Origin: Oxynema aestuarii AP17
GTDB taxonomy: Bacteria; Cyanobacteriota; Cyanobacteriia; Cyanobacteriales; Laspinemataceae
Direction: 5' to 3'
Assembly (NCBI RefSeq): GCF_012295525.1
Contig: NZ_CP051167.1
Location: forward strand, 5,685,299 to 5,749,298
DNA length: 64,000 nucleotides
How positions within the stretch are numbered: the stretch's first letter is position 1; each line of letters begins with the position of its first letter. A model generated the notes under the pieces. The model was not told the origin of the DNA, searched no databases, and saw nothing but the letters and a program-made list of their open reading frames with translations. Both the position numbers and the translations under genes were made by a program. Shown here piece by piece: positions 1 to 64,000 of this stretch.

Positions 1-162
1 GAGGAAGAGTTAGAGGATTTAGATATTACCCTGGAAGAAGAGGAGGAAGCGCAAGAAGAAGGGGAAGAATCAACAGAATCTTCTCAAGAGGAGGAGAATG
101 TAGAATCCGAAGGAGAAACCGAAAACGACCCCACCACACCCCGCGAAATTCCGCAAGATTAG
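1..162 (+). CDS. 3' end of a gene running in from upstream; highly acidic C-terminal tail (EEELEDLD...EEEEE...), partial
   Basis: Open frame from position 1 to TAG at 160-162. Codon usage is coherent. A hairpin with T-run follows at ~285-328. Confidence 0.4.
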   Translation, partial: EEELEDLDITLEEEEEAQEEGEESTESSQEEENVESEGETENDPTTPREIPQD

Positions 163-284
163 AGGGGAATCAGGGGATTCTCGCGATCGATAAAGGTCAC
201 AACTCAAATAAGCTGTTAGACATTTAAACTGCATGAATCAAACCAGTGATGTTCCGATGAGACTGGTTACAAAGAAAATATCAA

Positions 285-328
285 AAAATCTAGTAGGGGT
301 TTGGTCACCAAACCCCTACAGGGTACAA
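285..328 (+). terminator. Putative intrinsic terminator: perfect palindrome GGGGTTTGGTGACCAAACCCC followed by a T-rich tract
   Basis: Seen in sequence (AGGGGTTTGGTCACCAAACCCCT ... TTTTTGG). Sits 3' of the partial + strand gene. Confidence 0.4.
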
Positions 329-427
329 TAGTTTTTGGTAGTTTGTGTGAGTACGGGCAGGATGCCCGCCTCGTAACTATGCATTTTAAAAGATAAACAG
401 TTTAGGATGGCTGTATAACAACTGAAA

Positions 428-1096
428 TTAGGCAATTTCTTGGTAACATTCTTCAACGGTTGCGCCGCGTTCCATTGCGGAAACTAAGCGTTCGTAAGCC
501 TCCCAATTAGCCTCAATTAAGGTTTTGGCTTGCAAGGTCGCCCAACGTTCTTTTAATTGAACTTCGGTGAGGTCGCGGCGATTTTGGGCGAGGATGGCGC
601 GCAGTTTTTGGCGATCGTCGTTACCGCCTTCAATCCGATCGCCCGTCAAACTTTCAGCAGCAATTCCCGCCATCCAAAGGATGCAATAGCGATCGAATAA
701 TTGAGCGGAAATTTTACCCGTTTCTAAAGCTTCAGCTAATTGCCGATCTTCAAAACGAACCCCTCCCTGGGCTCGTTGTCCTTGTCGAAATGCCTGCCAA
801 GCGTTGAGTGCATATCCGGTGACGGGAATATCGAGTAAGGTGGCGACGAGAAAATGTCCGGCTTCGTGGCGGACGACACGCGATCGATGTTCTGGAGAGA
901 GGCGCGCGAACCAATCGATAATGAGGGTTCCGCCTTGTCCTTCGAGGCTGAAACTGTCGAAAGTAAACAGTCCAAGAACGGTAAATGTAGCGGCAGCCGG
1001 CAGCAGGGGAGAGATATTAAAAACGGGAGAAAGTAAAGCGGAAAAGGTCATCGTGAAGACGCCGATCGCCGCTAAATTAAGAGCAGTTGGACTCAT
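428..1096 (-). CDS. Membrane-anchored zinc metalloprotease-like protein (HEAGH motif; resembles the FtsH/M41 protease domain without an AAA module)
   Basis: HExxH motif (VRHEAGHFLV) and a downstream MAGIAAESL segment resembling the M41 third-ligand region. Hydrophobic N-terminus. Confidence 0.5.
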   Translation of the reverse strand: MSPTALNLAAIGVFTMTFSALLSPVFNISPLLPAAATFTVLGLFTFDSFSLEGQGGTLIIDWFARLSPEHRSRVVRHEAGHFLVATLLDIPVTGYALNAWQAFRQGQRAQGGVRFEDRQLAEALETGKISAQLFDRYCILWMAGIAAESLTGDRIEGGNDDRQKLRAILAQNRRDLTEVQLKERWATLQAKTLIEANWEAYERLVSAMERGATVEECYQEIA

Positions 1097-1148
1097 GAGC
1101 TCAATGGTTGGAATTACACTTGGTTTGCAGGAGTTGGGAGGGTCGAAA

Positions 1149-2096
1149 TTAAGGCGTTTGGGGTTGGATTTCGTGAGCTTTATAGAAGGTTTCTAAGCTA
1201 TGACGATCGCCCACAAAACGCCAGTGCCAAGGTTCGTAAGCTACGCCCTGGGGATTGTCTTTAGGAAAGGATAACTCAAAACTATAATAAGGAGCGTTCG
1301 CCGCCAACCATTGGAACGCGGCGGTTTTCTCAAAATCTGGACTCAGATGGGTCGCCGGAACGTTCGCATCGCCAATATCGACCGCGTAACCCGTATGGTG
1401 TTCGCTGTACCCCGGCGGCGCGCTGACTTCGGCCCGTTCCCTAGCGATTTGTCCGCGTTGGGCTTTAATGTCGAAAAATAAGTATTGCTGGTCTTCTACG
1501 GTGCGAAAACCGGAGATTACCGCTAAATAAATCCCTTGAGCTGCGGCGTCCGCCTTCATTTGCAAGAACGCACGGGCAGCAGCACGGCGCATTTTGATGC
1601 TTCCGTCTCCTGTAATCGGCTCCAATTGTTCGAGGGGCGCCTGTTCGTAAGGTAAATGTCCGAGAACGTTTTCACCGTCGAGGGAGTTTTCGGGCGCCTC
1701 TGGGGAGGGAGAATCGGACGGCGCCGAGGGGGTGGCGGGGTCTGAGAAATTGCTATTGGGGGCGATCGCGGTTTCCCGGGGGGTTTGGGCGGCTAAGATG
1801 AACCAGAGTCCCGAAGCGAGGGCGATCGCCCCGGCGCCCGCGAAAACGACGATCGCACCGAGGGGCTTTGAGGTCGATGGTGCTGGCGCTTCAGGGGTAT
1901 CGCGAACCGCTTGGGGAATATCCTCGCCGATTCCGGCGGAGGCATTGGACGGGTTTCCTGACAAACCAACCTTATTCAAGGGAGTCACTCCTACGTGTAA
2001 AATCCAGCTTGCACTGTTAAAGATTTTAACGGTCTCGGACCGTTTCATCCGGTTTGTGAACCCGCGCCATCGGATCGAGTGCGATCGGGCCGTCAT
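1149..2096 (-). CDS. D-alanyl-D-alanine carboxypeptidase, VanY/peptidase M15B family, with N-terminal TM and Pro/Ser-rich linker
   Basis: C-terminal domain has the M15B signature (FRTVEDQ ... SEHHTGYAVDIGD ... EPWHWRF). Start codon is uncertain; an internal Met is possible. Confidence 0.8.
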   Translation of the reverse strand: MTARSHSIRWRGFTNRMKRSETVKIFNSASWILHVGVTPLNKVGLSGNPSNASAGIGEDIPQAVRDTPEAPAPSTSKPLGAIVVFAGAGAIALASGLWFILAAQTPRETAIAPNSNFSDPATPSAPSDSPSPEAPENSLDGENVLGHLPYEQAPLEQLEPITGDGSIKMRRAAARAFLQMKADAAAQGIYLAVISGFRTVEDQQYLFFDIKAQRGQIARERAEVSAPPGYSEHHTGYAVDIGDANVPATHLSPDFEKTAAFQWLAANAPYYSFELSFPKDNPQGVAYEPWHWRFVGDRHSLETFYKAHEIQPQTP

Positions 2097-2545
2097 CCCT
2101 ACGGACGGATAGACTGGGTTAATCTGTATTCATTTCTATTACTTTCTCGGGTTGAGTCTCGATCGTTTGCCTTAGATCCGAACGGTTGACAAAGCCGGAA
2201 GTCGCCGGGAAGATCGCTGCGTCCTCGAAGATCGCGCGATCGCGACCTTTACCCATTGATGCGATCGATGGTTCCCCTCGACTACCCCGCAGATTATTGA
2301 CAATTATTTGTTGTCTCGATAAAATTTGGTAGCGTCCGAAGGTTTTTCCAGAACGCCCCCTACAAATCAAAAATTAGATCTAAAGAATTGCCAATTTTAC
2401 TTGACAAAATTAAAATCGTTTTTTTTGGAATTTGACAGTCAAGTAACAGGAAAAGACGGCGATCGCCTTCAAGGTCGATTGTCGGGTTGTTGTTGCGCTT
2501 ATTTAAGGGGCGATCGCAAAAGATCCCTTAAAAACTGAACGAGTC

Positions 2546-4033
2546 ATGTTCTTGCTCAAACTTCAATCATTTTACCACTCGGCATTTCAATATGCCAGAC
2601 AACATAAGTGGTCGGTTTCTTATGGAATTTCTCTGATTTTGACCCTAGGGGCGATCGCCATTTTAATCCCCGAATATTATTGGGGAAGACCTTCCCAGCG
2701 CGAACAATATTCGAGCAAATCCATCGATTCGCGACCTATCCGTACCGTCGCCGATTTCAATCGTTACCGAGCCAAAATTGACCGATTGTGTCAGCTTCCC
2801 AAAGAGATTCGAGCGGAAAAAGGCTATACCTGGTGTCCGCCCGATGGCCAACTACAATATATTCCCACAGGTTTTTTTATCCAGTCGATTGACTTTATCA
2901 ATAGTAGTGACGTTCACGTTACGGGTTATATCTGGCAAAAAACACCCGAGGGTGTGGTAGCCTCCGAGAACGAGGAATCGACTTGTAAATTTATCTTTCC
3001 CGATACGGTGTATTCTCCGGATTATTTATTAATTGAAAAGCGCGATAATCCCAATAGTCCGAATACAACTCTGTGTTATTTTGAAGCCGCATTGCGTGAA
3101 AACTTCGATTACGGTAAATACCCGTTCGATCGCAAAATAGTTTGGATTCGAGTGTGGACGGGGAGTTATGACTTCTTACCCGTCCTCAAACCTGCGTTTG
3201 AAGATTACGAACTGAGTGCAACCACCGAAAGGAGGCAAATCTTAGATCCGGAAAATACACCCGTTCCCATCGAAGCGTTTATCGATCCCGAAGCGGTCAT
3301 TCCCGGCGAATTTGGCAAACCGGAAGATATTTACTTCAGTTACCGACAACATAAATATTTAACCACAATGGGATCGGTCGGTTGCCAGAAGGCCGATATC
3401 GAGGTGGGCTGTTTCGAGAAAGATCATCCCGAACTCTATTTTAATATCGTTTTGCGACGAAATCCGGGGACGGCGTTATTTCTTTATGGAGTACCGTTAC
3501 TGGTGACGGCGATGGTTTTGTGCGCCACGTTGATGATGCTGGTGAAAGATCAAAATCTCGCCCAACAATACGGTTTAGATACCTTTGGTATTTTAGGCGT
3601 TTGCGTCAGCTTATTTTTTGCCTTACTGATTTCACAAGCTCAGATTCGCGTCGAATTTACCGGTCCTTTAGTTTATATCGAACAACTTTACACGGTGATG
3701 TATGTCACGATCGCTTTAGTCGCCGTCGATGCGTATCTGTTCTTTAAAGATGACGATAATTCTAAGTTTAGTCGTTTTATTCGACATCAGGATAACTTGT
3801 ACTTCAAGTTATTTTATTGGCCGTTTATTTGCACCTGTTTCTTTCTAACAACCCTTTGGTACGTGTATTTAGACCGCAATTTTCCCAATCGACAGTTTTT
3901 CTGTTACCAGCATGGAGATAATATATTATCTTCTGTTTGCCAAAACTGGAGCGATCGCCAATTGAGAGAACGACATGAGGTTCCCACCCCAGTGCATCAG
4001 GTTCCGTCGGTTCCTGACGATCGCTCGGAATAA
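2546..4033 (+). CDS. Hypothetical membrane protein: N-terminal TM, ~280-aa extracytoplasmic domain, C-terminal polytopic region
   Basis: Long ORF with hydrophobic segments and no recognisable catalytic motif. TTGACA-like promoter hexamers lie upstream at ~2396-2440. Confidence 0.5.
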   Translation: MFLLKLQSFYHSAFQYARQHKWSVSYGISLILTLGAIAILIPEYYWGRPSQREQYSSKSIDSRPIRTVADFNRYRAKIDRLCQLPKEIRAEKGYTWCPPDGQLQYIPTGFFIQSIDFINSSDVHVTGYIWQKTPEGVVASENEESTCKFIFPDTVYSPDYLLIEKRDNPNSPNTTLCYFEAALRENFDYGKYPFDRKIVWIRVWTGSYDFLPVLKPAFEDYELSATTERRQILDPENTPVPIEAFIDPEAVIPGEFGKPEDIYFSYRQHKYLTTMGSVGCQKADIEVGCFEKDHPELYFNIVLRRNPGTALFLYGVPLLVTAMVLCATLMMLVKDQNLAQQYGLDTFGILGVCVSLFFALLISQAQIRVEFTGPLVYIEQLYTVMYVTIALVAVDAYLFFKDDDNSKFSRFIRHQDNLYFKLFYWPFICTCFFLTTLWYVYLDRNFPNRQFFCYQHGDNILSSVCQNWSDRQLRERHEVPTPVHQVPSVPDDRSE

Positions 4034-4166
4034 GGGGCGTTCGCGGAGGGCCGACCCAGGAAAATCGCCTTAAAATCGAGCATTGAGTGTCTTCTCCAGC
4101 CATTGGCGACGGCGGTCGATTTGGCCGCGTCTTTTTTTGGAGCGCTCCTGCAAACCCTAGCTTGAG

Positions 4167-5138
4167 ATGGTCACCATGTTCGATATCGGACAAAAACTGC
4201 TCGAAATTTACACCCAACTCGGCGGTTTAGCCTTACTCGGCTTTATCCTCGGGCGCTTGCTTCCCCCTCGGATTCCGATGTACGTGGGTCAATTTCTATT
4301 CTGGATCGGGGTTCCGGTGAGCGTGTTTGCATTCGTGCGGCGCACGGATTTATCCGGTTCGATTTGGCTGGCACCCGCGATCGCCTGGGGAGCCATTTTG
4401 TTAGGGGGGGCTCTGGGATGGTTGTGGTTGCAGGTGCGCCAACGCTGGCAGCCCCCGAATGCGGTCAAATCCGCACCGATGTATACCGTAGACACCCCCA
4501 GTCAGGGCAGTTTTCTGCTCGCGGCGATGGTCGGCAATACGGGATATATCGGTTATCCGGTGACCCTGACCCTGGTGGGGGAAAAATATTTCGGTTGGGC
4601 GCTGTTTTACGACTTATTCGGGACCGTGATCGGGGCCTACGGACTGGGAGTGGCGATCGCGGCCCGCTTTGGCGAAGGGGATAAAAACCCCTGGCAAGTG
4701 GCGGCGGCGACGGTTCGTAATCCCACCTTATTCGCCTTGGCCCTGGCGTTGCTGGTGCGATCGCAACCCCTCCCGGCGGCGATCGAAAGCGGCTTGCAAA
4801 CGTTCGCCTGGGGATCGATCTCGGGGGCCTTGGTGCTGCTGGGGATGCGACTGTCGCGACTGCGATCGTGGAGTAGCCTCAAACCTGCGGCAGTTTCTCT
4901 CGGGATTAAAATGCTCGTCGTTCCCGCCATTATCGGCGCGCTGTTAGCTGGGTTTGGGTTGCGCGGGATGCCGCAGTTGGTAATGGTGCTGCAGGTGGCG
5001 ATGCCTCCCGCGTTTGCCAATTTGGTGTTAGCGGAAACCTACCAACTCGATCGCGACTTGACCGTGACGGCGTTGGCGGTCGGATCGGTCGGTTTTTTAG
5101 TCACCTTACCCCTGTGGTTGTTGCTGTTTGGTCGTTAA
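4167..5138 (+). CDS. AEC (auxin efflux carrier)-family membrane transporter
   Basis: ~10 predicted TM segments in the two-half arrangement typical of PF03547-like permeases. Identification is by overall pattern only. Confidence 0.55.
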   Translation: MVTMFDIGQKLLEIYTQLGGLALLGFILGRLLPPRIPMYVGQFLFWIGVPVSVFAFVRRTDLSGSIWLAPAIAWGAILLGGALGWLWLQVRQRWQPPNAVKSAPMYTVDTPSQGSFLLAAMVGNTGYIGYPVTLTLVGEKYFGWALFYDLFGTVIGAYGLGVAIAARFGEGDKNPWQVAAATVRNPTLFALALALLVRSQPLPAAIESGLQTFAWGSISGALVLLGMRLSRLRSWSSLKPAAVSLGIKMLVVPAIIGALLAGFGLRGMPQLVMVLQVAMPPAFANLVLAETYQLDRDLTVTALAVGSVGFLVTLPLWLLLFGR

Positions 5139-5659
5139 GGGGTGCGCAGGGGGGCGTAAGTTTCGGCGAGTTTGGCTGGATTCATTTGCTCGTAACGCTC
5201 GAAAGGCTGGTGAATCCAGGGATTGTCCGCAAGATAGTCTACATAATAATCCGGTTTGATGCCGGAACTGGCTTTATACCAAATGACTGCCGATCGCAGT
5301 TCCCGGATTTGGTCGCCGTGATGCGCTTGCAACCAGTGAATAGTTTGCTGGAGGGAAACTCCGGAATCGACTAAATCGTCCGCCAGTAAGACGCGATCGC
5401 CCAAGGTCTGGGTCGTCATCGTCAAATGAGCGGCAATGGTTAAGGCGCCGCGCACTTTTCCCTCGGAACCGCCGTAGGAAGAGGCGAATAAAATCGCCAG
5501 AGGGCGATCGTAGATTCGGGCCAGTAAATCGCCGACGCGCAGACCGCCTTTAGCAATACAGACGATCTGGTTAAACTCCCAACCGGAGTGGTAAATTTGA
5601 GCCGCCAGTTGCTCGATTTTCTGATGGTACTCCGACCACGAAACATAGAGATCGCTCAT
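5135..5659 (-). CDS. Phosphoribosyltransferase-domain protein (purine/xanthine-guanine PRT-like)
   Basis: PRPP-binding motif VLLADDLVDSGVSL. Start placed at the internal Met (MSDLYVSW) by frame arithmetic from the ORF track. The longer ORF extends to 5743. Confidence 0.7.
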   Translation of the reverse strand: MSDLYVSWSEYHQKIEQLAAQIYHSGWEFNQIVCIAKGGLRVGDLLARIYDRPLAILFASSYGGSEGKVRGALTIAAHLTMTTQTLGDRVLLADDLVDSGVSLQQTIHWLQAHHGDQIRELRSAVIWYKASSGIKPDYYVDYLADNPWIHQPFERYEQMNPAKLAETYAPLRTP

Positions 5660-5848
5660 CTCGGGTGCTTGACTCGATAAGACCACGACGATCCTAGCCC
5701 ATTTTCGCGGGTCGTTCGTTTGCCGGGGCGCGATCGCCCACATCCTATGTCAAGATACGGAAAAATCGAGCCGAACGTCCCCGGAGGTTTTCTCCGGTCG
5801 TGGCGATCGCCCTATTTTCCTCTCCATCGTTCACGTTAGCCTGTACTT

Positions 5849-7273
5849 ATGGTCAAGACGCCGCCTTCCGCGAGTTCCCCTAACGACCCGTCCTCCGAAA
5901 AACTGAGTTTGTCCACGAAATTAGCCTATGGGGCGGGGGATATGAGTGCTGGGATGACGACGATTCTCCTGGCCTTTTCTTTGATGATTTTTCTCACCCA
6001 AGCGGCGGGATTGGATCCCGGTTTGGCGGGAACGGTGCTGTTAATCGGGAAAGTTTGGGATGCAATTAACGATCCGATTATCGGCATTCTCAGCGATCGC
6101 ACGCGATCGCGCTGGGGACGACGGCGATCGTGGATGCTGTTTGCCTCGGTTCCCTTTGCCTTGTTCTTCTTTCTCCAGTGGTTGGTTCCCCATTTCAGCG
6201 ACAATCCCGAGATCGATCGATGGGCTTTGTTTACCTACTACTGTATAATTTCGATCCTCTTTCAAACGGCTTATACCGCAGTCAACCTTCCTTATACCGC
6301 CCTCACTCCAGAACTGACCCAAGATTATAACGAACGCACCAGTCTCAACAGTTTTCGCTTTGCATTTTCGATTGGCGGCAGTATTTTCGCCCTGGCTTTA
6401 GGAGTTGTTTTTACTCAACTGACCGACAATCCCCAAACCCTTTATTTTCGATTGGGAACCACCTGTGCCCTGCTATCTTTACTGCCGATTTATTGGTGCG
6501 TTTGGGGAACCCGCGAACGTTATCAAAGCGAATCGGAAGAGTCGTTACCGATTTTTCAACAACTGAGAATCGTCGCCCAAAATAAACCGTTTCGCTTTGT
6601 AATTGCCATTTATTTATTTTCCTGGCTGGCGTTGCAGTTAACCACGGCGATCATTCCTTATTTTGTCGTCAGTTGGATGCGTCGGGAATCGTTTTTTGAA
6701 GTCGCATTAATCGTCCAGTCGGTGGCGATCGCCATGTTATTTTTCTGGAGTAAAGTGAGCCAAAAATTGGGCAGAAAAGCGGTTTACTTTATGGGGATGA
6801 GCTTTTGGATTGTCGCTCAAGGGGGACTGTTCTTTTTACCGCGCGATCGCGTCGATTTGATGTATCTACTGGCGGCGATCGCCGGATTTGGTGTCGCTAC
6901 CGCTTATCTCGTTCCCTGGTCGATGTTGACGGACATCGTGGATTTAGACGAACTGAAAACAGGTCAACGGCGCGAGGGGATTTTTTATTCCTTTATGGTG
7001 TTCCTGCAAAAAGTTGGTTTAGGTTTAGGCATCTTTTTAGTCGGAATCGTCCTCGATTTATCCGGTTTTATCAAAGCGGAACCCGGTCAACCGATTCCCC
7101 CTCAACCGGATTCCGCTTTATTGGCGATTCGGGTGGCGATCGGGCCGTTACCCACTGTTGCACTGATTATTGGCCTCGTTCTGGTCTATTTTTACCCCAT
7201 CACTCGGGAAATTCACAGCGAAATCTTACTCAAGTTACACGAACGCAAACGGAGGGAATCGGTTGAGAGTTGA
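5849..7273 (+). CDS. MFS transporter, glycoside-pentoside-hexuronide (GPH) cation symporter family
   Basis: N-terminal GPH signature (LAYGAGD ... GKVWDAINDPIIGILSDRTRSRWGRRR). 12 TM segments. Confidence 0.8.
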   Translation: MVKTPPSASSPNDPSSEKLSLSTKLAYGAGDMSAGMTTILLAFSLMIFLTQAAGLDPGLAGTVLLIGKVWDAINDPIIGILSDRTRSRWGRRRSWMLFASVPFALFFFLQWLVPHFSDNPEIDRWALFTYYCIISILFQTAYTAVNLPYTALTPELTQDYNERTSLNSFRFAFSIGGSIFALALGVVFTQLTDNPQTLYFRLGTTCALLSLLPIYWCVWGTRERYQSESEESLPIFQQLRIVAQNKPFRFVIAIYLFSWLALQLTTAIIPYFVVSWMRRESFFEVALIVQSVAIAMLFFWSKVSQKLGRKAVYFMGMSFWIVAQGGLFFLPRDRVDLMYLLAAIAGFGVATAYLVPWSMLTDIVDLDELKTGQRREGIFYSFMVFLQKVGLGLGIFLVGIVLDLSGFIKAEPGQPIPPQPDSALLAIRVAIGPLPTVALIIGLVLVYFYPITREIHSEILLKLHERKRRESVES

Positions 7274-7413
7274 GCAAGTTGCCGATGAGTTTGGCAACTG
7301 AATCGCCGGGAGGAACCGAGTTTCGCGCCGAGACTTCGGTAAAAATGCCATTTCCAAGAAACCCGGTTGGCGAACGAACGGTGGATGCAATGAATGCAGT
7401 CCACGTTGGATTT

Positions 7414-9486
7414 TTAAACCGCCCGTCCTTCGGCTTTGGCCAGTTGTTCGGTCAACTGTTCCTCACTCATGGCCGGGGATTTGCAGGTCAAGCCTTCGCA
7501 GACGAGGGCGATCGCCCCTTCCGGAAGATCCGCGACTTCTTGGAAAACCGCCGTGGGATGATATTCACTCATTAACTGACCGAGACGATCGCGGGTCGTT
7601 CGCACTAAGGTGGGATGGCGATACCCATCCAGGGCCGCAAATAAGGACGGACAGGCGGACGGAGAACGGTGCATGATGCTGCTAAACGCTTTCAATCCGG
7701 CTTCGGCGCGATCGAGATAGTCGAGATTGTCGGCGAGTAAGGCTAACCGCACTAAATTGGCGATCGCCACCCCATTCGCCGCCGGAGTGGCATTGTCTGT
7801 ATAACTGCGTTCGCGCACGATCGGGGCGTCGGGGCGATCGCCCGTGGTATTGAAATAGCCCCCGAGTTCCACACTCCAGAGTAACTCGTCAAATTCTGCC
7901 TGAACCGCGATCGCCTTGTCCAAATAAAGGCGCACATCCTCCGTGTCCCCATCAAAAGACAAACTCGCCTGTTGCACGTCCAACAAGGCTTTAATCAAAA
8001 AGGCATAATCTTCCGACTGGGCCAGGGTATCCGCTTCTCCGGCGTAGTTGAGGCGGTGGAAGCGTCCGTCTACCCAATGATGGGCGAGGATAAAATCGGC
8101 CCCTTGACGGGCTAACTCTAGATAAGACCGTTCCCGAAACACCGCCGCCGCGCGACTCAACCCCGAGATCGCCAGCGCATTCCAAGCGGCGATCGCCTTC
8201 GTATCGGTCACCGGAGGAATGCGACCGGGCCAACTCTTGGTTTTGGCTTCTTGATTGTCTCGCGCCGGGGGAAAGGTCTCGATTTGGGCGGGTTTTTTGC
8301 CGTAACGACCCGCAAAGAGCTCGTCGAGGGCCGATCGCGTCGTGGGGTCGATTCCCCGGCGATCGCGCCGTTGTAAAACGTTCTTCCCTTCAAAATTGCC
8401 CTCGGGAGAAACATCGAAGCGATCGGCGATCGCCTCCAATCCCTCCCGGGTCAACCGTCGTTCTAATTCGCGATAACTCCAAACGTAAAACGCCCCTTCT
8501 TCCGGTTCCGCTTCGTCGGGGGTGGTGAAACTGTCCGCATCTTGCGCCGCCCAAAAATAACCTTCGGGCGATCGCATTTCCTGTTGCAACCAGGCGATCG
8601 TACCGCGAATCGCTTCCTCAAACGCGGTTTCGCGAACCCCCGCACCCCACAAATTCGCCAGATATTCTAAAATTTGGCCGTTATCGTAGAGCATTTTCTC
8701 GAAATGCGGCACGGTCCACGTCGGATCGACGGTATAGCGGTGGAAGCCTCCGGCGACGACATCGTAAATCCCGCCGAGGGCGAGGTCTAAACCCCGTTGG
8801 GTCGCCGCTTCGGCGAGGTTGTAGCGCGATTCAAACTCGAAGCGCGTCCCTTGTAAAACCAACTGCGCGTAAGGCATCATCGGGAAACTCGGACCGTATT
8901 CGCGAGTGGCGATCGCCCCGGTATTGACTTCGAGTCCGCGCCAGAGTAAATCGTCGCTTAACGCTTCTCCGGCGCCGATTTGGGCCGCTTGTTGCATGTA
9001 GCCCATAATTTCCTGTTTGAAGCCGTGCAGTTTCTCTTTTTCCGTGTCGTAATAGCGCCGGATCGCTTGCAAGACTTGCAGGAAACCGGGACGCCCGTAG
9101 CGCGGTTCGAGGGGAAAATAGGTGCCGCCGTAGAAGGGAACGCGATCGTCCGGGGTCAGAAAGATATTGAGGGGCCACCCGCCTTGTCCGGTCATCATTT
9201 GCAGGGCTTGCATGTAGATGCTATCGATGTCCGGGCGTTCTTCGCGATCGACTTTAATCGGTAAAAAGTTGGCGTTCATGTATTCGGCGATCGCCTCGTC
9301 GGAAAAGGCTTCCCCTTCCATGACCGTACACCAATGACAGCTCGAATAGCCGATGGAGAGAAAGATCGGTTTGTTTTCCTGTTTGGCGGTTTCGAGGGCG
9401 TCTTCACTCCACGACCACCAGTCGATCGGGTTGTCGGCGTGTTTTCGCAGGTAAAGGCTTTTGCTGTGGGCTAGACGGTTGACCAT
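7414..9486 (-). CDS. Thioredoxin-domain protein, YyaL/DUF255 family (thioredoxin-like N-domain plus six-hairpin glycosidase-like domain)
   Basis: N-terminal block [45 protein letters not shown] is diagnostic for the DUF255/YyaL family. Confidence 0.85.
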
Positions 9487-9547
9487 TCTTTTTTAAAAAA
9501 ACTCGATATGATTGCGCTTTACTCGATCGTAGTTTAGCGCGTTCGCT

Positions 9548-10321
9548 TTAAGGCCGATCGCCGTCTAAAATGCCCGTAATGGCGGCGCGATCGTCGATCA
9601 ATTCGAGATCTTCGATTTGGAGGTTGCCCCGTTCGAGTTGGAGGACGAGTTGGCGTTCGAGGCGATCGACCGGGATCCCGAGGCGATCGGCCATTTGGGA
9701 CAAACTGAGGTTGAGATTGCCCAGTTTGACTTGAGTTTCCGAGTCGAATTTCAATTTGCCCTGATCGACCTGGGGCTGACCGTCGAGGGCCATATATACT
9801 TTGCGGTCTTTGAGAAAGGGGAAGGTCGTTAGGGCGCGATCGTATATTTTCCGTTCGGGCGGGGTCAAGGCGTCCACGGGGATCGCCCCTAAATTGACCA
9901 CGGCGCCCAGTTCGACTTTTCCCGCTTTGACCTCAGCTTTGAAGCCTTCGGTGGCTGGCAGAAACGGGGCGATCCCCGAGGTTTCGTTTAAACTGGAGAC
10001 GAGTAAATCGTTAAAGTCGCGATTGTCGAGGTCGAGTCGGATCGGGATCGAGCGATCGAATGGGTTTCGGGAAGCGGTCTCTGGGCGGGCGGCGGGGGTC
10101 TCGACGGCGGCGGGACGGGCGATCTCGTTGGCGATTTTGAGGTCGATGCGCGCTTGGGCGGCAGCGACGGCGCCGCGATCGCTCAAATTGACGGCTTGAG
10201 CGCTGTTGGGGAGATCGTTCTCGTACCAGTCGGGTAAAGTGGTGACTTGTCGCCAGTAGTAGTAACTGAGTGAGAATCCGGCGATGAGGGCGATAAAGGC
10301 GGCGATCGCAATTTTTTTCAT
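9548..10321 (-). CDS. Hypothetical secreted or membrane-anchored protein
   Basis: Signal/anchor sequence MKKIAIAAFIALIAGFSL. No recognisable domain. The ORF track begins at TTG 10342; ATG at 10321 is preferred. Confidence 0.45.
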   Translation of the reverse strand: MKKIAIAAFIALIAGFSLSYYYWRQVTTLPDWYENDLPNSAQAVNLSDRGAVAAAQARIDLKIANEIARPAAVETPAARPETASRNPFDRSIPIRLDLDNRDFNDLLVSSLNETSGIAPFLPATEGFKAEVKAGKVELGAVVNLGAIPVDALTPPERKIYDRALTTFPFLKDRKVYMALDGQPQVDQGKLKFDSETQVKLGNLNLSLSQMADRLGIPVDRLERQLVLQLERGNLQIEDLELIDDRAAITGILDGDRP

Positions 10322-10407
10322 GGGTGCAACGGTTCGAGACAATAGGATCAGATCGGGATCGACGGGGATAATTTCACCTTAACTCGTGCGATCGCCAATG
10401 GGGGAAT

Positions 10408-10463
10408 GACCTTGGCGATCGCACCGCGCCTGTTGCCCCTCGTGGCGGGCGATCGCCAAGGTC
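10408..10463. promoter_or_regulatory. 15-bp perfect inverted repeat (GACCTTGGCGATCGC / GCGATCGCCAAGGTC) with ~26-nt spacer in a divergent intergenic region
   Basis: Seen in sequence. Lies ~90-140 bp upstream of the 9548-10321 gene start. Contains HIP1 cores. Confidence 0.3.
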
Positions 10464-11250
10464 TATAAGTGCAACCTTAATTCTTTATTAAAAAATAATT
10501 TATTGTTATTTGCTGTTTTTATAAGTTCTTCCTGTAGATAGATTTTAGTCAGTTTAAAACCGAGATAAAGTGAATGGTAAATATAAGCTAAAATCGCAGT
10601 CATTGTCAGCTAAATATCGGAAAGCTCAATCTCTAGTTTAAGAAGCGGTAAAGAAAAGACGAGTTCCTCTCAGCCTCCCGGTAATTGCCCAAAAATAGTT
10701 GATTTTAGGGATTTTTAGGATAAAATAGGTTTAATTTACCTGCTGGCCAACACTGAGATTTTAAAGTGTTAGAATGCAGTTATTTAAGCCTCAAAAAAGC
10801 TTGACAGGGCGATCGCTGCAGTTCCATCGGGATCTTAGTGATGAACGATAAGATTAAATCGATATCAACGCTTTTAAAAATTGAATCTGCGATCGTTTAT
10901 ACCGATCGCCAAAATGGAGGAAGGACGATCGCCTTCAGGGGGAACGCGCCACGAACGATCGCCTCAATGAAAACTAATTCAAACATCGATTGCCGCGAAT
11001 CCATCAAACATGCGTTCGCGTTCGCGCAGCGTGCGCCTTGCGCTTAGCGACGCCTCCAGCGTATCGCATCGTCTTCGTCTGCAAGAGAGTGACTGGGGGG
11101 AATTTTCATCCGTCGGGAAATGGTGGGGGGTTTGGGCATCGGACCCAAGCCGGGTGTATCGGCTAAAAAATAAGACCGAATAACTGATACTAAGTGGTTT
11201 TAGTATTTGCAGCTCACAGGTCAGGTAAAATAATCCAAGAGGTAATTAAT

Positions 11251-13269
11251 ATGGAGATCGATACAGCCGTACCGCGCGATCGCCGCTCTCGTCATCACGG
11301 TAAAGAAGTATCCCCAGCAGTATCCCCGTCCGTCTCCTTGTCAGGGAGCACCACCGTCGCCACCGTACCGAAACCACCGGAGCAGACTCAATTCTTGCGG
11401 TGTATCGAAGCGGCGGAAGACTTGCTGATCCAGTACGACGCGCGATCGCGCTCTTCGTGGGTGAACCCGGCGGGAGCCGCGCAACTGGGGATCTGCCCGT
11501 CCTCGGCGATCGGTAAAACCAATGGGGAGCTCTTTGGTCAAGCGGGAGAAGTCCTCGATAAGGCCCTCGCACGGGCGATCGCCACTGGGGAAAGCACCTC
11601 GATCGCCCAAGAACTGGCGACCGCAAAAGGACGACAAACTTATAACTTTGTATATACGCCCGTGCGCGACGACGCCGGAGAAATTTGCGGGGCGATCGCC
11701 ATCGGTAGAGACCTGGGACGCCTGAACGCGGATTCTCGATCCGATCCTCCGCCCCATTCGGGACAGGTCGAAGTGGCGTTAGAACAAGCCGAATCCCTGC
11801 AAGATGTCAAAGCGCAAGCGCGCGAACTCGCCAACGCCCACCAACGCCAGCACGCCTTAGCCACGACCATCGACAACATCCGGCGATCGCTCGATATCGA
11901 GACGATTTTTAACACGACTACTCAGGAAGTGAGACAACTCCTACAGTGCGATCGCGTCGCCGTTTATCGCTTCAACCCGGACTTTAGCGGCATCTTCGTC
12001 GCCGAATCGTTCGCCGAAGGCTGGAAAGCCCTCGTGGGGAACCTTCCGGTGATTGCGGACAGTTACCTGCAAGAAACCCGAGGCGGACGCTACCGCCATA
12101 ACGAAACCGTCGCCGTCGCCGATATTTACAACGCCGGACACGCCCAATGTCACGTGGAAATGCTCGAAAGTTTCCAGGCGAAAGCCTACGCGATCGTGCC
12201 GATTTTCCACGGCGAAACCCTTTGGGGACTGCTGGCGGCGTATCAAAATGACGGCCCGCGCCAGTGGGAAGCTTACGAGGTCGAACTTCTCGCCCAGATT
12301 GGGGTTCAGTTCGGCGTCGCCATCCAACAAGCCCAATTACTCGATCGCACCCAACGCCAGAAAGAAGAACTCACCCAAACCCTCAACGAGTTGAAACAAG
12401 CTCAAACCCAACTGATTCAGTCGGAAAAAATGGCGAGTTTGGGGCAACTGGTCGCCGGAATTGCCCACGAAATTAACAATCCGGTCAATTTTATTTATGG
12501 CAATCTCACCTATGTCGGCGAATATATTCGCGATTTGCTCGAACACGTTCAATTGTACGAGCAGTATTATCCCGATCCTCCAGAGGCGATCGCCGAACAC
12601 GCCGAAGAGATGGAATTGGAGTTCTTACAAGAAGATTTGCCCAAAATCCTCGGTTCGATGAGGGTCGGCGCCGATCGCATTCGCCAGACCGTGATCTCGT
12701 TGCGGAATTTTTCCCGCCTGGACGAAGCGACGGTCAAAGCGGTGGATCTCCACGAAGGACTCGACAGTACCTTACTGATTTTGCAACATCGCCTGATCGA
12801 CCCGGCCCACGGTCCGAGTATCGAGTTAGTGAAAAATTACGGCAAGTTGCCAAAAGTCGAATGCTACGCCGCCCCCATCAATCAGGTATTTATGAGCTTG
12901 TTGGGGAATGCGATCGACGCGATCGAGTCCCATTTTGCCAGTCAAGGGGATTCGAACAACGGCGAACGGGTCAAACCGAAGATCGTTGTCGAAACCGCTC
13001 CCCTGGGTAAGGATCGCGTAGAAATCCGCATTCGCGATAACGGTCCGGGAATGAGCGAAGCGGTGCGATCGCACATTTTTGAACCCTTTTTCACCACCAA
13101 ACCTGTCGGAAAAGGCACCGGATTAGGATTGTCGATCTCCTATCAAATTATCGTCGAAAAACACGGCGGTCAGATCGAGTGTCACTCCCAACCCGGTGAA
13201 GGAACCGAGTTCGTGATTCAATTGCCGCGAACCCAAGGCGCTTGTGAGAGAGTCGGGAATCGGGAATAG
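11251..13269 (+). CDS. Sensor histidine kinase (PAS - GAF - HisKA - HATPase_c)
   Basis: H-box LGQLVAGIAHEINNPVNF. G-boxes DNGPGM and GTGLGLSISYQII. GAF-like block CDRVAVYRF. SD AAGAGG lies 9 nt before ATG 11251. The ORF track starts earlier at 11194. Confidence 0.85.
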   Translation: MEIDTAVPRDRRSRHHGKEVSPAVSPSVSLSGSTTVATVPKPPEQTQFLRCIEAAEDLLIQYDARSRSSWVNPAGAAQLGICPSSAIGKTNGELFGQAGEVLDKALARAIATGESTSIAQELATAKGRQTYNFVYTPVRDDAGEICGAIAIGRDLGRLNADSRSDPPPHSGQVEVALEQAESLQDVKAQARELANAHQRQHALATTIDNIRRSLDIETIFNTTTQEVRQLLQCDRVAVYRFNPDFSGIFVAESFAEGWKALVGNLPVIADSYLQETRGGRYRHNETVAVADIYNAGHAQCHVEMLESFQAKAYAIVPIFHGETLWGLLAAYQNDGPRQWEAYEVELLAQIGVQFGVAIQQAQLLDRTQRQKEELTQTLNELKQAQTQLIQSEKMASLGQLVAGIAHEINNPVNFIYGNLTYVGEYIRDLLEHVQLYEQYYPDPPEAIAEHAEEMELEFLQEDLPKILGSMRVGADRIRQTVISLRNFSRLDEATVKAVDLHEGLDSTLLILQHRLIDPAHGPSIELVKNYGKLPKVECYAAPINQVFMSLLGNAIDAIESHFASQGDSNNGERVKPKIVVETAPLGKDRVEIRIRDNGPGMSEAVRSHIFEPFFTTKPVGKGTGLGLSISYQIIVEKHGGQIECHSQPGEGTEFVIQLPRTQGACERVGNRE

Positions 13270-13316
13270 GCTGTCGGACGGGTGGCGGCGGGCAAGATGC
13301 CCGCCCCACGGAGGGT

Positions 13317-15539
13317 CTATCGATCCAAGCGTTCGAGCAGTTCCTTCGCCGCCGGATAAGCGGCGGTATCTTGGGGAACGAGCTGCGCGGCTTGAGTGGC
13401 GGTAGAGAAACGGCGACGACTGGCGCGATATTGGGCAATTTGCAAGATCGTATCGCTCCAGCGCTCGATTAAGGTGCGCGCTTGCTCGTATTGGGGCTGT
13501 CCCGGCGTAATTTGGCGAGCGAGGGCGATCGCGCGGTTGTAAGACGATGCCTGTCCCCGCCGGACGAGAGATTGGGCTTCTTGCAAGATTTCCCGATTTT
13601 TCTCGGCAATTTGCGCCTCTCGCTCCCATTCAGGCATCCTGGCTTGTACTTCTTTTTGTAATTGCGGGCGGTCTTTCGGGACTAATTTACCCGCCGCGAC
13701 GGCGCCTTCGTAGTTGCCTTGTTGGGCGCGACTGATGGCAATATCGAGAATAACCGCTCCCCAGCGATCGATATCTTTCTGCGCTTGGGCGTAACGCGGA
13801 TCGTCTTTTGGTATGTCGCGGGCTTCGGCGATCGCATAGCTGAATTGATGAGCCTGAGCGGGTTCTAGCGGTGCCAGCGCGCGATCGAGGTCTTCCGTTT
13901 CTCCAGGGCTACCCGTGGCTGTATTGTCTTGGTTTCCAGTCGGGGCTGGGGTTTGAGGGGTAGCAGCAGTGGTGCCATTGTTATTCCCCGTAGCAGCAGT
14001 GGCACCGTTATTATTCCCCGTAGCAGCAGTGGTGCCATTGTTATTCCCAGTAGCAGCAGTAGCGCCGTTATTCTCCCCAGTAGCAGCAGTGGCGCCGTTA
14101 TTGCCTTCGTTATTGTTCCCAGTAGCAGCAGTGGCGCCGTTATTCTCCCCAGTAGCAGCAGTGGCACCGTTATTGCCTTCGTTATTGTTCCCAGTAGCAG
14201 CAGTGGCGCCGTTATTGCCTTCGGTATTATTCCCAGTCGTGTTCGTTCCAGCCGTTGCAGGGGTTTCGCTATTGCCAGTCGTTCCCGTATTTCCAGCCGT
14301 TCCCGTCGTCGTCGTTCCGATCGCCCGAACGGGTTCGCCGTCACCTGTAACTTGCTCGGTTGGCGTTTCCTCCTGCCCCTCGGAATTGACCATTTTGACT
14401 AATTCCGGCCAAAACAGACCTAAAAGAATGACGAGAGCGACTAAACCGCCCCAAAATAGCCAACCTGCTATGCTGTTGCTGCGATTTTCCTCATCGTCGT
14501 CGCTGTCGAGGGGGGCGGGAGGAGGTTGGATGGTATTGCCAACGGGAGAATAACCCGTATTGTCGATATTCGGATCGGCCCAGCGCGATCGCCGTTCCCG
14601 TTCCGGGTCAAAATAAGGCAATTCAATACGGTTTGTATTGCTGGCGGTTTGGGTGGGGGTGGGGGCAGATGGCGCCAACTCCTCACGAGGCGGCAGGTCT
14701 GCATCGTCGTAACCCGAGTGTGACGCCGTCGTGGGGATCCCGGTTGCCATGGCGGCGAGTTCGCGATCGCCTGCATTCATAGCCCCCGCCATCACCAGTT
14801 GGCGCGGGAGGAACACCAATTGCAGTTTTTCCGGGGGATGGGCGATCGTCAAGGGGTCTTGACGGGGGCGACAGTGACGCTCGCATAATTGAGGGAGACG
14901 ATCGCACAAGAGGCGATCGAGACTTTCGAGGTTGTCCACGTCCCCGGATCGTAATGCTTCGAGCAAAGCGGCGGTAAAGAACCCGTGTTGTAGCGCCCCG
15001 GTTTCCCGAGAAAATTGTTCGTGCTGACAGGAGAGGATCGTGGGAATTTGCATTTCTCGGGCAAATTCCGCCGTCGATCGCCCGATTTCCTCCCCCGCAC
15101 TGGTTCCCATCGCCCGATTCATATCGAGGACGACGAGAATTTTATCGGTGGGACAGGCGTTAAAGGCATTGTAGAGCGATCGCATCGAAATGCCCGTCGC
15201 GCCGATATCGTCGGGGTTACCGTCAATAGGCATCAAGTAGTCTTCGCCGCGCCAAGTGACGCCGTAACCGCTAAAGAAGAACCACAAGACATCGTCGGAT
15301 TGGAGTTGGCGATCGCAAAATTCCTCGATCGCGTCGCCGAGGTTGGCTTGAATCGGATAAATCAAATTACTTTGCAGTTCGATGGAACTGTCGGTCACCA
15401 ATAAGGTGCGTTCCCCTGCAAAGCCCCGATTTTGGAGTAAAAATCGCGCCAGTTCTTCCGCGTCTTGCTTGGCGTATCCTAACGGCTGTAAATATTTATA
15501 TTCGTTAATCCCAATAAAGATACCTGCATGAGTTGTCAT
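13317..15539 (-). CDS. Orthocaspase-like (peptidase C14 fold) membrane protein, predicted catalytically inactive: caspase-like N-domain, TM helix, low-complexity GATAATGNNNG tandem repeats, and three C-terminal ~45-aa repeats
   Basis: N-terminus IFIGINEYK ... DDVLWFFFSGYG (Tyr where the catalytic His of SGHG would be) ... KILVVLDMNRAMG (no Cys at the DxCHSG position). TM segment IAGWLFWGGLVALVILLGLFW. Repeats are directly visible. Confidence 0.7.
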   Translation of the reverse strand: MTTHAGIFIGINEYKYLQPLGYAKQDAEELARFLLQNRGFAGERTLLVTDSSIELQSNLIYPIQANLGDAIEEFCDRQLQSDDVLWFFFSGYGVTWRGEDYLMPIDGNPDDIGATGISMRSLYNAFNACPTDKILVVLDMNRAMGTSAGEEIGRSTAEFAREMQIPTILSCQHEQFSRETGALQHGFFTAALLEALRSGDVDNLESLDRLLCDRLPQLCERHCRPRQDPLTIAHPPEKLQLVFLPRQLVMAGAMNAGDRELAAMATGIPTTASHSGYDDADLPPREELAPSAPTPTQTASNTNRIELPYFDPERERRSRWADPNIDNTGYSPVGNTIQPPPAPLDSDDDEENRSNSIAGWLFWGGLVALVILLGLFWPELVKMVNSEGQEETPTEQVTGDGEPVRAIGTTTTGTAGNTGTTGNSETPATAGTNTTGNNTEGNNGATAATGNNNEGNNGATAATGENNGATAATGNNNEGNNGATAATGENNGATAATGNNNGTTAATGNNNGATAATGNNNGTTAATPQTPAPTGNQDNTATGSPGETEDLDRALAPLEPAQAHQFSYAIAEARDIPKDDPRYAQAQKDIDRWGAVILDIAISRAQQGNYEGAVAAGKLVPKDRPQLQKEVQARMPEWEREAQIAEKNREILQEAQSLVRRGQASSYNRAIALARQITPGQPQYEQARTLIERWSDTILQIAQYRASRRRFSTATQAAQLVPQDTAAYPAAKELLERLDR
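13958..14240. repeat. Intragenic tandem repeat array, ~8 units of 33 bp (two 48-bp variants), consensus CCCCGTAGCAGCAGTGGCRCCGTTATTATT
   Basis: Seen in sequence. It encodes the GNNNGATAATG repeats of the orthocaspase-like protein and spawns spurious ORFs in all other frames. Confidence 0.85.
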
Positions 15540-16675
15540 TGTCGCTTCCCCACTCGTATTTAAAAATAGAAAGACTCAAACCCAATTTTAAGGCGATCGA
15601 GCCGACCTGTACGCGAACCCTATCCGACCGTCGTGCTTCCCCATTTTAGGGGAGTAATGCTGAAATCGTAGCGTCGATCGCCCCAGAATTCAACGAACTT
15701 TCAGGGATCGCAGACGATTGAGGGCTAGCGCCAGTTCAAAGCGGCGAAATACGGCCAAATCTCCCTCGGGAAAGGGGGTTAACCAATGCGACCCTTGGCT
15801 ATGGATGTCTTCGACGACCCGATCGACGATCTCGGCGAGCGATCGCCGCCCGTCGATATATTTATCTCGATATATTTATCTTTGACATAAACCATGGCCG
15901 CCGCGATCGACTGGGTGCGCCAAGGGGCGGCAGCTATTCCCGATGAGAATTACGAGATCCCTGAAAATACCGTCAACAGTCGGAGGAAATGCGACAAGCA
16001 GAAACAGAATGGATTTATACACAATGCGATCGCCTGCAAGAAAGTTCACAAGGGTTATTAAAAATTGTCGAAGTTGGTGATATTTTAATTCAAAAAAATA
16101 ATCATAGATCGACGGTATGTTGAACATAGTCAACCGATGACGCAACTCCCTTTCAACAGCATCCACAAACATAACCTTTAGAGAGACAAACGCCTGACTT
16201 AACAACTTTAGCCAACGGAAGCGTTTCAACTTACATTCCGCAGTTCATAAAAATGAAAAGAAGAGGCATAGTAAAGCGGACAAGCCTCTGATAGATCTGT
16301 TGAAAAAGAGCTGAGGCGTCAAAAAATTCAGCTTCAGTTTCAATTCGCCATTTCACCCCTTTGACTTCTGCGAACAGAAACATGGCAGCGAACGGGCGAT
16401 CGCTTGCGCTGTTCCGAATAATTTCTGTCTGCCACAGACTTTAAACGTTGAGCTTCCGTAACAAAACTAAAAAGTTTCGATCGTGCCAAATCGCTCTCGA
16501 CAATTCATAGGTCGTGCAGCACGATTGAGTTTCGATTGTAGCATGTTATATTAACGAACTCAGCCCCATCCCAATTTTGGTAAATATCGGGTGATTTGCG
16601 ATTTCTCAGGCAAAACTCATTCGAGTTCCCTGTAATTGAGATAACATCACAAGAGCGATCTCGCGATCGCCCTTC

Positions 16676-17689
16676 TTGCACCCACAAACAGTACAGCCGA
16701 TGATTCAGACCTCGATCTCCCCCTTTCAAACCAAACTCGGAGCCCCCTTAACCAAGCGCCCCATCAAAGTATTGCAAATCAATTTAGGCAAACGTTGCAA
16801 TCTCGCTTGCACTCATTGCCACGTAGAAGCCGGACCGAAGCGCACCGAAGAAATGACCCCGGAGGTTTGCGAACAACTGATCGAAGTAATCCGCCGTTTC
16901 GAGGGGATTGAAACCGTCGATTTAACCGGGGGTGCGCCGGAAATGAATTATGGTTTCAAACCCTTAGTCGAAGCTGCGCGGGAAACGAATAAAGAAGTCA
17001 TCGTCCGTTCTAATTTAACCATTTATTTTGAGCCGGGATATCAAGACCTTCCCGAATATTTTGCTCGTCATCAGGTTCGCGTCGTCGCTTCGCTGCCGTG
17101 CTATTTAGAAGATAACGTCGATCGAATGCGCGGTTCGGGGGTATATGACGGTTCCATTCGGGCTTTGCAATGGCTGAATCAATTGGGGTACGGCAGCGAC
17201 CCGAATTTAATCCTCGATTTAGTTTACAATCCCCCGGTTCCTACCGATCGGGATAAGTTTAGTTTACCCCCACAACAACAATCCTTAGAAACCGCTTACA
17301 AAACCTATTTAAGGGAGAATTTTCAAATCGAGTTCGACCGTTTACTAACGATTACGAATTTACCGATCGGACGCACGAAATTCCACTTAGAAAAACACGG
17401 TCTCAAGCGCCCTTATTTAGAATTTCTCGAAGCCAATTTTAACCCCACCACTGTCGAGAATTTGATGTGTCGCGACGAACTCTCCATCGACTATCTCGGT
17501 AATGTTTACGATTGCGATTTCAATCAAATGGAAGGACTTCCAGCGCGCACAAAAAGCGGTGAAGCGCTCACGATCGCCAAACTGCTCGAATGGGGAACGC
17601 TAGAGGCGAGCGATCGCGTGCAAACGGCTCCCTATTGCTACGGCTGCACGGCGGGTTGCGGTTCGAGTTGTGGTGGGTCGCTGGTGTGA
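16676..17689 (+). CDS. arsS: Radical SAM protein resembling arsenosugar-biosynthesis ArsS (N-terminal CxxxCxxC and a Cys-rich C-terminal tail)
   Basis: CNLACTHC radical SAM triad. C-terminal CYGCTAGCGSSCGG motif. The ~340-aa size is characteristic of the ArsS family. An alternative start is ATG 16700 (MIQTSIS). Confidence 0.7.
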   Translation: MHPQTVQPMIQTSISPFQTKLGAPLTKRPIKVLQINLGKRCNLACTHCHVEAGPKRTEEMTPEVCEQLIEVIRRFEGIETVDLTGGAPEMNYGFKPLVEAARETNKEVIVRSNLTIYFEPGYQDLPEYFARHQVRVVASLPCYLEDNVDRMRGSGVYDGSIRALQWLNQLGYGSDPNLILDLVYNPPVPTDRDKFSLPPQQQSLETAYKTYLRENFQIEFDRLLTITNLPIGRTKFHLEKHGLKRPYLEFLEANFNPTTVENLMCRDELSIDYLGNVYDCDFNQMEGLPARTKSGEALTIAKLLEWGTLEASDRVQTAPYCYGCTAGCGSSCGGSLV

Positions 17690-17943
17690 GACCGCACCGC
17701 AATTAAAGCATCCGGTTTCTGACCGATTGAGGGGAAAGGATAGAAACCGGGTGGCTGGGTGCCTACGATCTACGCGGTCAATTAACCGATCGCCAAGGTT
17801 TAACAAACGCCTTAGTTCTGAGGAAAACCTTACCCGCGATCTGCAAAAACATTCTACATTACAATTTTTGTAAAACCGATAACACGGCTATGCAAGTTTG
17901 TTATATTATCCAAATTAATTTGGATTTAATGCGAGGCGATCGA

Positions 17944-19019
17944 ATGGCATCTCAACTGACGAAAACCAGTAAACCGCTCTTTTCTCAACATTTCCTCGAT
18001 CGCCGCATTCAAGAACTTCCAGAAGCGCAGAACGCCCAGATTACGCGCTGTTTGCTTCTGAAAATCTCAAAAACGAAGCATTTTTGGTTCGAGAAGACGA
18101 AACGGCTTTTTACCATAAAGTGACGGCGATCGCAGAAGCAAAGTATTGGGAACGTGCGCTGAGTAAGGTTTCTAAAAACGACAAGCGCGATCGCTTCAAA
18201 AACGACAACCCATCGTTTCAGATTGTTAATTATCTAACGGGGACGGGCGTTGACTGGGGAGTCTTGACCAACGGACGGGAATGGCGACTGTATTACCGTC
18301 AAGGATCCTCAAAAGCGAAAGAATCCTATCAAATCGATTTGGTGGAAATTCTCGAATCAGAAAAAGACGAACCGGAGCAATTAGAAAAATTTAAATATTT
18401 TTGGCTGTTTTTCCGGCGCGACGCCTTTGTGAAAGACGCCTATGGAAAAACCTTTCTCGATCGCGTGCGGGAAGAAAGTACCACCTACGCCACGGAAGTG
18501 GAAGCCGAATTGAAAAAACTCGTCTTCGAGCGCGTGTTTCCCGATTTAGCGGGGGGATTCGTGGCGGCGGCGTATCGTCGGGGAGAGACGCCGGGACCTC
18601 GCGCAGTTTACGAGGCGACGCTATCGTTTCTGTATAAAATCTTGTTTTTGCTGTACGCGGAAGGGAAAAACCTGCTTCCGAGTCAGTTGGAGGCGTATCG
18701 CGAGTATAGTTTAATCGGGATGACGCAGGAAATCGCGACTCGCATCGATCGCGCCGCCACCTTCAGTCAGGCGGCGACGGGATGGTACGATAAACTCCTG
18801 AGTCTGTTTCACATTGTCGATCGCGGGGATGCAGTGTTACAGGTTCCCCGGTACAACGGCGGCTTGTTTCATCTGGCGTCGGCGACAAATGGCGGAACGG
18901 AGTCGAACGAAAACGAGTTTCTGCAACAGACGCTGCAACCGATTTTGAAAACGCGGGTGGCGCAGTTTGAGGCGAAGATGGCGGAAATTGAGGCGGTTCG
19001 ATCGCAAATTGCCAAATAG
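17944..19019 (+). pseudogene. Frameshifted and 3'-truncated remnant of a type IIG restriction-modification / BREX PglX-like enzyme (N-terminal region only)
   Basis: Two overlapping ORFs in different frames, 17890-18123 and 18084-19019, together encode an N-terminal region with ...LFSQHFLDRRIQEL... and the conserved ...PRYNGGLFHL motif seen in MmeI-like enzymes. The methyltransferase and target-recognition domains are absent. The ORF ends 44 bp from the tRNA. Confidence 0.5.
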
Positions 19020-19063
19020 GCACGAGAGTCAATATCCTAACCTAATTTAGGACAATAAAAAAA

Positions 19064-19136
19064 TGGAGAATAGGAGATTCGAACTCCTGACCTCTGCGGT
19101 GCGATCGCAGCGCTCTACCAACTGAGCTAATTCCCC
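19064..19136 (-). tRNA. tRNA-Ala (anticodon CGC)
   Basis: A 73-nt cloverleaf folded by hand: acceptor GGGGAAT/ATTCTCC with the G3:U70 Ala identity pair, D-arm GCTCAGTTGGTAGAGC, anticodon loop AUCGCAC, T-arm GGAGTTCGAATCTCC. CCA is not encoded. Confidence 0.85.
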
Positions 19137-19247
19137 GTGGCCGAACCTTTGCTATCCTAGCATACGCTTTAGAAAAATTGAAAGGGCTGGCCGAAAATTT
19201 TTTCAAAATTCCTAAAATCGCTGCTAGATCGAGGCTTCCCCGGTCTC

Positions 19248-19952
19248 TCAAGCGACGGGGGCGTAAACTTGCTGGATGCGATCGAGTTCGAGGTCGCGCA
19301 AGTAATCCACAGTCCAGTTAGCTTGGCGCTGGAGCATGTGAAACGGGTAAGTATTGGCGACGCCGACCACAGCAATTCCGGCGCGTTTGGCCGCTTCGAT
19401 CCCCGGGGGGGTATCCTCGATCGCCAGACATTGAGACGGTTTGAGGTGTAAGTCCGGATAACAATCATTCAGACGGGCGATCGCCCGTCGGTAGCCGTCC
19501 GGTTGCGGTTTGCTCGTGGTCACGTCATCTCCGGCGACGATCGCCGAAAAATATTCCGCTAAATTCGTTCGATGCAAAACCAACTCAACTTCCGCACGCA
19601 ACGCCCCGGTCACGATCGCCAACTTCAATTGAGCGCCGTGCAACTGATAAATTAACTCCGCCACCCCGGGAAAAATTGGCAGTTGCTCCATCTTCTCCAA
19701 CGCTTTGTGATACGCCTTCGCCTTGCGCGCCACCAGTTCGTCTAAATAATCGTCGGTGACGAAGCGACCGCGCGACATCAACAGCTCTCGCAAGCAGGCG
19801 CGATCGCTCCGTCCCAGGCAAATTTCGCGAAATTCCCCCGGTTTGGGGCGTAAATTCTCCTCGATCAGCAACTCCCCGATTAACTGTTCGTGTAAAGGTT
19901 CGTCATCGACAATCACCCCGTTGAAATCGAATAAAACCGCTTTGATACTCAT
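19248..19952 (-). CDS. HAD-superfamily hydrolase, subfamily IA (beta-phosphoglucomutase-like phosphatase)
   Basis: Motif I AVLFDFNGVIVDDEP, plus downstream motifs II-IV (VTGA..., GDDV...). SD GAGAGGG before ATG 19952. Start lies 17 nt downstream of the methyltransferase stop, suggesting an operon. Confidence 0.8.
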   Translation of the reverse strand: MSIKAVLFDFNGVIVDDEPLHEQLIGELLIEENLRPKPGEFREICLGRSDRACLRELLMSRGRFVTDDYLDELVARKAKAYHKALEKMEQLPIFPGVAELIYQLHGAQLKLAIVTGALRAEVELVLHRTNLAEYFSAIVAGDDVTTSKPQPDGYRRAIARLNDCYPDLHLKPSQCLAIEDTPPGIEAAKRAGIAVVGVANTYPFHMLQRQANWTVDYLRDLELDRIQQVYAPVA

Positions 19953-19968
19953 CGCTTTACCCTCTCGC

Positions 19969-20838
19969 TCAATAACTCGGCGCACTCGCCCAAGTCGGTT
20001 CGGTTCGGTCCGGTTCCGCTTCCGTCGCCGTCGGTTCCCCGGGGGCGATCGGTTTGACCCCGCGCGTCAGTTGGTTCAACCCCCACACCTGTTCGGTTTG
20101 CACCGCGCCAAATCCTGCCGCCCCCATCCAGGCGTCTACACTGCCTCGGGCGTATTCTTGGAGATACGGCTCTTCAAAAATGTCCATCATCCAGGGATTG
20201 TCCCGTAGGGTGTGCTGATGACCGTCGAGAATCAGCACCTCGCCGCCGACGCGCAAGAGGCGATAACTTTCCTTGAGGATCGCGCGGGCGATCGCCTCCG
20301 GGGTTTCGTGAAACAGCAACGATGCCGCGACCACGTCGAAGGATTCGTCATCAAATCCCGTCGCTTCCGCTTTAGCGTGAACCCAGGCGATTTCGACTCC
20401 CGCTTCGCGCGCCTTGCGATCGCCCATCACCAGCATGTAGGGCGACAGATCTAACCCCACCACCTCCGCGTCTGGAAATGCTTGTTTCAGCATCAGCGTC
20501 GTCGAACCCGTCCCGCAGCCGAGATCGAGAATTCGTCGCGGACGGGCGCGGATCGAGTGGATAACGCTTTCTCTGACCCAAGTTTCGTTAGGGGGTAAGG
20601 CGTATCGAGTAATCGGGTCGTAAGAGGTCGCGGCGGAGGCATTGAGGTAACCGCCTTCAATCCCGTGGAAGTTTTGACGCTGGTAGTACGCCGGATAGGT
20701 CAAGTTGGGCTGGCGGAGGCGATCGGTTTCGCTCTCCCAATGGATACTACTGTTCAACTCGCGCACTTTATCCCAATCGACAAACCAGCCGCTAATCGGG
20801 GCGAGAAACTGTTCAAAAATTGTTTTTTTCTCGGACAT
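19969..20838 (-). CDS. Class I SAM-dependent methyltransferase (Methyltransf_11-like)
   Basis: Motif I ILDLGCGTGSTTL. Acidic motif II VVGLDLS. Post-I DVVAASLLFHE. Confidence 0.8.
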   Translation of the reverse strand: MSEKKTIFEQFLAPISGWFVDWDKVRELNSSIHWESETDRLRQPNLTYPAYYQRQNFHGIEGGYLNASAATSYDPITRYALPPNETWVRESVIHSIRARPRRILDLGCGTGSTTLMLKQAFPDAEVVGLDLSPYMLVMGDRKAREAGVEIAWVHAKAEATGFDDESFDVVAASLLFHETPEAIARAILKESYRLLRVGGEVLILDGHQHTLRDNPWMMDIFEEPYLQEYARGSVDAWMGAAGFGAVQTEQVWGLNQLTRGVKPIAPGEPTATEAEPDRTEPTWASAPSY

Positions 20839-21093
20839 CGAGATCGAGTCTCCAATTTTAAAGGTGCAAGTTATGGGAAAAAATCTGGTGGCCGACTGCC
20901 AAGCCGTCCGGGCGATCGCCCGTCAGATCGGTCAGCTTCTATCACAATTTTAATAAACTTAGCGAAAGTTAACGAAATTTATTGCAAGTTGGGGCGATCG
21001 GGAAGAGATCGACCCCAGATCGACCATCAAAAAAGGTAGGCGCAGAGCCTACCTCAAAGATGCAAGATCGATTTTCAATAGGGACGGACGCCG

Positions 21094-22902
21094 TTAACGA
21101 ACCGAGACCACAACTCCAGCACTCTCATTGGCGAGGCGGTCTGCCGCACAGAGGGCATAAGTTCCCGGGGCTAAATTAGCGCTCGTCGTTTGGGCGTTAA
21201 AAATCTGTTTCAGTTGCCAGTTATTGCCCACCTGTTGGTAAAGCGTCCACGAACGCACCTCGTTGGAACTATCCCGATTCCAGGTCAAGTTACGACCGTT
21301 GAGGCTGACCCCCGTCGGACTTTGAGGGGGCGTAGCATCCAACCAAGGCATAGTCGGGGCCAGGGCGGGAGTCGTGTAGAGCTGGCTGCGGAAGCGATCG
21401 TTAACGCCGAGGCGATTTTCCTTAAACACCTTCATGCTAAAGAAAATATTCCCCAGAGAGAGCTTATCCGCACCCGCGCGGGAGATTTCCACCTGACGCT
21501 CGAACTCGGAAATCGGCCAAGAGCTCCCATCGAGTTTACTCAGATAATTTCCGGCGTAAATATGGCGGCGGAAGGGGTTGTGATCGCTCCACCACTGTAA
21601 TAAAACCGGATAACTTTGTTGGGGCGGATCGATGCGCCAGTACAGTTGAGGGGCGAGGTAGTCCACCCAGCCTTTTTCCAGCCACAGTTTGACATCCGCA
21701 TAAATTGCTTCGTACTGGTCCATCCCCACAATGCCGGGGGCTTTTCCGGGACGGTAAATCCCGAAGGGGCTGATCCCGAATTTCACCGAGGGTTTCTCGG
21801 TTTTGATACCTTTCCAGATGCGTTCGATGACCTGGTTGACATTTTGCCGCCGCCAGTCCGACACGGAGAGGGTTCCGCCTGCTTGTCGGTAAGCGTTATA
21901 AGTTTGCGAATCGGGGAATTGAATCCCTTCTTTGGGATAGGGATAGAAATAATCGTCGAGGTGGATACCGTCCACGTCGTAGCGGCGCACCACGTCCATA
22001 ATCACGTTGTAAACCCGGTCTTGTACGGGTTTGGCGCCGGGGTCCATCCAGATCAGATCGCCGTATTGATAGGCGTATTGCGGGTATTGGGCCGCCATGT
22101 GGTTGGGGCCGTAGGGATATTTTTCCCCGCCCATTTTGGCGCGGTAGGGGTTAAACCAGGCGTGCAGTTCGATGTTGCGTTTGTGGCTTTCGGCGATCGC
22201 AAATTCCAGAGGATCGTAATACGGGTTCGGCGCTTTCCCTTGAGTTCCCGTCAGCCAACCACTCCACGGCTCGATTTCGGAAGCGTAAAGGGCGTCCCCA
22301 TTCGGTCGGATTTGCAAGATCAAGGCGTTGAGATTGAGTTCTTGCATCCGGTCGAGGATGTTGATTAATTCCGCCTGTTGTTGGCTGACCGACAAATCGG
22401 ACCGCGAGGGCCAGTCGATATTGACCACCGAGGCGACCCAAGCCCCGCGAAACTCGTGTTGATGATTGACCCCAATTTTGGGCAGGAACTGGGCGGCGGG
22501 GGCGGGTGCGGGGGTAACGACAGGTTCCTCGGGTTGCTCCATCGGCGGGGGTGCGGGAAGAGGTACGGAAGCGGGATTCGGTCTCGCGATTTGGGTTGTG
22601 GTTTCTGTTGCCGTTTCTGGGGTAAACGGGACTGAGGCGGTCGGTTCGTAAGCGAAAGCGCGAGTGGCGCTGGTTGCGAGTAACAGCAAGCAGCCCCAAA
22701 TCGCAAATTGGGCGGCGAAACTGGGTCGTTTCCGGAAGACCGTTTGTAAGGAGTGCTGGTAAATCGACCAAAGTTGTTGGAAAAGCCGGAATATGACCCT
22801 AAATAAGCGGGTAAGTCGCATAGATTTGGAATTTTTCAAGTTCGATCGCATCAATTTCATAAACCTTGATTGAGCGGTGTACCCCATATTGAAAATCGGC
22901 AA
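21094..22902 (-). CDS. Glycoside-hydrolase-like family 10 protein (YddW/DUF187-type) with signal peptide and Pro-rich linker
   Basis: Conserved core FRGAWVASVVNIDWPS ... NALILQIRPNGDALY ... ELHAWFNPYRA typical of DUF187/GHL10. Start is uncertain; Met at ~22821 is possible. Confidence 0.75.
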   Translation of the reverse strand: MPIFNMGYTAQSRFMKLMRSNLKNSKSMRLTRLFRVIFRLFQQLWSIYQHSLQTVFRKRPSFAAQFAIWGCLLLLATSATRAFAYEPTASVPFTPETATETTTQIARPNPASVPLPAPPPMEQPEEPVVTPAPAPAAQFLPKIGVNHQHEFRGAWVASVVNIDWPSRSDLSVSQQQAELINILDRMQELNLNALILQIRPNGDALYASEIEPWSGWLTGTQGKAPNPYYDPLEFAIAESHKRNIELHAWFNPYRAKMGGEKYPYGPNHMAAQYPQYAYQYGDLIWMDPGAKPVQDRVYNVIMDVVRRYDVDGIHLDDYFYPYPKEGIQFPDSQTYNAYRQAGGTLSVSDWRRQNVNQVIERIWKGIKTEKPSVKFGISPFGIYRPGKAPGIVGMDQYEAIYADVKLWLEKGWVDYLAPQLYWRIDPPQQSYPVLLQWWSDHNPFRRHIYAGNYLSKLDGSSWPISEFERQVEISRAGADKLSLGNIFFSMKVFKENRLGVNDRFRSQLYTTPALAPTMPWLDATPPQSPTGVSLNGRNLTWNRDSSNEVRSWTLYQQVGNNWQLKQIFNAQTTSANLAPGTYALCAADRLANESAGVVVSVR

Positions 22903-23479
22903 TCGTTACATAAGTTAACCCACTTTGGGACGGGAAATATCGTTTTCGGGAAAAATCGTTTGGGAGGGAAAGGGAGTCCGAAGCGGGTGGGGAGTGGCAA
23001 GAGGGAAAATGGGGTATCGATGGAAAATACAGGCGATCGCCCTCACCATCCCGATAGTTTAAAGGGAATTTGGCAGCGAACCAAATCGGGATCGGTGGAG
23101 GATTGAATCACAAAGACGAGTCCAGTTGTTGCAGCAAGAGGGCTTCTTTGGGGGGTTTCCCGTTCGAGGATGGGGTTGCGCCGGATCGATTCAGGAGCTA
23201 AATCAAGGCCGAATCGCTTGTAGGCCGTGCTTTTCGGCGATCGCCATTCCCGCTCAAATGCCCGATGTTGCTCGAACGCCATCGATGGAGGTTGACCCGA
23301 TCTTTTGACATTTTAGCTAACTTGCGATCCGCCGATCGCCCCGGGGATTGCGATTGCGTCTTAGGGAGTGGCGATCGTGTTTTATAATGATAATTTAGAT
23401 AGTTTTGATAATAAATTCGACAGGCGATCGACAACATAATTTTAATGGCAATAGCGATCGCGATACAGGAGTTCAATCA

Positions 23480-23638
23480 ATGGCCGACCATAATACCGAC
23501 AAAAATCCCAAAGATCGAGATCCGAATCAACCTGCCAGTCAAATGACGCGCTTGAGTAATCGTACTCCACGTCCCCGCCCTGTGGGTTCCAACAACAATC
23601 AAGATGCGGAAAAAGATTTAATGGGTTATATCGACTAA
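23480..23638 (+). CDS. Small hypothetical protein (52 aa), strongly hydrophilic and probably disordered, no Cys
   Basis: SD AGGAG 8 nt upstream of ATG. A perfect palindrome (AAGTGGGCGATCGGCGATCGCCCACTT) follows the stop. There is no homology I can recognise. Confidence 0.3.
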   Translation: MADHNTDKNPKDRDPNQPASQMTRLSNRTPRPRPVGSNNNQDAEKDLMGYID

Positions 23639-23641
23639 AGT

Positions 23642-23732
23642 TTAAACGATGAAGTGGGCGATCGGCGATCGCCCACTTCTCAAATTTAATGCTTAAATCA
23701 TAGGGCGATCTTTTCATGAGGCGATCGCCCTT
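23642..23732. terminator. Two palindromic hairpins between convergent genes (small ORF on + strand, GT1 gene on - strand)
   Basis: AAGTGGGCGATC/GATCGCCCACTT and AGGGCGATC...GATCGCCCT, both seen in sequence. Flanking U-tracts are weak. Confidence 0.35.
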
Positions 23733-23734
23733 AT

Positions 23735-24742
23735 TTATCGACTTAACTTTTTTCGCAACTTATCGACTATCCCCCGTCCCCAGAGTTTCATCATTCGCCA
23801 TCGGGTCAATTCGGGAATGGTGGAACTCCACTGGTGACGACTATCAAAAAACTCGTTAATTTCTTCCAAAATTACTCGCAAGCGATTAAGAATATTATCC
23901 GTGCGGTATTCGGCGAGTAAAGATTCATCGAATAAGTTGGGATCGGGCTTTTCCAACACCCTTAAAATTCTTTGAATGTCGTAATCTGGAGAATATCCGG
24001 CAATTTTATAACTGTTAAATCCCGGATCGAGATAATCCGAAAGCCCACCATTAATGCTGGAGAAAACATAACAGCCACAGGCGATCGCCTCCAAGGGTTG
24101 CAATCCAAATCCCTCGCTGACCCCTTGTAATGCCCAATATTGAGCGGAATCGTAAAGATAAATTTTAGCGCGATTGAACAATCCCGGCAAATCTTCAATG
24201 TAGGAATTCACCACAAAAACATGACATTGTTTTTGCAAAGCTGGAACTAATCGATCGAGCAAATAATCGGAAGATTTACGCGCCTGTACTAAGACATCGA
24301 TATCGCGATCGCAGTTAAAATTTTTAAATTCATCGCCGATTTGATTGGGTAAATAATAAATTAAATTATGGGGTGCTTTTTGTCCCCAATATCCCATGGT
24401 ATTGCGGCTAACTGTAATAATAGGAATATGAGCGGGAATGTGGAAGCCATACCCGGCACTATGAGCGTGATAAATGACGGGATATCCTCGGAGGCGATCG
24501 GCCAGTTTGGCAACATCGAAGCCCCAACTCATGACAAAAATAATCTTATTTTTGATATCGGTTAAACTCGGATCTTTTAAAAGATCGTCCAAAAAAATAC
24601 GGTCTTTTTCTCGCTGTCGATAAGTAACAATTTCCGCCGGACAAATATGTTTGGCGAGATTAAAGGTTTTTAATTCTGCCCACAACCCACCGCAGGCAAA
24701 TTGACCAGTAGTTCCGGGTACTAAAAAATAGAGTTTTCTCAC
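23735..24742 (-). CDS. Glycosyltransferase family 1 (GT-B fold)
   Basis: C-terminal GT1 motif EGFGLQPLEAIACGCYVFSS. AT-rich coding sequence. GTG start. Confidence 0.7.
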   Translation of the reverse strand: MRKLYFLVPGTTGQFACGGLWAELKTFNLAKHICPAEIVTYRQREKDRIFLDDLLKDPSLTDIKNKIIFVMSWGFDVAKLADRLRGYPVIYHAHSAGYGFHIPAHIPIITVSRNTMGYWGQKAPHNLIYYLPNQIGDEFKNFNCDRDIDVLVQARKSSDYLLDRLVPALQKQCHVFVVNSYIEDLPGLFNRAKIYLYDSAQYWALQGVSEGFGLQPLEAIACGCYVFSSINGGLSDYLDPGFNSYKIAGYSPDYDIQRILRVLEKPDPNLFDESLLAEYRTDNILNRLRVILEEINEFFDSRHQWSSTIPELTRWRMMKLWGRGIVDKLRKKLSR

Positions 24743-24920
24743 AGTTTTTTACAGACTTTTTTGGGGTTAGTCCAACTAAAGTAGTTTACATTTAATTGAA
24801 TATAGCAATTCTCAGTTTGGCGAAATTCATCGCTATTTTAGTGGATTTCCGTTCCCATGGGAATGACAAATTAAGTAGATTTACTTATGATAAAAAAGGA
24901 TATAGAACCAGTTGCAATAA

Positions 24921-26270
24921 CTATATTCGCTTTGCGAAAATTACATAATCGTCAAGGGTATAGTGTGAATTATAAGCAAGGTTTAAATATTTAGTTTTTA
25001 GGGGATTAAGATAAGTTTGCAGGGGGAGATGATTGGATGCAAAATTGTAAAAATTTTTTATTTTAGTTCGGCTACCTGTTGACGTTAAATATTTATACCA
25101 TTCAAGACGAAGACCTAAATTTTCTAGAAATTCAACGATAAGTGTTTGTTCTTTTTTTATATCTTTATTTTGATTTACAATGAAATTTTGAGATTTAAAT
25201 AATTTACTTTTTTGAATAACCAACACGACTTTACCATTACTTTTTAAGCAATTTTCAATTATTTTACTATAAGCTTTATAGGATCTTTCTCTAGATTGAA
25301 GATCGCTGAAAAAACAATGGGAAATAAAAACAAAGTCAAAAAAGTCTCGTGGGAGTTTTTCTAAAAAATTTTCGTAATCGAAAATATTGGCAGTATCGAA
25401 GCGGAAATAAGTATTGGGAGGTTGAGGATGAGATTCGAGATAACGCCGCCAAAACTGGAAACCCCGATATTGTAAGTTAGCTTGAGCTTCTAAAGAATAA
25501 TAAGAAATATGAAATAGTGGATTTTGCAAAAATTGATGACTGCTTTGTAAGAATAACGCCAACCCATAAGCTACTGTACCCGGTCCGGCAGCCAGATCGA
25601 GAACATTAAAATTAGTGGGTAACAGTCCAGCTTGATAAATCAAAAACCATACTAAATAGTTACAGTAAACATTTTCTGCAAAATATTTCAGCAAATAGAC
25701 ATCAGGAGTGAAATTAAATGCGTATTCGGGATCGATTCCCTTTTTAAGCTTTTCCAGATCTTCGATCGCTTTTTGAATCTCTTCACGTTTCTTGGGAGTC
25801 GAATTTTTCTTAAATGCTTCGGTTAAAAACAAAGACAACTCATGTTCAAATCGATCGAAAACTGTTCGATCGATTCCCGTTACTTGCAATTTTGCGCGAT
25901 CGTGTTCGACCACATGAAAACTATTGGTAATAAAATCAATTAAATTAGAGTCTGGGGTTAAAAGTCCACGAGCATCCGTATTGTCAAAAAGCTGTTCGAG
26001 TTCTAAAAAATTAACCTTTTGACGAAATTCGATAACTTCTTGTTTAAGTTTTTTAATTTCTTGTTTGGCATCTTCTAACTCGGTTTCAGCTTGTTTCTTT
26101 TTGTTAAGTAATTTGGCAATTCCCGATATCGGACTCTTCTGGATCTTGAGCTTGGCTAATCGTCGTTCGGCAAGATCGAAGTTGTTATTATTGAGTGCGG
26201 TAATCACATACAGGGAATTCCACCAGTTTTTAATCAGTTCAATCATAGCCAAATCCAGAGGCGCCCTCAA
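24921..26270 (-). CDS. Hypothetical protein: N-terminal Lys/Glu-rich coiled coil plus C-terminal class I SAM-methyltransferase-like fold
   Basis: Motif I-like NVLDLAAGPGTVAYGLALFL followed by the hydrophobic and acidic blocks expected of a Rossmann-type MTase. Heptad-like KQEIKKLKQEVIEFRQK. ~35% GC. Confidence 0.5.
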   Translation of the reverse strand: MRAPLDLAMIELIKNWWNSLYVITALNNNNFDLAERRLAKLKIQKSPISGIAKLLNKKKQAETELEDAKQEIKKLKQEVIEFRQKVNFLELEQLFDNTDARGLLTPDSNLIDFITNSFHVVEHDRAKLQVTGIDRTVFDRFEHELSLFLTEAFKKNSTPKKREEIQKAIEDLEKLKKGIDPEYAFNFTPDVYLLKYFAENVYCNYLVWFLIYQAGLLPTNFNVLDLAAGPGTVAYGLALFLQSSHQFLQNPLFHISYYSLEAQANLQYRGFQFWRRYLESHPQPPNTYFRFDTANIFDYENFLEKLPRDFFDFVFISHCFFSDLQSRERSYKAYSKIIENCLKSNGKVVLVIQKSKLFKSQNFIVNQNKDIKKEQTLIVEFLENLGLRLEWYKYLTSTGSRTKIKNFYNFASNHLPLQTYLNPLKTKYLNLAYNSHYTLDDYVIFAKRI

Positions 26271-27150
26271 ATACTTCTACATCAGATAAGAGAGATTTGA
26301 GCTTTTCCTTAAAGCTGTGATAATGCATGGCCTCTTCATTATACCACCATTGATACTTGTCAATGATATCTAGCGCTTGTTGACGGGTTCCCGCAACGAG
26401 CGATCGCTCACTAAATTGGTGAAAGGGTTGAATCACCACACGATCTACTGTTTGAAGCTGATGTATGAACTGGTTTCGATCTTCTGGAAAAGTAGGCAAT
26501 AAGGGAGTAATCGTTACGGAGAAACGACTATCATATTCTTCATTGCACGGAATATTATGTTTTAAAAAACCGATCGCGCGCAGTCTAGCTTTAATACTGG
26601 GCGAACGTCCTTCAAAATCCCTTCTCACTCTTTCGCTTCCCGTTGGAATACTCATATTAATCCGAATCCGTTTAAACTTCCGGAGGAGATCGAGATCGCG
26701 AACGATCATGGGGGTACGGGTTTGAATGACTAAAGTCGGCTGGTATTTAATCATGATTTCCAACAAACTTCGCGTCAATTTCTTTTTGGTTTCAATAGGT
26801 TGGTAAGGATCGGTTACCGTACTCATATAGATACTGGGCGGGCGTTCGGGATGGTTATTTGCCCATTTTTGTAATTCTTTTTCTAAAAGAGTGGCGGCAT
26901 TTTTTTTAACCATCGCCCAATTTCCCCAATTTTCCCGCATTTTTGAATTAGGGCTAAAGGCGGCAGCATAACAGTAAGTACAACCATACTGACAGCCTTT
27001 ATAAGGATTTAAAGTAAAGTCATAAGCTTTGATAAATCCACTCGCTTTGTTGAGTATAGATTTGGCTTCTATAGATCGAATGGTTGTATTTCCTAATTTT
27101 TCTTCTTGAGGGTCATCAGAATGGGTTGAAAGATTCCGATCGTGAACCAT
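26239..27150 (-). CDS. Radical SAM protein of the spore-photoproduct-lyase (SPL/COG1533) family
   Basis: CQYGCTYC triad preceded by AYDFTLNPYKG, the typical COG1533 N-terminus. SD AGGAGG lies 5 nt before ATG 27150 and inside the 3' end of the upstream GST gene. AT-rich. Confidence 0.7.
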   Translation of the reverse strand: MVHDRNLSTHSDDPQEEKLGNTTIRSIEAKSILNKASGFIKAYDFTLNPYKGCQYGCTYCYAAAFSPNSKMRENWGNWAMVKKNAATLLEKELQKWANNHPERPPSIYMSTVTDPYQPIETKKKLTRSLLEIMIKYQPTLVIQTRTPMIVRDLDLLRKFKRIRINMSIPTGSERVRRDFEGRSPSIKARLRAIGFLKHNIPCNEEYDSRFSVTITPLLPTFPEDRNQFIHQLQTVDRVVIQPFHQFSERSLVAGTRQQALDIIDKYQWWYNEEAMHYHSFKEKLKSLLSDVEVFEGASGFGYD

Positions 27151-27153
27151 CAC

Positions 27154-28089
27154 TTATCCTCCTGTTGCAGTTCCGAAGCGATCGCGATCGTGAGGGTGGT
27201 GCAGTTGGGTGATGTCCGGTCCGGAGGGAATAATCCCGCCGGGATTGAGAGGAAATAAATTACCGTAATAGTCCCGTTTGACTTGCTCTAGATCGCAGGT
27301 CTCGGCAACCCCTGGAAGTTGATATAAATCGCGTAAATACGATCCGAGATGAAGATAATCTTGGATGCGGCGGCGATTGCATTTAAATAAGCTATAGTAG
27401 ACAATATCAAAACGGAATAAAGTTGTAAATAGACGCACGTCGGCTAAAGTGAGGCGATCGCCGCATAAATATCGCCGTTCTTCCAAAGTGCGATCGATCC
27501 GGTCGAGCATCGAAAACAGTTCCTCGCAGGCGCGATCGTAAGCGATTTGAGTTTGGGCAAAACCGCAGCGATAAACTCCATTATTCACCGCATCATAAAT
27601 CTGCTCGTTCCAGCGATCGATTTCGGTTTTTAATTCCGACGGATACAGATCTAGTTCGGGATGCTTTGCAAAGTGGTTAAATTCGGCATTGAGCATCACG
27701 ATAATTTCCGAACTTTCGTTATTGACGATCGCCCGTTTTTGCTTGTCCCATAAGACCGGAACCGTCGATCTGCCGTCGTATCCCGGTTTCGCTAACCGAT
27801 AGAGTTCGGGCAAGCTTTGGCAACCTTCCTGGGGAGTTTCAAACACCCACATGCCATCGTTAGGGGAAGGAACGACCAGACCGACAGAAATCGCATTCTC
27901 TAACCCTTTTAAAGCGCGAACGACTAGGGTTCGATGAGCCCAAGGACATCCCATTCCCACGAATAATTGATAACGTCCTTCGGCGGGAGGATGGGGATTG
28001 TCCGGTTCGGTGCCAATAGTTTTTCGGAATTGACTTTGCGGACGGATGTAAGCCCCGGATTTATCCGACGGCGCCATATTAGACATCAT
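27154..28089 (-). CDS. Xi-class glutathione S-transferase / glutathionyl-hydroquinone reductase (YqjG/ECM4-like)
   Basis: CPWAHRT active-site motif with the RYQLFVGMGCPWA context. GST C-terminal domain. Start chosen at the internal MM (28089). The ORF track extends to 28161. Confidence 0.8.
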   Translation of the reverse strand: MMSNMAPSDKSGAYIRPQSQFRKTIGTEPDNPHPPAEGRYQLFVGMGCPWAHRTLVVRALKGLENAISVGLVVPSPNDGMWVFETPQEGCQSLPELYRLAKPGYDGRSTVPVLWDKQKRAIVNNESSEIIVMLNAEFNHFAKHPELDLYPSELKTEIDRWNEQIYDAVNNGVYRCGFAQTQIAYDRACEELFSMLDRIDRTLEERRYLCGDRLTLADVRLFTTLFRFDIVYYSLFKCNRRRIQDYLHLGSYLRDLYQLPGVAETCDLEQVKRDYYGNLFPLNPGGIIPSGPDITQLHHPHDRDRFGTATGG

Positions 28090-28164
28090 GGTTTGCCAGA
28101 GGGTCGTCCAGACAAATTTTCCGAGTCGGATAATAGGGGTGGGGGGAAGGGCGAACAGCATGGG

Positions 28165-28213
28165 TTTTAGGATTTTAGAGTTTAGAGTTTAGATTTTAGA
28201 GTTTAGATAGAGA
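28165..28213. repeat. STRR-like heptanucleotide tandem repeat, (TTTAGAG/TTTAGAT)n, ~6 units
   Basis: Seen in sequence in the divergent intergenic region between the GST gene and dnaN. Confidence 0.7.
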
Positions 28214-28438
28214 GGGTAACCTTTGCGTTTTCAGGGACTGGTGTCTGGAGTGAAAGTTATCTCGATGTCCGAGCCAGGGGTAAACTAAGGATGATGCCAA
28301 CCCTGGATCTCCCGCCCGTCTTTGGCCTGCTGAGTTCTCAACGGCTGCCTTCAAAAATGGTACGATTGCCTTCCGAGCAAATTTTGCCGCGTTAGTGCTG
28401 CTCAGTTCGACCATTTCACGCCAAATCGTAATACATCT

Positions 28439-29629
28439 ATGAAATTCGTTTGCAAGCAAAGCGACCTAGGAACTAATCTGTCATTGGTGAGCCGGGCGGT
28501 ACCGTCTCGACCGACGCATCCGGTACTGGCGAACGTGCTGTTAAGTGCGGACGAAGAGAAGCAGGAAGTCAGTTTGACGGCGTTTGATTTAAGCTTGGGT
28601 ATCAAGACCACGTTTGAGGCTCAGGTGGAAACCGAAGGGACGATCGCCCTTCCGGCAAAACTCTTTAACGATATTGTATCCCGCTTGCCGGAGGGAGAAA
28701 TTTTGTTCGATGACGAAGCGAAAGACACGGCAGAAACGTCATCGGAGAGTGCGGCGATCGCCACCCTAACCTGTGCGACGGGACGCTATCAAGTCCGGGG
28801 GATGAGTGCGGATGAATTTCCGTCGTTACCGACGATTCAAGAGGGACAAAGCCTCGAAATCGCTATTGACGTTCTCATGGAAGGATTGCGCGGTTCGCTG
28901 TTCGCGACCAGTGGCGACGAAACGAAGCAAATTCTCACGGGAGTTCATGTTAAGGTTCACCCGGAAACGTTCGAGTTTGCGGCGACGGACGGCCATCGTT
29001 TGGCGGTGACGGAAACGGCGAGCCATCCGGAAGCGGAGGGGGAAGAAGAGGCGCCCAAACCGTCGGAACCGCGAGAATTTTTTGAAATGACGATTCCGGC
29101 CCGGGCGTTGCGCGAACTGGAACGGATGGCGGCGATGGGGGGTAAAGGAGAGGCGATCGCCCTGTCGTTGGATCCCGGTCAAATTGCCTTCGAGTTGTCG
29201 AACCAACGGCTGACGAGTCGCACTCTCGAAGGTCAATATCCCAATTACGGACAGTTGATTCCCCGGTCTTTCGAGCGCCAAATTACCGTAGAACGGCGTA
29301 AATTGCTCTCGGCGTTAGAACGGATCTCGATTTTGGCGGATAAAAAAAATAATATCGTCAAATTCTCGATCGATAGCGAAGGGCAGAAATTACGCTTGTC
29401 TGTGGAAGCGGCGGATGTCGGCAGTGGGGAAGAAGCTCTCGACGCTCAGATTTCTGGGGAGAGTTTGGACATTGCATTTAATGTTAAATATGCAATGGAA
29501 TCGTTAAAAAATCTCGGGTCCCAGGAAGTTCAAGTCAAATTGAATACGGCGACTTCTCCGGTCGTCCTGACGCCGTTAGGGGGAACGAAAATGACTCATT
29601 TATTAATGCCCGTACAGTTGCGCTCTTGA
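28439..29629 (+). CDS. dnaN: DNA polymerase III subunit beta (sliding clamp)
   Basis: N-terminus MKFVCKQSDLGTNLSLVSRAV...HPVLANVLL. Three-domain ~390-aa architecture. C-terminal ...VVLTPLGG...LLMPVQLR. Confidence 0.9.
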   Translation: MKFVCKQSDLGTNLSLVSRAVPSRPTHPVLANVLLSADEEKQEVSLTAFDLSLGIKTTFEAQVETEGTIALPAKLFNDIVSRLPEGEILFDDEAKDTAETSSESAAIATLTCATGRYQVRGMSADEFPSLPTIQEGQSLEIAIDVLMEGLRGSLFATSGDETKQILTGVHVKVHPETFEFAATDGHRLAVTETASHPEAEGEEEAPKPSEPREFFEMTIPARALRELERMAAMGGKGEAIALSLDPGQIAFELSNQRLTSRTLEGQYPNYGQLIPRSFERQITVERRKLLSALERISILADKKNNIVKFSIDSEGQKLRLSVEAADVGSGEEALDAQISGESLDIAFNVKYAMESLKNLGSQEVQVKLNTATSPVVLTPLGGTKMTHLLMPVQLRS

Positions 29630-29661
29630 CAGAGTGCCGCCGTGGGGGTCAGTCTTTCAGA

Positions 29662-31296
29662 ATGGATGTGCAGCTAGCTAAAAAAAAGTTAAGAGGGGGA
29701 GTCAGATGGGTCGTCGCATCGGGGGTGCTGACCCTGGTTTGCGGTGGGGGTTGGTGGCTGTATGCGAGCAATTTCGGCGCTCGATCGCAGGCGATCGCGG
29801 TGCGGGCGATCGATGTGGAGCTCGGGACCATCGAGAAAAAAATTGACGAGAGTGGAATTGTCGAATTTGGCAACCAACAAACCCTCAAATCGCCCACGGA
29901 TGCGACGGTAGACACCCTCTGGGTGGAGGTCGGCGATCGCGTCGATCTCGGTAGCGAACTGCTGCGCTTGCGCGATTCCCAGCAACAGTTGGGGCTTAAC
30001 GAACACCAACTGAAAATCCGCCAGCAAGAACTGACCCTCGCTTACCACCGCGATCGCCTCCAAAACGCCCGTCTGGCGGTGGAGGCTGCCGAAACTGACC
30101 TCGCCGCTAAAATCGCCCAAACGACCCGTAGCGAGCAAATTCAACTGGAAGCCAAAGCCCTCGAAATTGAAAAACAACAACTGACCGTCGCCAATACCCA
30201 GGCAAAAATCGAAACGGCCCAGGGACAACTCGACGCGGCGCGCCAAGAACTCGAAGAAGTCGAAGCCCTCGTCGAAAAAGGCTATATTCCCAGCAACGAA
30301 TTGCGCGCCGCCCAAGATGAAATTCGTAATGGTCAAGACCAATTGCGCGAGGCTGAATTGGACTTTGCGATCGCCCAATTAGAGTTGAAAAATCTGCAAC
30401 TCGATCGCCAACGTCTCCAGCAAGAACGACAAGACAAACTCGCCCAACAAGAGAGCGAAATCCGGCAGGCGCGATCGGCCCTACGCGAAGCTCAAGCAAC
30501 CCTCGCCAACGTTGAGAATGAGGTTCGCACTGCCGACATCGAACTCGAAAATCTCGAACTCGAACGCCAACGACTCGCCAAAGAACTACAAGCGAATATC
30601 GTCACTTCCCCCATCTTCGGTACCGTCCTCGACCTGTTCGTTAAACCCGGCGATGGCGTCGAACGCGGCAAAGATTTACTCGTCCTCGGCGACCCCAGTC
30701 GCGAAGTGGTCAAACTGCAACTGTCTACCCTCAACGCCAAACAAGTTGAAGTCAACCAAGCCGCGCGCGTCAGCCTCATCGGACCCAATCCGAAAACTTT
30801 TGAGGGTCGCGTTCGCAGCTTGTCCCCCCTCGCCAGTACCTCCGCCACGGACTCCTCCGGTCGTCAGTCCGGTCAAGCCACGATCGCCGCCATCGTCGAA
30901 CTCGATCGCCCCAGCAATTTTCTCATTCCCGGGAGTCAAGTCAGCGTCGAGATTATTTTACAACGTCGTGAAGAGGTCGTCGTTTTACAAATGGAAGCGA
31001 TTCAGCGCGACGACCGAGAGCCCTATGTTTGGGTGCGCGCCGATGACGGAACCGCCCAAAAACAAGCGATCGCCCTCGGACTGGAAGGGATTGTCGAAGT
31101 CGAAGTCACCGAAGGCTTAAAACCGGGCGATCGGGTGATTTTACCTCCCGTAGATGTCCCCCTACAACCGGGAATTCCAGTGATTGAAGAAGACGAACAA
31201 GGTCAAGAGTCGGCGATCGAACGGCCAAACATAAAGAGTAAAAGGCAAAAGGCAAAACGCAAAAGGCAAAAGATAGACGAAGTTTTGATGTCTTGA
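29662..31296 (+). CDS. HlyD-family membrane fusion protein / periplasmic adaptor subunit (DevB-like)
   Basis: N-terminal TM, then a long coiled coil (repeated Q/E/L heptads) and C-terminal beta-barrel/lipoyl-like segments. ATG 29662 is preferred over the track start 29626. Confidence 0.8.
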   Translation: MDVQLAKKKLRGGVRWVVASGVLTLVCGGGWWLYASNFGARSQAIAVRAIDVELGTIEKKIDESGIVEFGNQQTLKSPTDATVDTLWVEVGDRVDLGSELLRLRDSQQQLGLNEHQLKIRQQELTLAYHRDRLQNARLAVEAAETDLAAKIAQTTRSEQIQLEAKALEIEKQQLTVANTQAKIETAQGQLDAARQELEEVEALVEKGYIPSNELRAAQDEIRNGQDQLREAELDFAIAQLELKNLQLDRQRLQQERQDKLAQQESEIRQARSALREAQATLANVENEVRTADIELENLELERQRLAKELQANIVTSPIFGTVLDLFVKPGDGVERGKDLLVLGDPSREVVKLQLSTLNAKQVEVNQAARVSLIGPNPKTFEGRVRSLSPLASTSATDSSGRQSGQATIAAIVELDRPSNFLIPGSQVSVEIILQRREEVVVLQMEAIQRDDREPYVWVRADDGTAQKQAIALGLEGIVEVEVTEGLKPGDRVILPPVDVPLQPGIPVIEEDEQGQESAIERPNIKSKRQKAKRKRQKIDEVLMS

Positions 31297-31371
31297 CGGC
31301 TTTCAGCTTAGAACCAGAAATTTTCCGAATGTAGGAGCACTTAGGAGTTAAATCCGAAGCGTTAGCCTTCC

Positions 31372-31410
31372 ACTCTAAACTCTAAGATCTAAAATGTAAC
31401 ATCTAAAATC
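31372..31410. repeat. STRR-like heptamer tract (CTAAACT/ATCTAAA) in inverse orientation to the 28165-28213 tract
   Basis: Seen in sequence: CACTCTAAACTCTAAGATCTAAAATGTAACATCTAAAATCC. It is the reverse complement of TTTAGAG/TTTAGAT units. Confidence 0.6.
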
Positions 31411-31421
31411 CCCAAAACTTC

Positions 31422-32597
31422 ATGAGTTTAAAAACCTTAGACTTATTAAATTTAACCTATAAATCTTTAACCGGAAACCTCGTGCGTTCTACCTTAACTA
31501 GTTTGGGCGTATTTATGGGGGTTGCCGCCGTCAACGCTACCTTACAAGTCGGCAGTATTTCCGAACGAGTGATTGCCGAACAACTCTCCAAACGCGAAGC
31601 CCCTCAAATTAATGCCTATATCTGGTTGCGCGACGGACGCAGCTTGCGTTTGGAAGATATGGAATTTTTAAAACAACGCCTAATCGGTTTAAAAGCGATT
31701 TCGACTTCCGCCGGATTTGCTTACGATTATGTCGTCTATCAAGACCGTTCCGAAGAAATGTTTGTCGAAGCGGTTTCGGAAGATTACTTACTGACCTCCG
31801 GACGGCAAGTTTTGCAAGGTCGTTTTTTTAATAATGAAGATTTTAGCAGTTTTCGCCCAGTCGTCGCGATCGATGACTTTTTACGCGGTCAGTTTTTCGA
31901 GCATGAAAATCCGATCGGCAAACGACTTTATATCGGAGGAAAACCGTATATTATTATTGGGGTTGTCGAAACTAAGTTACGCTACCAAGACGACGAACCG
32001 AAAGGTGAAATTTTCGTACCCCTCTCTTTACGAACGGCACTGACAGGACGGCGCAACATTGGCGGCATTCAAATCCGTCCTTCTCACTTAGAAGATATGG
32101 AATCGATTGAAGAACAAACGGAAAAATTGTTACTTCAACGCTTCCCTGGCGGCGAATTTTATGCGTGGAACAATGCCGAAGATATTTTAGAACAGAAAAA
32201 AACCTTAGAAATGACATCGCGCGCTTTGTTAGCTGTCGGTGGAATTGCGTTATTAGTCGGAGGGGTCGGTATCGCGAATATCACGATCGCCTCGACCATC
32301 GAAAGGACGCCGGAAATTGGCTTGCGGCGCGCTTTAGGCGCGACCCAACGCGATATTATGTTGCAATTTATTTTAGAAGCCGCTTTATTGAGTTTACTCG
32401 GTGGAACGCTGGCGATCGCTAGTGTCCATAGTTTAACTGTTGTGGTCGCCAAAACTTTCGATTTACCGTATAATTTCGAGGAAAAAACGGCGGCGATCGC
32501 ATTAGGATCGGCAGTCTTGGTCGGTGTCGGTGCCGGATTTTTACCCGCATTGAAAGCAAGTCAACTCGATCCTGTTAAAGCTTTACGCTTGGGTTAA
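31422..32597 (+). CDS. ABC exporter permease, FtsX/MacB-like (DevC-like), with no ATPase domain
   Basis: N-terminal TM, a ~220-aa periplasmic domain, then three C-terminal TMs with the GIANIM.....ER..EIGLRRALGA block. Confidence 0.8.
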   Translation: MSLKTLDLLNLTYKSLTGNLVRSTLTSLGVFMGVAAVNATLQVGSISERVIAEQLSKREAPQINAYIWLRDGRSLRLEDMEFLKQRLIGLKAISTSAGFAYDYVVYQDRSEEMFVEAVSEDYLLTSGRQVLQGRFFNNEDFSSFRPVVAIDDFLRGQFFEHENPIGKRLYIGGKPYIIIGVVETKLRYQDDEPKGEIFVPLSLRTALTGRRNIGGIQIRPSHLEDMESIEEQTEKLLLQRFPGGEFYAWNNAEDILEQKKTLEMTSRALLAVGGIALLVGGVGIANITIASTIERTPEIGLRRALGATQRDIMLQFILEAALLSLLGGTLAIASVHSLTVVVAKTFDLPYNFEEKTAAIALGSAVLVGVGAGFLPALKASQLDPVKALRLG

Positions 32598-32633
32598 AAA
32601 AGGATAAAAATAAGCTAATTATAATGGGTATTT

Positions 32634-34307
32634 GTGGTGTTGCGAGAAGATTTATTCATTGCCAGAGCAATAGGTGGCGCGATCGCTGTTATCGGCATTG
32701 TCAACAGTGGCGAATGGGGGGATTTTGCTCAAGCAGCTCCCCAACCACGCGATCGACAAACAACATTAAATATGGTCAAACAGTCGGTGATTTATAGATT
32801 TCCTGAAGTAAAACATAATCGCAGATTTGAAATTACAAACAATTATCTTTTTGCAAATCGCGATCTTGAAAACAATAGCCGTATCGACGAATCCGAACAG
32901 CGATCGCTTCCCTATTTTAACGAAGACGATCGGGCGATCGCCCTAACCTTAGCCGATATTGTAATTTTAGCCGTACAAAACAACCGCAATATTAAAAATG
33001 CCTATCTCCAACGCATCGCCGATCGCGAAAATTTAGCCGTCGAACTCGATAAATTTTCTCCTAATATCACCCCAGAAGCTTCTCTTTCTGTAGGCAGTAG
33101 TGATTTGGGAAGCTTAACTACAAATACCGCGCAATTGGGGTTCGGCGCGATCGTTTCCATTGCCTTACCCACCGGGGCTGAAATTATCGCCGAATGGGAA
33201 ACAAGCGGCATCGCTCAAAATAATAGTGAAGCGGCGATCGACGATGAAACGGGTCTGCAACAAAACATTGAATTGCGCTTCAGTCAACCCCTTTTAAGGG
33301 GATTTGGCAGAGAAGTGAATATAGCTTCTATTGAAGTTGCAAAACTTTCGGAACAGGTCAATATTCTCGATTTAAAATCTACATTAATCGAAACTGTTAG
33401 TGACGCGATCGTTGCCTACCGAAATCTCGTCCGCGCTCAAGAGCAGGTGGAAATTGAACGGCTTTCTTTACAGCGTGCCAAAGAATTATTAGAAATTAAC
33501 CGCGTGCTAATTGAAGCGGGACGACGCGCTCCAATTGAGATGGTACAAAGTCAAACCAATGTTGCCAATCAAGAAGTTCGCGTTTTAGAAGCGGAAAATG
33601 ACCTCGAAAGTCGCCAACTCGCTTTAATTGAAATTCTCGATATCGACCAACAAACTAAAATTACGGCGATCGAACAACTCGAAATTGAAGAAGCAGAATT
33701 ACCAAAAGAGCAGGAGTTAATCGATTTAGCTTATCAAAACCGTCCCGATTTTTTACAAGCTTTACTGGCGCTAGAAATTGCTGAATTTGATTTGTTACTG
33801 GCTGAAGATAACCGACGCTGGGATTTAGATTTAGAAGCCAGTTATATCAGTGGATTGCGAACCGATACGGAGGATACCAATGACTTGCGAGCTGGACTAA
33901 ATTTGAGTCGAGAATTTGGCGATCGCACGCTCCAACGAGATCTAGAAACAAGTCGCGTTAATATTTTACAAGAGCAAAATCGGCTGGAAGATTTACGCGA
34001 AACGATTAAAATTGAAGTGCGCGATCGCATCCGGGATGTTAATTTATTGCGTCGTCAAGTCGAACTCGCACGGACAGCGAAAGAATTATCTGCCCAAAAG
34101 TTAGCCAACGAGCGAGAACTCCTCAAACTCGGTCGTTCCTCGATCGCCGAAATCGTTCGTTTCCAAGAAGATTTAGTCGAGGCCACCAATGCCGAACTCA
34201 ATGCTAAAATTAATTATCTCAACGCTTTAACCCAGCTCGATCGCACGGTTGGCATTACCTTGGATACGTGGGAAATTACCGTTGAAGCGTTTCCTAAACT
34301 GGATTAA
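32634..34307 (+). CDS. TolC-family outer-membrane efflux protein
   Basis: Signal peptide, then two repeated ~200-aa OEP-type segments rich in coiled-coil A/E/L/Q repeats. GTG start. Confidence 0.75.
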   Translation: MVLREDLFIARAIGGAIAVIGIVNSGEWGDFAQAAPQPRDRQTTLNMVKQSVIYRFPEVKHNRRFEITNNYLFANRDLENNSRIDESEQRSLPYFNEDDRAIALTLADIVILAVQNNRNIKNAYLQRIADRENLAVELDKFSPNITPEASLSVGSSDLGSLTTNTAQLGFGAIVSIALPTGAEIIAEWETSGIAQNNSEAAIDDETGLQQNIELRFSQPLLRGFGREVNIASIEVAKLSEQVNILDLKSTLIETVSDAIVAYRNLVRAQEQVEIERLSLQRAKELLEINRVLIEAGRRAPIEMVQSQTNVANQEVRVLEAENDLESRQLALIEILDIDQQTKITAIEQLEIEEAELPKEQELIDLAYQNRPDFLQALLALEIAEFDLLLAEDNRRWDLDLEASYISGLRTDTEDTNDLRAGLNLSREFGDRTLQRDLETSRVNILQEQNRLEDLRETIKIEVRDRIRDVNLLRRQVELARTAKELSAQKLANERELLKLGRSSIAEIVRFQEDLVEATNAELNAKINYLNALTQLDRTVGITLDTWEITVEAFPKLD

Positions 34308-34535
34308 AACATTAAAGGAATCGGATCTATAGCTTTTTTCACGATCGGGCGGAGAATTGATTAGGCGACTTTCTCCCTCGGAGTGCATGTCTGCCCCCCT
34401 AACTTTAGCTCTTAAGTAAGATACAAGTAAATAGATTAATTATTTTTAGTATAGCACGCCCGGATTTCGGGAGGGGCGATCGCCGGGTCGATGGAGCCTG
34501 CGATAAAATCGAGAAAAGCTTGGATTTAACCAACG

Positions 34536-34943
34536 ATGAACCAACCTCAATCGGACAATCAAACGGCAACCTCGCCCACCTCGACCCCGCCAGGGAACAA
34601 CTCGTCAAACTTTTTCAGTGACTGGCGCGTTCGAGTCGGCTTGCTTGTGGGAACGGTCGGCGGTCTTATTTTGAGTTTATTTTTGGTCGGCTTTTTCTGG
34701 CCCCATTGGCTCGCCGGACTCGGGATGCGCTCTTGGTCGTCTCACGCGAACGCCACGCCAATTGAATGCATGATGCGCGATACCAATGACGACGGTTATG
34801 TCAGTTGCAGTGCCATGCTTAAAGGAGAAGTCGTCCCCTTGGAATGCGGCGCCAGCGTGTTTAATATCGGATGCCGGGTCAATTACGGTGCGGCGGCAGC
34901 TCCTCCGGTACGGGCGAATAAAGCGAATGGTCGGGGAGGTTAA
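34536..34943 (+). CDS. Hypothetical small membrane protein, Cys-containing C-terminal domain
   Basis: ORF with one TM (LLVGTVGGLILSLFLVGFFW) and six Cys in the C-terminal half. Weak evidence only. Confidence 0.3.
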   Translation: MNQPQSDNQTATSPTSTPPGNNSSNFFSDWRVRVGLLVGTVGGLILSLFLVGFFWPHWLAGLGMRSWSSHANATPIECMMRDTNDDGYVSCSAMLKGEVVPLECGASVFNIGCRVNYGAAAAPPVRANKANGRGG

Positions 34944-34971
34944 GATCGAGGCCAGCCGCAATTTATGATGA

Positions 34972-36315
34972 TTGTCGATCTCGGTTATGGTCAAATTACT
35001 ACCGTTCGCACCGATCGCCGCTCTCTTCTTCGCTCTCACGTTGACGGAAATGGAGCAACCGACGCGGGCCGAGTCCCTGGAAGGCTTAGTCCGTCAAAGC
35101 CTGTCTTCGGAAAGTGAGGAAGCCGAACGGGCGATCGCCCGCTTGCGCGAACTCGGTCCGGCGGGGTTGCAAGCATTTCTCGATCGCCGTCCCCCGGATC
35201 TCGATCCCTCCGAGGCGGCGATCGCCCGTTGGCGCCGGGTTCTCGATCGCCTCTGCCAGCAACGGGACTGTTACGCCTCACAACTGTACTGGTACACGGA
35301 TTGGGAACGAGCGAAAGCGGCAGCGCGCCGCAGTGGCAAGCCGATCTTATCCTTGCGCCTGCTCGGTCACTTAGACGAAGACCTCAGTTGTGCGAACAGT
35401 CGCTTTTTCCGGGTCGCGGTTTACGCTAACGCTCTCGTTGCCTCACGGTTGCGCGATCGCGTCATCCTCCACTGGGAATCCGTCCGCCCGGTTCCCACGG
35501 TGACCGTGGATTTCGGCGACGGGCGCACCCTCAAGCGCACCGTCACGGGCAACAGCATTCACTACCTGCTCGATGCCGAGGGACGACCTCTCGACGCCTT
35601 GCCCGGTCTCTACGGTCCCCAAGCCTTTCTCACTTGGCTCGATCGCGCCGTGCCGATGGCGCGCCAATTTGCCCGACTGTCGGCCTCGGAACGGGAACGA
35701 GTTCTCACTGAATACCACCGCGATCGCCTCGAAACGATACAGCAACAGTGGCGAGGCGATCTGGCGGCTCTCAACGGATCTCCCTCCCCAGCTTTGGAAC
35801 CGATTCCGGAGGGGGAACCCGATGCAGAAACTGCGGGTCGCTTGGCGGTGACGAAAATGGTGGTCGAGTTTCCGGTTTTGGAACAGTTGGGGGCGATCGA
35901 ACGCAATCGTCAAACCCTCGAATCCCTTACAAATAGAGAGTTTTGGCAGCAAATTGCCCGCGATCGCGCCGACACGGCCCGCCTCGATGTCAATAGCTTG
36001 GCTCTGATGCGGGACAAAAACCCGGCCTTCGACGATCCGGAGCAACTCGAAGCGGTGCAAACTCAGTTCGAGGCGATGATGGCTCTCGATACGGTACGCA
36101 ACGAGTACCTGTTACATTCGCAAATCCATCAATGGTTTCTCACGGGAGACCCGACCGCGACCCGCGTTTCAACGCTCAACGATCGCGTTTACGAGGAACT
36201 CTTTCTCACGCCTAATTCGGATCCGTGGATGGGTTTAGCCCCCGAAAATATTTACAGCGCGATCGACGATGGCGGCTTGTCGCCTCAACCCGGCGATCGC
36301 GCGATCGATCGATAA
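34972..36315 (+). CDS. Hypothetical secreted protein
   Basis: Signal peptide MVKLLPFAPIAALFFALTLT. No recognisable motif. Confidence 0.5.
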   Translation: MSISVMVKLLPFAPIAALFFALTLTEMEQPTRAESLEGLVRQSLSSESEEAERAIARLRELGPAGLQAFLDRRPPDLDPSEAAIARWRRVLDRLCQQRDCYASQLYWYTDWERAKAAARRSGKPILSLRLLGHLDEDLSCANSRFFRVAVYANALVASRLRDRVILHWESVRPVPTVTVDFGDGRTLKRTVTGNSIHYLLDAEGRPLDALPGLYGPQAFLTWLDRAVPMARQFARLSASERERVLTEYHRDRLETIQQQWRGDLAALNGSPSPALEPIPEGEPDAETAGRLAVTKMVVEFPVLEQLGAIERNRQTLESLTNREFWQQIARDRADTARLDVNSLALMRDKNPAFDDPEQLEAVQTQFEAMMALDTVRNEYLLHSQIHQWFLTGDPTATRVSTLNDRVYEELFLTPNSDPWMGLAPENIYSAIDDGGLSPQPGDRAIDR

Positions 36316-36463
36316 GCTGTCGAACATTTAACCAAAAAAATCAGGGGCAAGTTGCCCCTAGAGTGGCGATGGGGTTGGATCGATCTCGAAACGGGTTCGA
36401 TGAGTCAGCTTCGCTGCGGGCGATCGCTACTCAACAGATGGGATGCTTAAACACCCATAAAAA

Positions 36464-36799
36464 CTAACTTTCTTCGGAATGACCTGTTAACTGTAAAGAC
36501 TGTTCTAATGCCATCCGTTGTTCGGCATTGCGCAGGAAATAACCACTCATCATGGCGGAAGCGAGCAGTTGACCTAAAGTGTCGCGATTAGTGGTCACGG
36601 AAACATCAAAGCGATCGCCGGGTAAACCGCCCAAAATTCCTTTGAGATTGCGTTCCATGACCTGTGCGGCGGAAGAACTCGGTTGCGAGAGTTGGGCGAT
36701 CGTATCGGGATTGAGGGATTGAACGTATTTCCAAAGGAGGTTGCTGCTTTCGGAAGCTCCATCGAAGAAGTCGGGGCGGTTAGAGATAGGTTCTTTCAC
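36464..36799 (-). CDS. DUF760-family protein (conserved in cyanobacteria and chloroplasts)
   Basis: Core LLWKYVQSLNPDTIAQLSQPSS..VMERNLKGILGGLP...LLASAMMSGYFLRNAEQRM matches my memory of the DUF760 consensus. Confidence 0.55.
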   Translation of the reverse strand: MKEPISNRPDFFDGASESSNLLWKYVQSLNPDTIAQLSQPSSSAAQVMERNLKGILGGLPGDRFDVSVTTNRDTLGQLLASAMMSGYFLRNAEQRMALEQSLQLTGHSEES

Positions 36800-37097
36800 G
36801 ATCGTCTCCTCTCAAATGACATCAATCTAGCTCGTTCTACGTTCTAAGTTAACAAGGTTGGGGATTGGATTGACAGGGAGTGCAACCGAACCATCCGGGC
36901 GGATTTTTCGACCTAATAACGATCGCCAATGCGCTAACCCAGGGGACGCCTAGGGGGAATCGGTATTAAGGGATGTTTAAAATTGGTGGTTGCCACGGGA
37001 AAAAGGGCGATCGCAATCCGTTTCACGGGAGTTTTCTATACTTGCAACTTGGCGATCGCCCGATTTATCCCGGACATTCCCCTGGGGTGGGGTGGAT

Positions 37098-37463
37098 CTA
37101 AAGGCTCACCCAGGACGGATGCCAACCGAACAGAGAAAGACTAAAGAAAGAAATGTCAGACCTTCGAGGGAGGGGAGGCGGAGGTTGAAACTCGCTGGAA
37201 TTGGCAACGACTTCGCCATTGGCATCGACGAGCACCCGGTCCGACGCGCGCACGATCGTTTGACCGCTATCGAGTGCTTGACGTAACTGACGTCCGGTTT
37301 TCCACGCGGCAAATTTTACGGCATTCCAACGGGGGTTGGCCGGATATCCGGCAAAACCGGATCGTAACGCCGGAATGTTGACACTGGGGAGTGTCGTACG
37401 AAATTTGATGCCATCGACTAATTCGACGGTAATTACGTGGCGATGATTGAAAATTTTAGACAA
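37098..37463 (-). CDS. Hypothetical protein
   Basis: ORF only. No motif recognised. Confidence 0.3.
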   Translation of the reverse strand: MSKIFNHRHVITVELVDGIKFRTTLPSVNIPALRSGFAGYPANPRWNAVKFAAWKTGRQLRQALDSGQTIVRASDRVLVDANGEVVANSSEFQPPPPLPRRSDISFFSLSLFGWHPSWVSL

Positions 37464-37603
37464 TCGAACTCACCCCCTACTGATGAGATGGTTTCTCGAT
37501 TAAGTTTGTGGTAATTATAATATAAAACCCCAATCTTTGAAATAAAGTTGTGTAAATTTTTGGCTAAAATTGGCTAAAATTTGCCCGTTCGATCGCCTAA
37601 AGT

Positions 37604-39247
37604 TTAAGAGAGGCGATCGAATTCAATGCGAATTTTTTGAGTCTCTTTTGGAGAGTTCGGATCGTTACCGTAGAGGTCGTAGACGATCGCAACTTCGCCG
37701 TCCTCGCGAACGATCGCGCGCACGATGCCGAAATTATTCTGACGGCAAATGGCCAATTTTCGGAAATGATAGGGGGGATTGCCTTGGCGATCGCCCAAGG
37801 TGCCGCGTTCGGGGACTAATTGTTCTAAAAGCCAACGACCGAAAGGGGTTAATTCTGCATAGGTAATCCCACTAGAGGTCAATTGGTAAATTTTAGCTTC
37901 GGGAAAGCGATCGTGACTCAAGGTAAACGCCGCACCGATGTGAACGTCCCCACTCAAAAACACGACGGGTTTGCCCGTTTCTTGAGAAAATTCAAAAAGT
38001 TTATCTAACAAACAATTGCGTTCGTCCCAATTGCTGCGATGCTCCCAATGATCCCGTTGGTCGTCTTGATACCCCATTAAGGTCAGGTCGATATTATTAA
38101 TAAAAAAGCTGTACAGGTGGACGATGGGAACCGGAGAAATAATAAACAAAGCCCGAGAATCGGACTGGTAATGAGAGTCCAACCACTGTTGGACGCGCTG
38201 CCACTGTTGCACTCCCAACGCCCCCCATTCTTTGCGGTTGAAGTCGTGGTTACCTCGCATGTCCAAAACGAAGAACGAGCAGAAGGCGCAGTCGAACTCG
38301 TAGTCGAAGCGATTCTCAGCGTCGTCGGTGGGAGGATTGTGCGAATGCTGGTATTCGTGATATACTTGCTTGGCGGCGTCGAACATTTGATGGGCGAGGC
38401 GCAAATGTCGTTCGCGATCGCGCAGTTTCCAGGAAACGTCCAAGACTCCGGCGAGTTCGTCCCGGGTGTACGAACCCCAACCGTCCACAATTTCGTGGTC
38501 GTCCCACATCATATAATTGGGGAAGCCGCGAAAAATACGCTGGACTTCGGGAATGCCCCAATAACCGCGATAAATATCCCGATACCACTCGACCATCTGC
38601 TCGCGGGAGGGGTTGTGGTCTTGAACTTTTCGCAACCAGTGCCAGATGCTCAATTCCGGGGTTCCATCGACGTAAACTTGATCCCCGGTTCCCAACACTA
38701 AGCGGGCGTTGGCATTGTTGAGTTCTCGGTAAAACGCATCCCACATGTGAATGTTGACGAGTTCGCGGTTGTCGTAGGGCATGTGGCAACTGTAGATCCC
38801 GAAACAGATTTCCGTGGCAGTTTCAGGAAAGGTACGAAAGGTGAGCGGTTCGTCTTCCGGCAGTTCCCAAGGGCGATCGCGATGGGGATGAAATAAGCCG
38901 TAGTAGTAAAGGGTATCCGGTTCGAGGCGATCGAGATCGACGACTCCGGTGAGATCGGTGGTGGGGGTCATCTCGACGGCAGCGATCGCCACGGTCGGGA
39001 CTTGCTCGCAGCGATCGGAGGCGATCGCCCGCAGTTGGTAGCGGTCATTTTCAGCGACGACTAAGGGGCGCCCGTAGGTCGGCAGGGGTTCGCGCGAAAC
39101 GGCGAGGACGTAATTACCTGGAGATGAAACGCGAAACCACAGGCGCACGCTCCTAGGCGTGGTGTGACCGACAATACTGGTGCGTTCTAGACGAGAATGG
39201 GGCCAAGGGCGTCGTTCGGGATCGTAAAAGTTGAGCTTGGGCGTCAT
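37604..39247 (-). CDS. PhoD-like alkaline phosphatase / metallophosphatase
   Basis: LVLGTGDQVYVDG and MMWDDHEIVDGWGS metallophosphatase/PhoD signatures. ~550 aa. Confidence 0.8.
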   Translation of the reverse strand: MTPKLNFYDPERRPWPHSRLERTSIVGHTTPRSVRLWFRVSSPGNYVLAVSREPLPTYGRPLVVAENDRYQLRAIASDRCEQVPTVAIAAVEMTPTTDLTGVVDLDRLEPDTLYYYGLFHPHRDRPWELPEDEPLTFRTFPETATEICFGIYSCHMPYDNRELVNIHMWDAFYRELNNANARLVLGTGDQVYVDGTPELSIWHWLRKVQDHNPSREQMVEWYRDIYRGYWGIPEVQRIFRGFPNYMMWDDHEIVDGWGSYTRDELAGVLDVSWKLRDRERHLRLAHQMFDAAKQVYHEYQHSHNPPTDDAENRFDYEFDCAFCSFFVLDMRGNHDFNRKEWGALGVQQWQRVQQWLDSHYQSDSRALFIISPVPIVHLYSFFINNIDLTLMGYQDDQRDHWEHRSNWDERNCLLDKLFEFSQETGKPVVFLSGDVHIGAAFTLSHDRFPEAKIYQLTSSGITYAELTPFGRWLLEQLVPERGTLGDRQGNPPYHFRKLAICRQNNFGIVRAIVREDGEVAIVYDLYGNDPNSPKETQKIRIEFDRLS

Positions 39248-39388
39248 GAAACTTTACGGGGTCGTCGTCACTACGAGTCCGGCAATGCCATTATTATCGA
39301 CGATCGCCCTGAGTTTGCCGATTTACTGCGCTCAAAAATGAAAAAAGCCCCGGGAGGGGCTTTGCATGGGGTAAATCAAACCGTCAGC

Positions 39389-39853
<465 letters not shown>

Positions 39854-39980
39854 TTAAAGGTTACTACGATCGGGCGGTCGATCGGTTGGATTCGACCTTA
39901 GAATCACTATATTACTGATTAGCGATTTAGTCAAGTAAAAAAATCGATCGCCTCGGAAACGAGAGCGGGACGAGTCCGAG

Positions 39981-40769
39981 TCACGAGCGGCCCTCAGTCA
40001 ATGCCGTCACTGCAGCCAACCAGGCAAAATGAGGCAGGGCAAGCATTCGCCGCCAGCGCCAGGGTTCTTGATAGAGACGATAGGCCCATTCGAGATGCGC
40101 TCGTTGGATCCAACGGGGGGCGCGAACTTTCAGACCCGCCCAAATGTCGAAGCTGCCGCCGACGCCGATCCAGATCGATTGCGGGCAAAGGTGGCGGTGG
40201 TGGTCGATCCAAAATTCTTGGCGCGGGACCCCCATGCCGACGAGAATTAATTTCGGCTGTAACTTTTGTAGGGTGAGGGCGATCGCCGCTTCGTCTTCCG
40301 GCTTGAGATAGCCATGTTGGCAGCCCGCCACCGTCAATTCCGGGCAATGTTGCCGCCAGGAGGCCACCGCGCGATCGGCCACCCCCGGCGCCCCACCGAG
40401 GAAAAAGACCGATTCCCCTCGACGGGCGATCGCGCGCACCATCGATTCGGCCAATTCGATGCCGGGAGTGCGGCGGACTGTTTGGCCGCGAAGTTGCAAG
40501 TAAAAGACAATACCCGACCCGTCGGGAATCGCGAGATCCGCTCGTTGTAAAACTTGAGCCAGTTGGCGATCGCTGCGGGCTTGCATGGTCATTTCCGCAT
40601 TGAGCGTGACCACGTGGGTTCCGAGACCCCGTTCGGCGCGATCGCATAACCATTGCGGGTAATCATCCAGTAGCTGCACGGGTATTCCCAACACGGAAAA
40701 CGTTTGGGGAGCATCCGCCGTTTCCCTGACAGGCAAATCTTGGGCGTTTTGAGGAGTTGGCACGACCAT
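39981..40769 (-). CDS. WecB/TagA/CpsF-family glycosyltransferase (N-acetylmannosaminyltransferase-like)
   Basis: VVTLNAEM...DLAIPDGSGIV...FFLGGAPGVA...VAGCQHGY...LILVGMGVPRQE match the family blocks. Confidence 0.8.
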   Translation of the reverse strand: MVVPTPQNAQDLPVRETADAPQTFSVLGIPVQLLDDYPQWLCDRAERGLGTHVVTLNAEMTMQARSDRQLAQVLQRADLAIPDGSGIVFYLQLRGQTVRRTPGIELAESMVRAIARRGESVFFLGGAPGVADRAVASWRQHCPELTVAGCQHGYLKPEDEAAIALTLQKLQPKLILVGMGVPRQEFWIDHHRHLCPQSIWIGVGGSFDIWAGLKVRAPRWIQRAHLEWAYRLYQEPWRWRRMLALPHFAWLAAVTALTEGRS

Positions 40770-40956
40770 TTAACTAAAGCAAAAGGTGAGCGCTTGTATT
40801 TTAACCAGTTTCTGAGCATCCCTTGATAATCCGCCAAACTTCCACCAATCGATCCGCAACCTTTCCCCAAGCTCATTTTTGCCCTTTTAAAGATGTTGTC
40901 GTTGCTGCCAACAGTCGGGGGATGACTCTCAAATCGAGAGGCGATCGATTCGTTCC

Positions 40957-41769
40957 CTAATTCTTCAACCGTCGGACTTCGCGATCCACACTCAACCCAA
41001 TTTGTAACGCTTGATTGAGCAATCGTCCGTATTCGCTCACCTCGTCGCTAATTTCCAATCCTCGCAGGGTCGCCAAATTACTTTCAATACTGGCAAACAA
41101 TTCGTAACGGCGTTCGAGTAATCCTCGGTGTTCTCTGAGAATACGTTCCGTCCTCAAACTCCCAATTAAACTGTCTCGGGTCACTTGGAGGGCCGCGAGC
41201 ACTTCCGCGCGATCGCGCACCTGAACCCCCGTATTTCCCGCCGCTTCAATGCGATCGATCGCGTCGATCGATCGAATCACTTGATTGTATTTTTCAAGCT
41301 CTTCTAAAAACCTAAAAAAGTTCGTCAACTTCCTAGATTTTTTCCAAAGATAAATATTAATGAAACCCGCGATCGTCGCCACGATCGCTCCATTAATAGC
41401 GACAAATGTCAGCCCACTGCCCATGTCATTGCCCGAAAATCCCAAATAGCGAACCAGACTCAAACTAATCGGCGTACACAGCATAAACATTAAGGCGATC
41501 GCCAGCAAATGACTGACCAAAAACGCGATAAATTTCTGGCGATCGTGCCACAGTTTTGGGTGGTAAAGCAATCCTAAAATGGGATCGTTAATTTCGATGC
41601 CACTGACCTCTTCGATTTCTTCTTCTGTAACGATCAGCTCTTCTAATTCAGCGCGCATAGATATCGCCCACAAGATACAACCACGACCGGACTGATATTC
41701 GACTGGCGATCGCCCCAACCTTATCCTACCAAGGATTGAAGATACCACAAAGCACTTAACTCCAACCAA
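40957..41769 (-). CDS. Hypothetical membrane protein with C-terminal coiled-coil soluble domain
   Basis: Two TMs mid-protein. Overlaps the upstream gene by 14 nt, suggesting an operon. Start may be the internal MRAELEEL. Confidence 0.4.
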   Translation of the reverse strand: MVGVKCFVVSSILGRIRLGRSPVEYQSGRGCILWAISMRAELEELIVTEEEIEEVSGIEINDPILGLLYHPKLWHDRQKFIAFLVSHLLAIALMFMLCTPISLSLVRYLGFSGNDMGSGLTFVAINGAIVATIAGFINIYLWKKSRKLTNFFRFLEELEKYNQVIRSIDAIDRIEAAGNTGVQVRDRAEVLAALQVTRDSLIGSLRTERILREHRGLLERRYELFASIESNLATLRGLEISDEVSEYGRLLNQALQIGLSVDREVRRLKN

Positions 41770-42436
41770 ATATCCGCGAAATTAAATAAATCAAATTTAA
41801 GTAAAAATTCCCTTCAATTTGACGAAAAATTTGAAACTCTCCCCCTGGAGAACCGAAAAATGGTCTGAGCGTCCAAGCCATTTGCGTTCCGACAAAAGCA
41901 TAGAGAAACAACCAAAACTGTAACAATTTAGTGCGAGTTTCCTGTCCCGGGATCTCCGGTTCTGCCATCAACTGCATTCCCTCGTAGAAAAATTTAATAC
42001 CGAGTAACCCTGACAACCCCATAATCACCACATTCAGCAACAAAAAGAATTCATAACTTTGGGTACTGAGCAGAAAAAACAAACTGACGGGAGCAAAGCC
42101 AAACAAAATCGCACTCATGATCGACATGGCCGTCATCAATAACGCCAAATATTGTTTAAAACTGCGTTTTGAACCAAAAATTACACTAAAAATGTAAAGT
42201 GTTGGAAAGCAAATAATAAGGGTTAGCAGATAAAGAGCGGGCAGTTTAATAAATGAGGAAATTGACTGTAAAATGCTATGAGAAGCACCTAAAATTAATC
42301 CATAGATTCCAAAGAATATGGCACTGGCAAATAAAAGGGCAATTATTTTGCTTTGTAGTTTGACCCCTTTGAGGATTTCCTGTAAGAATTGGTTCCGATC
42401 TTGAAGCAGAGCAATCAAAACAGAAAAGCTGTTCAT
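41756..42436 (-). CDS. Hypothetical polytopic integral membrane protein (5-6 TM)
   Basis: Hydrophobicity pattern only. No family recognised. Confidence 0.45.
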   Translation of the reverse strand: MNSFSVLIALLQDRNQFLQEILKGVKLQSKIIALLFASAIFFGIYGLILGASHSILQSISSFIKLPALYLLTLIICFPTLYIFSVIFGSKRSFKQYLALLMTAMSIMSAILFGFAPVSLFFLLSTQSYEFFLLLNVVIMGLSGLLGIKFFYEGMQLMAEPEIPGQETRTKLLQFWLFLYAFVGTQMAWTLRPFFGSPGGEFQIFRQIEGNFYLNLIYLISRIFGWS

Positions 42437-42800
42437 GATGGAATGAGAGCGTAGTTAATTTTTAAGCCACGACTCTAACACAGCTTTTGGGGAAATTCGG
42501 TGAAATATATGAATTTTTCATAAAATTTTGCTAAATTTCCTGAAGTCCTTCGATGAGATTTAAATTGTCTCCGGCGATCGTTAAAACTGAAAAGGTCGGA
42601 GGGATCGGACCCAATGGCGATCGCGCCACGGTCAAATCGAGATCGCCAACCGACGCCATCGAGTCGAAAAGGGAAACGTCGCCCTCTGGAGGAAGTGCAT
42701 CGAAGCCGATCGCGGGCGATCGCATTGGTAAAGAATCGATCTAAAATTATAAAAGCGATTTCTATTTGTTGTTTTTGTAACTCATTCGAGGAGGTTAACT

Positions 42801-43769
42801 CTGAACCTTTCTGAAAACGCCCTCATTCCCGAAGCCCCCGAGGGATTCAAATCTGGATTTGTTGCGATTATCGGTCGTCCGAATGTGGGGAAATCCACGT
42901 TGATGAATCGATTGGTGGGACAAAAAATAGCGATTACTTCGCCCGTGGCGCAGACGACTCGCAACCGCCTGCGAGGGATTTTGACGACCCAGAAGGCACA
43001 AATTATTTTTGTTGATACGCCTGGGATTCACAAACCTCATCATCAATTGGGTAAAGTTCTGGTTAAAAATGCTCAAATTAGTATCGATTTAGTCGATGTT
43101 ATTTTGTTTCTCGTCGATGGTTCGACGGTGGCGGGGGGCGGCGATCGCTTCATTGCTGAATTATTGGAAAAAACCAAAACTCCTGTTATTTTAGGATTGA
43201 ATAAAGTCGATCTCAGACCCGAGATTTCTCAGGAACTCTCGGGGGAAAAAACGACAGAAGAAGACCCGATCGATGCCAGTTATCGCGCGATCGCCGAACC
43301 TCACAACTGGCCGATCGTCAACTTTTCTGCCTTGACGGGCGACCGCCTCAATGAGTTGATGCAGTTGTCGATCGATCGCCTCGAACCCGGGCCGTATTAC
43401 TATCCCCCCAACTTGGTGACCGACCAACCCGAACGGTTCATTATGGGGGAATTAATTCGCGAACAAATCTTATTATTAACTCGTGAAGAAATTCCGCATT
43501 CTGTCGCCGTCAGTATCGATCGCGTCGAAGAAACTGAAGCCATTACCCGAGTGTTAGCGACGATTAATATCGAACGTCAATCACAAAAAGGGATTATCAT
43601 TGGAAAAGGCGGTCAAATGCTCAAAGCGATCGGTTCCGCAGCCCGCCAACAAATGCAAAAGTTAGTCGATGGCAAAGTTTATCTCGAATTATTTGTCAAA
43701 GTGCAGCCGAAATGGCGACAATCTCGCACCCGTTTGGCCGAATTGGGTTATAAAGTTGAAAGAGATTGA
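42801..43769 (+). CDS. era: GTPase Era
   Basis: G1 GRPNVGKST, G3 DTPG, G4 NKVD, and a C-terminal KH domain (GKGGQMLKAIG). Upstream in-frame PEGFKSGFVAII suggests a non-ATG start near 42801. The ORF track begins at GTG 42885. Confidence 0.85.
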   Translation: MNLSENALIPEAPEGFKSGFVAIIGRPNVGKSTLMNRLVGQKIAITSPVAQTTRNRLRGILTTQKAQIIFVDTPGIHKPHHQLGKVLVKNAQISIDLVDVILFLVDGSTVAGGGDRFIAELLEKTKTPVILGLNKVDLRPEISQELSGEKTTEEDPIDASYRAIAEPHNWPIVNFSALTGDRLNELMQLSIDRLEPGPYYYPPNLVTDQPERFIMGELIREQILLLTREEIPHSVAVSIDRVEETEAITRVLATINIERQSQKGIIIGKGGQMLKAIGSAARQQMQKLVDGKVYLELFVKVQPKWRQSRTRLAELGYKVERD

Positions 43770-44240
43770 ACCGCATCGGCGTAATCGTTCGATCCGGCAC
43801 GATCGAGATCGCCGAGTCAAGATAGAATAGGAACGCGCGATCGCACGGGAGAAAATTTCCGCCTTTTCCGGGGCGATCGTGGCGATCGTAGAATCTCCTT
43901 GATTGAATTTATATCGTGCTTTATTTTGCTTGAACGGGGTGCAAATCGAGTCAGTCGGCGGGCGATGAAAGCCGATCTAGTTCTCCCGTCCAGTTAATCT
44001 ATCCCTGACGTTCCACTGATGCCCTATCCGAGGGGATGGAGTCAAAAGTAGGCGATCGCACGTGGATCTTCCATTAATAATCTTCCTACTTTTTGGCATA
44101 AACAGTTAAAAATATCGCTCTTTTCAAGGGCTATTATTGGTATTCCACGGAACAGACGGGAAATTGGGTAAATTTTTATCGTTTTGTAGTTCCTTGTTGA
44201 CCTGGATTTAAAGTCAATTCGATTAATTGTTTTTGTTGCT

Positions 44241-47200
44241 ATGTTCTTTTCTCTTGACGGCTACCAAGTCCTCGAATTAGTTTCTGAAACTGCAGCCTCG
44301 AAAGTTTATCGAGGCATCCGAGAAGACGATCGCACCCCAGTCGTCCTTAAACTTCTCAACAGCGAATATCCCACCCCCATTCAGTTAAAACGATATCGAC
44401 GAGAATATGAAATCCAAAAGAAATTAACCGGGGAAAAGATTTGTCAGGCGATCGCGCTTGAAGAATATAAAAACACCCTGATATTAATTTCTGAAGATGC
44501 AGGCATCTGTTTAAAACATCTCCTCAAGCGAGAACCGTTAACTTTGACGGAAAAGCTCGAAATAGCGATCCAAATTTGCGAGGCATTAGCGGAGGTCCAT
44601 CGAGCTAATATTATTCATAAAGACATCAATCCTTTTAATATCGTTGTCAATTCTGAAACTCGCAAAGTAAAGCTGATTGATTTCGGGATTGCAACTGCTT
44701 TAACCCGAGAACATCCCACCCTCAAGAATCCTACAATTTTAGAAGGAACGTTACCTTATATTTCTCCCGAACAAACCGGGCGGATGAATCGATCTTTAGA
44801 CTATCGTAGCGATTTTTATTCCTTCGGGATCGCCTTATACGAAATGTTTTCGGGACGAGTTCCTTTTGAGAGTGACGATGCGTTAGAGTTGGTTCACTGT
44901 CATATTGCTAAACCGCCGACCCCTTTAGATCGCCTAGATTGGGGGGACTCTGGTGATTTTCCCCAACCCTTGAGCGAGATCGTCATGAAATTGCTCGCGA
45001 AAAATGCGGAAGAACGGTATAAAAGTGCGTGGGGAATTCAAGCAGATTTAGCAGAATGTTTGGAACAACTCAAGGCGACCAATAGGGTTCGACCATTTGC
45101 TTTAGGGAAAAAAGATATTTCCGATCGCTTTGAAATTCCCCAAAAGCTTTATGGGAGAGAAAAAGAACTAGAAAGGTTATTAAAAGCTTTTTTTGATGTA
45201 GCTTCCACGCCAGAAGAACGGGGCGATCGCCAATCGGCTCGAACGAAATTGATTGTTGTTGAAGGATATTCTGGGGTAGGTAAATCTTGTTTAGTCTTAC
45301 AACTTTATAAACCCATTACTCGCCGTCGCGGTTATTTTATTTCGGGAAAATTCGATCAATTTCAGCGCAATATTCCCTATTCGGCGGTCGTTAGTGCTTT
45401 TCAGCAATTAGTCCGACAGTTGTTAACAGAAAGTGAAGCAGAATTAAAACGCTGGCGAGATAAAATACTGGCGGCGATCGCCCCCAACGCTCAAGTGATT
45501 GTCGATGTTCTTCCCGATATTGAAAAAATTATTGGTAAGCAGCCCCCAGTCGCCGAAGTGGGGGCGTCAGAAGCCCAAAATCGGTTTAATTTAGTCTTTC
45601 AAAACTTCATTCGGGCATTTTGCGATCGCGACCATCCCCTGACTATTTTTCTCGACGATTTACAATGGGCCGATTTAGCCAGTCTCAAATTGATCGAGTT
45701 AATGATGAGCGACGATCGTACCGAATATTTATTACCGATTGTTTCGTATCGAGAAAATGAAGTCGATGCTACACATCCGGCGATCGTTACCATTGAAAAA
45801 CTGCGTCAACAAGGGATTGAAATCGAGCAGATAGCCTTACAACCTTTGGATAAAGGCGCGATCGCTCAATTAGTAGCCGACACCTTACAGCATCCTGTTG
45901 AAAGAGTAGAAAGCTTAGCAAAATTACTGTTGCAAAAAACGGAAGGAAATCCATTTTTTGTCAATCAGTTTTTACAAACATTATATACAGAAGGCGCTAT
46001 TTTTCTAGATCTCCAGACTCATCAATGGCAGTGGGATGTTGCCGAGATCGAGCGCATGGATATTGCCGAAAATGTCGTTGAATTAACGGTAAAAAATTTA
46101 AAAAAATTACCCGAACTCACTCAAAAAGTTCTCCATCTTGGTGCTTGTCTCGGGTCGGAGTTTGATTTAGATACTCTGGCTACGATCGATCGCCAATCGA
46201 CTCAAGAACTCTTCAATCTCTTACTTCCTGCCGTAGAATCGGGTAGTGTTTTAACCCACAGCGATCGCGAAGAACGTCCCCGTCAAATCTATCAATTTGC
46301 TCACGATCGCATTCAACAAGTCGCCTACAATTCCTTTGAGGAAAACTACACGAAAAATATTCACTTGCAAATCGGTCGTTTTCTCTTGGAAGAAACCCCT
46401 CAAGAGAGTTTGCATGAAAATATTTTCGCGATCGCCGATCATTTTAATTTTGCTAAAGAACGAGTTATCGATTGTAACGAAATTGAAATGATAGCGAAAC
46501 TGAACTTGATGGCTGGAGAAAAGGCGATCGCCTCGACGGCTTATCCTGCAGCTTTAAATTATTGTCAAAAGGCGATCGATTGTCTGAGTGATTCTTGCTG
46601 GGAAGCACAATACGATCTGACCCTAACACTTTATACGAAACTCACCAAGGCGGCATTCTTATGCGGTCAGTTTGACAACGTAGAAAAATTTGCACGCATA
46701 GTTATCGATAACGCCAAGAATCCCTTCGATACCGTGCAAGTGTACTACATTAAAATTGAAACAGGAATGGCTCAAAATCAACTACAAAAAGCCATTCAAA
46801 TTGGTTTGAGCATTCTCAAAAAATTGGGAGTTGATTTTGGAGAAAATCTCGAAGCCATTGACGTGACTCAAAGTCTCGAAAATATTAACCGTCGATTGGC
46901 AAATATCGAACCCGAAAGCCTGCTCGATTTGCCGATCTTAGAAGATCCCCAACAATTGGGAATTCTGGAAATTCTCACTATTGTATCTCCTTGTTCTTTT
47001 ATTACAGCTCCTCAATTATTTATTGCCATCATTTGTAAGCAAATTGAAATTTACTTAGTCGCGGGAAATGCTATAAGTTTCGCTCCCACCACTTACGCAT
47101 TTTATGGATCGATTTGCTGTGGAATTCTGGGGGATGTAGAACGGGGTTATCAATTTGGTAAGCTGGCTATCAATTTAATTGATAAGTTTCACTTAGAAGC

Positions 47201-50096
47201 ACAACGAGCTAAAGTTGCAGTCATTTTTAATGCCACAACGGCTCACTGGAAAGATTCAGTCCAATCGAGCATTCAATCTTTGGTTGAAGCTTACAATATC
47301 GGACAACAAACCGGGGATTTACAATTTGCCGCCCATGGTTTGTATAATGCAGAGTTAGCGGCTTATATGAGTGGATCGCCTTTGCCGGAGTTGCTGGAAC
47401 GGATGGATCGCACGAACAAAATTATGGTTCAACTGCGGCAAAAAACTTTATTAAATTATCATTCAATTCACCATCAATCGATTCTCAATTTACTGGGAAA
47501 TGCTAAAGAAGAAAACCCAGAAGATAACAATACTCCACCCTGGATGTTACTCGGTTCGACGTATGACGAGCGAGAAAAGTTTAGCCTGCACGAGCAAGCC
47601 AAAGATTTGACGGGATTAGTCCATTTTTATTTAGCAAAAACCTTTCTGTTTTATTTATTTGAACAATTCGATCGCGCCCGTGAATTTGCGGAAAGGGGGC
47701 GTCAATCTTTAAGTGGGGTGACCGGACTGCTTTGCGGTTCCGTTTTTCAGTTTTACGAGGTTTTAGCCTATCTCGCATTTTACCCCCAAGCTTCGCCCGC
47801 CGACGGTCCCAGTTTACTCCAAAAAGTCGATGAAGCTCTGGCTAACTTTAAACGCTGGGGAGAACATGCGCCGTCAAATTACTTGCATAAATATTATCTC
47901 ATTAAAGCAGAAAAATATCGCGCGATCGGCGATCCGCTCAAGGCGATGGAAGCTTTCGATCGCGCGATCGAAATTGCGCGAAAATGCGCCTACTTGCACG
48001 AAGAGGCGATCGCCTACGAACGGGCCGCTCATTTCTATCTCGAATTGGGACGAGAAATGATTGCAAAAACTTACTTTTCTCAAGCTTATTATACCTATTT
48101 ACGCTGGGGAGCGATCGCCAAAGTACGAGATTTAGAAAGTCGCTATTCTCAATTTATCGCTCAAACTTCTACAAGTTCGACCCGTACTGTATCGACAAAA
48201 ACGAGCGTTCATACCTCTACCAGTACTGGATCGGGAAGCTCCCTCGATTTGGCGACAGTGATGAAAGCCTCTCAAGCTATTTCTGGAGAGATTCTCCTCG
48301 ATCGCCTCCTCGAACAATTGATGACAATTGTGATGGAAAATGCAGGAGCGCAACGGGGTTATTTAATCTTAGAAAGAAACGAAAAATTCTTTATTGAAGG
48401 GCGCGCCGAACTCGACTCCGTAACTGTTTTAGAATCTCTTTCTTTCGACGATCGCCTACCCATTTCTGTTATTAATTACGTCATTCGGACTCATGAAATA
48501 GTTGTAAAAACAAATGCATTTGAAGCCGGACAGTTCACCAACGATCCCTATATTCAAACTCATCAAACTCAGTCGATGTTATGCGCGCCCTTGCTCGATC
48601 GCGGACAGTTGACCGGGTTAATTTATCTGGAAAACAACTTAACTCCCGGCGCTTTTACCCCAGAACGCATCGAACTGTTACAACTACTTTCCGGACAGGC
48701 GGCGATCGCGATTGCCAATGCCAAACTGTACCAACAAGTCCGCGACAACCAACAACAACTTACCCAGTTTCTCGAAGCGATTCCCGTCGGTATTTTTATT
48801 AGCAATTCCCGAGGTCAATCCTACTATGCCAACCGCATCGCTCAAGAATTAATGGGGCGGGGAATTGCGCCGGAAGCTTCTTTAGAAGAATGGCCCGACG
48901 TCTATCAAATTTATTTAGCCGATAGCAATGCCAAATGCTCTATAGAAAATCTGCCGATCGCCAAAGCTTTAAGTGGCAAAACAATTAAAGTTGACGATTT
49001 AGAAATTGCTCATCAAAATCGACGAGTTCCTATTGAAGTTTTAGCAACGCCAATCTACGACGAACGGGGAAATTTAAACTACGCGATCGCCGCTTTTCAA
49101 GATATTAGCGAACGCAAACAAGCCGAAAAATTACTCGCCGAATACAATCGGACTCTCGAACGACAAGTCGCCGAACGCACCCAAGAACTACAACAAACTC
49201 TCGAATACTTGCAAGCGACCCAACAAGAGTTAATTCAATCGGAAAAAATGGCGGCTTTAGGCCAACTCGTTGCGGGAGTAGCTCACGAAATCAATACCCC
49301 CCTCGGTGCGATTCGTTCTAGTGCGGGCAATATGGGTAAATTCCTCAATCAAAGCCTCGAAGATTTACCCGGAATTTTACAATCCCTTTCTTCAGAAGAA
49401 ACTCGTGAATTCCTCAATTTGCTACGTCGTTCGTTGGAACAAGAAAATACACTTTCTGCACGAGAAGAACGCAAAATCCGCCGCAGTTTAATCCGCGAAC
49501 TCGATGCAGAAAATATCGAAAACAGTACCCACTTAGCCGATACCCTTGTCGATATGGGAATTTACGATAATATCGGCGAACTTTTACCCTTATTTCGACG
49601 GGAAAACAGCGATAAAATTGTCGATCTGGCCTACAAGCTTTCCGGGCTGCAAAAAAGTACGGCTCGTATCGAAATGGCGACGGAACGCGCCTCAAAAGTC
49701 GTGTTTGCACTAAAAACCTACGCTCGTTACGATAGTAGTGGGGAAAAAACGACGGCCAGCTTGAGCGAAAGCATCGAAACGGTTTTGACGTTATATCACA
49801 ACCAACTCAAACATGGAGTCGAAGTCATCCGCAATTACCAAGATCTGCCGCCGATTTGGTGTTATCCGGACGAACTCAATCAAGTCTGGACGAATCTCAT
49901 TCACAATGCTTTGCAAGCGATGAATTATCGAGGTCGATTATGGCTGACGATTGCTCGCTGCGGCGGCGAAGCGAAAGTTTCGATTACAGATAACGGTTGT
50001 GGGATTCCTGCGGAGGTCTTGCCGAAAATTTTCAATCCTTTTTTCACGACCAAACCCGCAGGAGAGGGGAAGCGGTTTGGGACTCGATATCGTTAA
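44241..50096 (+). CDS. HstK-type hybrid sensor: Ser/Thr-kinase-like domain - P-loop STAND/AAA ATPase - TPR-like helical region - GAF - PAS - HisKA - HATPase_c; 3' end frameshifted
   Basis: Kinase subdomains ([20 protein letters not shown]). Walker [12 protein letters not shown] ([16 protein letters not shown]...[18 protein letters not shown]). PAS. H-box [21 protein letters not shown]1 boxes. A 1-nt insertion near 50068-50072 stops the frame at 50096; the remaining G2 box and C-terminus continue in the +1 frame to 50196. Confidence 0.8.
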
Positions 50097-50425
50097 CAAA
50101 ATTGTGCAGAAACATTCAGGTACAATTGAAGTGGAAAGCGAACCGGGTCGCACCAGTTTCCACATTTCTCTGCCGTTACAGATAGATAAAGGGTGAGAGC
50201 GACGATTGCCTAAAAGCGATCGCCTAATTCTAAGGCAGGCATTCTATAATTTTGCTTATACTTCTGACTTGAAGATTACCTTAAGTCGGTACTTGACCCG
50301 GCGCGTGCTTGAAGCTTTATCAATTTTATCCGGTTATTCTCCCAAATGATTTGAGAGATCGATCTACTCCCCCGTCCTGTCACTGTCTCGACGAACCCCC
50401 GTATTGAATAAGGAGACTTCTGCTC

Positions 50426-53400
50426 GTGTTGGTTCTTGAAGGTTATCAGATTCTCGAAAAAATTTGTGAAAGTGTTGCATCTACGGTCTACCGAGGCATC
50501 CGAAAAACCGATCGCCGCCGCGTTATTTTAAAAGTTCTCAATAGTGAATATCCTACCCCAATTCAACTCAAGCGATATGAAAGAGAATATGAAATACTCC
50601 AACTCTTTGATACGGCATCAGTTTGCCAAGCTCTCGGTTTACAAGCCTATGAAAATACCCTCGTCCTCATTATGGAAGATGTGGGAATTTCACTCAAAGA
50701 ACTTATCAAAACATCCCCATTAACTTTAGACGATCGCCTCAGATTAGCGATTCAAGCGTGCGAGGCGATCGGACAGATCCACGCGGTTCACGTCATTCAT
50801 AAAGATATCAATTCTTCCAACCTTGCTGTCAATCCGGAAACCGGAGAATTGAAGGCGATCGATTTCGGTTTGGCGACGGTTTTAACTCAAGAACATCCGA
50901 TCCTTAAAAATCCTTCCATTTTAGAAGGAACTTTAACTTATATTTCCCCCGAACAAACCGGACGGATGAATCGCTCTCTAGACTATCGCAGCGATTTTTA
51001 TTCTCTGGGCGTCACCTTTTACGAACTGTTTTCGGGACGAGTTCCTTTTGAGAGTGGCGATGCTTTAGAGTTGGTTCACTGTCATATTGCTAAAACGCCG
51101 AAACCGTTGTGCGAACTAGATGCGATCGCCGATGGCAAACCGATCCCCGAAGCTATTTCTAAGATCGTGATGAAACTGCTGGCAAAAAATGCAGAAGAAC
51201 GCTATCAAAGTGCTTGGGGGATTAAAGCCGATCTCGAACGCTGTGCGGCGCAATTGCAAGAAAACGGATCGATCGAACCCTTTTCCATCGGTCAATTTGA
51301 CTTATCCGATCGCTTCCATATTCCGCAAAAACTTTACGGTCGGCAAGTTCAAATTCAACAATTACTAGATACTTTTGAGCGAGTTGCAACTCCGAATAAT
51401 TTTCAAGCTCATATTACCTTTATCACCGGATATTCTGGAATTGGTAAATCCGCCCTCGTCGCCGAACTCTACAAGCCAATTACCGCGCGACGGGGCTATT
51501 TTATTACGGGTAAATTCGACCAATTTCAACGCAACATTCCCTATTCGGCAGTCGTACACGCCTTCAAACAGTTGGTGAAATACCTGTTAACTGAAAGTGA
51601 AGGACAGTTATCTCAATGGCGCCAAAAATTACTGACAGCGTTGGGAACGAACGCGCAACTCATCGTCGATGCGATTCCCGAACTCGAAACAATTATTGGC
51701 CCACAGCCGCCCGTTCCCGATCTGGAGCCGTCCGAAGCCCAAAATCGCTTTAATTTTGTCTTTCAACATTTCATTCGGGTGTTTTGTTCTCCGGAACATC
51801 CGTTAACGATCTTTCTCGATGATTTGCAATGGGCCGATTCGGCGAGTTTGCACGCGATCGAGTTGATGTTGTCCGATCTCGAAACACGACATCTATTTAT
51901 TATCGGTGCCTATCGCCATCAAGAAGTGGGGGCGACTCATCCACTGCGGACGACTTTAGAAACTCTGGAAAAAGAAGGGGTTCCGATCGCCAATATTCAT
52001 CTCAAATCGTTGAAGTTAAATCAAATCGCCCAACTGATTGCCGATACTTTACACGACGATGCCGAAGCGGTCAGACCGTTAGCGAAATTGACCTTACAAA
52101 AAACCGGGGGGAATCCCTTTTTTGTCAGTCAATTTTTGAAAACGTTACACGAAAAAGGGGCGATCGCTTTCGATTGCGATCGCCACAGTTGGCAGTGGGA
52201 TCTCAAGCAGATTCAACAGACCAAAATTGCCGATAATATTGTCGAACTCACCCTCGAAAACCTCAAAAAATTGCCGCCGCTTACCCAAGACTTGCTCAAA
52301 ATGGCCGCTTGTCTCGGTTCTAGCTTCCAAACCCAAACCCTGGCGCTGGTGAGCGATCGCCCGGAAGCGGAGATCGGACGGGAGTTGATGAGTGCGGTCC
52401 GTTCGGGGGCGATCGCCACCACGTGCGAATTCGACGATCGCGGCTACATTCGCGAGTATCAATTCACTCACGATCGCGTGCAGCAAGCAGCTTATGCCTC
52501 GATCGCCCCTCGGGAACGTGCGGCCATGCATTTGAAAATCGGGCGGTCTTTGTGGCAGCATACGGACAATTTAGCCGAAAATCTGTTTAAAATCGTCGAT
52601 TGTCTCGATTTTGGCGTCGATTCGATTCACGATCGCCACGAACGGGAACGGGTGGCGGAACTCAACGCGATCGCCGGAGAGAAAGCCAAAGCCGCCAATG
52701 CTTACGCCGCCGCGATCGGCTATTTTAACGTGGGACTGCAATTACTCAGTACCGATGCCTGGGAGCAATCTTACGATCTCACCTTGCGACTCTACCGCGA
52801 AGCTGCCGAAGTCGCCTATTTAGCCGGAGACTACGATCGCCTCGAAGAATTGGCGGACATCGTCTGCGATCGCGCTCGCACCTTGCTCGATCGCATTAAA
52901 GTATATGAAGTGCAAATCGAAGCCTATAAAGCCCGAGGTCAAAACCGCGAGGCGATCGCGATCGCCCGTCCCCTCCTCCAGCAATTGGGTTTCGACCTTC
53001 CCGAAGCGCCGACTCCGGAACAAATCGGTGACGTTCTCGAAACCACGGCTCGATGCTGGCGCGATCGCGGCGTCGAGAGCTTACTAGACCTACCGCCGAT
53101 GCGCGACCCGGAACATCTCGCCGTTATGAGGATCGCCAACCGCCTGTTTGCCCCCATTTTTATCACCGTTCCCACCCTATTACCCGTGCTGGTGGGCAAA
53201 CAAGTTCAGCTCTCGATCGCCCACGGCAATGCACCATCTTCGTGCTACGCCTACGTCAATTACGGCTTAATTTTGTGCGGAATCGTCGGTGAGATCGAGA
53301 TCGGCTATCAATTCGGTCAGTTAGCGCTCAAATCGATCGACCCTCCCAATATGGCACAATATACCGCTCAAGTGCGCGGCCCCTTCCACGCGGGGATCGC

Positions 53401-56326
53401 GATCGGCAAAGAGCATTTAAAAGACTCCCTCGCCCCCCTGCGTGCCGCCTACCAAAAAGGGTTGGAGTTTGGGGACTTGTATTATGCAACTACCTGCGCT
53501 TTTGTATACAGTCTCCACGGCCTTTTTTCCGGGGTCGAACTCGATCTCCTCGACTCACAAATCGCCGCCTATCGCGACGCGATCGCCCAACTGCAACAAA
53601 CCACGACTTTAATTTATACATCGATTTACCACCAAACCCTTTTAAACTTAGTCCATCCGAGCGAAACCCCCTGGAAGTTCTGCGGCGATGCTTTCGACGA
53701 AGGCCAGCAATTAGCCGCCATTGTTGAAACGAACGATCGCTATGCCCTTTGCGCGTTCTACATCCATAAACTCTTCCTCGCTTACTTGCTCGACGGCTCG
53801 ACTGACTTGAGCGAGCTACTCGAAAACAGCGCCGAATATTTAGACGGAGCCACCGGAACCCTGTTAGTGCGCCTGTTCCATTTTTACGGCGCTTTAACTC
53901 GTTTAAAACTCTATCCATCGGCAACAGAACAACAACGACAAGTACACCTCGAAGCCGTCGAATTGTCCTGTCAAAAATTACAAAATTGGGCTAAATTTGC
54001 GCCGATGAACTACGCCCATAAATATCATCTCGTCGTGGCGGAACGGGCGCGAGTTTTGGGAGAAAAAATCGAGGCGATCGAACATTACGATCGCGCGATC
54101 GAACTGGCGCGCCAACATCAATATCTCAACGAAGAAGCCCTCGCCAACGAACGAGCCGCCCTCTTTTATCAAGGGTGGGGTAAAGCGAAAATTGCCCGGG
54201 TCTATCTCGCCGAAGCTTACTATGCCTATCAACGTTGGGGCGCGATCGCCAAAGTCAAGCAATTAGAACGACAGTATCCCGACTGGATCGATTCGTCAAC
54301 GGGGATAGCACCTCGCCTCGGCGTCAACACGACCACGACCCACCATTCCACCGCCACCGAATCGATTAAAGCATTAGATTTCGCCACCTTTATGAAAGCC
54401 TCTCAAGCCATTTCCGGCGAAATCATTTTAGAAAAACTACTCGTCGAACTATTAAAAATTCTCCTGGAAAATGCCGGGGCGCAAGTCGGCTATTTAATTT
54501 TAGAAACTGACGGGGAACTGCTCGTACAAGCGCGCGGGGAACGAGAAGGGGAAGATATCGCCGTTTTGGAAGCGTTACCGTTGGGCGATCGCCTGCCTCA
54601 ATCGGTAATTAACTACGTCGTTCGCACCAAAGAAACGATCGTCAAAACGAATGCGACTCGGGAAGGAAAATTTACCAACGATCCGTACATCCAAACCCAT
54701 CAAATCCAGTCGATGCTGTGTGCGCCCTTGCTCGATCGCGGGCAGTTAACTGGGTTAATTTATCTGGAAAATAACTTAACCCCCGGCGCTTTTACCCCGG
54801 AACGAGTCGAACTGTTGCAATTACTATCTTCCCAGGCGGCGATCGCGATCTCCAACGCCAAACTGTACCAACAAGTGCGCCAAAATCAACAACAACTCAC
54901 CCAATTTCTCGAAGCGATTCCCGTCGGCGTTTTCGTCGTCACCGCCCAAGGAGAACCCTTTTACGCCAACCGACGCGCCCAAGAAATCCTCGGACAGGGA
55001 ATTATTCCCCAAACCCAAAGCGATCGCCTCGGGGAGGTCTATCAAACTTACGTCGCCGGAACCGATCGCCTCTATCCCAACGAACGCAATGTCGTCCTAC
55101 GCGCCTTGAAAGGAGAAACCGCCACCATAGACGACGCCGAAATTCACCAACACGGGAAAATTATCCCCATCGAAGCCTCCTGCACCCCGATTTACGACGG
55201 CGACGGTAAAATTGTCTACGCGATCGCCGCGTTTCAAGATATCACCCAGCGCAAACAAGCGGAACAATTACTCGCCGAGTACAACCGCACCCTGGAACAG
55301 CAAGTCGCCGAACGCACTCAAGAATTACAGCAAACCCTCGAATATCTGCAAGCCACTCAGCAAGAACTGATTCAATCGGAAAAAATGGCCGCTTTAGGCC
55401 AACTCGTCGCCGGAGTCGCCCACGAAATCAATACGCCCCTGGGCGCCATTCGCTCCAGTGCGGGCAATATGGCCAAATTTCTCAATCAAAGCTTGGAAGA
55501 ACTACCCGGGATCTTCCAATCCCTCTCCCCGGAACAAACCCGGGAATTCCTGGATCTGTTGAGTCGTTCCCTGCAACAAGAAAACACCTTGTCCGCCCGC
55601 GAAGAACGCAAACGGCGGCGCGCCTTAGTCGGCGAACTCGACGCACGATCCATCGAAAATAGTACCCATCTCGCCGATACCCTCGTGGATATGGGGATTT
55701 ACGAGAATATCGACGAATTTTTCCCGTTATTTGAACGTCCCGACAGTCCCCACATCGTCGATCTCGCCTACAAACTGTCCGGACTGCAAAAAAGTACGAC
55801 CCGCATCGAAATGGCGACGGAACGCGCCTCGAAAGTGGTGTTTGCGCTCAAAACCTACGCCCGTTACGACAGCAGTGGCGAAAAAATGGCCACGGATTTG
55901 AGTGAAAGTATCGAAACGGTTTTGACCTTATATCACAACCAGATCAAACACGGGGTCGAAGTCGTCCGCGATTACGAAACTTTGCCCCCCATTCCGTGTT
56001 ATCCGGACGAACTCAATCAAGTTTGGACGAATTTGGTTCATAACGCCTTACAGGCGATGGACTATCGCGGTACTCTGACCGTGGCGATCGCCCGGGACGG
56101 CGATCGGGCCAAAATTACCATTGGCGATAGCGGACCGGGAATTCCCGAGGAGGTCTTACCGAAAATCTTCAATCCCTTTTTCACGACCAAACCCCCCGGC
56201 GAGGGTAGCGGTTTGGGACTCGATATCGTCAATAAGATCGTGCAGAAGCATTCCGGTAAGATTGAAGTGGAAACTCGACCGGGTTCGACCTGTTTTCATG
56301 TTTTTCTTCCTTTAGAGCCGCATTAG
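50426..56326 (+). CDS. HstK-type hybrid sensor, intact paralogue (Ser/Thr-kinase-like - STAND ATPase - helical - GAF - PAS - HisKA - HATPase_c)
   Basis: Same architecture as the upstream gene. Complete G2 box [31 protein letters not shown] lies 9 nt before GTG 50426. Confidence 0.85.
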   Translation: MLVLEGYQILEKICESVASTVYRGIRKTDRRRVILKVLNSEYPTPIQLKRYEREYEILQLFDTASVCQALGLQAYENTLVLIMEDVGISLKELIKTSPLTLDDRLRLAIQACEAIGQIHAVHVIHKDINSSNLAVNPETGELKAIDFGLATVLTQEHPILKNPSILEGTLTYISPEQTGRMNRSLDYRSDFYSLGVTFYELFSGRVPFESGDALELVHCHIAKTPKPLCELDAIADGKPIPEAISKIVMKLLAKNAEERYQSAWGIKADLERCAAQLQENGSIEPFSIGQFDLSDRFHIPQKLYGRQVQIQQLLDTFERVATPNNFQAHITFITGYSGIGKSALVAELYKPITARRGYFITGKFDQFQRNIPYSAVVHAFKQLVKYLLTESEGQLSQWRQKLLTALGTNAQLIVDAIPELETIIGPQPPVPDLEPSEAQNRFNFVFQHFIRVFCSPEHPLTIFLDDLQWADSASLHAIELMLSDLETRHLFIIGAYRHQEVGATHPLRTTLETLEKEGVPIANIHLKSLKLNQIAQLIADTLHDDAEAVRPLAKLTLQKTGGNPFFVSQFLKTLHEKGAIAFDCDRHSWQWDLKQIQQTKIADNIVELTLENLKKLPPLTQDLLKMAACLGSSFQTQTLALVSDRPEAEIGRELMSAVRSGAIATTCEFDDRGYIREYQFTHDRVQQAAYASIAPRERAAMHLKIGRSLWQHTDNLAENLFKIVDCLDFGVDSIHDRHERERVAELNAIAGEKAKAANAYAAAIGYFNVGLQLLSTDAWEQSYDLTLRLYREAAEVAYLAGDYDRLEELADIVCDRARTLLDRIKVYEVQIEAYKARGQNREAIAIARPLLQQLGFDLPEAPTPEQIGDVLETTARCWRDRGVESLLDLPPMRDPEHLAVMRIANRLFAPIFITVPTLLPVLVGKQVQLSIAHGNAPSSCYAYVNYGLILCGIVGEIEIGYQFGQLALKSIDPPNMAQYTAQVRGPFHAGIAIGKEHLKDSLAPLRAAYQKGLEFGDLYYATTCAFVYSLHGLFSGVELDLLDSQIAAYRDAIAQLQQTTTLIYTSIYHQTLLNLVHPSETPWKFCGDAFDEGQQLAAIVETNDRYALCAFYIHKLFLAYLLDGSTDLSELLENSAEYLDGATGTLLVRLFHFYGALTRLKLYPSATEQQRQVHLEAVELSCQKLQNWAKFAPMNYAHKYHLVVAERARVLGEKIEAIEHYDRAIELARQHQYLNEEALANERAALFYQGWGKAKIARVYLAEAYYAYQRWGAIAKVKQLERQYPDWIDSSTGIAPRLGVNTTTTHHSTATESIKALDFATFMKASQAISGEIILEKLLVELLKILLENAGAQVGYLILETDGELLVQARGEREGEDIAVLEALPLGDRLPQSVINYVVRTKETIVKTNATREGKFTNDPYIQTHQIQSMLCAPLLDRGQLTGLIYLENNLTPGAFTPERVELLQLLSSQAAIAISNAKLYQQVRQNQQQLTQFLEAIPVGVFVVTAQGEPFYANRRAQEILGQGIIPQTQSDRLGEVYQTYVAGTDRLYPNERNVVLRALKGETATIDDAEIHQHGKIIPIEASCTPIYDGDGKIVYAIAAFQDITQRKQAEQLLAEYNRTLEQQVAERTQELQQTLEYLQATQQELIQSEKMAALGQLVAGVAHEINTPLGAIRSSAGNMAKFLNQSLEELPGIFQSLSPEQTREFLDLLSRSLQQENTLSAREERKRRRALVGELDARSIENSTHLADTLVDMGIYENIDEFFPLFERPDSPHIVDLAYKLSGLQKSTTRIEMATERASKVVFALKTYARYDSSGEKMATDLSESIETVLTLYHNQIKHGVEVVRDYETLPPIPCYPDELNQVWTNLVHNALQAMDYRGTLTVAIARDGDRAKITIGDSGPGIPEEVLPKIFNPFFTTKPPGEGSGLGLDIVNKIVQKHSGKIEVETRPGSTCFHVFLPLEPH

Positions 56327-56346
56327 AACTTATGGAGGCGTTGACC

Positions 56347-56742
56347 ATGTCAAAACCCGTTATTTTATGTGTCGATGACGAAAAAGTTGTGTTAGACAGT
56401 CTCAAAAGCCAACTCAAGCAAGCCTTCGGAGATAAGTATTTTTACGAAATGGCCGAAGATGGAGCCGACGCCCTCGACGCGATCCAAGAACTCATGGAAG
56501 ATAGCATCCCGATTGTCATGATTGTTTCCGATTGGCTGATGCCGGGAATGAAAGGAGATGAGTTGTTAATTCGCATTCACCAACAATATCCGAACATCGT
56601 TAAAATCATGCTCACGGGTCAAGCCGAACCCTCGGCGATCGAACGAGCGAAACAAGAAGCCAATTTAAGTTTTTGTTTGCACAAGCCTTGGTCTGAAGAG
56701 GAATTAGTAACGGCAATTCAAGCTAGTTTAGCAAAGTTATGA
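56347..56742 (+). CDS. Single-domain response regulator (CheY-like receiver)
   Basis: VILCVDDE...IVSDWLMPGMKG...KIMLTGQ...HKPW receiver motifs. SD GGAGG lies 8 nt before ATG 56347. Starts 21 nt after the HstK stop. Confidence 0.8.
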   Translation: MSKPVILCVDDEKVVLDSLKSQLKQAFGDKYFYEMAEDGADALDAIQELMEDSIPIVMIVSDWLMPGMKGDELLIRIHQQYPNIVKIMLTGQAEPSAIERAKQEANLSFCLHKPWSEEELVTAIQASLAKL

Positions 56743-58517
56743 CGAAACAAGTCATTGTTTGTGTCGATGACGAACCGACAGTGTTGAGAAGCTTAAAAGC
56801 CGAACTCAAAGAAGCCGTCGGTGCCGATTATTTAATTGAAATTGCCGAAGGAGGCGAAGATGCGTTGGAGTTGGTTGAGGAATTACTCGAAGATGGTTAT
56901 GAAATTCCCCTAATCGTTTCCGATCATATCATGCCGGATATTAAAGGAGACGAACTGTTAAAAAGAGTTCACGAAATTTCTCCATCTACGTTGAAAATTA
57001 TGCTCACGGGTCAAGCCAGTATCGAAGCCGTGGGCAATGCCATTCAATATGCCCGCCTCTATCGTTATATTGCTAAACCTTGGCAGGCAGAAGATTTAAA
57101 ACTGACGGTCAAAGAAGCGATTAATAGTTATTTTCAAGAAAAGAAATTAGCCGAACAAAACGTCCAACTCCAAAAAATGAACGAAGAGTTGGAACAGTTA
57201 AACCGAGAACAGGCGGCGTTAATTGCCAAGTTACACGAAAAGGAAAATCGCCTGACCCAGTTTTTAGAGGCGATGCCCGTTGGCGTGTTTGTGGTCGATC
57301 GCGATGGCCAGCCTTATTATATTAACTCTCGCGCCCAACAACTGCTCGGACGGGGGGTGGAGTCTAATACAGTTTTAAGTGAAATTCGCTCGATTTATCA
57401 GGTCTATTTGGCCGGAACGGAGCAATTATACCCCGAACAGAGCGATCCGTTATTGCAAACCTTGCGGGGGAAGAGTATGACCGTGGATGATATGGAAATT
57501 CACCACGGCGATCGCGCGATCCCCATTGAAGTTTGGGGAACGCCGATTTACGACGATGAAGGTCAAATTGCTTACGGGATTGTCGCCTTTAACGATATCA
57601 GCGATCGCAAGAAAGCCGAAGCAGAACGGCAGCAGTTTATTCAAGAACTTTTTGAACTCAATACCAACTTAGAACTGGCGTTAGATTCCGAACTCAAATT
57701 GACCGACGCCGCCAGTCGCTTCGTCCCGAACGAGTTTCTTTCGTTTCTCGGTTACGAAAGTATTGCCGAAGTCAAATTAGGCGATAGCATAGAACAAGAA
57801 ATGTCCGTGTTTTTCTCCGATATTCGCGACTTTACTACCCTATCGGAGACGATGACGCCGGAAGATAACTTTAAATTTATTAATGCGTATTTATCGAGAA
57901 TGGAACCCGCGATCGTCGATAATCAGGGGTTTATTGATAAGTTTATCGGCGATGCGATTATGGCCTTGTTTGGCGGGGAAGCCGACAATGCAGTGAAAGC
58001 GGGCATTTCGATGCTGCATTGCTTACACGATTATAACGAACATCGCGATCGCTCCGGCTATTTACCCATTTCTATCGGCATCGGTATTAATACCGGACGC
58101 TTGATGCTCGGAACCGTCGGCGGATCGTTAAGAATGGACGGTACTGTGATTAGCGATGCGGTTAATTTGGCTTCGCGACTGGAAGGGTTAACCAAAAATT
58201 ACGGCGTCTCTTTACTGATTTCTCATCATACCTATTCTCGCTTACATAACGCCGACGATTATGCAATTCGCCTGATCGATCGCGTCAAAGTCAAAGGCAA
58301 ATCGGAAAGCGTCACGGTCTACGAAGTTTTTGATGCCGACTTGCCGAAATTAAAAGCTGGAAAACTCGCCAGTCTCGATCGCTTTGCTAAAGCGTTGGAT
58401 CTCTACAATCGCCACGTCTATCGCGAAGCTGCGGACCTCTTTCAAGCCTGTTTGGAACTCGAACCCGGCGATACGGTCGCGCAGATCTATCATAACCGAG
58501 CTTGCGATCGCCTTTAA
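56739..58517 (+). CDS. Response regulator with receiver - coiled coil - PAS - class III adenylate/guanylate cyclase domain
   Basis: REC (VIVCVDDE...VSDHIMPDIKG). The PAS region is homologous to the HstK PAS region (LTQFLEAMPVGVFVV...). Cyclase motifs FSDIRDFTTLSE, KFIGDAIMALFG, NLASRLEGLTK. ATGA overlap with the upstream REC gene. Confidence 0.85.
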   Translation: MTKQVIVCVDDEPTVLRSLKAELKEAVGADYLIEIAEGGEDALELVEELLEDGYEIPLIVSDHIMPDIKGDELLKRVHEISPSTLKIMLTGQASIEAVGNAIQYARLYRYIAKPWQAEDLKLTVKEAINSYFQEKKLAEQNVQLQKMNEELEQLNREQAALIAKLHEKENRLTQFLEAMPVGVFVVDRDGQPYYINSRAQQLLGRGVESNTVLSEIRSIYQVYLAGTEQLYPEQSDPLLQTLRGKSMTVDDMEIHHGDRAIPIEVWGTPIYDDEGQIAYGIVAFNDISDRKKAEAERQQFIQELFELNTNLELALDSELKLTDAASRFVPNEFLSFLGYESIAEVKLGDSIEQEMSVFFSDIRDFTTLSETMTPEDNFKFINAYLSRMEPAIVDNQGFIDKFIGDAIMALFGGEADNAVKAGISMLHCLHDYNEHRDRSGYLPISIGIGINTGRLMLGTVGGSLRMDGTVISDAVNLASRLEGLTKNYGVSLLISHHTYSRLHNADDYAIRLIDRVKVKGKSESVTVYEVFDADLPKLKAGKLASLDRFAKALDLYNRHVYREAADLFQACLELEPGDTVAQIYHNRACDRL

Positions 58518-58619
58518 AGCCCTGTTTTTATCGATCCGATCCCCCCGCCGTTGACCGACACTCGACATGCGTACTCGGGACGACGTTCGCGGTGGTGCTT
58601 CCCTCTACTTCTCGCAAGT

Positions 58620-58875
58620 TCTGCTAAATTGTGGAAAACTTGCCTACGGACGTTGAAAGGCTGTGGAAAACTTGGGGAAAGGTTGGGGAAAACTCGGGGA
58701 AAATGCAAGATTTCCCACGGGCGTTCGCCTAGGGTCTCCAAGGGAGAATAGGTTCACATCTCCCCTCGGATAGCAAAAATCGGGGGTTTTCCACAGGTTT
58801 TCCACAGGTGCTGGGACAGGCGATCGCCCCAACTCGGGGAAAGATCGGTGATTTTCCACAAGTTCCACCAGGAAG
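58620..58875. repeat. Intergenic repeat cluster: 2 direct and 3 inverted copies of TGTGGAAAAC(TTG), plus repeated (A)CTCGGGGAAA units
   Basis: Seen in sequence. TGTGGAAAAC at ~58628 and ~58660. GTTTTCCACAGG at ~58788 and ~58800. ATTTTCCACAAG at ~58851. Confidence 0.7.
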
Positions 58876-58939
58876 GATCCCGGGAAGCATCGGTTTCTAA
58901 AAACCCTAGTGGTGGCGCCTCCAGCACGCGATCGTGCTT

Positions 58940-59524
58940 TCAGACAGGCGATCGTCGTTGGTCGAGGATCTTCATCCAGTTCTCGATTCCCTTGCGCGTC
59001 GGCTGACCCGTGGCGGTAAACGTCCACAGATCTTGTTTGGATTGGGAACTATAACTCACGTGGATCGGGCGATCGCTCCCGTAGAAATAGAGAGAATCAA
59101 ACGGTAATTGCGCTTCTAGTATCCAATCGACCACGCGATCGCTCCCCACATTGAGAATGCGAAAGTCGCAGGCGGCCCCCAACCGGGGACAGTAATAAGC
59201 GCCGTTGCGATTGCGTTCGCAGGCCATGTGTTGGTCGAGACGGGGCGCCACGCGCCCGTTTTTTTTACCTGTTTCCGGGTCTTTTCGTTCTAAAAACCGT
59301 TTTAAATCTTTAGAACAAAAACCGTAAGTCAGTTGAAAGTTCTCGAACCCAAACTGTTCGATGGTCGGATCGAGAATTCGCTCGTTTAAAGCGATTAAAG
59401 CGGGTAACGTTTCTTCGAGATTTTCGGGATAAGGATTGATGCGATCGCGATATTTTTGATAAGTTTGGCTGCAGGTGCAAAAGGTTTCTAAGGTCAAATA
59501 TTTGAACGAATAGGAAACGCTCAT
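58940..59524 (-). CDS. Hypothetical Cys-containing protein
   Basis: ORF with coherent composition. Cys at CTCS, HMACERN, YYCPRLGAACDF. No family recognised. Confidence 0.4.
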   Translation of the reverse strand: MSVSYSFKYLTLETFCTCSQTYQKYRDRINPYPENLEETLPALIALNERILDPTIEQFGFENFQLTYGFCSKDLKRFLERKDPETGKKNGRVAPRLDQHMACERNRNGAYYCPRLGAACDFRILNVGSDRVVDWILEAQLPFDSLYFYGSDRPIHVSYSSQSKQDLWTFTATGQPTRKGIENWMKILDQRRSPV

Positions 59525-59720
59525 CGGCTACATCTTTCGGCTGAATAGATCGAGTCGATCCCCTCCAAACCTATAGAAAAAAGGGAGGTTTTGCAGGGGC
59601 TTTGCCCTTATTCTCCTAAAGTCCCCCTGATTAAGGGGGATTTAGGGGCATCTTCCCTCATCAGATTGAGAAACGCGCGATCGCGCGATCGCTGAATCGG
59701 GGAATCGAGCAGAAAGCGCT

Positions 59721-60794
59721 TTACTCGTCAATTTGCCACGGTTCGGCGGTAAAGCCTTCGTCCAAGATTCTTTTCGGACGCAGGACGAGAATTAACTGAC
59801 CGAGTAAGCGAGTTTCCGGTTGGGTTTCAAACCACTGTAATTCTAATTGACCGTTTTGTTCGATTAAAAAATAAGCGTCGTCTCGCCACTGGCGCTGGCG
59901 GCGATCGACGATCGCTAGTGTACGTTCGACTTTTCCCGGTAAGGGGTTCGGAAGGCGATCGCTCGCACAGGCGATCGCGACGGGATCTTCGGCTTTGAGA
60001 ATGACTTGCCATCCCGGAATCGAGACCCAGGCGGCGTTTCCGCTCGATTTAACGATTCCGAACGGTCCGATCTCTTCGAGAATCGGCACCGCTTTAAGAT
60101 CCTCGGCGGTTAACGGAAATTCGCCGACTACGGGGATCGTGCGCGGGAGTTCGTCGGAAGACTCCAGGCGGAACAGGGGCAGACGGGGGGCGCTGCGGCT
60201 TTTAACGACGGTGAAATCGGTGAGCAAATCTTGCAATTTTTGGCGGGCGCCCTCGGTTTCGGCGTAGTTCAAGCCTTTGGCAATCAGGCGCGATCGCTCC
60301 TGTAGGTCGGACTTCTGGCGGGCGTGTTTCCAGCATTGATAGGCGATCGCCTCCCCGGGTCCGGGACCGAAACCGTCGGGAAATTCGGAAAATCGCGAGT
60401 ATTCTTTGAGCGCTTTGGCAATTTCGTGGGCGTCGTCGGCGTTGAATTGGTGTTTGAGGATAAAATCCGCCGCCGCCGCGCGATCGTCTTGGGTCAGGAT
60501 CCGCAGTTCGTAGAGAATATCGCTGGCTTTCTGTTGAAAATAGGCTCGGGTGGCGTCGGCGGCGCCTCCGGCAACGATCGAGGCGTAGACTTGGGCGCCG
60601 ACAAGAATTTGATTTTGCTGGATCGGCTCGAATCCAGTTTCTTCAAAAATCTGTTGGGGACTGTAGCCCGCTTTTTGCAAGGTTTGACAGTGTTGCGCCC
60701 ACTCCACCCAGGTTCCCTCTTTGCGACGCAGAGCTTGGAATAGAGGGTCGGGAGCGATTTCGGCGGTGGGTTGTTCGGGGGGTGTGTTCGTCAT
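59721..60794 (-). CDS. raf1: RuBisCO accumulation factor 1
   Basis: N-terminal block LFQALRRKEGTWVEWAQHCQTLQKAGYSPQQIFEETGFEPIQQNQI is the hallmark of the cyanobacterial Raf1 alpha-domain. ~355 aa. Confidence 0.8.
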   Translation of the reverse strand: MTNTPPEQPTAEIAPDPLFQALRRKEGTWVEWAQHCQTLQKAGYSPQQIFEETGFEPIQQNQILVGAQVYASIVAGGAADATRAYFQQKASDILYELRILTQDDRAAAADFILKHQFNADDAHEIAKALKEYSRFSEFPDGFGPGPGEAIAYQCWKHARQKSDLQERSRLIAKGLNYAETEGARQKLQDLLTDFTVVKSRSAPRLPLFRLESSDELPRTIPVVGEFPLTAEDLKAVPILEEIGPFGIVKSSGNAAWVSIPGWQVILKAEDPVAIACASDRLPNPLPGKVERTLAIVDRRQRQWRDDAYFLIEQNGQLELQWFETQPETRLLGQLILVLRPKRILDEGFTAEPWQIDE

Positions 60795-60950
60795 AAGGCA
60801 CTATCGAGGGTCTTCCAAAATTTATCAGTTTATCGGCGATGTTCGTCAATGCGATCGCCGATCGCGTCGGCGCCGGACTCGAACCGCCACGGGGGGCGAT
60901 CGCGATCGGATTCTTTAAAATGAAGGGACAAATTTTGACAGGTGCATGTT

Positions 60951-61238
60951 ATGTCCGATCCCCATTCCGATCGCCCTCGCCATCGCTCTAAAGGCGCCCG
61001 CGATCTCGATCCCGAGAAATACGCCCGTTTGAAGGCGGAGGTCAAAGCTCCCTATCGGGGACTGCGCAAGTTCATTTACGGGGTTTGTGCGGCGTCCGGG
61101 GCGATCGGCGCCTTTGTCTTTTTCGCCAAACTGCTCGCCGGACGAGACCTCAGTTCGACGGTGCCGAATTTCTTCTTTCAACTCGGGGTCGTCGCGTTGA
61201 TGGTCTGGCTGTTTCGCATCGACCGGGAACGGAACTAA
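60951..61238 (+). CDS. DUF3493-like small membrane protein
   Basis: LKAEVKAPYRGLRKFIYGVCAASGAIGAFVFFAKLLAGRD ... LGVVALMVWLF pattern with two TMs. Identity is from memory of the family consensus. Confidence 0.45.
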   Translation: MSDPHSDRPRHRSKGARDLDPEKYARLKAEVKAPYRGLRKFIYGVCAASGAIGAFVFFAKLLAGRDLSSTVPNFFFQLGVVALMVWLFRIDRERN

Positions 61239-61581
61239 ACCCCAGGATTCACCGGGGGAGTCGGTCTCTCTCGGCTGAATGGGGCGATCGGTTGAAATTT
61301 TGTATTTTACTTTACACTCATTTATGAAAATTAATGATATGACTCGGCATTTGTTTATATTGTAAACCGAGGGTTCAAATGGCTTTTCAAAGGTGCAAGT
61401 GTTTGTCTATCTAGCTTTTAGCCGTTGGTAACTTGGCGATCCCCGGTCATTCAGTTAAAAAAATAAAGAAAATATTACGAAATTTAGTATTTCGCTATAA
61501 ATGAAGTCATAATGAAAGCGTTGCAGTTCAAATGGGGTCAGCCAATATATAGACCCTAACCATAAAAGCTCTGATAGTCAG

Positions 61582-61632
61582 CACGGGACGCCAGCATCGC
61601 GCGTATGAAGATGCTGGCGTCCCGTGTTTTTG
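61582..61632 (+). terminator. Strong intrinsic terminator: 17-bp perfect stem CACGGGACGCCAGCATC / GATGCTGGCGTCCCGTG followed by TTTTT
   Basis: Seen in sequence. The U-tract is on the + strand only. Confidence 0.65.
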
Positions 61633-61665
61633 AGTGGCGATCGCTGGAATTCGGAGGCGAACTCG

Positions 61666-63300
61666 TCAAGGAAGGCGAACTAAATAAGGAGAGGAGATCG
61701 GTTCCGCTTCACCCGCATTGACGAGGGCCTGATAGACAAAGGCGGCGACTTCGGCGCGGGTTGCTTCGCGATTGGGATTGAGGCGATCGCGCAGGGGATA
61801 GTTAACCACCAAGCCCTTAGCCGTCGCCCCCGCGATCGCCGTCGTCGCCCAATCGGGGATCGCCGAGCTATCTTGATAAACCGACAGCACCCCGGTTTCG
61901 TTCGAGCGCCAGTCCAAACCACTGACCAGAGCCACCAGCACCTGTACCCGAGGGATCTGCTGCTGGGCGCGGAATTCGTTGTTGGGGTATCCCCGCAGAA
62001 ATCCGCCCCGACAGGCGTTTAAAATCGCGTTGAAGCCCCAGAAACGGCTCGAAACGTCAGAAAAGGCCGAACACGACTGGCTCGCCGTAGGGGAGAAGGC
62101 TTGGTTGATAATCGCGGCAAACTGAGCGCGGGTGACGGGTTCGTTGGGGCGGAAGGTGCCGTCTTCAAATCCGGCGATAATTTTTTTGCTGGCGAGGGCT
62201 TCGATGTAGGGTTGGGCCCAGTGACCGACGACGTCGGGAAAACCGCGATCGACGATGACGGCGACGAAATCGACGGCGCCGGAGATGCGATCGCGATCGA
62301 TGTCGTTGCCGACGGCGACGATGGTATTGCTGGATGTGGCGTTGTAGAGGTCGTAGCGACCGTTATCGCGAATGTAGTTCTTGCCAGAATCTTCTGCCGT
62401 TCCCAAGTTCGGCGCCGCGTTGGCGATCGCCACGATCCCGTCGCGGACGTTATTGGTAATCGTGTTTTCTCGTAAAATCGGTTTTGCCGAACCGGAGACC
62501 ACGATCCCGTCATTGTTGCGGGTGATGCGGTTGTCTTCAATTCGCGGCGCCGCATCGCCGCCGACGGCAATCCCAAAACCAGTTTGGTCGAAGACGTTCC
62601 CGCGAATGATTCCGGTGGCGGTGCGTACGATCGAAATCCCGTTACCGTTGTTTTGAATGAAAACATTGCCTTCGACGGTCGGATTGGCGCTTCCGGTGAT
62701 GAAGATCCCGTCGCGCAAGCTGTTGGTAAAGGTATTGTTGGCGATCGTCGGGGCGCTCGATTCGATCCACAATGCGGTTCCCCGACTGCGAGGGTTGCTC
62801 AGGGTGACGCCGCGAAGGATACTGCCGTTTTTGGCGATAACTGTGGAACTCTGGCGGGCGAAGCTCGGACTGATATGGTCGCCGCCGCCGACGACGAGGG
62901 TGGTTTGACCTTTGGTGGTTTCGTCCCCGCGCAAGGTGACGCCGGAGGGGAGGACGATGGGAAAGGTTTCTCCGCTATCGGCGCTGTAGGTTCCCGGTGC
63001 GAGTTGAATGGTGGCGGGGGTGTTGAGTTGGCTGAGGGCGTAGGTAATCGAGCGATAGGGGGCGCCTTGGCTTTCTCCGGCTCCGGGGGTATCTCGACCC
63101 AAGGCGGAGTTGACGTAAACGATCGTGGTGTTGGAGGAGTTTTGGGCGAGGGGAACCGGGCGATCGAGCGATCGCGCCGGAGGGGCGACTCCGATCGAGG
63201 CGCCGAGGGGCGTGGCGAGCAGCAGTACGGTGGCGAGGAGGCGCCAGCTCCCCCGTGAGGGGGTCAGGGATGGCGAGGTCGGGGTGTTGGGGTAGGTCAT
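61666..63300 (-). CDS. Surface protein with signal peptide, right-handed parallel beta-helix repeats, and three C-terminal S-layer-homology (SLH) domains
   Basis: Repeated NxxxNNxxxGI beta-helix units (NNTFTNSLRDGIFITGS..., IQNNGNGISIV...). SLH consensus FPDVVGHWAQPYIEALASKKIIAGFEDGTFRPNEPVTRAQFAAII, seen three times. ORF track start is 63393; Met at 63300 is preferred. Confidence 0.75.
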   Translation of the reverse strand: MTYPNTPTSPSLTPSRGSWRLLATVLLLATPLGASIGVAPPARSLDRPVPLAQNSSNTTIVYVNSALGRDTPGAGESQGAPYRSITYALSQLNTPATIQLAPGTYSADSGETFPIVLPSGVTLRGDETTKGQTTLVVGGGDHISPSFARQSSTVIAKNGSILRGVTLSNPRSRGTALWIESSAPTIANNTFTNSLRDGIFITGSANPTVEGNVFIQNNGNGISIVRTATGIIRGNVFDQTGFGIAVGGDAAPRIEDNRITRNNDGIVVSGSAKPILRENTITNNVRDGIVAIANAAPNLGTAEDSGKNYIRDNGRYDLYNATSSNTIVAVGNDIDRDRISGAVDFVAVIVDRGFPDVVGHWAQPYIEALASKKIIAGFEDGTFRPNEPVTRAQFAAIINQAFSPTASQSCSAFSDVSSRFWGFNAILNACRGGFLRGYPNNEFRAQQQIPRVQVLVALVSGLDWRSNETGVLSVYQDSSAIPDWATTAIAGATAKGLVVNYPLRDRLNPNREATRAEVAAFVYQALVNAGEAEPISSPYLVRLP

Positions 63301-63539
63301 TGAAGATCGAGATCGAGATCGGGAGGTGAACAGAGTGTCATCGTAATTTTTCGAGGCGATCGGGGCAAAATCCTGAGAACTCGTTCCGGACAATTCCCGT
63401 CTGTGAGGACGGGCGTGTTAGGATCGAGCCTCGCACGGCGCGCCCCCGCGCGGGTTTGGGGCGATCGCGGCAGGGGCGATCGCCCCACGGCGTTCTAGAG
63501 TGTGGATTAATCGTTTATTCAAGTATGGTGGTCAAAAAA

Positions 63540-64000
63540 ATGCACTTTTCTCGGTGGATTGAGGGGGGGCGCTGGCCCCGGGCGATCGCCCTGACGGTGG
63601 CCTTGTGGGCGATCGGCAGCACCCAGGCGGTTTCGGCAGCCCAACGGATCGTCTTACTTTACGGACCGATGCGCGCGCCGATTTCCGTGGCGGAATTGAG
63701 CGATTTCGCCCGTACCGGAGAGCTGTCCCCGGCGTTGTCGGGCTATTTGGGACTGGCGAATCAGGAACCGGAGAAAGTGCGCGAGCATTTGACGAAATCG
63801 GTGCAAGTTAAAGCGGTCTTGCTCGATCGCGTTCTCAACCACCAACTCGGCGAGCGGCTCCTGCGGCAAGTGGGCCGAGGGTTACGGACGCCCTCGGGAG
63901 AACGCAACGAACAGGCGTTGAGAGCGGCGCTAGTGCTGTCGGCGAGCGACGATGACGAGATTCACTTGATGGAGATTTTGGAGAATTATCCGGCAGAATC
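63540..64000 (+). CDS. DUF1400-like protein (alpha/beta-hydrolase N-terminal module), 5' partial and running off the window
   Basis: Open frame from ATG 63540 to the window end. Signal peptide. Motif ...SVAELSDFARTGELSPALSGYLGL...AVLLDRVLNHQLGERLL resembles DUF1400. Confidence 0.45.
   Translation, partial: MHFSRWIEGGRWPRAIALTVALWAIGSTQAVSAAQRIVLLYGPMRAPISVAELSDFARTGELSPALSGYLGLANQEPEKVREHLTKSVQVKAVLLDRVLNHQLGERLLRQVGRGLRTPSGERNEQALRAALVLSASDDDEIHLMEILENYPAE

Follow-up and report, generated by a model that had tools for sequence, protein, structure and literature searches.

A predicted membrane pseudo-orthocaspase of the YN type with a C-terminal helical-repeat module in Oxynema aestuarii AP17

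The window analysed was a stretch of 64,000 nucleotides from Oxynema aestuarii AP17. A complete YN-type pseudo-orthocaspase open reading frame (ORF) is located at 13317..15539 on the minus strand and encodes 740 aa followed by a stop codon (13317-13319). The best explanation of the product is a bitopic membrane pseudo-enzyme serving as a non-catalytic, two-sided trans-membrane scaffold or receptor, to which a probability of about 0.55 was assigned. The ORF listing placed the gene at exactly the coordinates given in the first-pass annotation. The protein starts with MTTHAGIFIGINEYKY. Of the motifs quoted in that annotation, FFFSGYG corresponds to residues 87-93 and ILVVLDMNRAMG to residues 134-145.

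A JGI metagenome protein had 99% identity to the 740-aa protein. The nearest named relative is from Oxynema, and the "caspase family protein" of Oxynema sp. CENA135 was 89% identical. The hosts of the nearest named relatives were Oxynema, Phormidium, Planktothrix, Lyngbya, Microcoleus and members of the Nostocales. Relatives occur in no fewer than 531 species-level genomes, and the named hosts are almost all filamentous. Compared with the Oxynema ortholog the dN/dS was 0.20 for the whole ORF, with values of 0.10 for the p20 domain, 0.14 for the C-terminal module and 0.46 for the linker. The p20 and C-terminal domains are each under purifying selection. No RNA family was found upstream of the gene using Rfam, and promoter and terminator scans at the gene gave no signal beyond that expected from shuffled sequence.

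The first 245 residues (14805..15539, minus strand) comprise a complete caspase-like (Peptidase_C14) domain under strong purifying selection. This region has no signal peptide or prodomain and is predicted to be cytosolic. The Pfam search matched Peptidase_C14 (PF00656) over residues 7-208 with 55.1 bits (E=1.2e-14), well above the cutoff of 21.4 bits, in agreement with the caspase/C14 p20 identity first read from the sequence. No second family reached its cutoff in Pfam or NCBIfam. The AF2 model was of a complete caspase-like fold (pLDDT 89.1, pTM 0.90). Foldseek matched this model to GSU0716, MALT1, AtMC9 and Yca1 with probability 1.0, TMq of 0.6-0.71 and E values of about 1e-10 to 1e-11. 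The domain belongs to the Peptidase C14/caspase-hemoglobinase fold, having both the profile match and a superimposable alpha/beta fold. Classification as a type I metacaspase was rejected as there is no N-terminal prodomain and the ORF begins with the first strand itself (residues 4-10). Metacaspase sequence alignments stopped past the His region and no separate p10 domain with a long linker was recognised.

The catalytic positions were located by alignment. FSGYG aligned with YSGHG of the solved metacaspases Yca1, CgMCA1 (Candida glabrata), TbMC2 and AtMC4, which places Tyr92 (codon TAC, 15264..15266, minus strand) at the catalytic His, the position at which the first-pass annotation had also put a Tyr. 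The Cys column was assigned from a published orthocaspase alignment and not from metacaspase sequence alignments. HMM searches of PDB sequences never extended past the His region, and a comparison by hhalign with a Yca1 sequence whose second half was approximate likewise stopped there. In the supplementary p20 alignment of Klemencic et al. 2019 the "LDINR" or "LDMNR" of the YN family shares columns with the "LDCCH" of true orthocaspases (PMC6426788). The family Asn stands in the catalytic Cys column of that alignment, which puts Asn141 (codon AAT, 15117..15119, minus strand) at the Cys position of the 740-aa protein. Strand 133-142 of the AF2 model carries Asn141 at its C-terminal end. Aligned in this way the protein has Tyr92 and Asn141 in place of the His-Cys dyad of an active C14 peptidase, and the absence of a nucleophilic Cys noted at first reading was borne out. 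Among 121 family sequences the His position was occupied by Tyr in 78 and His in 42, the latter including Planktothrix, and the Cys position by Asn in 111, Ser in six and Cys in none. The resulting pairs were YN (68), HN (42) and YS (6). In 49 sequences neither Cys nor His was present among the p20 columns that were invariant or at least 90% conserved. As no conserved Cys or His is left, thiol proteolysis by the p20 domain is excluded.

The invariant p20 residues in the 49 sequences were D26, S90, G91, D139 and E179, and S170 was likewise invariant. Asp26 (15462..15464, minus strand), the first acidic S1-pocket residue, was also invariant in a set of 18 sequences. Its aligned counterpart in Yca1 and TbMC2 is the Asp that ends the "CIND" or "CCND" motif (Asp95 in TbMC2), and the role of the equivalent pocket residue has been described (PMC6426788). 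Asp139 (15123..15125, minus strand), the second acidic S1-pocket residue, precedes Asn141 as D-x-N and occupies the column of the Asp found two residues before the catalytic Cys of true orthocaspases. The equivalents of D26 and D139 form the Arg/Lys-binding S1 pocket of metacaspases.

On motif evidence the protein is a member of the YN pseudo-orthocaspase clade of Klemencic et al. 2019, whose archetype is A0A252EC77 of Nostoc sp. T09 (PMC6426788). Motifs are shared with the archetype and with the YN rows of the published alignment. These include GINQY...QPL..AQ.DA, WFFFSGYG, DYL.P..G.P and LD.NR, together with the Tyr/Asn columns, the pocket Asp and filamentous hosts, and the p20 domain did not differ from the clade in any respect. 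A defining feature of the clade is the retention of two substrate-pocket Asp residues, the equivalents of TbMC2 D95 and D211 (PMC6426788). The 740-aa protein has the Tyr/Asn pair, keeps D26 and D139, has no database-recognised domain past p20 and has filamentous relatives. The first-pass statement that orthocaspases lacking the dyad are known and widespread in cyanobacteria is correct. The first-pass annotation nevertheless rated the protein as too unusual, because the YN variant and pseudo-orthocaspases bearing a transmembrane (TM) helix had both been published before. The protein is an ordinary member of its family, and novelty is low for the dead protease domain, which has already been described. 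The YN clade has been linked to nitrogen-fixing multicellular strains (Klemencic 2019, PMC6426788). Planktothrix agardhii has the HN version, which is at odds with this link. To our knowledge Planktothrix agardhii carries no nif genes.

A number of related systems were compared. No experimental work on any YN-type protein was found in the literature. In SyOC of Synechocystis sp. PCC 6803 and other YS-type proteins (PMC7889975, PMC6426788) the p20 domain is likewise dead, with Tyr replacing the catalytic His and the acidic pocket preserved. These proteins differ in that Ser replaces the catalytic Cys and the N-terminus has a Tat-like extension, and they form a separate clade with members in unicellular strains as well. 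The sole functional datum is the better H2O2 tolerance of a SyOC knockout (PMC7889975). As a result for the YS type it cannot be transferred to the YN clade. Bitopic true orthocaspases that carry WD40 or another sensor outside the cytoplasm, such as Ava_0039 and Ava_3079, share a cytosolic p20 domain, one TM helix and a repeat domain predicted to lie outside, and a similar logic has been proposed for them in which the outer domain modulates the inner p20 (PMC7475262). They differ in keeping the His-Cys dyad, in being presumed proteases and in having outer WD40 beta-propellers rather than helical repeats.

The remainder of the protein was resolved into four parts. Residues 246-356 (14472..14804, minus strand) form a variable linker rich in Pro, Ala and Asp which is predicted to be cytosolic and disordered. 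The linker could not be aligned between homologs and selection on it is relaxed, as seen from its dN/dS. It is followed by a single TM helix at residues 357-378 (IAGWLFWGGLVALVILLGLFWP; 14406..14471, minus strand). This was the only hydrophobic segment (KD19 maximum 2.27, all other windows at or below 1.6), as the first-pass annotation had it, and each of the 121 family sequences had an equivalent segment. A GxxxG-type dimerisation motif was considered as a conserved feature of the helix and dropped, as it occurred in only 28 of 65 non-redundant TM segments. The low-complexity tract reported earlier was recovered as a spacer of variable length at residues 379-555 (13875..14405, minus strand), composed of 22% Thr, 18% Asn, 17% Gly and 16% Ala. 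DNA tandem repeats (13960-14237) underlie part of the spacer, with TRF periods of 30, 42, 60 and 72 nt, the 72-nt unit being present in 2.4 copies with 98% matches. Copy number in the spacer differs in close relatives of 710 and 701 aa.

The fourth part is a conserved C-terminal module. It consists of two units of about 95 aa, each of four helices, namely unit 1 at residues 561-658 (13566..13859, minus strand) and unit 2 at residues 659-740 (13320..13565, minus strand). The similarity of the two units was well above that of shuffled sequences (Smith-Waterman z=16), and each is made up of two weakly related halves of about 45 aa (z=3-6). The three repeats of about 45 aa described in the first-pass annotation are replaced by this arrangement. 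Some homologs have three units. The AF2 model of the module had a pLDDT of 95.3 and eight helices, including those at 7-20, 29-52, 56-64 and 71-104 in fragment numbering. The module is modelled with high confidence as a helical array, which is probably TPR-like. Fold matches were generic and no specific structural homolog was found. No Pfam family covers the module, and the sole curated repeat match in the 740-aa protein, ARM_TT21, scored 14.7-15.7 bits, below its cutoff of 27. ARM_TT21 reached 28-41 bits in a few homologs of the module, and TPR_x models gave weak matches in two to six of 24 members. Membership of a named TPR, Sel1 or ARM-type family was rejected as no curated repeat profile scored above its cutoff in the 740-aa protein.

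An exhaustive HMMER profile search with the module returned 1,319 cluster representatives, of which 388 had E values of 1e-30 or lower. There is no second copy of the module within the 64-kb window. The architectures found were 102 proteins with p20 and the module, proteins with a TM helix and four to six units, and short proteins with a TM helix and the module. In every architecture the module was located after a TM helix. The p20-less membrane proteins, annotated as "chromosome segregation ATPase" or "hypothetical" (e.g., Oxynema sp. CENA135 WP_200664187, 757 aa), share the unit of about 95 aa after a single TM helix. They differ from the 740-aa protein in lacking a caspase domain. Their N-tail is short and Arg-rich, the TM helix is followed by a conserved Cys pair, and the units number four to six. 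No domain support was found for the ATPase name. These genes have conserved synteny, being located directly downstream of hslO (Hsp33). In Klemencic 2019 the region C-terminal to p20 was described as having "no identifiable domain" (PMC6426788), whereas here it was resolved into the TM helix, the variable spacer and the helical-repeat module. The results suggest that the unnamed C-terminal domain is the new part of the protein and that the domain family is worth defining in Pfam or InterPro.

The topology was assessed from charge distribution and from the paralogs. In the p20 family net charge over 20-residue windows was +0.37 before the TM helix and -0.63 after it, which favors an N-in orientation. 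Counts of K+R within 15 residues were slightly higher after the helix (2.3) than before it (1.7), as would be expected if the topology were inverted, or if the protein were peripheral, with cytosolic C-terminal repeats and the hydrophobic segment as a mere anchor. The positive-inside signal in the p20 family itself is weak, so the topology rests mainly on the missing signal peptide and on the paralogs. Export by Sec or Tat of a folded N-terminal region of 356 residues with no signal peptide is implausible. In the p20-less paralogs K+R was 3.6 before the TM helix and 1.2 after it, the N-tail has about seven more K+R than D+E, and a Cys pair is present within 60 residues after the helix in 104 of 108 sequences. 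This charge bias and conserved Cys pair clearly point to a module outside the cytoplasm in the paralogs, and the inverted arrangement was judged very improbable for the 740-aa protein. Its insertion is most likely N-in/C-out, with the dead caspase domain then expected in the cytoplasm and the spacer and TPR-like module in the periplasm or thylakoid lumen. Description of the repeat region as an ectodomain is indirectly supported by the lack of an N-terminal signal peptide, the constant position of the module past the TM helix and the features of the paralogs. The membrane could be that of the thylakoid, with a lumenal module and the protein taking part in the biogenesis of thylakoids or photosystems. 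For the YS clade a function in the thylakoid or in photosynthesis was proposed from its Tat-like signal and light regulation (Klemencic 2019, PMC6426788), but the YN clade has no Tat-like N-terminus. One family member, P0120, has a C-terminal Rieske domain (CTHxGC...CPCH type) directly after the repeats. In cyanobacteria the Rieske domain of PetC is on the lumenal side. The fusion is, however, a single MAG protein that may have arisen from assembly or gene calling, and the long, length-variable spacer suits the periplasm as well as the lumen. The data are equally compatible with either membrane, and the thylakoid proposal as a whole is doubtful.

Two further explanations concern function. The domain may still be a hydrolase with a non-canonical nucleophile, either a conserved Ser or the His of the HN variant. 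S90 and S170 are invariant, the HN group (including the Planktothrix sequences) keeps His at the His position, the small YS subclade of six sequences has Ser at the Cys position and the pocket is still strongly conserved. However, S90 corresponds to a structural Ser in the S-G-H-G turn that is also present in active enzymes, and 111 of the 121 sequences have Asn in place of the nucleophile, a residue unable to act as one. We know of no C14 enzyme that works without a Cys nucleophile, and hydrolase activity is considered extremely improbable. Anti-phage and conflict systems often contain caspase-like domains fused to helical repeats, and a sensor or effector of such a system was also considered. 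The generic "caspase" model of PADLOC matched (E=1.4e-12), but the match was confined to the shared caspase domain, and this domain lacks the catalytic dyad. The best NCBIfam match was to the EACC1-associated caspase (NF047832), although at 54.4 bits it was far under the cutoff of 140. A NACHT-family gene was present upstream in two loci, those of Symploca and Caldora. Among 21 diverse loci no neighbor was common to the lineages. A divergent V4R/V4R/phycobilisome-like cluster was upstream in a Microcoleus/Kamptonema/Phormidium subset only, a hypothetical protein of about 210 aa and rpmF were upstream in some loci only, and the adjoining convergent PAS-GAF histidine kinase was shared only with a very close Oxynema relative. 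With no partner gene conserved across lineages the locus falls short of what PADLOC requires of a system, and occurrence in so many species-level genomes under purifying selection is closer to the pattern of a housekeeping gene than to that of a mobile defence island. A defence role was judged very unlikely. The lack of a conserved operon partner pointing to a ligand or pathway also counts against the scaffold or receptor explanation.

In the preferred explanation, that of a non-catalytic trans-membrane scaffold or receptor, the outer helical array would bind a protein or envelope partner and the cytosolic pseudo-active site would engage a partner through one of its basic, Arg/Lys-containing peptide segments. 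Both sides together would make up the scaffold or receptor. The receptor or scaffold role suggested in the first-pass annotation is compatible with these data. A candidate role, by analogy with cFLIP and caspase-8, is to act as a decoy for, or to regulate, the true Arg/Lys-specific orthocaspases of filamentous cyanobacteria. cFLIP is a caspase-fold protein without the nucleophile which acts as a non-catalytic regulator. Metacaspases are usually monomers, which counts against the decoy or regulator idea. MCA4 of Trypanosoma brucei, cited in PMC8283722, has similarly lost the nucleophile and is a non-catalytic regulator or scaffold. The architectures of cFLIP and MCA4 are unrelated to that of the 740-aa protein, with neither a TM helix nor a helical-repeat ectodomain.

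A broader proposal, which is unlikely as it stands, is that the unit of about 95 aa is an undefined cyanobacteria-specific extracytoplasmic family found in YN proteins and in the Hsp33-linked membrane proteins. Within YN proteins the unit would relay a cue from the envelope or periplasm across the membrane to the dead caspase domain, and this domain would sequester or present Arg/Lys substrates and gate the active orthocaspases. If true, regulated cell death in a multicellular bacterium would be under a prokaryotic equivalent of cFLIP-type control.

Few caspase homologs of cyanobacteria are as conserved as the pseudo-orthocaspases. The region past p20 is now seen as a confidently folded module which is under purifying selection, always follows a TM helix and is also present in proteins encoded next to hslO. 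The module results provide concrete handles for work on topology, localisation and partners in a tractable filamentous strain. If the protein is a regulator of active orthocaspases, it would be relevant to the control of regulated cell death in multicellular bacteria.

The window protein is encoded by an ORF of 740 amino acids on the minus strand (13317..15539), with the N-terminus MTTHAGIFIGINEYKY. The motifs quoted in the first-pass annotation were located at residues 87-93 (FFFSGYG) and 134-145 (ILVVLDMNRAMG). The one transmembrane (TM) helix it had described was recovered by a Kyte-Doolittle scan as a single hydrophobic segment at residues 357-378 (maximum 2.27). The low-complexity tract it had placed after the helix spans residues 379-555 and is composed of 22% T, 18% N, 17% G and 16% A. 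This spacer is underlain by DNA tandem repeats at window positions 13960-14237, in which a 72-nt unit is present in 2.4 copies with 98% identity. The repeats are near-perfect, have periods of 30, 42, 60 and 72 nt and code for the GATAATGNNN tract. Repeat copy number differs among close relatives (proteins of 740, 710 and 701 aa), so spacer length is strain-variable.

Residues 7-208 matched the Pfam family Peptidase_C14 (E = 1.2e-14, 55.1 bits compared to a gathering score of 21.4). The best NCBIfam match was to EACC1-associated caspases, yet its 54 bits fall well short of the cutoff of 140, which excludes the protein from that family. Residues 1-250 were modelled confidently by AlphaFold2 from an alignment of 49 homologs (pLDDT 89.1, pTM 0.90). 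Foldseek matched the model of this caspase-like (p20) domain to the bacterial caspase homolog GSU0716, the MALT1 paracaspase, Arabidopsis metacaspases 9 and 4 and yeast Yca1, all with probability 1.0 and TMq of 0.6-0.71. Model confidence and these matches together indicate that residues 1-245 are a complete caspase-like domain. It lacks both signal peptide and prodomain and opens directly with the first strand.

Sequence and profile alignments placed FSGYG of the window protein over YSGHG of solved metacaspases, which puts Tyr92 at the catalytic His position. Asp26 was aligned with TbMC2 Asp95, the pocket Asp in CIND/CCND. These alignments do not reach the Cys region. For the Cys column the supplementary alignment of cyanobacterial p20 domains in Klemencic et al. 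(2019) was used, in which the family's VLVLDINR or IVMLDMNR is column-matched to VVILDCCH of true orthocaspases. This aligns Asn with the catalytic Cys and Asp139 with the Asp that precedes it by two positions. The dyad loss claimed in the first-pass annotation was borne out, with Tyr92 at the His and Asn141 at the Cys position, and no alignment restored His and Cys. A census of the query plus 120 retrieved homologs found YN at the dyad positions in 68, HN in 42 and YS in six, with Cys in none. In a set of 49 diverse members the p20 had no Cys or His column that was invariant or at least 90% conserved, and the invariant residues were D26, S90, G91, D139 and E179. By the dyad census and the lack of conserved Cys or His, a thiol-protease mechanism is excluded for the whole family; the acidic S1 pocket is retained. 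The HN group (homolog P0022 and 41 others, including Planktothrix agardhii orthologs) reads FFFSGHG at the Tyr92 equivalent. Here His is kept or regained at its catalytic position and the Cys position is still Asn.

The C-terminal 185 residues are repetitive, as first described, but two units of ~95 aa were found in place of the three ~45-aa repeats reported. Local alignment of unit 1 to unit 2 gave z = 16 against shuffles. Each unit comprises two weakly related ~45-aa halves (z = 3-6), and three units are present in some homologs. The module falls outside all Pfam and NCBIfam families, the sole match in the window protein being ARM_TT21, under its cutoff. An exhaustive HMMER search with a module profile returned 1,319 cluster representatives, 388 of them with E ≤ 1e-30. 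The majority have the p20 as well: it was present in 102 of the 165 sequences retrieved with the module, counting the cluster members that were added. In the second architecture the p20 is missing, and four to six units follow a short, Arg-rich N-tail and a single TM helix. In every architecture found the module follows the TM helix. One homolog, P0120 from a Coleofasciculus sp. S288 MAG, carries a Rieske 2Fe-2S domain (CTHAGC...CPCH; Pfam PF00355) in its C-terminal ~70 residues, after three units. This fusion could be real and a hint of p-side location, or an assembly or gene-calling artefact.

The Oxynema p20-less paralog is WP_200664187, and none is encoded in the 64-kb window. Public records label these proteins "chromosome segregation ATPase", which no domain supports, or otherwise "hypothetical". 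In Oxynema sp. CENA135, Kamptonema formosum and Chroococcidiopsis sp. CCALA 051 their genes come immediately after hslO (Pfam HSP33), in the same orientation (L006, 4496-8274; L007, 3802-8241; L008, 4892-8142; all outside the window). This looks like conserved synteny of a redox chaperone gene with an uncharacterised envelope-protein gene.

Compared to the Oxynema ortholog, dN/dS was 0.10 for the p20, 0.14 for the module and 0.46 for the pre-TM linker. The p20 and the module are both predicted to be functional, with the linker as a putative tether. The window gene appears monocistronic. Its convergent neighbour encodes a PAS-GAF histidine kinase, a pairing common only to the close Oxynema relative. 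The ~1.1 kb upstream contained no convincing gene and no Rfam match, and no neighbour gene was conserved across 21 diverse loci. Further upstream is a divergent 337-aa ORF (16676-17689, plus strand) with a radical-SAM-like CxxxCxxC motif (CNLACTHC), which is replaced by an SLH/Poly_export gene in Oxynema sp. CENA135. In a Phormidium/Microcoleus/Kamptonema subset, a divergent cluster upstream of the ortholog comprises genes for two V4R-domain proteins, a small ORF and a gene resembling those of phycobilisome proteins (L009, 1149-3461; equivalent positions in L021, L041, L045, L050, L066, L069 and L087). The window has no such cluster. Beside the ortholog in L003 (5076-5747), L005 (5268-5891) and the Scytonematopsis locus L056 (3045-3728), a divergent gene encodes a conserved protein of ~207-226 aa that has no Pfam match, and rpmF (L32) comes next in L003 and L005. 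Elsewhere in the window, plus-strand ORFs of 77 aa (17890-18123) and 311 aa (18084-19019) overlap slightly in different frames and appear to be parts of one larger, disrupted gene. A single RNA gene was detected in the window, a tRNA-Ala (anticodon CGC; 19064-19136, minus strand). G+C falls to 0.36 at 24001-26000 compared to ~0.5 for the rest, and this stretch may be foreign or intergenic DNA.

An initial search found 231 significant relatives, the named ones all cyanobacterial "caspase family" proteins and the closest named one from Oxynema sp. CENA135 (89% identity). Relatives are encoded in at least 531 GTDB species genomes. Named hosts of the best 80 loci were nearly all filamentous (Microcoleus, Tychonema, Lyngbya, Planktothrix, Kamptonema, Symploca and Scytonematopsis). 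P. agardhii, which belongs to the HN group, is not known to fix nitrogen. If it does not, the published tie of the YN clade to nitrogen-fixing multicellular strains looks too narrow. YN was described as a distinct pseudo-orthocaspase clade of multicellular cyanobacteria in which the pocket Asp residues are conserved and the p20 is followed by "no identifiable domain" (Klemencic et al. 2019, PMC6426788). Motifs of its archetype, Nostoc sp. T09 A0A252EC77, are identical to those of the present family. YN proteins make up ~31% of pseudo-orthocaspases, and TM helices occur in 37 pseudo-orthocaspases (Bhattacharjee et al. 2021, PMC8283722). A cytosolic p20, TM helix and outside repeat domain were already proposed for some true orthocaspases in a 2020 review. 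No experimental study of a YN-type protein was found in the literature; the only functional study found concerned the YS-type SyOC of Synechocystis. The window protein is thus a member of an already published family and its dead protease domain is not new. Apart from the repeat count, the first-pass observation and identification were correct.

Over 108 p20-less paralogs, the 20 residues that precede the TM helix contained 3.6 K+R on average, compared to 1.2 after it, and in the N-tail K+R exceeded D+E by ~7. A Cys pair, usually the protein's only Cys, lay within 60 residues after the helix in 104 of them. Charge bias and Cys pair place the repeats of these paralogs outside the cytoplasm. The p20 family has a weak charge signal (net +0.37 before the helix and -0.63 after), with 1.7 K+R before and 2.3 after within 15 residues of it. 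An inverted topology is highly improbable, and a lumenal orientation is unlikely. Export of a 356-residue N-terminal region lacking a signal peptide is not expected. From this and the paralog topology we infer that the window protein is N-in/C-out, with the dead caspase domain cytosolic.

Established for the window protein are the fold, the dyad loss, the kept acidic pocket, purifying selection and a single TM helix followed by a conserved helical module. The protein is inferred to be a bitopic scaffold or receptor with no catalytic role, in which the outer TPR-like array would bind an envelope or periplasmic partner and the cytosolic pseudo-active site a basic peptide segment. A candidate role is as a decoy or regulator of true Arg/Lys-specific orthocaspases. 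Residual hydrolase activity is extremely improbable beside the dyad census, and a part in a defence system is very unlikely. The analysis extends the picture of the known non-catalytic family by defining its unnamed C-terminal module and finding a second architecture for it; a position outside the cytoplasm is likely for the module, in the window protein too.

What the first reader, a model, noticed from the sequence alone, without database searches (positions are those of the whole stretch)
15540..19136. tRNA-Ala with a decayed restriction-modification gene remnant and an orphan arsS on its 3' side, a likely eroded genomic islet
Immediately 3' of tRNA-Ala(CGC) lies a type IIG RM / PglX-like gene. 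It is both frameshifted (the ORFs 17890-18123 and 18084-19019 are in different frames) and truncated after its N-terminal ~310 aa, so the methyltransferase and target-recognition domains are missing. Next to it sits a solitary arsS-like radical SAM gene with no arsM partner in the window, and a 1.1-kb gene-free stretch. tRNA 3' ends are classical integration sites. This looks like the remains of an integrated defence or metal-resistance islet that has lost its integrase and most of its cargo.
Basis: inference. Interest (0 to 1): 0.55.

Follow-up and report, generated by a model that had tools for sequence, protein, structure and literature searches.

The report
Dead restriction gene beside tRNA-Ala
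Next to an alanine tRNA gene of the cyanobacterium Oxynema aestuarii lies the broken front quarter of a restriction-modification gene, probably the last scrap of foreign DNA, while the neighbouring arsenic gene arsS is an intact, long-standing chromosomal resident; this is ordinary genome decay.

Summary
tRNA-Ala(CGC) lies at 19064-19136 (-). An intact arsS lies at 16700-17689. No arsM is present in the 64 kb. The stretch 15540-16699 has no recognisable gene. The region 17944-19019 holds only about the first quarter of a ~1270-aa type IIG restriction-methyltransferase.

The "frameshift" is really a ~55-codon deletion with a frame change. A second, in-frame ~80-codon deletion is probable. The methyltransferase and target-recognition part is absent from the whole window. 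A 99.3 %-identical sister contig shares these lesions and adds another frameshift.

- arsS is not island cargo. In at least 14 other cyanobacterial loci arsS lies a few kb from the same MT-HAD-tRNA-Ala(CGC) cluster. It is often solitary there. Here it shows only synonymous differences and native codon usage.
- Its position on the tRNA's 3' side requires an inversion.
- Only the restriction-gene relic is a candidate for foreign DNA.
- The orthologous tRNA carries tyrosine integrases or integrase fragments in four other cyanobacteria, so an integration origin is plausible.
- No integrase trace, att repeat or compositional anomaly survives here.

Overall this is an ordinary pseudogene next to an ordinary gene, of low interest.

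The parts
19064..19136 (-). tRNA-Ala(CGC). It is the conserved end of the MT-HAD-tRNA cluster, and its 3' end faces the restriction-gene relic.
   Evidence: ARAGORN. Rfam RF00005 67.8 bits. Orthologues aligned.
19020..19063 (.). 44-nt spacer between the relic's stop codon and the tRNA 3' end. Read on the tRNA strand it gives a T-run and a small CCTAA-A-TTAGG hairpin.
   Evidence: Sequence read directly. No homology to the integrase-bearing flanks of relatives.
18024..19019 (+). Main body of the type IIG restriction-methyltransferase pseudogene: PD...EAK nuclease motif plus helical region, about 331 codons. The annotated ORF starts at TTG 18084. It ends at roughly homologue position 490 of about 1270.
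   Evidence: The sister strain has 20 substitutions and a 1-nt indel here.
17944..18027 (+). First 28 codons of the same pseudogene (MASQLTKTSKPLFSQHFLDRRIQELPEA), in a different frame. They are followed by the junction of a ~55-codon deletion near 18022-18030.
   Evidence: Alignment A1. tblastn with P0004 residues 6-28 and with residues 71 onward. Three-frame translation.
18909..19016 (+). Tail of the relic (ENEFLQQ|TLQPILKTRVAQFEAKMAEIEAVRSQIAK). The part after about 18930 matches the homologue segment that follows the SYYTPDYIV motif, which implies a second, in-frame deletion of about 80 codons.
   Evidence: Local alignment scores 45-50 with 0 of 500 shuffles reaching them, against 21-28 for the colinear alternative. 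Probable, not proven.
17879..17935 (+). Promoter-like site (ATAACA-17-TATATT) and a perfect 14-nt palindrome CCAAATTAATTTGG (17910-17923) just upstream of the relic's ATG. Probably the old promoter/operator of the restriction gene.
   Evidence: The sub-threshold Rfam CRISPR-DR11 hit (29.1 bits, gathering score 45) at 17900-17935 is judged spurious. The sequence is unique in the window.
16700..17689 (+). arsS, the arsenosugar-biosynthesis radical SAM enzyme. It is intact and under purifying selection.
   Evidence: TIGR04167 423.8 bits against a cut-off of 300. Pfam Radical_SAM plus DUF3641. Three synonymous and no non-synonymous differences from L037. Codon score 0.30.
15540..16699 (.). Non-coding stretch of about 1.16 kb between the divergent caspase-domain gene (start at 15539, minus strand) and arsS. 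It is HIP1-rich (3.5 per kb). From 15791 onward it is identical in the sister strain.
19248..20838 (-). HAD-family hydrolase (19248-19985) and UbiE-like class I methyltransferase (19969-20838). They are the deeply conserved partners of this tRNA. The methyltransferase is not ArsM.
   Evidence: below every NCBIfam cut-off. MT-HAD-tRNA-Ala(CGC) order found in most of 36 genome loci.

Best explanation
The region holds two unrelated things.

(1) arsS (16700-17689) is a functional, native chromosomal gene. In many filamentous cyanobacteria arsS lies a few kb upstream of, and co-directional with, the conserved UbiE-like methyltransferase - HAD hydrolase - tRNA-Ala(CGC) cluster. In Oxynema a local inversion or rearrangement (inferred) has turned this cluster so that the tRNA's 3' end now faces the 3' end of arsS. 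The rearrangement has also separated arsS from any ars partners.

(2) Between arsS and the tRNA lies a dead type IIG restriction-methyltransferase gene (17944-19019).
- It keeps its start codon, a promoter-like region and the PD...EAK nuclease/helical part.
- It has lost about 55 codons near the N-terminus, with a frame change.
- It has probably lost about 80 more codons in frame.
- It has lost all of the roughly 780 C-terminal codons (methyltransferase plus target-recognition domain).
- It cannot restrict or methylate DNA, and it is decaying further in a sister strain.

Its origin is inferred. The most likely route (about 45 %) is an element that entered at the 3' end of tRNA-Ala(CGC), a site used by integrases in other cyanobacteria. 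That element was then cut back by deletion up to the tRNA, which removed the integrase and the 3' part of the gene. Nearly as likely (about 40 %) is an ordinary chromosomally inserted restriction gene that decayed in place. The event is old: codon usage and HIP1 density are host-like.
For: Relic identity and lesions:
-.
- No methyltransferase or target-recognition homology anywhere in the window.
- The sister contig L037 (99.3 % identical) shares the lesions and has an extra 1-nt indel. It shows 10 synonymous and 10 non-synonymous changes in the relic, against 3 synonymous and none non-synonymous in arsS.

arsS is native:
- TIGR04167 above cut-off.
- Codon-usage score 0.30, against 0.33-0.35 for neighbouring genes.
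- arsS is linked to MT-HAD-tRNA-Ala(CGC) in L001-L003, L016 and L010, and in L055, L071, L084, L085, L090, L098, L107, L110, L113, L116, L117 and L123.
- In every such locus except L010 (Pleurocapsa), arsS, MT and (where it is inside the fetched stretch) the tRNA lie on one strand. In the window arsS and the tRNA converge.
- Solitary arsS occurs in 8 of 55 loci.

The tRNA is a hot spot: integrases are found at the orthologous tRNA in L012, L030 and L013, and an integrase fragment in L009.

The relic is absent from all 27 other tRNA-Ala(CGC) loci examined.
Against: - No direct repeat of the tRNA 3' end and no integrase remnant, so a tRNA-targeted origin cannot be shown.
- Homologues of this restriction gene in eight other loci lie among housekeeping genes, away from tRNAs and integrases.
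- The closest comparable genomes are distant (63-75 % protein identity). The inversion is therefore inferred from orientation, not from mapped breakpoints.
- The relic's 2.1 % divergence from the sister strain, against 0 % in 1.4 kb of non-coding flank (Fisher p = 1e-8), is not explained by simple neutral decay.
Confidence: 0.78

Rival explanations
1. One reading: the whole stretch 15540-19063 (gap, arsS and restriction-gene relic) is one eroded island that integrated at tRNA-Ala and carried arsenic-resistance and defence cargo.
For: - The tRNA is a proven integration site elsewhere.
- arsS lacks its usual arsM partner. In 38 of 55 loci, and in Synechocystis, arsM and arsS are adjacent or co-transcribed (bioRxiv 10.1101/2022.09.23.509062).
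- GC content across 15750-18500 is slightly lower than in the flanks.
Against: - arsS is linked to this same tRNA cluster in at least three separate cyanobacterial lineages, without any island features.
- Solitary arsS occurs there too (L107, L110, L116, L123).
- arsS has native codon usage, and the non-coding gap has a host-like HIP1 density.
- arsS shows only synonymous change.
- No att repeat or integrase trace.
- No ars-gene remnants in the gap.
Confidence: 0.08
2. The restriction gene never came through the tRNA. It was an ordinary horizontally acquired chromosomal type IIG gene that decayed in place. Its adjacency to the tRNA results from deletion and inversion stopping at a gene that must be kept.
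For: - Homologues in L038-L045 lie among housekeeping genes with no tRNA or integrase nearby.
- Several of them are themselves fragments (L038, L041), so in-place decay is common for this family.
- There is no att or integrase trace here.
Against: - The truncated 3' end lies only 44 nt from the 3' end of a tRNA that carries integrases or integrase fragments in four other cyanobacteria.
- That coincidence is more easily explained by integration followed by deletion anchored at the attachment site.
Confidence: 0.4
3. The 311-aa ORF (18084-19019) is a functional stand-alone protein, for example a nuclease-domain protein retained after loss of the methyltransferase.
For: - The ORF is open for 311 codons and keeps the PD...EAK motif.
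- Its codon score is gene-like at 0.30.
- The ratio of non-synonymous to synonymous changes against the sister strain is roughly 0.3 rather than 1.
Against: - The sister strain carries a frameshift just before the conserved PRYNGGLF block.
- The N-terminal ~85 residues are deleted or out of frame, and a conserved ~80-residue block is probably missing.
- No family of intact proteins with this shape was found. Short homologues are contig-end or frameshift fragments.
Confidence: 0.05
4. The lesions are assembly errors in a PacBio/Canu genome.
For: The genome was assembled from PacBio Sequel long reads (PMC7595944). Such assemblies can carry single-base indels.
Against: - An independent short contig from another run (Logan SRR7905023, L037) has the same deletions and the same junction with the tRNA.
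- The lesions are 165 nt or larger, and a 2.3-kb part is missing. They are not homopolymer indels.
Confidence: 0.02

Closest known systems
Type IIG (Eco57I/MmeI-like) fused restriction endonuclease-methyltransferases
   Same: - N-terminal PD-(D/E)xK nuclease region (PDYALF...AEAKYW) and the following helical region.
- Best PADLOC model is REase_MTase_IIG.
- Homologues carry Eco57I, N6_Mtase and TaqI_C domains.
   Different: Only about the first quarter survives, with one or two internal deletions. The methyltransferase and target-recognition domains are absent, so it is a pseudogene and not a working member.
DISARM class 1 methylase DrmMI and BREX PglX
   Same: The N-terminal region also matches DrmMI models (64.8 bits). 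PglX is a related N6-adenine methyltransferase.
   Different: - No DISARM or BREX partner gene is adjacent. The immediate neighbours are arsS and a tRNA.
- PglX models did not match the relic at all. They matched only the methyltransferase part of homologue P0012.
tRNA-associated genomic islands (integrase next to the tRNA 3' end, att direct repeats)
   Same: - Foreign-looking gene content begins directly at the 3' end of a tRNA.
- The orthologous tRNA carries integrases in L012, L030 and L013, and a decayed integrase in L009.
   Different: Here there is no integrase, no att repeat and no compositional signal. At most 1.3 kb (17690-19063) could be island remains.
arsM-arsS arsenosugar operon of cyanobacteria (Synechocystis arsMS)
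   Same: ArsS is an equivalog-level match to TIGR04167, with a CX3CX2C cluster motif.
   Different: - There is no arsM within 64 kb.
- The arrangement resembles the alternative 'arsS ... MT-HAD-tRNA-Ala' neighbourhood seen in Microcoleus-type genomes, but in inverted orientation.

Membership tests
Type IIG restriction-methyltransferase | N-terminal PD-(D/E)xK endonuclease domain | tested here: met
   PDYALF...AIAEAKYW aligns with homologues. PADLOC PDLC03613 positions 90-352 matched, E = 4.7e-20. About 55 residues upstream of the motif are deleted.
Type IIG restriction-methyltransferase | Gamma-class N6-adenine methyltransferase domain (motif I DPAxGSGxFL, catalytic NPPY-type motif) in the same polypeptide | tested here: not met
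   The ORF stops at about homologue position 490. tblastn with the 798-aa, 289-aa and 577-aa methyltransferase/target-recognition ORFs of L039 and L045 finds nothing in the window.
Type IIG restriction-methyltransferase | C-terminal target-recognition domain (TaqI_C-like) | tested here: not met
   Same search as above. Absent from the window.
DISARM (DrmMI) / BREX (PglX) | Partner genes adjacent (drmA/B/C or brxA/B/C, pglZ, brxL) | tested here: not met
   The flanking genes are arsS and tRNA-Ala. Wider neighbours are housekeeping or sensor genes. PglX models do not hit the relic.
tRNA-integrated genomic island | Tyrosine or serine integrase gene next to the tRNA | tested here: not met
   tblastn with the integrases of L012 and L030 against 15400-19200 gave a best E of 0.06, inside arsS. 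No integrase Pfam hit in neighbouring ORFs.
tRNA-integrated genomic island | Direct repeat of the tRNA 3' end (attR) at the far boundary | tested here: not met
   A 24-nt probe with up to 3 mismatches matched only the tRNA itself. The repeat finder found only HIP1-based repeats. Local alignment of the flank plus tRNA 3' half gave scores no better than shuffles.
tRNA-integrated genomic island | Composition or codon usage differing from the host | tested here: not met
   Codon score is 0.30 for both arsS and the relic, against 0.33-0.35 for neighbours. HIP1 density is 1.9-3.5 per kb, against 2.7 per kb for the window.
tRNA-integrated genomic island | Content absent from the same site in relatives | tested here: inconclusive
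   The relic is absent from 27 other tRNA-Ala(CGC) loci, but these are distant relatives. arsS is recurrently linked to the cluster, which argues against it being cargo. No close Oxynema genome was retrievable.
ArsS (arsenosugar radical SAM enzyme) | Full-length match to TIGR04167 above the cut-off, with the CX3CX2C motif | tested here: met
   423.8 bits against 300, model positions 2-303 of 303. The motif CNLACTHC is present.
ArsS (arsenosugar radical SAM enzyme) | An ArsM partner that supplies the methylated arsenic substrate | tested here: inconclusive
   None in the 64-kb window. A genome-wide answer was not obtainable: the ArsM database search listed only the best 120 of more than 8000 hits, and Oxynema was not among them.

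The most novel reading that the evidence does not exclude
arsS recurs beside a VTT/DedA-type membrane protein, a sensor kinase, the UbiE-like methyltransferase and the HAD-family hydrolase next to tRNA-Ala(CGC). The linkage is kept, in rearranged form, even in Oxynema. This could mean that the methyltransferase and the phosphatase-like hydrolase carry out the still-unassigned steps of arsenosugar biosynthesis downstream of ArsS, rather than being mere syntenic neighbours.
Probability: 0.06. Interest if true: 0.6.

Novelty: already known. Interest (0 to 1): 0.15.

Why it matters
It matters mostly for annotation.
- ORFs 17890-18123 and 18084-19019 should be merged and marked as one type IIG restriction-methyltransferase pseudogene, not left as 'hypothetical protein'.
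- arsS should not be read as island cargo.

Two modest by-products came out of the work. First, tRNA-Ala(CGC) downstream of the conserved MT-HAD pair is a recurrent integration site in cyanobacteria. Second, arsS has an alternative conserved neighbourhood besides the arsM-arsS operon. Neither changes current understanding.

Tried and rejected
- **attR-like repeats.** I searched with a 24-nt probe (up to 3 mismatches), a repeat finder, and local alignment of the tRNA 3' half plus flank. Only HIP1-driven matches appeared.
- **Integrase remnants.** tblastn with two integrases from orthologous sites found nothing.
- **Relics of ars genes in the 1.1-kb gap.** tblastn with aqp, arsH, arsC, arsM, a Pit-like transporter and the VTT protein found nothing.
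- **The 117-aa ORF at 15876-16229 (-).** I first suspected a transposase fragment. It has no Pfam or NCBIfam hit. It has no real homologue in 1.84 billion representatives. Its coding score is at background level. Rejected as a gene.
- **Natural two-gene split of the restriction gene.** I considered whether the roughly 450-540-aa length of all database homologues reflects such a split. Rejected: in L039 and L045 the downstream ORFs continue the same protein after frame breaks in long-read assemblies; L041 continues past its stop; P0012 and P0067 run straight into the methyltransferase motif.
- **CRISPR-DR11 hit at 17900-17935.** It is sub-threshold, unique in the window, and explained by an AT-rich palindrome.
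- **The methyltransferase at 19969-20838 as a hidden ArsM.** It is below every NCBIfam cut-off and has a single cysteine.
- **Close Oxynema relatives.** Both the genome and the metagenome scans returned only distant relatives (75 % identity or less).
Full report
**Source and layout.** The window comes from the filamentous cyanobacterium Oxynema aestuarii. The 311-aa ORF is 100 % identical to a protein of that species on a 6,357,750-bp contig. The window carries 170 HIP1 (GCGATCGC) sites. The published genome is a PacBio/Canu assembly, CP051167 (PMC7595944).

The local gene order is:
- PAS-GAF histidine kinase, 11194-13269 (+)
- caspase-domain protein, 13317-15539 (-)
- non-coding stretch, 15540-16699
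- arsS, 16700-17689 (+)
- restriction-gene relic, 17944-19019 (+)
- tRNA-Ala(CGC), 19064-19136 (-)
- HAD hydrolase, 19248-19985 (-)
- UbiE-like methyltransferase, 19969-20838 (-)
- GHL10 glycosyl-hydrolase-like protein, 21094-22902 (-)

These assignments rest.

**Checking the observation.**
- The tRNA is found by ARAGORN and by Rfam (67.8 bits).
- arsS scores 423.8 bits against the equivalog model TIGR04167 (cut-off 300) over the full model.
- The window contains no arsM. The only class I methyltransferase motif belongs to the ORF at 19969-20838. That ORF falls below every NCBIfam cut-off.
- Two genuine arsenosugar ArsM proteins taken from related loci (NF038099, 579 and 589 bits) find nothing else by tblastn.
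- The stretch 15540-16699 is non-coding by every available test. Its ORFs score -0.37 to +0.03 bits per codon on a codon model trained on the window's long genes, while real genes score 0.30-0.35.
- The longest ORF in the stretch has no true homologue among 1.84 billion representative proteins.
- No Rfam family matches the stretch. No remnant of ars genes or integrases is detectable in it.

**Anatomy of the restriction-gene relic.** Homologues align along the relic and then continue into the motifs TGSYYTPDYIV and DPAMGSGHFL of an N6-adenine methyltransferase. In L039 the homologous 475-aa ORF is followed, 31 nt later, by a 798-aa ORF with Eco57I, N6_Mtase and TaqI_C domains. In L045 the gene is split into pieces of 456, 289 and 577 aa. 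The intact protein is therefore about 1270 aa long.

PADLOC places the relic at positions 90-352 of a 1250-position type IIG model. It gives a similar placement on DrmMI models. PglX models do not match the relic.

Three lesions are visible.
- **First lesion.** The first 28 codons (17944-18027, MASQLTKTSKPLFSQHFLDRRIQELPEA) match homologue residues 1-28. The sequence then resumes, in another frame, at SAERPDYALF (18024). About 55 codons are skipped. This is a deletion with a frame change, not a point frameshift.
- **Second lesion.** The last ~30 residues (TLQPILKTRVAQFEAKMAEIEAVRSQIAK) align best with the homologue segment that follows SYYTPDYIV. That alignment scores 45-50, and none of 500 shuffles reached it in four homologues. 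The colinear placement scores only 21-28. An in-frame loss of about 80 codons is therefore probable.
- **Third lesion.** Everything beyond about residue 490 is gone. The methyltransferase and target-recognition parts have no match anywhere in the 64 kb. The stop codon lies 44 nt from the tRNA's 3' end.

A 3,380-nt contig from an independent sequencing run (Logan SRR7905023, L037) is 99.3 % identical to window 15791-19115. It has the same arrangement and the same deletions, and it ends inside the tRNA. The lesions are therefore real and predate the split between the two strains. That contig also carries an extra 1-nt insertion at about 18835, which breaks the frame just before the conserved PRYNGGLF block.

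**Is arsS part of an islet?** No. I fetched loci through the conserved methyltransferase (genome collection) and through ArsS (metagenome collection).
- The order methyltransferase - HAD hydrolase - tRNA-Ala(CGC) is conserved from Microcoleus to Nostoc and Fischerella.
- In Microcoleus/Phormidium genomes the order is (aquaporin)-arsH-arsC-arsS-VTT protein-histidine kinase-MT-HAD-tRNA-Ala, all on one strand.
- The same block recurs in many metagenomic contigs. One of them (L090) has arsM-arsS followed by HAD-tRNA-Ala.
- In Pleurocapsa (L010) an arsM-like gene, a Pit-like transporter and arsS lie divergently next to MT-HAD.
- Among metagenomic arsS loci with at least 7 kb downstream, 9 of 34 carry MT/HAD. 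In all 8 whose fetched stretch extends past HAD, tRNA-Ala(CGC) follows.
- Among those with at least 2 kb upstream, 38 of 55 have arsM, 9 have arsH/arsC and 8 have neither.
- L107, L110, L116 and L123 show a solitary arsS ahead of the MT-HAD-tRNA cluster.

arsS is thus an old neighbour of this tRNA cluster, and it is often solitary there. In Oxynema it is intact. It has native codon usage. It differs from the sister strain at only three positions, all synonymous.

Except in Pleurocapsa (L010), arsS in the relatives is co-directional with the cluster and lies upstream of it. In Oxynema it converges on the tRNA. An inversion of one block relative to the other is required to explain this. That step is inferred. 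The breakpoints could not be mapped, because only distant relatives (75 % identity or less) were retrievable.

**Is the relic the remains of an island?** This is plausible but unproven.

In favour:
- The orthologous tRNA is a real integration site.
- Intact tyrosine integrases start 152-182 nt downstream of the tRNA in L012 (Pelatocladus) and L030.
- In L013 (Fischerella CENA71) the tRNA is cut after nucleotide 39 by an integrase-bearing element.
- In L009 (Fischerella PCC 73103) a 76-residue integrase fragment lies at the same spot.
- The relic is absent from the 27 other tRNA-Ala(CGC) loci examined.
- The relic's truncated end abuts the tRNA.

Against:
- No repeat of the tRNA end is present.
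- No integrase trace is present.
- Codon usage and HIP1 density are host-like.
- Homologues of this restriction gene in eight other loci lie among housekeeping genes, away from tRNAs and integrases, and are often fragments themselves.

I put integration at the tRNA followed by deletion back to the attachment site at about 45 %. I put in-place decay of an ordinarily inserted gene at about 40 %.

**Comparison with what is known.**
- The relic is a pseudogene of the type IIG family. It fails membership as a working enzyme, because the methyltransferase and target-recognition domains were tested for and are absent.
- It is not a DISARM or BREX component, since no partner genes are adjacent.
- As a tRNA island, the region meets only the 'tRNA at the boundary' criterion.
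- arsS is a standard ArsS. In Synechocystis arsS is a neighbour of arsM and is co-transcribed with it (bioRxiv 10.1101/2022.09.23.509062, citing Xue et al. 2017, 2019). The Oxynema arrangement is the less common solitary form.
- Whether arsM exists elsewhere in the genome could not be settled.

**Unexplained residue.** Between the two near-identical strains the relic carries 20 substitutions in 935 nt (10 synonymous, 10 non-synonymous). The roughly 1.4 kb of flanking non-coding DNA carries none, and arsS carries three (Fisher p = 1e-8). A recombination tract or gene conversion from a paralogue is the likeliest cause, but this was not testable here.

**Verdict.** This is a known kind of feature: a decayed restriction-modification pseudogene next to a resident arsS. 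Interest is low.

Noticed in passing
window 18085-18917 compared with L037: The restriction-gene relic is 2.1 % diverged from a sister-strain contig that is otherwise about 99.9 % identical. It carries 20 substitutions and 1 indel. About 1.4 kb of flanking non-coding DNA carries none, and arsS carries 3 synonymous changes. This suggests a recombination or gene-conversion tract confined to the pseudogene.
   Followed up: partly
L037 1-54 compared with window 15737-15790: The first 54 nt of the sister contig are unrelated to the window left of 15791. This indicates either a structural difference (a breakpoint in the non-coding stretch) or a contig-end artefact.
   Followed up: partly
window 17879-17935: A perfect 14-nt palindrome, CCAAATTAATTTGG (17910-17923), lies between a -10-like TATATT and the relic's ATG. 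It lies inside the stretch 17900-17935 that gives a sub-threshold Rfam CRISPR-DR11 hit (29 bits against a gathering score of 45). It is probably a relic operator or promoter. It is unique in the window and absent upstream of the homologues checked.
   Followed up: partly
L012 11901-13016; L030 4044-5159; L013 11739-12866; L009 3841-4068: The orthologous tRNA-Ala(CGC) downstream of the MT-HAD pair is a recurrent integration site. L012 and L030 carry intact tyrosine integrases. In L013 an element cuts the tRNA after nucleotide 39. L009 carries a 76-residue integrase fragment. The cargo ORFs have no Pfam matches.
   Followed up: partly
L016 2815-11956 and L055, L071, L084, L085, L098, L110, L113, L116, L117, L123: A conserved cluster, (aquaporin)-arsH-arsC-arsS-VTT/DedA-like protein-histidine kinase-UbiE-like methyltransferase-HAD hydrolase-tRNA-Ala(CGC), occurs in Microcoleus-type cyanobacteria. 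It is an alternative arsS neighbourhood to the arsM-arsS operon.
   Followed up: partly
window 19101-19108 and orthologues (alignment A2): A HIP1 octamer, GCGATCGC, occupies the anticodon stem-loop of tRNA-Ala(CGC). It is invariant in all eight orthologues aligned. It accounts for the only 'repeats' of the tRNA found elsewhere in the window.
   Followed up: no
window 13948-14253, within ORF 13317-15539 (-): The caspase-domain protein contains eight tandem repeat copies spaced 30 or 42 nt apart. They encode a low-complexity Asn/Gly/Thr/Ala-rich stretch.
   Followed up: no
window 44241-50096 and 50426-56326: Two adjacent ORFs of about 1950 aa each have C-termini resembling histidine-kinase catalytic domains, by tblastn with a Microcoleus kinase.
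   Followed up: no
L038, L041 (homologue loci): Cyanobacterial homologues of this type IIG gene are themselves often truncated or fragmented. L041 is cut off by a convergent NACHT-pentapeptide gene. L038 lacks the N-terminus and is followed by short ORFs.
   Followed up: partly

Follow-up and report, generated by a model that had tools for sequence, protein, structure and literature searches.

A conserved, overlapping radical SAM and methyltransferase-like gene pair in an AT-rich stretch of the Oxynema aestuarii genome

Genes and proteins of the stretch

Positions 23735-27153 of the window (the whole 64-kb stretch of Oxynema aestuarii DNA analysed here) hold three AT-rich genes, which code for a radical SAM enzyme (rSAM), a methyltransferase-like protein (X) and a glycosyltransferase (GT1) and follow a GST gene on the same strand (Table 1). 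An earlier note made from the letters alone had called these families as Xi-class GST, Radical_SAM, methyltransferase-like with a coiled coil and Glycos_transf_1, and all four calls are confirmed. GST, which is divergent from dnaN, is a resident neighbour that opens the likely transcription unit. The gap between GST and rSAM is only 3 nt, and the AGGAGG of rSAM lies inside the 3' end of the GST gene, 7 nt 5' of the ATG, a tight junction just as the earlier note had read it. The overlap of rSAM with X, in contrast, is 8 nt and not the 32 nt first reported; the longer figure came from a TTG at 26270 that is merely the longest-ORF start, whereas the true start is the ATG at 26246, which 70 of 77 loci share and which the gene callers also chose in other Oxynema genomes. 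As far as the sequence can be read, GT1 probably forms a separate unit or is reached by partial read-through only. The consensus scan that yielded the promoter-like and terminator-like sites of Table 1 gave overall counts no higher than those in shuffles.

Table 1. Features of the AT-rich stretch and its GST neighbour, in window coordinates
Feature	Position	Strand	Remarks and basis
Xi-class GST / glutathionyl-hydroquinone reductase	27154..28161	-	Pfam GST_N_2 + GST_C_2, CPWAHR motif, PDB matches
Shine-Dalgarno-like AGGAGG	27158..27163	-	Within GST 3' end, 5' of rSAM ATG (27150); sequence reading
GST stop TAA	27156-27154	-	Sequence reading
Radical SAM enzyme (rSAM), 303 aa	26239..27150	-	Cyanobacterial subfamily of COG1533 'SPL family'
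rSAM/X 8-nt overlap ATGATTGA	26239..26246	-	X ATG 26246-26244 inside final rSAM codons; rSAM stop TGA 26241-26239
Protein X, 441 aa	24921..26246	-	Methyltransferase-like with coiled coil
X-GT1 spacer, 178 bp	24743..24920	-	Promoter-like site 24863-24835; consensus scan
Weak terminator-like hairpin	24938-24926		Overlaps X stop; consensus scan
GT-B glycosyltransferase GT1, 335 aa	23735..24742	-	Glycos_transf_1, GT4-like

The GST protein carries the GCPWAHR motif and matches PDB 4uss (E 4.5e-88) and YqjG 3r3e (E ~7e-78), as expected for an Xi-class GST or glutathionyl-hydroquinone reductase. GT1 is a GT-B enzyme of the Glycos_transf_1 family (PF00534, E 1e-10, 41.9 bits vs a cutoff of 26.4) and reached no specific equivalog model in NCBIfam. 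Its 16 metagenomic orthologues (61-69% identity) are found on HIP1-bearing contigs among housekeeping neighbours and never adjoin rSAM, X or GST; GT1 is a conserved cyanobacterial gene unrelated to the rSAM-X pair.

Membership of rSAM in the radical SAM superfamily is indicated by the CX3CX2C motif (C53/C57/C60, all invariant) and a PF04055 score of 44.9 bits (cutoff 29.5); the motifs SVTDPYQP and LVIQTR are also invariant. None of the NCBIfam models for PA0069 (123.4 bits, curated cutoff 360), Rv2578c (94.3 and 430) or radical SAM mobile pair B (92.8 and 410) was matched above its cutoff, and no sporelyase model was among the matches listed at E <= 0.1. With 13% identity to SPL, rSAM is not a spore photoproduct lyase proper (SplB) and is, by its sequence, a separate cyanobacterial subfamily of the broad COG1533 group. 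Orthologues 56-69% identical occur in many HIP1-bearing cyanobacterial genomes, and a protein of the J007 MAG is 100% identical. Weak similarity extends to phage families (phrog_13321, E 5e-35, with faint DUF5131 and viperin matches), and the fold matches include Mmp10 and MgmA.

Protein X begins with a conserved N-terminal helix (NWW..S) and a coiled-coil arm of variable length (~aa 41-88), followed by a helical adapter (~aa 100-205) and a class I SAM-methyltransferase domain (~aa 206-441). This domain has the features of its fold, namely a Rossmann-like sheet, a glycine-rich motif I (VLDLAAGPGT) and an acidic residue, E253, closing strand beta2. In the Pfam search of the X family no methyltransferase or Rsm22 threshold was reached, and 0 of 18 members matched Rsm22 (PF09243) at E <= 1. 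A single cysteine is invariant. X groups with the O. aestuarii and Oxynema sp. CENA135 sequences, and orthologues 43-49% identical occur in many HIP1-bearing cyanobacterial genomes. Grouped at 90% identity, the family comes to some five hundred protein clusters, of which the named ones are all cyanobacterial; likewise, every named divergent representative among 20 cluster look-ups was cyanobacterial, and most were filamentous. A fusion of rSAM with X in the long members (500-687 aa) was considered and rejected, as the added length is expanded coiled coil.

In NCBI records most of the closer named X members are called 'photosystem II assembly protein', and more distant ones 'hypothetical' or 'class I SAM-dependent methyltransferase'. 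The origin of the photosystem II label was not traced in the literature on Sll0606, Slr2013, slr2012 and Slr0286. Sll0606 is unlikely to be X, since it is described as a hydrophobic-ligand/transport-type protein with a Chlamydomonas homologue, and slr2013 is the last gene of the mnh/mrp operon. Slr0286 (Kufryk and Vermaas 2001) we take to be a candidate source. A homologue search from a Microcoleus-like query found no match for X in Synechocystis, and the literature on the Anabaena locus tags alr3664-3666 held nothing informative.

Conservation of the rSAM-X pair

The pair is common to many cyanobacteria, mostly filamentous and pleurocapsalean ones. Among 80 loci from other cyanobacterial species, 77 have rSAM directly 5' of X. 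An 8-nt overlap of one and the same form (TATGAnTAA/TGA) joins the two genes in 70 of 77 loci, the Oxynema one among them, and these span Nostocales, Oscillatoriales and Pleurocapsales. Only in Oxynema are GST and GT1 next to the pair. The three-gene module that the earlier note had proposed thus reduces to two genes that travel together: the gene-neighbourhood comparison showed no recurrence of GT1-X-rSAM outside Oxynema but did show recurrence of rSAM-X.

Within the genus, GST, rSAM, X and GT1 follow one another in this order in three Oxynema genomes, and Oxynema sp. CENA135 and two metagenome contigs show no departure from it. The three AT-rich genes have a dS within Oxynema of 0.054-0.094, comparable to or slightly higher than the values for dnaN and GST (0.040-0.067), and their dN/dS of 0.10-0.18 points to purifying selection. 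Across genera, the neighbour-joining tree of rSAM and X agrees with taxonomy and places Oxynema on its own branch, nested in no sampled clade. The Oxynema X is the most divergent of the sample (mean identity 45.7%, vs at least 48% for the others), the root-to-tip distance of its pair is 0.245 as compared with 0.214 +/- 0.019, and a search of 5.8 billion proteins gave next-best matches of 49% for X and 69% for rSAM.

Urease genes, ureD-ureA-ureB(-ureC), are located 3' of the pair in 43 of 76 loci, on the same strand as X and in several orders, and in 23 of those 43 they start within 100 bp of X. The Oxynema pair is found behind GST instead of at this common site upstream of ureD, and there are no urease genes in the 64-kb window. 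A test of nitrogen/urease co-regulation revealed no enrichment of NtcA sites upstream of rSAM (9 loci, vs 8.0 +/- 2.7 in shuffles).

Base composition and origin

GC content is 37.7% in 23735-27153 vs 49.8% for the 64-kb window, with no 3.4-kb stretch being lower, and it dips to 0.275-0.43 over 23.6-27.2 kb. The GC drop described in the earlier note is real, but it is graded and not a step located exactly at 27154, for the values run from GST (0.49) through rSAM (0.41), X (0.34) and GT1 (0.415) to 0.47-0.52 beyond GT1. Against the GC3 of the 39 ORFs of the window (mean 0.545, sd 0.10), X is the minimum (GC 0.339, GC3 0.290), with rSAM (GC 0.410, GC3 0.372) and GT1 (GC 0.415, GC3 0.394) above it. 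Since other genes of the window also show GC3 of 0.38-0.41, X alone is a clear outlier. Such a departure from host composition (0.377 vs 0.498; X GC3 0.29 vs 0.545) is what a recently acquired genomic island displays.

The HIP1 signal behaves differently. The scarcity of HIP1 that the earlier note had pointed out holds by raw density (3 sites vs 9.5 expected in 23735-27153, P=0.015) but not after correction for local base composition, when 2.6 sites are expected vs the 3 observed, two of which fall within GT1. The adjusted counts of CGATCG (11.0 expected, 11 observed) and GATC (32 expected, 29 observed) agree with this, and the host's HIP1 enrichment of about 175-fold is wholly kept. Since the adjusted count equals expectation, the HIP1 'depletion' is no independent evidence, and the stretch has not lost the host oligonucleotide signature (HIP1 and related words), as an island would. 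A GC dip together with a raw HIP1 count can imitate an island where a gene family is intrinsically AT-rich, and HIP1 density should serve as evidence only after a correction for base composition.

Comparison across relatives indicates that the AT-richness follows the genes. Of 71 loci, 69 have an X and 62 an rSAM with less GC than the flanks, and in 14 of 16 loci the GT1 orthologue falls 2 GC points or more short of its flanks. The GC3 of X is lower than that of neighbours and flanks in 55 of 55 loci, X being the lowest-GC3 ORF of the locus in 31 of them, and because this holds in every locus, AT-richness is a trait of the gene family. The low GC in Oxynema comes chiefly from these gene families themselves, and the broad GC3 range of the Oxynema genome amplifies the bias. 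Part of the Oxynema deficit is not fully explained by the family trait: the GC3 deficit of X (0.29 vs ~0.55) exceeds those in all other genomes (minimum elsewhere -0.18), and relative to the cross-species GC3 trend over 56 genomes, X falls ~4 and rSAM ~2.6 residual sd below. We rejected the idea that the AT-richness stems from relaxed selection or decay, given the dN/dS values and the intact ORFs in three genomes.

Other hallmarks of acquisition were sought at the locus. No tRNA lies at the region edges, the only one being 4.6 kb away; no att-like flanking direct repeats were found beyond chance or HIP1-based matches; and the window has no integrase, transposase or other mobility ORF between dnaN and GHL10. 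Neither patchy presence nor phylogenetic incongruence is seen, given CENA135, the two metagenome contigs and the gene tree. The Rfam scan returned nothing relevant. PADLOC defence models gave no significant match (rSAM had weak ones of E 0.002-0.03, X and GT1 had none), so the defence role that the earlier note had listed as a candidate finds no matching system. The claim of recently acquired DNA likewise gives way before conserved orthologues, a shared order in three Oxynema genomes, absent island hallmarks and AT-richness in nearly all hosts. We consider it probable that the region is resident cyanobacterial DNA with an old, vertically inherited rSAM-X operon that encodes a coupled SAM-dependent modification pair.

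A different history, which we regard as unlikely, is an old xenologous replacement, whereby an AT-rich cyanobacterium outside the sample would have passed rSAM-X, perhaps along with GT1, to an Oxynema ancestor, and the genes would have gained HIP1/GATC words but not GC. It would agree with a GC3 deficit that is the most extreme of 56 genomes (z ~ -4 for X and -2.6 for rSAM), with the Oxynema pair being the most divergent in the sample and on a long branch, and with its lineage-specific site. But the pair nests in no sampled clade, no closer donor emerged from the 5.8 billion proteins, host oligonucleotide enrichment is fully equilibrated, and other window genes have GC3 of 0.38-0.41. Since all other hosts show an AT bias of the same sign, a foreign origin is needless as an explanation.

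Proposed function and related systems

With conservation, coupling, folds, SAM-binding motifs and the composition pattern demonstrated, rSAM-X is most likely, as judged from sequence, a translationally coupled pair of SAM-dependent modification enzymes with a macromolecular substrate. Translational coupling would fix the proportion of the two proteins, which probably form a complex. With its [4Fe-4S] cluster and SAM, rSAM would remove a hydrogen from an unreactive carbon of the macromolecular substrate, and the Rsm22-like X would bind that same substrate, dimerise via its coiled coil and probably methylate it. Of the closest structural relatives, SPL acts on DNA and RSM22/METTL17 on small-subunit rRNA, and for this reason our analysis favours a nucleic-acid substrate, with rRNA or tRNA placed ahead of DNA.

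The pair might instead act on a protein or metallo-enzyme, by radical-SAM/methyl post-translational modification or as an assembly factor of urease or photosystem II. The urease genes 3' of X in more than half of the loci, the NCBI photosystem II label on most closer X members, and the precedent of well-known protein-modifying radical SAM enzymes (as in methyl-coenzyme M reductase), with Mmp10 and MgmA among the fold matches, lend this some appeal. We nevertheless find such a target improbable: Oxynema retains the pair without urease genes in 64 kb, the nearest folds are DNA- and rRNA-directed, the label has no traceable source, and NtcA sites are not enriched. That GT1, the methyltransferase-like protein and rSAM form a recently acquired island serving jointly in defence, stress or surface modification is hardly credible, for although the stretch has the lowest GC of the window and few HIP1 sites by raw density, and rSAM weakly resembles phage families, the triad is absent outside Oxynema with GT1 orthologues in housekeeping contexts, all three genes are conserved in cyanobacteria and kept under purifying selection in this arrangement in three Oxynema genomes, mobility hallmarks and a significant PADLOC match are lacking, the HIP1 depletion vanishes on correction, and a spacer with a terminator-like hairpin sets X and GT1 apart.

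Returning to the coupled modification pair, we put forward tentatively, and with more doubt than confidence, a bolder version: rSAM-X may be an uncharacterised, cyanobacteria-restricted two-enzyme system that installs or repairs an undescribed modification on rRNA, tRNA, DNA or a metallo-enzyme (urease, photosystem II), its AT-richness being a regulatory constraint. If true, this would give a first function to a COG1533 protein other than SPL and to a bacterial Rsm22-like protein. A defined function for the pair would annotate the roughly five hundred X clusters and inform the large COG1533 radical SAM group beyond spore photoproduct lyase.

With compositional genomic islands the AT-rich stretch shares a local GC minimum with deviant GC3. 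Unlike them, it is without mobility genes, tRNA and att repeats and keeps the host HIP1/GATC signature, and its genes are syntenic within the genus and have orthologues that are AT-shifted in nearly all hosts. The nearest named relatives of rSAM are SplB (PDB 4fhc/4fhd) and the COG1533 'SPL family' (PA0069, Rv2578c and radical SAM mobile pair protein B). The Oxynema host, unlike the setting of SPL, is not spore-forming, and rSAM is always coupled to a methyltransferase-like partner, which to our knowledge is no feature of SPL; we know of no function for the non-SPL families PA0069, Rv2578c and mobile pair B. In its catalytic and adapter domains X may resemble RSM22/METTL17 (PF09243), which are methyltransferase-like proteins that assist assembly of the small subunit of the mitochondrial ribosome. 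METTL17 has a four-cysteine Fe-S site, which is not conserved in X, and X differs further in its variable-length N-terminal coiled-coil arm, its radical SAM partner and a known distribution that is cyanobacterial only. Dph1/2 with Dph5 (diphthamide) and TYW1 with Trm5/TYW3 (wybutosine) are two-step pathways of a radical SAM enzyme and a methyltransferase. They follow the same logic as rSAM-X, in that both enzyme types act on one macromolecular target, but they have no sequence relation to rSAM-X, whose genes form an overlapping operon.

Conservation of the gene pair and of its surroundings

In the AT-rich region, Oxynema carries its copy of a conserved cyanobacterial operon, consisting of a radical SAM enzyme gene (rSAM) and the gene of a methyltransferase-like coiled-coil protein (X), which lies between the Xi-class GST gene and a conserved but unrelated glycosyltransferase gene (GT1). 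Homologues of X number 479 at E <= 1e-3, and all the named ones are cyanobacterial; among the best 120 of these, one is 98% identical (Oxynema) and the others are at 44-52%. Scanning one genome per GTDB species, we found 219 relatives of X and fetched 80 loci. By tblastn, X has an rSAM orthologue (56-68% identity) as its immediate upstream neighbour in 77 of the 80; the remaining three either meet a contig end or come from a clade in which insertions split the pair. Of the 77 loci analysed, 70 share an overlap of exactly 8 nt (TATGAnTAA/TGA) between the rSAM stop and the X start, and the exceptions are mainly Okeania/Dapis relatives with inserted DNA. A neighbour-joining tree of rSAM+X follows taxonomy, with monophyletic Nostocales, distinct Microcoleus/Kamptonema, Okeania/Dapis and Coleofasciculaceae/Xenococcaceae groups, and Oxynema on its own branch beside a Cyanophyceae MAG.

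The earlier note had read GT1, X and rSAM as a recently acquired three-gene insert coupled to GST. Our neighbourhood search dissolves this triad, since it recovers the rSAM-X pair in 77 of the 80 loci, with GST and GT1 adjoining it only in Oxynema records. Metagenomic orthologues of GT1 (n=16, 61-69% identity) are found on contigs bearing HIP1, where their neighbours are housekeeping genes (ferrochelatase, CorA and adenylosuccinate lyase among them), and rSAM, X or GST is near none of the 16. Nor is the AT-rich region an insert: its genes are conserved cyanobacterial ones, the order of GST-rSAM-X-GT1 divergent from dnaN recurs in Oxynema sp. CENA135 and two metagenome contigs, and the hallmarks of mobility are missing. 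No integrase or transposase is present in the window's copy, no direct repeats flank the region, and no tRNA adjoins it; the sole tRNA of the window is 4.6 kb away and therefore not an island boundary. Within Oxynema, dN/dS is 0.07-0.23 across all five genes, and dS reaches 0.054-0.094 in the AT-rich genes, a level comparable to or somewhat higher than the 0.040-0.067 of dnaN and GST.

The tight GST/rSAM junction, with AGGAGG inside the GST gene, is borne out by the sequence. The 32-nt rSAM/X overlap proposed at the same time is an artefact of taking the longest ORF (TTG 26270); the conserved ATG, also the choice of gene callers in other Oxynema records, gives 8 nt.

Several local elements were also recorded (see table). 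The tandem duplication between GST and dnaN may be a regulatory element. The palindrome just downstream of GT1 is conserved among other Oxynema records. In CENA135, GT1 is followed after about 700 bp by an inserted IS605-family TnpB element, and metagenome contig L001 ends in sequence that matches the start of this insertion; the element is missing from the window.

Genes and local features of the region and of comparison loci (window positions unless a locus is named)
Feature	Position	Strand	GC	GC3	Remark
GST	27154-28161	-	0.494	0.496	
GST stop TAA	27156-27154	-			Sequence reading
AGGAGG	27163-27158	-			rSAM ATG (27150) comes 7 nt after
rSAM	26239-27150	-	0.410	0.372	303 aa
rSAM/X overlap		-			8 nt, ATGATTGA; X start at ATG 26246
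X	24921-26246	-	0.339	0.290	441 aa
X-GT1 spacer					178 bp; weak terminator-like hairpin over X stop
GT1	23735-24742	-	0.415	0.394	
Tandem duplication	28171-28207				16-mer GATTTTAGAGTTTAGA, perfect, spacing 21; GST/dnaN divergent intergenic
Palindrome	23651-23679				29 nt, perfect, centred on HIP1, GAAGTGGGCGATCG-C-CGATCGCCCACTTC
Doubtful ORF	23442-23717				91 aa; holds the palindrome
tRNA-Ala(CGC)	19064-19136	-			Only RNA gene in window by Rfam + ARAGORN
Giant ORF	44241-50096	+		0.40	1951 aa; low GC3; adjacent to next
Giant ORF	50426-56326	+			1966 aa
TnpB (OrfB_IS605, Cas12f1-like_TNB)	L085 (CENA135) 11213-12478				
About 300-2800 bp between rSAM and X	L011, L017, L020, L021, L044, L084				Okeania/Dapis relatives
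Urease genes after pair	L003 7356-8951; 42 other loci among L005-L084	same as pair			

Base composition and the origin of the AT-richness

The drop in GC is real. It extends over 23.6-27.2 kb with a minimum of 0.275 at 25.0-25.4 kb, and 23735-27153 is the lowest-GC 3.4-kb stretch of the window (0.377, against 49.8% overall). The change is graded, going gene by gene across GST, rSAM, X and GT1. X has the lowest GC3 among 39 window ORFs (mean 0.545, sd 0.10) and is the sole clear outlier, because several further window genes reach 0.38-0.41.

The near-absence of HIP1, taken in the earlier note as a second sign of foreign DNA, holds only for raw density. The window carries 171 octamers, which together with its 49.8% GC mark it as cyanobacterial. 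In 23735-27153 there are 3 where density predicts 9.5 (P=0.015), and no HIP1-free gap in the window is longer than the one at 24305-26400, within the AT-rich region. The octamer is, however, itself GC-rich, and when the window's 175-fold enrichment is scaled by local base composition the expectation becomes 2.6, so that the deficit vanishes. Corrected in the same way, CGATCG (11 seen, 11.0 expected) and GATC (29 seen, 32 expected) also match, and the host oligonucleotide signature is thus fully present. HIP1 "depletion" carries no information that the GC dip does not already give, and the compositional anomaly stands while the HIP1 and island arguments fail.

AT-richness is a trait of the rSAM, X and GT1 families and not a mark of foreignness in the Oxynema genome, as the shift is seen across hosts. 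In other cyanobacteria the GC of X falls below that of its flanks at 69 of 71 loci, by 7 points on average and by 13 at most, and that of rSAM at 62 of 71 (mean -2.8). For GT1, 14 of 16 orthologues lie 2 or more GC points under their flanks. X GC3 is under that of the flanking ORFs in all 55 loci compared, despite purifying selection, and X is the lowest-GC3 ORF of its own locus in 31 of the 55.

This trend covers the size of the Oxynema deficit only in part. The X GC3 deficit of -0.27 exceeds that of every other genome (minimum -0.18), and in a cross-species GC3 regression Oxynema X is about 4 residual sd below, with rSAM about 2.6 sd below. We favour, as the fairly probable explanation, the family AT tendency amplified by the wide GC3 spread of the genome (sd 0.10). 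An old replacement of the pair from an unsampled AT-rich cyanobacterium would account for the largest deficit among the genomes compared, and also for the Oxynema proteins diverging more than any others compared (mean X identity 45.7%, with all others at 48.0% or more; rSAM 62.0%) and having a long root-to-tip distance in the rSAM+X tree (0.245, against 0.214 +/- 0.019), but we regard it as rather unlikely next to amplification of the family tendency.

The encoded proteins

GST is a Xi-class glutathionyl-hydroquinone reductase (CPWA motif; PDB 4uss, E 4.5e-88), and GT1 matches Glycos_transf_1. rSAM matches Radical_SAM, and its CX3CX2C (C53, C57, C60), SVTDPYQP and LVIQTR motifs are invariant in a family alignment of about 70% mean column identity. 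It scores far under the cutoffs of the NCBIfam PA0069, Rv2578c and mobile-pair-B models. The protein is 100% identical to RMH78850.1 from "Cyanobacteria bacterium J007" (a Jinata hot spring MAG assigned to Oscillatoriales), and Oxynema aestuarii AP17 and Oxynema sp. CENA135 are present in the 90%-identity clusters of both X and rSAM. rSAM also matches phage protein family phrog_13321 (E 4.6e-35), and DUF5131 only faintly; COG1533-type radical SAM genes thus occur in phages too.

X has no match in Pfam, NCBIfam, PADLOC or PHROG. Its AF2 model (pLDDT 76) begins with a conserved N-terminal helix and a long coiled-coil helix (aa 41-88); a helical adapter then leads to a class I methyltransferase domain of seven strands. 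Because motif I LDxAAGPGT (D217, G221, G223), the acidic E253 at the end of beta2 and the post-beta4 FDFxxISHCFF are invariant or nearly so in the family, X likely binds SAM. The family is compact by sequence: a search of 1.84 billion proteins gives 140 representatives at E <= 1e-3, of which about 35 are full-length. One protein in its remote tail passes the Pfam Rsm22 cutoff, and the X profile aligns with it at an hhalign probability of 96%, pre-Rossmann helices included; since no X-family member matches the Pfam Rsm22 model, X would be at best a distant relative of Rsm22. The coiled-coil arm is about 40 aa long in the window's X and reaches about 290 aa, made of repeats, in some members. Long members are not fusions with rSAM, as was considered, their extra length being repeats in this arm: in P0317, P0309 and P0306 (517-687 aa) tandem Q/E-rich repeats expand it between the N-terminal helix and the methyltransferase domain. 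In P0317, ISHCFF is altered to VFHRLF.

Genomic context and proposed function

In 43 of 76 loci, ureD-ureA-ureB (with ureC where the locus reaches) follow X on the same strand, within 100 bp in 23 of the 43. The linkage is seen in Nostocales, Microcoleus, Oscillatoria PCC 10802, Allocoleopsis and Potamolinea, and could reflect a functional link or old synteny. No urease genes are present within the 64-kb window, and NtcA-like sites show no enrichment upstream of rSAM.

Most of the closer X members are named "photosystem II assembly protein" by NCBI, while more divergent ones are named hypothetical or "class I SAM-dependent methyltransferase". Our literature search traced no experimental basis for the former name, and homologue searches returned no Synechocystis homologue of X. 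Of the possible sources of the name, Sll0606 is unlikely, its description differing from X, and slr2013 stands at the end of the mnh operon; Slr0286 is a candidate.

The near-invariant 8-nt overlap points to translational coupling of rSAM and X, and suggests that the two proteins probably form a stoichiometric complex. We propose a SAM-dependent two-enzyme modification module, in which rSAM would abstract hydrogen from an unreactive carbon by radical chemistry, and X, as an Rsm22-like subunit dimerising via its coiled coil, would bind the substrate and probably methylate it. The operon is conserved and already annotated in databases; the leads worth following are the conserved pair, its strict overlap, the AT bias and the link to the urease operon.

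The main functional rival is a protein or metallocentre target, such as urease or PSII. By analogy, we favour a nucleic-acid substrate, because the nearest folds act on DNA and on small-subunit rRNA. Spore photoproduct lyase (SPL), whose target is DNA, is the nearest fold to rSAM, although rSAM scores under the thresholds of SPL and of every named NCBIfam family; RSM22/METTL17, the nearest fold to X, targets small-subunit rRNA.

Follow-up and report, generated by a model that had tools for sequence, protein, structure and literature searches.

The window analyzed here, a 64,000-nt stretch of the cyanobacterium Oxynema aestuarii AP17 (GCF_012295525.1, NZ_CP051167.1:5685299-5749298), carries at positions 44241-58517 four genes on the same strand: two HstK-type kinases (g1 and g2), a stand-alone receiver (REC; g3), and a REC-PAS-class III cyclase (g4). 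The conserved unit in this cluster consists of a histidine kinase (HK) core, a REC, and a REC-PAS-cyclase, to which HstK is one of several interchangeable inputs. We lean toward the view that this unit forms a branched two-component pathway setting cAMP levels, in which one kinase core would serve two receivers. The HstK kinases gain a testable candidate output from this kinase-receiver-cyclase cassette, which recurs in many filamentous cyanobacteria with differing sensors attached.

Gene content and organization of the cluster

All four open reading frames lie where a reading of the sequence alone had placed them, and their domain content is confirmed by Pfam, with E-values of 1e-14 to 1e-42 for most domains of g1-g4.

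43770..44240, + strand: era-g1 spacer, 471 nt, AT-rich (era = 42885-43769)
44241..50196, + strand: g1, HstK-type kinase; ORF halts at 50096 (44241-50096, 1951 aa), ancestral frame runs to 50196
50197..50425, + strand: g1-g2 spacer, 229 nt, measured from 50196
50426..56326, + strand: g2, intact HstK-type kinase, 1966 aa, GTG start; exact match to O. aestuarii WP_246259715.1
56347..56742, + strand: g3, stand-alone (free) receiver, 131 aa; alternative ATG at 56332; Pfam Response_reg 2.8e-17
56739..58517, + strand: g4, predicted REC-PAS-class IIIb adenylyl cyclase, 592 aa; exact match to O. aestuarii QIZ73098.1

The cluster is discrete, bounded by era and by convergent genes, and its setting is chromosomal, with era and Raf1 adjoining it. 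The era-g1 spacer is likely to be its promoter region; scans for consensus promoters and terminators returned counts no better than chance. The gap between g2 and g3 is about 20-21 nt given a g3 start at ATG 56347, and with this start the 21-nt distance originally noted holds. Gene callers chose ATG 56332, but a GGAGG at 56335-56339 speaks for the downstream start, as does the consensus N-terminus of 71 homologs, MSKPvILCVDDE. The reported overlap of the REC stop with the cyclase start is present as a 4-nt ATGA at 56739-56742. Tight packing is limited to g2-g3-g4, and the short junctions by which operons are recognized do not extend to g1-g2. The 229-nt g1-g2 spacer (329 nt if counted from the premature stop of g1) has no terminator-like site on the + strand and is long enough to fit an internal promoter. 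We infer co-transcription within the cluster, and the membership of g1 in the unit is uncertain because g1 is frameshifted and lies 229 nt from g2.

The HstK-type kinases

Domain boundaries in the two kinases, from Pfam, and two further features are as follows.

44268-45023, + strand: g1 Ser/Thr-kinase (STK)-like domain
45144-45731, + strand: g1 AAA_16
48297-48713, + strand: g1 GAF
48759-49106, + strand: g1 PAS
49257-49442, + strand: g1 HisKA
from 49866, + strand: g1 HATPase
50070..50071, + strand: extra A in g1 (an AA dinucleotide, either A of which may be the surplus one), GGGGAAGCGG vs GGGGAGCGG
50444-51208, + strand: g2 STK-like domain
51329-51904, + strand: g2 AAA_16
54428-54850, + strand: g2 GAF
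54896-55258, + strand: g2 PAS
55394-55579, + strand: g2 HisKA/H-box
55523..55744, + strand: ~75-residue insert made up of four short helices, separating DHp helices 1 and 2 of g2
56003-56317, + strand: g2 HATPase

The two genes are tandem paralogs, as had been claimed, with 57% identity over 1949 aa; their GC content is 43% (g1) and 50% (g2). Both products match Pkinase (1.1e-36 in g1 and 8.4e-35 in g2), AAA_16 (1e-36 to 1e-42), GAF (~1e-18), PAS, HisKA, and HATPase_c, and in each a TPR-like scaffold lies between AAA_16 and GAF. For the putative TPR repeat arm there is a weak TPR_CHK1 match in g1 (0.0043) and a stronger one (7.5e-07) in a relative (L050). The HisKA matches, at ~1e-5 and about 26 bits, fall slightly below the Pfam cut-off of 26.9 bits in both proteins; the histidine-kinase module of g2 is complete, with HATPase_c at 1.7e-26, the H-box His present, and HisKA at 25.6 bits. 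With an N-terminal Pkinase, a middle GAF between the two kinase domains, and a C-terminal HisKA plus HATPase_c, g1 and g2 belong with the HstK (cbSTKIII) kinases. The NCBI name for proteins of the HstK type is 'trifunctional serine/threonine-protein kinase/ATP-binding protein/sensor histidine kinase'.

Walker A (GxSGxGK[ST]) and Walker B motifs are kept in 19/19 family members. The Ser/Thr-kinase domain retains the beta3 (VAIK) Lys, the HKD Asp, the Asn, and DFG; the glycine-rich loop GxGxxG is missing from all 19 family members examined, g1 and g2 included, and the catalytic-loop Lys is replaced by Asn in g1 and g2. The kinase-like domain may be catalytically inactive. The HK cores of g1 and g2 are 83% identical while their scaffolds share only 31-39%, and the surroundings of the phospho-His and DHp helix 2 have the same sequence in both. 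Because core DNA is only 70-84% identical, this likeness at the protein level reflects selection and not gene conversion. Also g1 has the helical DHp insert, as do the cassette HKs that were read (among them L004, L006, L034, L038, L044, and L056); the insert contains no conserved His and is not present in solved HK structures.

The first description of g1 stands as to the presence of the gene, but it overlooked a 1-nt insertion that truncates the ATPase domain. Where g1 reads GGGGAAGCGG, two assemblies (L001, L002) that are 99.6-99.7% identical read GGGGAGCGG; the resulting frameshift falls in the G2 box of the HATPase domain and cuts the domain off at position 76 of a 111-position profile. 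Read in its ancestral frame, up to 50196, g1 encodes 1984 aa, and both L001 and L002 carry the gene intact at this length. Across the 17 kb compared with these assemblies the extra A is the sole coding indel. The AP17 assembly was built from PacBio reads only (PMC7595944), and the extra A represents either a mutation particular to the strain or an indel that arose in the PacBio assembly.

The two receivers and the cyclase

56754-57110, + strand: g4 REC (Pfam Response_reg)
57252-57611, + strand: g4 PAS (Pfam)
57795-58316, + strand: g4 cyclase (Pfam Guanylate_cyc)
58317-58514, + strand: g4 C-terminal tail, conserved

All 81 cyclase RECs keep DD10/11, D62, T90, and K113 unchanged, and the same DD/D/T/K set is invariant in g3-type RECs (n=71) but for a single gap in the alignment, which falls at the DD pair. 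The RECs of g3 and g4 are 50% identical, and the free-REC and cyclase-REC families have the alpha1 region VDDE..VL.SLK..L in common. The PAS domain of g4 lacks a LOV motif.

Within the cyclase domain, the metal-binding Asp residues are conserved (D361 in 80/81 homologs, D405 in 81/81), and the substrate-defining pair K401 and T469 (81/81) and the transition-state residues N476 and R480 are invariant among the 81 homologs; T469 lines up with the Thr of P. aeruginosa CyaB (3r5g). In the Linder & Schultz classification of class III enzymes, Lys plus Thr in place of the class IIIa Asp denotes ATP rather than GTP as substrate. By this rule, g4 is predicted to be a class IIIb adenylyl, not guanylyl, cyclase with cAMP, not cGMP, as its output; of the two nucleotides that the sequence-only reading had allowed, the Lys/Thr pair retains the first and drops the second. 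The closest solved structures to the g4 cyclase domain are those of CyaB (3r5g, 98 bits) and OaPAC (93 bits); CyaC (1wc0) scores 63 bits, and g4 is not a CyaC ortholog.

Conservation of the cassette

Synteny was compared at 80 cyclase loci from many cyanobacterial genera, a sample weighted heavily to Microcoleus. In 70/78 loci the cyclase has a free REC upstream of it, the 4-nt REC/cyclase overlap is retained in 60 of the 70 loci having this REC, and an HK core 53-69% identical to that of g2 precedes the free REC in 61/65. The distance matrices of HK core, free REC, and cyclase are correlated with one another (r = 0.91-0.96), in part through shared phylogeny. The neighborhood analysis originally proposed as a check thus finds the linkage of HK, free REC, and REC-PAS-cyclase strongly conserved across genera. 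Cyclase orthologs that never co-occur with HstK genes had been named as evidence against the idea, and at least 17 other loci pair an HstK-type kinase with a cyclase ortholog. No extra gene is conserved inside the cassette across the compared loci.

The inputs vary: besides HstK, the HK core is found as REC-HK below an upstream hybrid kinase, as CBS-HK, and as dCache-HAMP-PAS-HK. At many HstK loci of Microcoleus, 330-640 nt separate the HK from the REC, so the kinase is only loosely tied to the operon there. The pair of HK core and free REC also occurs without any cyclase (L086), a REC-PAS-GAF-HK takes the place of the cyclase beside the pair at another locus (L084), and some HstK genes with the same core have no adjacent REC, which means that HstK is not reserved for cAMP. 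The proposal that HstK kinases are hard-wired to a REC-cyclase survives as a conserved linkage but not as an exclusive one, as the inputs are interchangeable and HstK stands elsewhere with other regulators or none. In two permuted clusters (L025, L026) the REC and REC-PAS-cyclase are placed upstream of HstK, and in permuted and REC-PAS-HK clusters a g3-like REC follows every HK core of the cassette type. Single proteins of the architecture STK-AAA_16-TPR-GAF-PAS-cyclase (P0189, P0211, P0234, and P0246) join both ends of the system directly, with a PAS-cyclase-tail module 58-66% identical to that of g4.

A proposed pathway to cAMP and its alternatives

In the branched pathway that we favor, the HstK pair would sense cytoplasmic inputs through the kinase-like domain, the STAND ATPase with its TPR-like scaffold, and the GAF and PAS domains, and the nearly identical kinase core of g1 and g2 would autophosphorylate on the H-box His. 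Phosphate would then pass directly from the core both to the free REC of g3 and to the REC of g4, two paralogous receivers that the overlapping genes would yield in fixed proportion. Phosphorylation of the g4 REC would act through the output-proximal PAS and a helical linker to alter the dimeric class IIIb cyclase and with it cAMP synthesis; we infer both the phosphotransfer steps and the direction of this regulation. The free REC may be a competitor for phosphate, as a sink or timer, or else a diffusible output in its own right or a feedback element. The trio of kinase core, REC, and REC-PAS-cyclase would in this way be a portable output cassette, fused in Oxynema to HstK inputs.

It is also conceivable, if improbable, that the kinase core has no true partner other than the free REC, with the cyclase under another kinase or mainly its own PAS and the adjacency reflecting co-regulation. 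The pair of HK core and free REC is the most constant part of the cassette, persisting without a cyclase or with REC-PAS-GAF-HK in its stead, and the permuted clusters point the same way. Against this, the two REC families are 50% identical and share the alpha1 region, their synthesis is tied by the 4-nt overlap at most loci, and the direct HstK-PAS-cyclase fusions indicate that the scaffold drives such a cyclase.

A rather unlikely third arrangement makes the free REC an obligatory subunit, which would either dock on the DHp insert as a kinase/phosphatase switch or heterodimerize with the cyclase REC and gate dimerization. DivK is a precedent for a receiver that switches a kinase between kinase and phosphatase states. 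The DHp insert of the cassette kinases, the g3-like REC after each such HK core in permuted and REC-PAS-HK clusters, and the conserved stoichiometric coupling of the two REC genes are consistent with such a role, but no REC-REC-PAS-cyclase fusion is found among the top 120 relatives. The broader claim, that the kinase core with its DHp insert, the coupled free REC, and the REC-PAS-output protein make up an undescribed three-protein switch, widespread in filamentous cyanobacteria, in which the free REC is required to act on the DHp insert or the cyclase REC and is more than a sink, is a tentative possibility. If true, it would constitute a portable adaptor through which HstK/STAND, Cache, CBS, and upstream hybrid kinase inputs reach cAMP; sister cassettes would feed a further kinase tier instead of cAMP, and the HstK dual-kinase family would have its first identified output.

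The sequence-only reading had suggested that His-kinase output could pass through the free receiver to the cyclase. The order of HK, REC, and REC-cyclase does resemble a relay, and conserved translational coupling joins g3 to g4. Transfer of phosphate from REC to REC, however, requires an Hpt or a Spo0B/ChpT-like histidine phosphotransferase. No Hpt domain was detected by Pfam in about 34 ORFs of the window or within the conserved cassette, a crude six-frame motif search of the window found no Hpt-like motif, and the DHp insert offers no conserved His. A linear relay from kinase to free REC to cyclase REC is therefore quite unlikely, unless an Hpt encoded elsewhere in the genome serves it.

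Anti-phage defense by a STAND NTPase sensor and a Pycsar-like cyclase is suggested by PADLOC domain-level matches (PD-T4-6 and mad6 for the kinase domain, PycC with 67 bits for the cyclase) but has next to no probability, as these are single generic domains scoring near generic Pfam models, the neighborhood holds no cNMP-dependent effector, and the cyclase has a purine (Lys/Thr) signature, lies behind REC-PAS, and sits in a chromosomal context by era and Raf1. Chance adjacency of unrelated signaling genes, for which the wealth of multidomain signaling proteins in filamentous cyanobacteria (PMC2176072, PMC2853384) might speak, is equally implausible given order, overlap, and co-variation conserved across many genera and the existence of fusions.

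Comparison with known systems

Branched two-component pathways with single-domain receivers are known from the MrrA hub (PMC5964349) and from CheA3/CheS3 phosphate flow (PMC3868531). As proposed for the window, a kinase there acts on at least two receivers, and phosphate flow is shaped by a REC that stands alone; the protein families and organisms are different, and there is no cyclase output. REC-HK proteins placed one tier beneath a hybrid kinase (L004, L050, L056) likewise recall branched pathways. Cyanobacterial REC-LOV-GGDEF diguanylate cyclases with dual sensors (bioRxiv 10.64898/2026.02.07.704614) resemble g4 in joining a REC, a PAS-type domain, and a dimeric nucleotide cyclase, so that phosphorylation and PAS input meet in one enzyme. 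They differ in their c-di-GMP output (GGDEF) and in their flavin-binding LOV domain.

The HstK family of dual protein kinases (cbSTKIII) of filamentous cyanobacteria, defined by at least one GAF between two kinase domains, includes Alr2258 HstK and the tandem, co-transcribed Alr0709/Alr0710 of Anabaena (PMC2176072). The window kinases share the N-terminal Ser/Thr-kinase-like domain, the GAF, and the C-terminal HisKA-HATPase with this family and, like Alr0709/Alr0710, are tandem paralogs on one strand. In the literature searched, no partner response regulator or output of HstK proteins is reported; the window adds a conserved downstream REC and REC-PAS-cyclase as a candidate output.

CyaC of Spirulina/Arthrospira platensis and Anabaena PCC 7120 carries REC-HK-REC-class III cyclase in one polypeptide. 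It is activated by autophosphorylation and phosphotransfer according to Kasahara & Ohmori (1999), as cited in PMC1183210, and AphC is thought to phosphorylate it (PMC4284465). Common to CyaC and the proposed pathway is His-kinase phosphotransfer to a REC directly before a class IIIb adenylyl cyclase, controlling cAMP, and the variants with REC-HK, REC, and REC-PAS-cyclase (L004, L056) resemble a CyaC split into genes. Differences lie in the separate proteins, the added free REC, the PAS between REC and cyclase, and the helical DHp insert. By analogy, the cassette would work like CyaC without CyaC orthology. The novelty first claimed is narrowed by these precedents, since the link from His kinase to cyclase is known in CyaC (PMC1183210, PMC4284465) and a tandem, co-transcribed HstK pair in Anabaena (PMC2176072); the cassette is a novel variation on a known theme.

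The direct fusions allow a comparison of modules. Arthrospira platensis NIES39_A07100 (STK-...-GAF-PAS-adenylate cyclase) has the same architecture (PMC2853384), and proteins of this type share with the window both the HstK scaffold (48-52% to the g2 N-terminus) and the g4-type PAS-cyclase-tail. Unlike the window genes, they join these parts directly and contain neither an HK nor a REC, and REC genes are also missing from their surroundings; in the Oxynema cluster, a two-component link is inserted between the same two modules.

Organization of the gene cluster

All four open reading frames of the proposed signalling unit were found where the sequence-only reading had placed them, and Pfam matches bear out the domain make-up that it described:

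44241-50096: g1, HstK-type hybrid kinase (Pkinase-AAA_16-GAF-PAS-HisKA-HATPase_c)
50426-56326: g2, hybrid kinase of the same make-up
56347-56742: g3, free receiver (Response_reg; REC)
56739-58517: g4, receiver-PAS-class III cyclase (Response_reg-PAS-Guanylate_cyc)

The HisKA match scores about 26 bits in both g1 and g2, narrowly missing the Pfam cut-off of 26.9 bits. Exact matches to g4 (QIZ73098.1/WP_168571244.1) and g2 (WP_246259715.1) are records of Oxynema aestuarii AP17 itself, a filamentous member of the Oscillatoriales, and carry only generic, automated names. NCBIfam provided no specific model for g2, g3, or g4, with every match falling far under the cut-offs. An Era GTPase gene on the same strand precedes the cluster at a distance of 471 nt, and a convergent hypothetical ORF and Raf1 lie downstream of it. 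The stop codon of g3 and the start codon of g4 overlap as ATGA, as had been claimed. The probable start of g3 is the ATG at 56347, which lies 7 nt past a GGAGG and agrees with the N-terminus of 71 homologues; this leaves 20 nt between the g2 stop and g3, in agreement with the spacing of within 21 nt first reported. Promoter and terminator consensus scans of 43500-59200 returned the same counts as shuffled sequence and were uninformative on operon structure, and Rfam and tRNA scans gave no match within or close to the cluster. The window contains one tRNA-Ala(CGC), at 19064-19136 on the minus strand. The HIP1 octamer GCGATCGC occurs 171 times in the window against about one expected, including 34 copies within the four-gene cluster; abundant HIP1 octamers are a typical cyanobacterial trait.

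Three further features of the window were recorded:

11194-13269, plus strand: PAS-GAF-histidine kinase with a related H-box, a shorter DHp insert, and 36-41% identity to the g2 core
13317-15539, minus strand: protein of 740 aa whose N-terminus holds a caspase domain (Peptidase_C14), resembling a metacaspase
23735-27153, minus strand: low-GC stretch (36% in 24001-26000) encoding a group-1 glycosyltransferase, an ORF without a Pfam match, and a radical-SAM protein

The first has no adjoining same-strand receiver, and the third may be an acquired cell-surface island.

Conservation of the cassette and exchange of its inputs

One genome per species was scanned with an alignment of cyclase homologues, yielding 80 loci from Microcoleus, Tychonema, Phormidium, Microseira, Coleofasciculus, Lusitaniella, Symplocastrum, Potamolinea, Caldora, Allocoleopsis, Nostocaceae, and others, and the window domains were then mapped onto these loci. 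At 70 of the 78 loci with enough sequence, the gene immediately upstream of the cyclase encodes a free REC, and 60 of these 70 show the same 4-nt overlap between the two genes as the window. Upstream of the free REC, a C-terminal histidine-kinase part (HK core) 53-69% identical to that of g2, which spans about aa 1625-1966, is present at 61 of 65 loci. The distance matrices of the three components are strongly correlated (r = 0.91-0.96), which fits inheritance as a unit, with shared phylogeny contributing to the correlation. A full HstK occupies the input position at 17 loci; the co-occurrence of cyclase and HstK therefore extends beyond the window. The observation is confirmed, and its interpretation as an HstK-to-cyclase circuit is, from sequence comparisons, partly supported.

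The cassette, consisting of the HK core, free REC, and REC-PAS-cyclase, receives a variety of other inputs, including truncated HstK at further loci, CBS-HK, dCache-HAMP-PAS-HK, an HK with an unassigned N-terminus, and, most commonly, a REC-HK of 476-511 aa. A hybrid sensor kinase is encoded directly upstream of the REC-HK at all three such loci examined, and no Hpt is visible at any of them:

L056, 5184-8051: dCache-HAMP-HK-REC, overlapping the REC-HK gene by 8 nt
L004, 4442-8418: solute-binding protein gene, then HAMP-HK-REC
L050, 1294-7692: STK-AAA_16-TPR-GAF-HK-REC

On the cyclase tree, loci with different inputs are intermingled; for example, the window cyclase (HstK input) is sister to that of Phormidium CCY1219 (REC-HK input). 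This indicates repeated swapping of inputs. The tandem HstK pair was found only in Oxynema among the loci surveyed.

Candidate HstK outputs and direct fusions to cyclase

The reverse test started from HstK proteins of other genera bearing the same HK core, whose downstream genes were read. In Argonema galeatum, a free REC comes after HstK and is itself followed, again with a 4-nt overlap, by a REC-PAS-GAF-HK-REC gene; in Microcoleus FACHB-831 only a free REC follows; one metagenomic contig carries HstK without any same-strand REC; and some Microcoleus clusters are permuted to REC, REC-PAS-cyclase, HstK, REC, REC-PAS-HK, and REC. Because these loci differ downstream, HstK is not dedicated to cAMP. 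The most constant pairings are those of the HK core with the free REC and of the free REC with a REC-PAS-output protein. In sister cassettes of Microcoleus and Tychonema (L025, L026, L028, and L031) and of Argonema (L084), the same REC-PAS module carries this kinase core or GAF-HK-REC where the cyclase would be; each is preceded by a free REC, often with a 4-nt overlap, and multi-tier arrays result.

A search with the g2 N-terminal scaffold alone showed that, among the best 120 matches, this scaffold is joined via GAF, and sometimes PAS, to HK, HK-REC, a PP2C phosphatase, a second AAA module, a class III cyclase, or no partner. It behaves as a multi-use sensor chassis (STK-AAA_16-TPR-GAF) with swappable outputs. 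Fusions to PP2C-type phosphatases number about 12 of the 120 (e.g., P0137, P0147, and P0154; PF07228) and those to a second AAA/STAND module about 30 (e.g., P0133-P0135; PF14516/PF13401). Class III cyclase fusions account for four of the 120. The fused PAS-cyclase-tail module matches g4 at 58% over 430 residues in P0189 and at 66% over 270 residues in P0246, and no REC genes were found near P0189. The same scaffold and output module are thus connected either directly or via HK and REC as in the window, and of all the computational results it is these fusions that most strongly support HstK and cAMP being functionally linked. One HstK-like cyclase, NIES39_A07100, was already described in the Arthrospira genome paper (PMC2853384). 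Such natural fusions provide a built-in contrast between “fused” and “two-component” connections of identical modules.

Divergence of g1 and g2 and a frameshift in g1

Identity between g1 and g2 is 57% overall but uneven: it reaches 83% in the HK core, stands at 60-67% across the kinase-like and AAA_16 region, and drops to 31-39% in the scaffold. The surroundings of the phospho-His and DHp helix 2 have the same sequence in both. Their base compositions also differ, at 43% GC (GC3 40%) for g1 and 50% (GC3 54%) for g2, in a genome of 51.5% GC. These tandem paralogues are either old or of different histories. Recent gene conversion as the source of the similar cores was ruled out because the cores are only 70-84% identical at the DNA level, with a longest identical run of 27 nt.

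An extra A at 50070/50071, overlooked in the sequence-only reading, breaks the g1 frame within the HATPase G2 box. A second frame carries on the canonical G2-region sequence (...LP) to 50196, which would reduce the g1-g2 spacer to 229 nt. In two assemblies of 99.6-99.7% identity g1 is intact at 1984 aa, and this is the sole coding indel across the 17 kb compared. The extra A may be a real mutation or an assembly error, the latter being possible because the 6.36-Mb AP17 genome was assembled with Canu from PacBio reads only (PMC7595944). Within 50060-50080, GGGGAGCGG would correspond to an assembly error and GGGGAAGCGG to a real truncation. If the frameshift is real, part of the ATP lid is missing and g1 could be active only in trans or as a phosphatase.

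Predicted activities and signal flow

None of the phospho-acceptor residues (DD, D, T, and K) varies across 81 cyclase RECs, and the same holds, save for one alignment gap, for 71 free RECs. In the g4 cyclase, both metal-binding Asp residues, Lys401/Thr469, and Asn476/Arg480 are invariant or nearly so across 81 homologues. The combination of Lys and Thr marks class IIIb adenylyl cyclases, and among solved structures P. aeruginosa CyaB, OaPAC, and bPAC come nearest; the product of g4 is therefore expected to be cAMP, so that of the cAMP or cGMP output first put forward only cAMP is predicted by this substrate pair. The approximately 65 residues following the cyclase domain (58317-58514; aa 527-592) follow the pattern …F..AL.LY…A..LF..CL.L.P.D.VAQIY..R, kept in all homologues including the HstK-cyclase fusions, and look like a single TPR-like helix pair.

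The HK cores possess the H-box, N, G1, F, and G2 motifs, and Walker A and B of AAA_16 are conserved. The kinase-like domains keep the beta3 Lys, catalytic Asp, Asn, and DFG but lack the glycine-rich loop, as do all 19 HstK family members examined, making their phosphotransferase activity uncertain. Between the two DHp helices lies an insert of about 75 residues (55523-55744; g2 aa ~1700-1773), shared by g1 and by the cassette HKs of L004-L083 whose sequences were read. Its four short helices are confidently modeled, no solved histidine kinase structure covers it, and a receiver may dock on it.

An anti-phage defence reading of the cluster was checked and rejected. The sequence-only reading proposed that phosphate could pass through the free receiver to the cyclase. 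Pfam detected no Hpt or cNMP-binding domain in the approximately 34 ORFs scanned across the window, a six-frame search of the window for Hpt-like motifs gave no match, no Hpt turned up in the conserved cassette, and the DHp insert was rejected as a hidden Hpt because its His positions are not conserved. A REC-to-REC relay is thus unlikely. The g3 and g4 receivers are 50% identical and have the kinase-contacting alpha1 region in common, and we infer a branched pathway in which g1 and g2, possibly as heterodimers, would feed both receivers. Phosphorylation of the g4 REC would then regulate the dimeric cyclase through the PAS domain and linker, and the free REC could act as a sink or timer, as a separate output, or as a regulatory subunit. 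No REC-REC-PAS-cyclase fusion was present among the best 120 matches to a concatenated g3 and g4 query. The g4 PAS is 47-50% identical to the kinase PAS domains, which are 53% identical to each other; since the g4-type PAS always lies immediately ahead of the output domain, it may be a transducer as much as a sensor.

Comparison with known systems

Filamentous cyanobacteria encode numerous dual kinases of the HstK type, and in these organisms cAMP governs motility, mat formation, and stress recovery. In the literature searched, no partner regulator has been assigned to HstK, and we found neither the cassette nor its free REC or swappable inputs described, nor an output reported for HstK, in line with the sequence-only reading, which knew of no described HstK/REC-cyclase unit. 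By connecting a receiver-gated adenylyl cyclase to HstK and to several further kinds of sensor, the conserved cassette supplies a concrete, directly testable hypothesis. The general understanding of two-component or cAMP signalling would stay unchanged in principle. It is established that in CyaC a histidine kinase controls the class III cyclase by way of a receiver (Kasahara & Ohmori 1999, as cited in PMC1183210), and AphC is thought to phosphorylate CyaC (PMC4284465). The HstK or “dual” kinases are likewise a described family, to which the neighbouring, co-transcribed genes Alr0709 and Alr0710 belong (PMC2176072). For the REC-PAS-cyclase itself, the REC-LOV-GGDEF enzymes provide a studied analogue.
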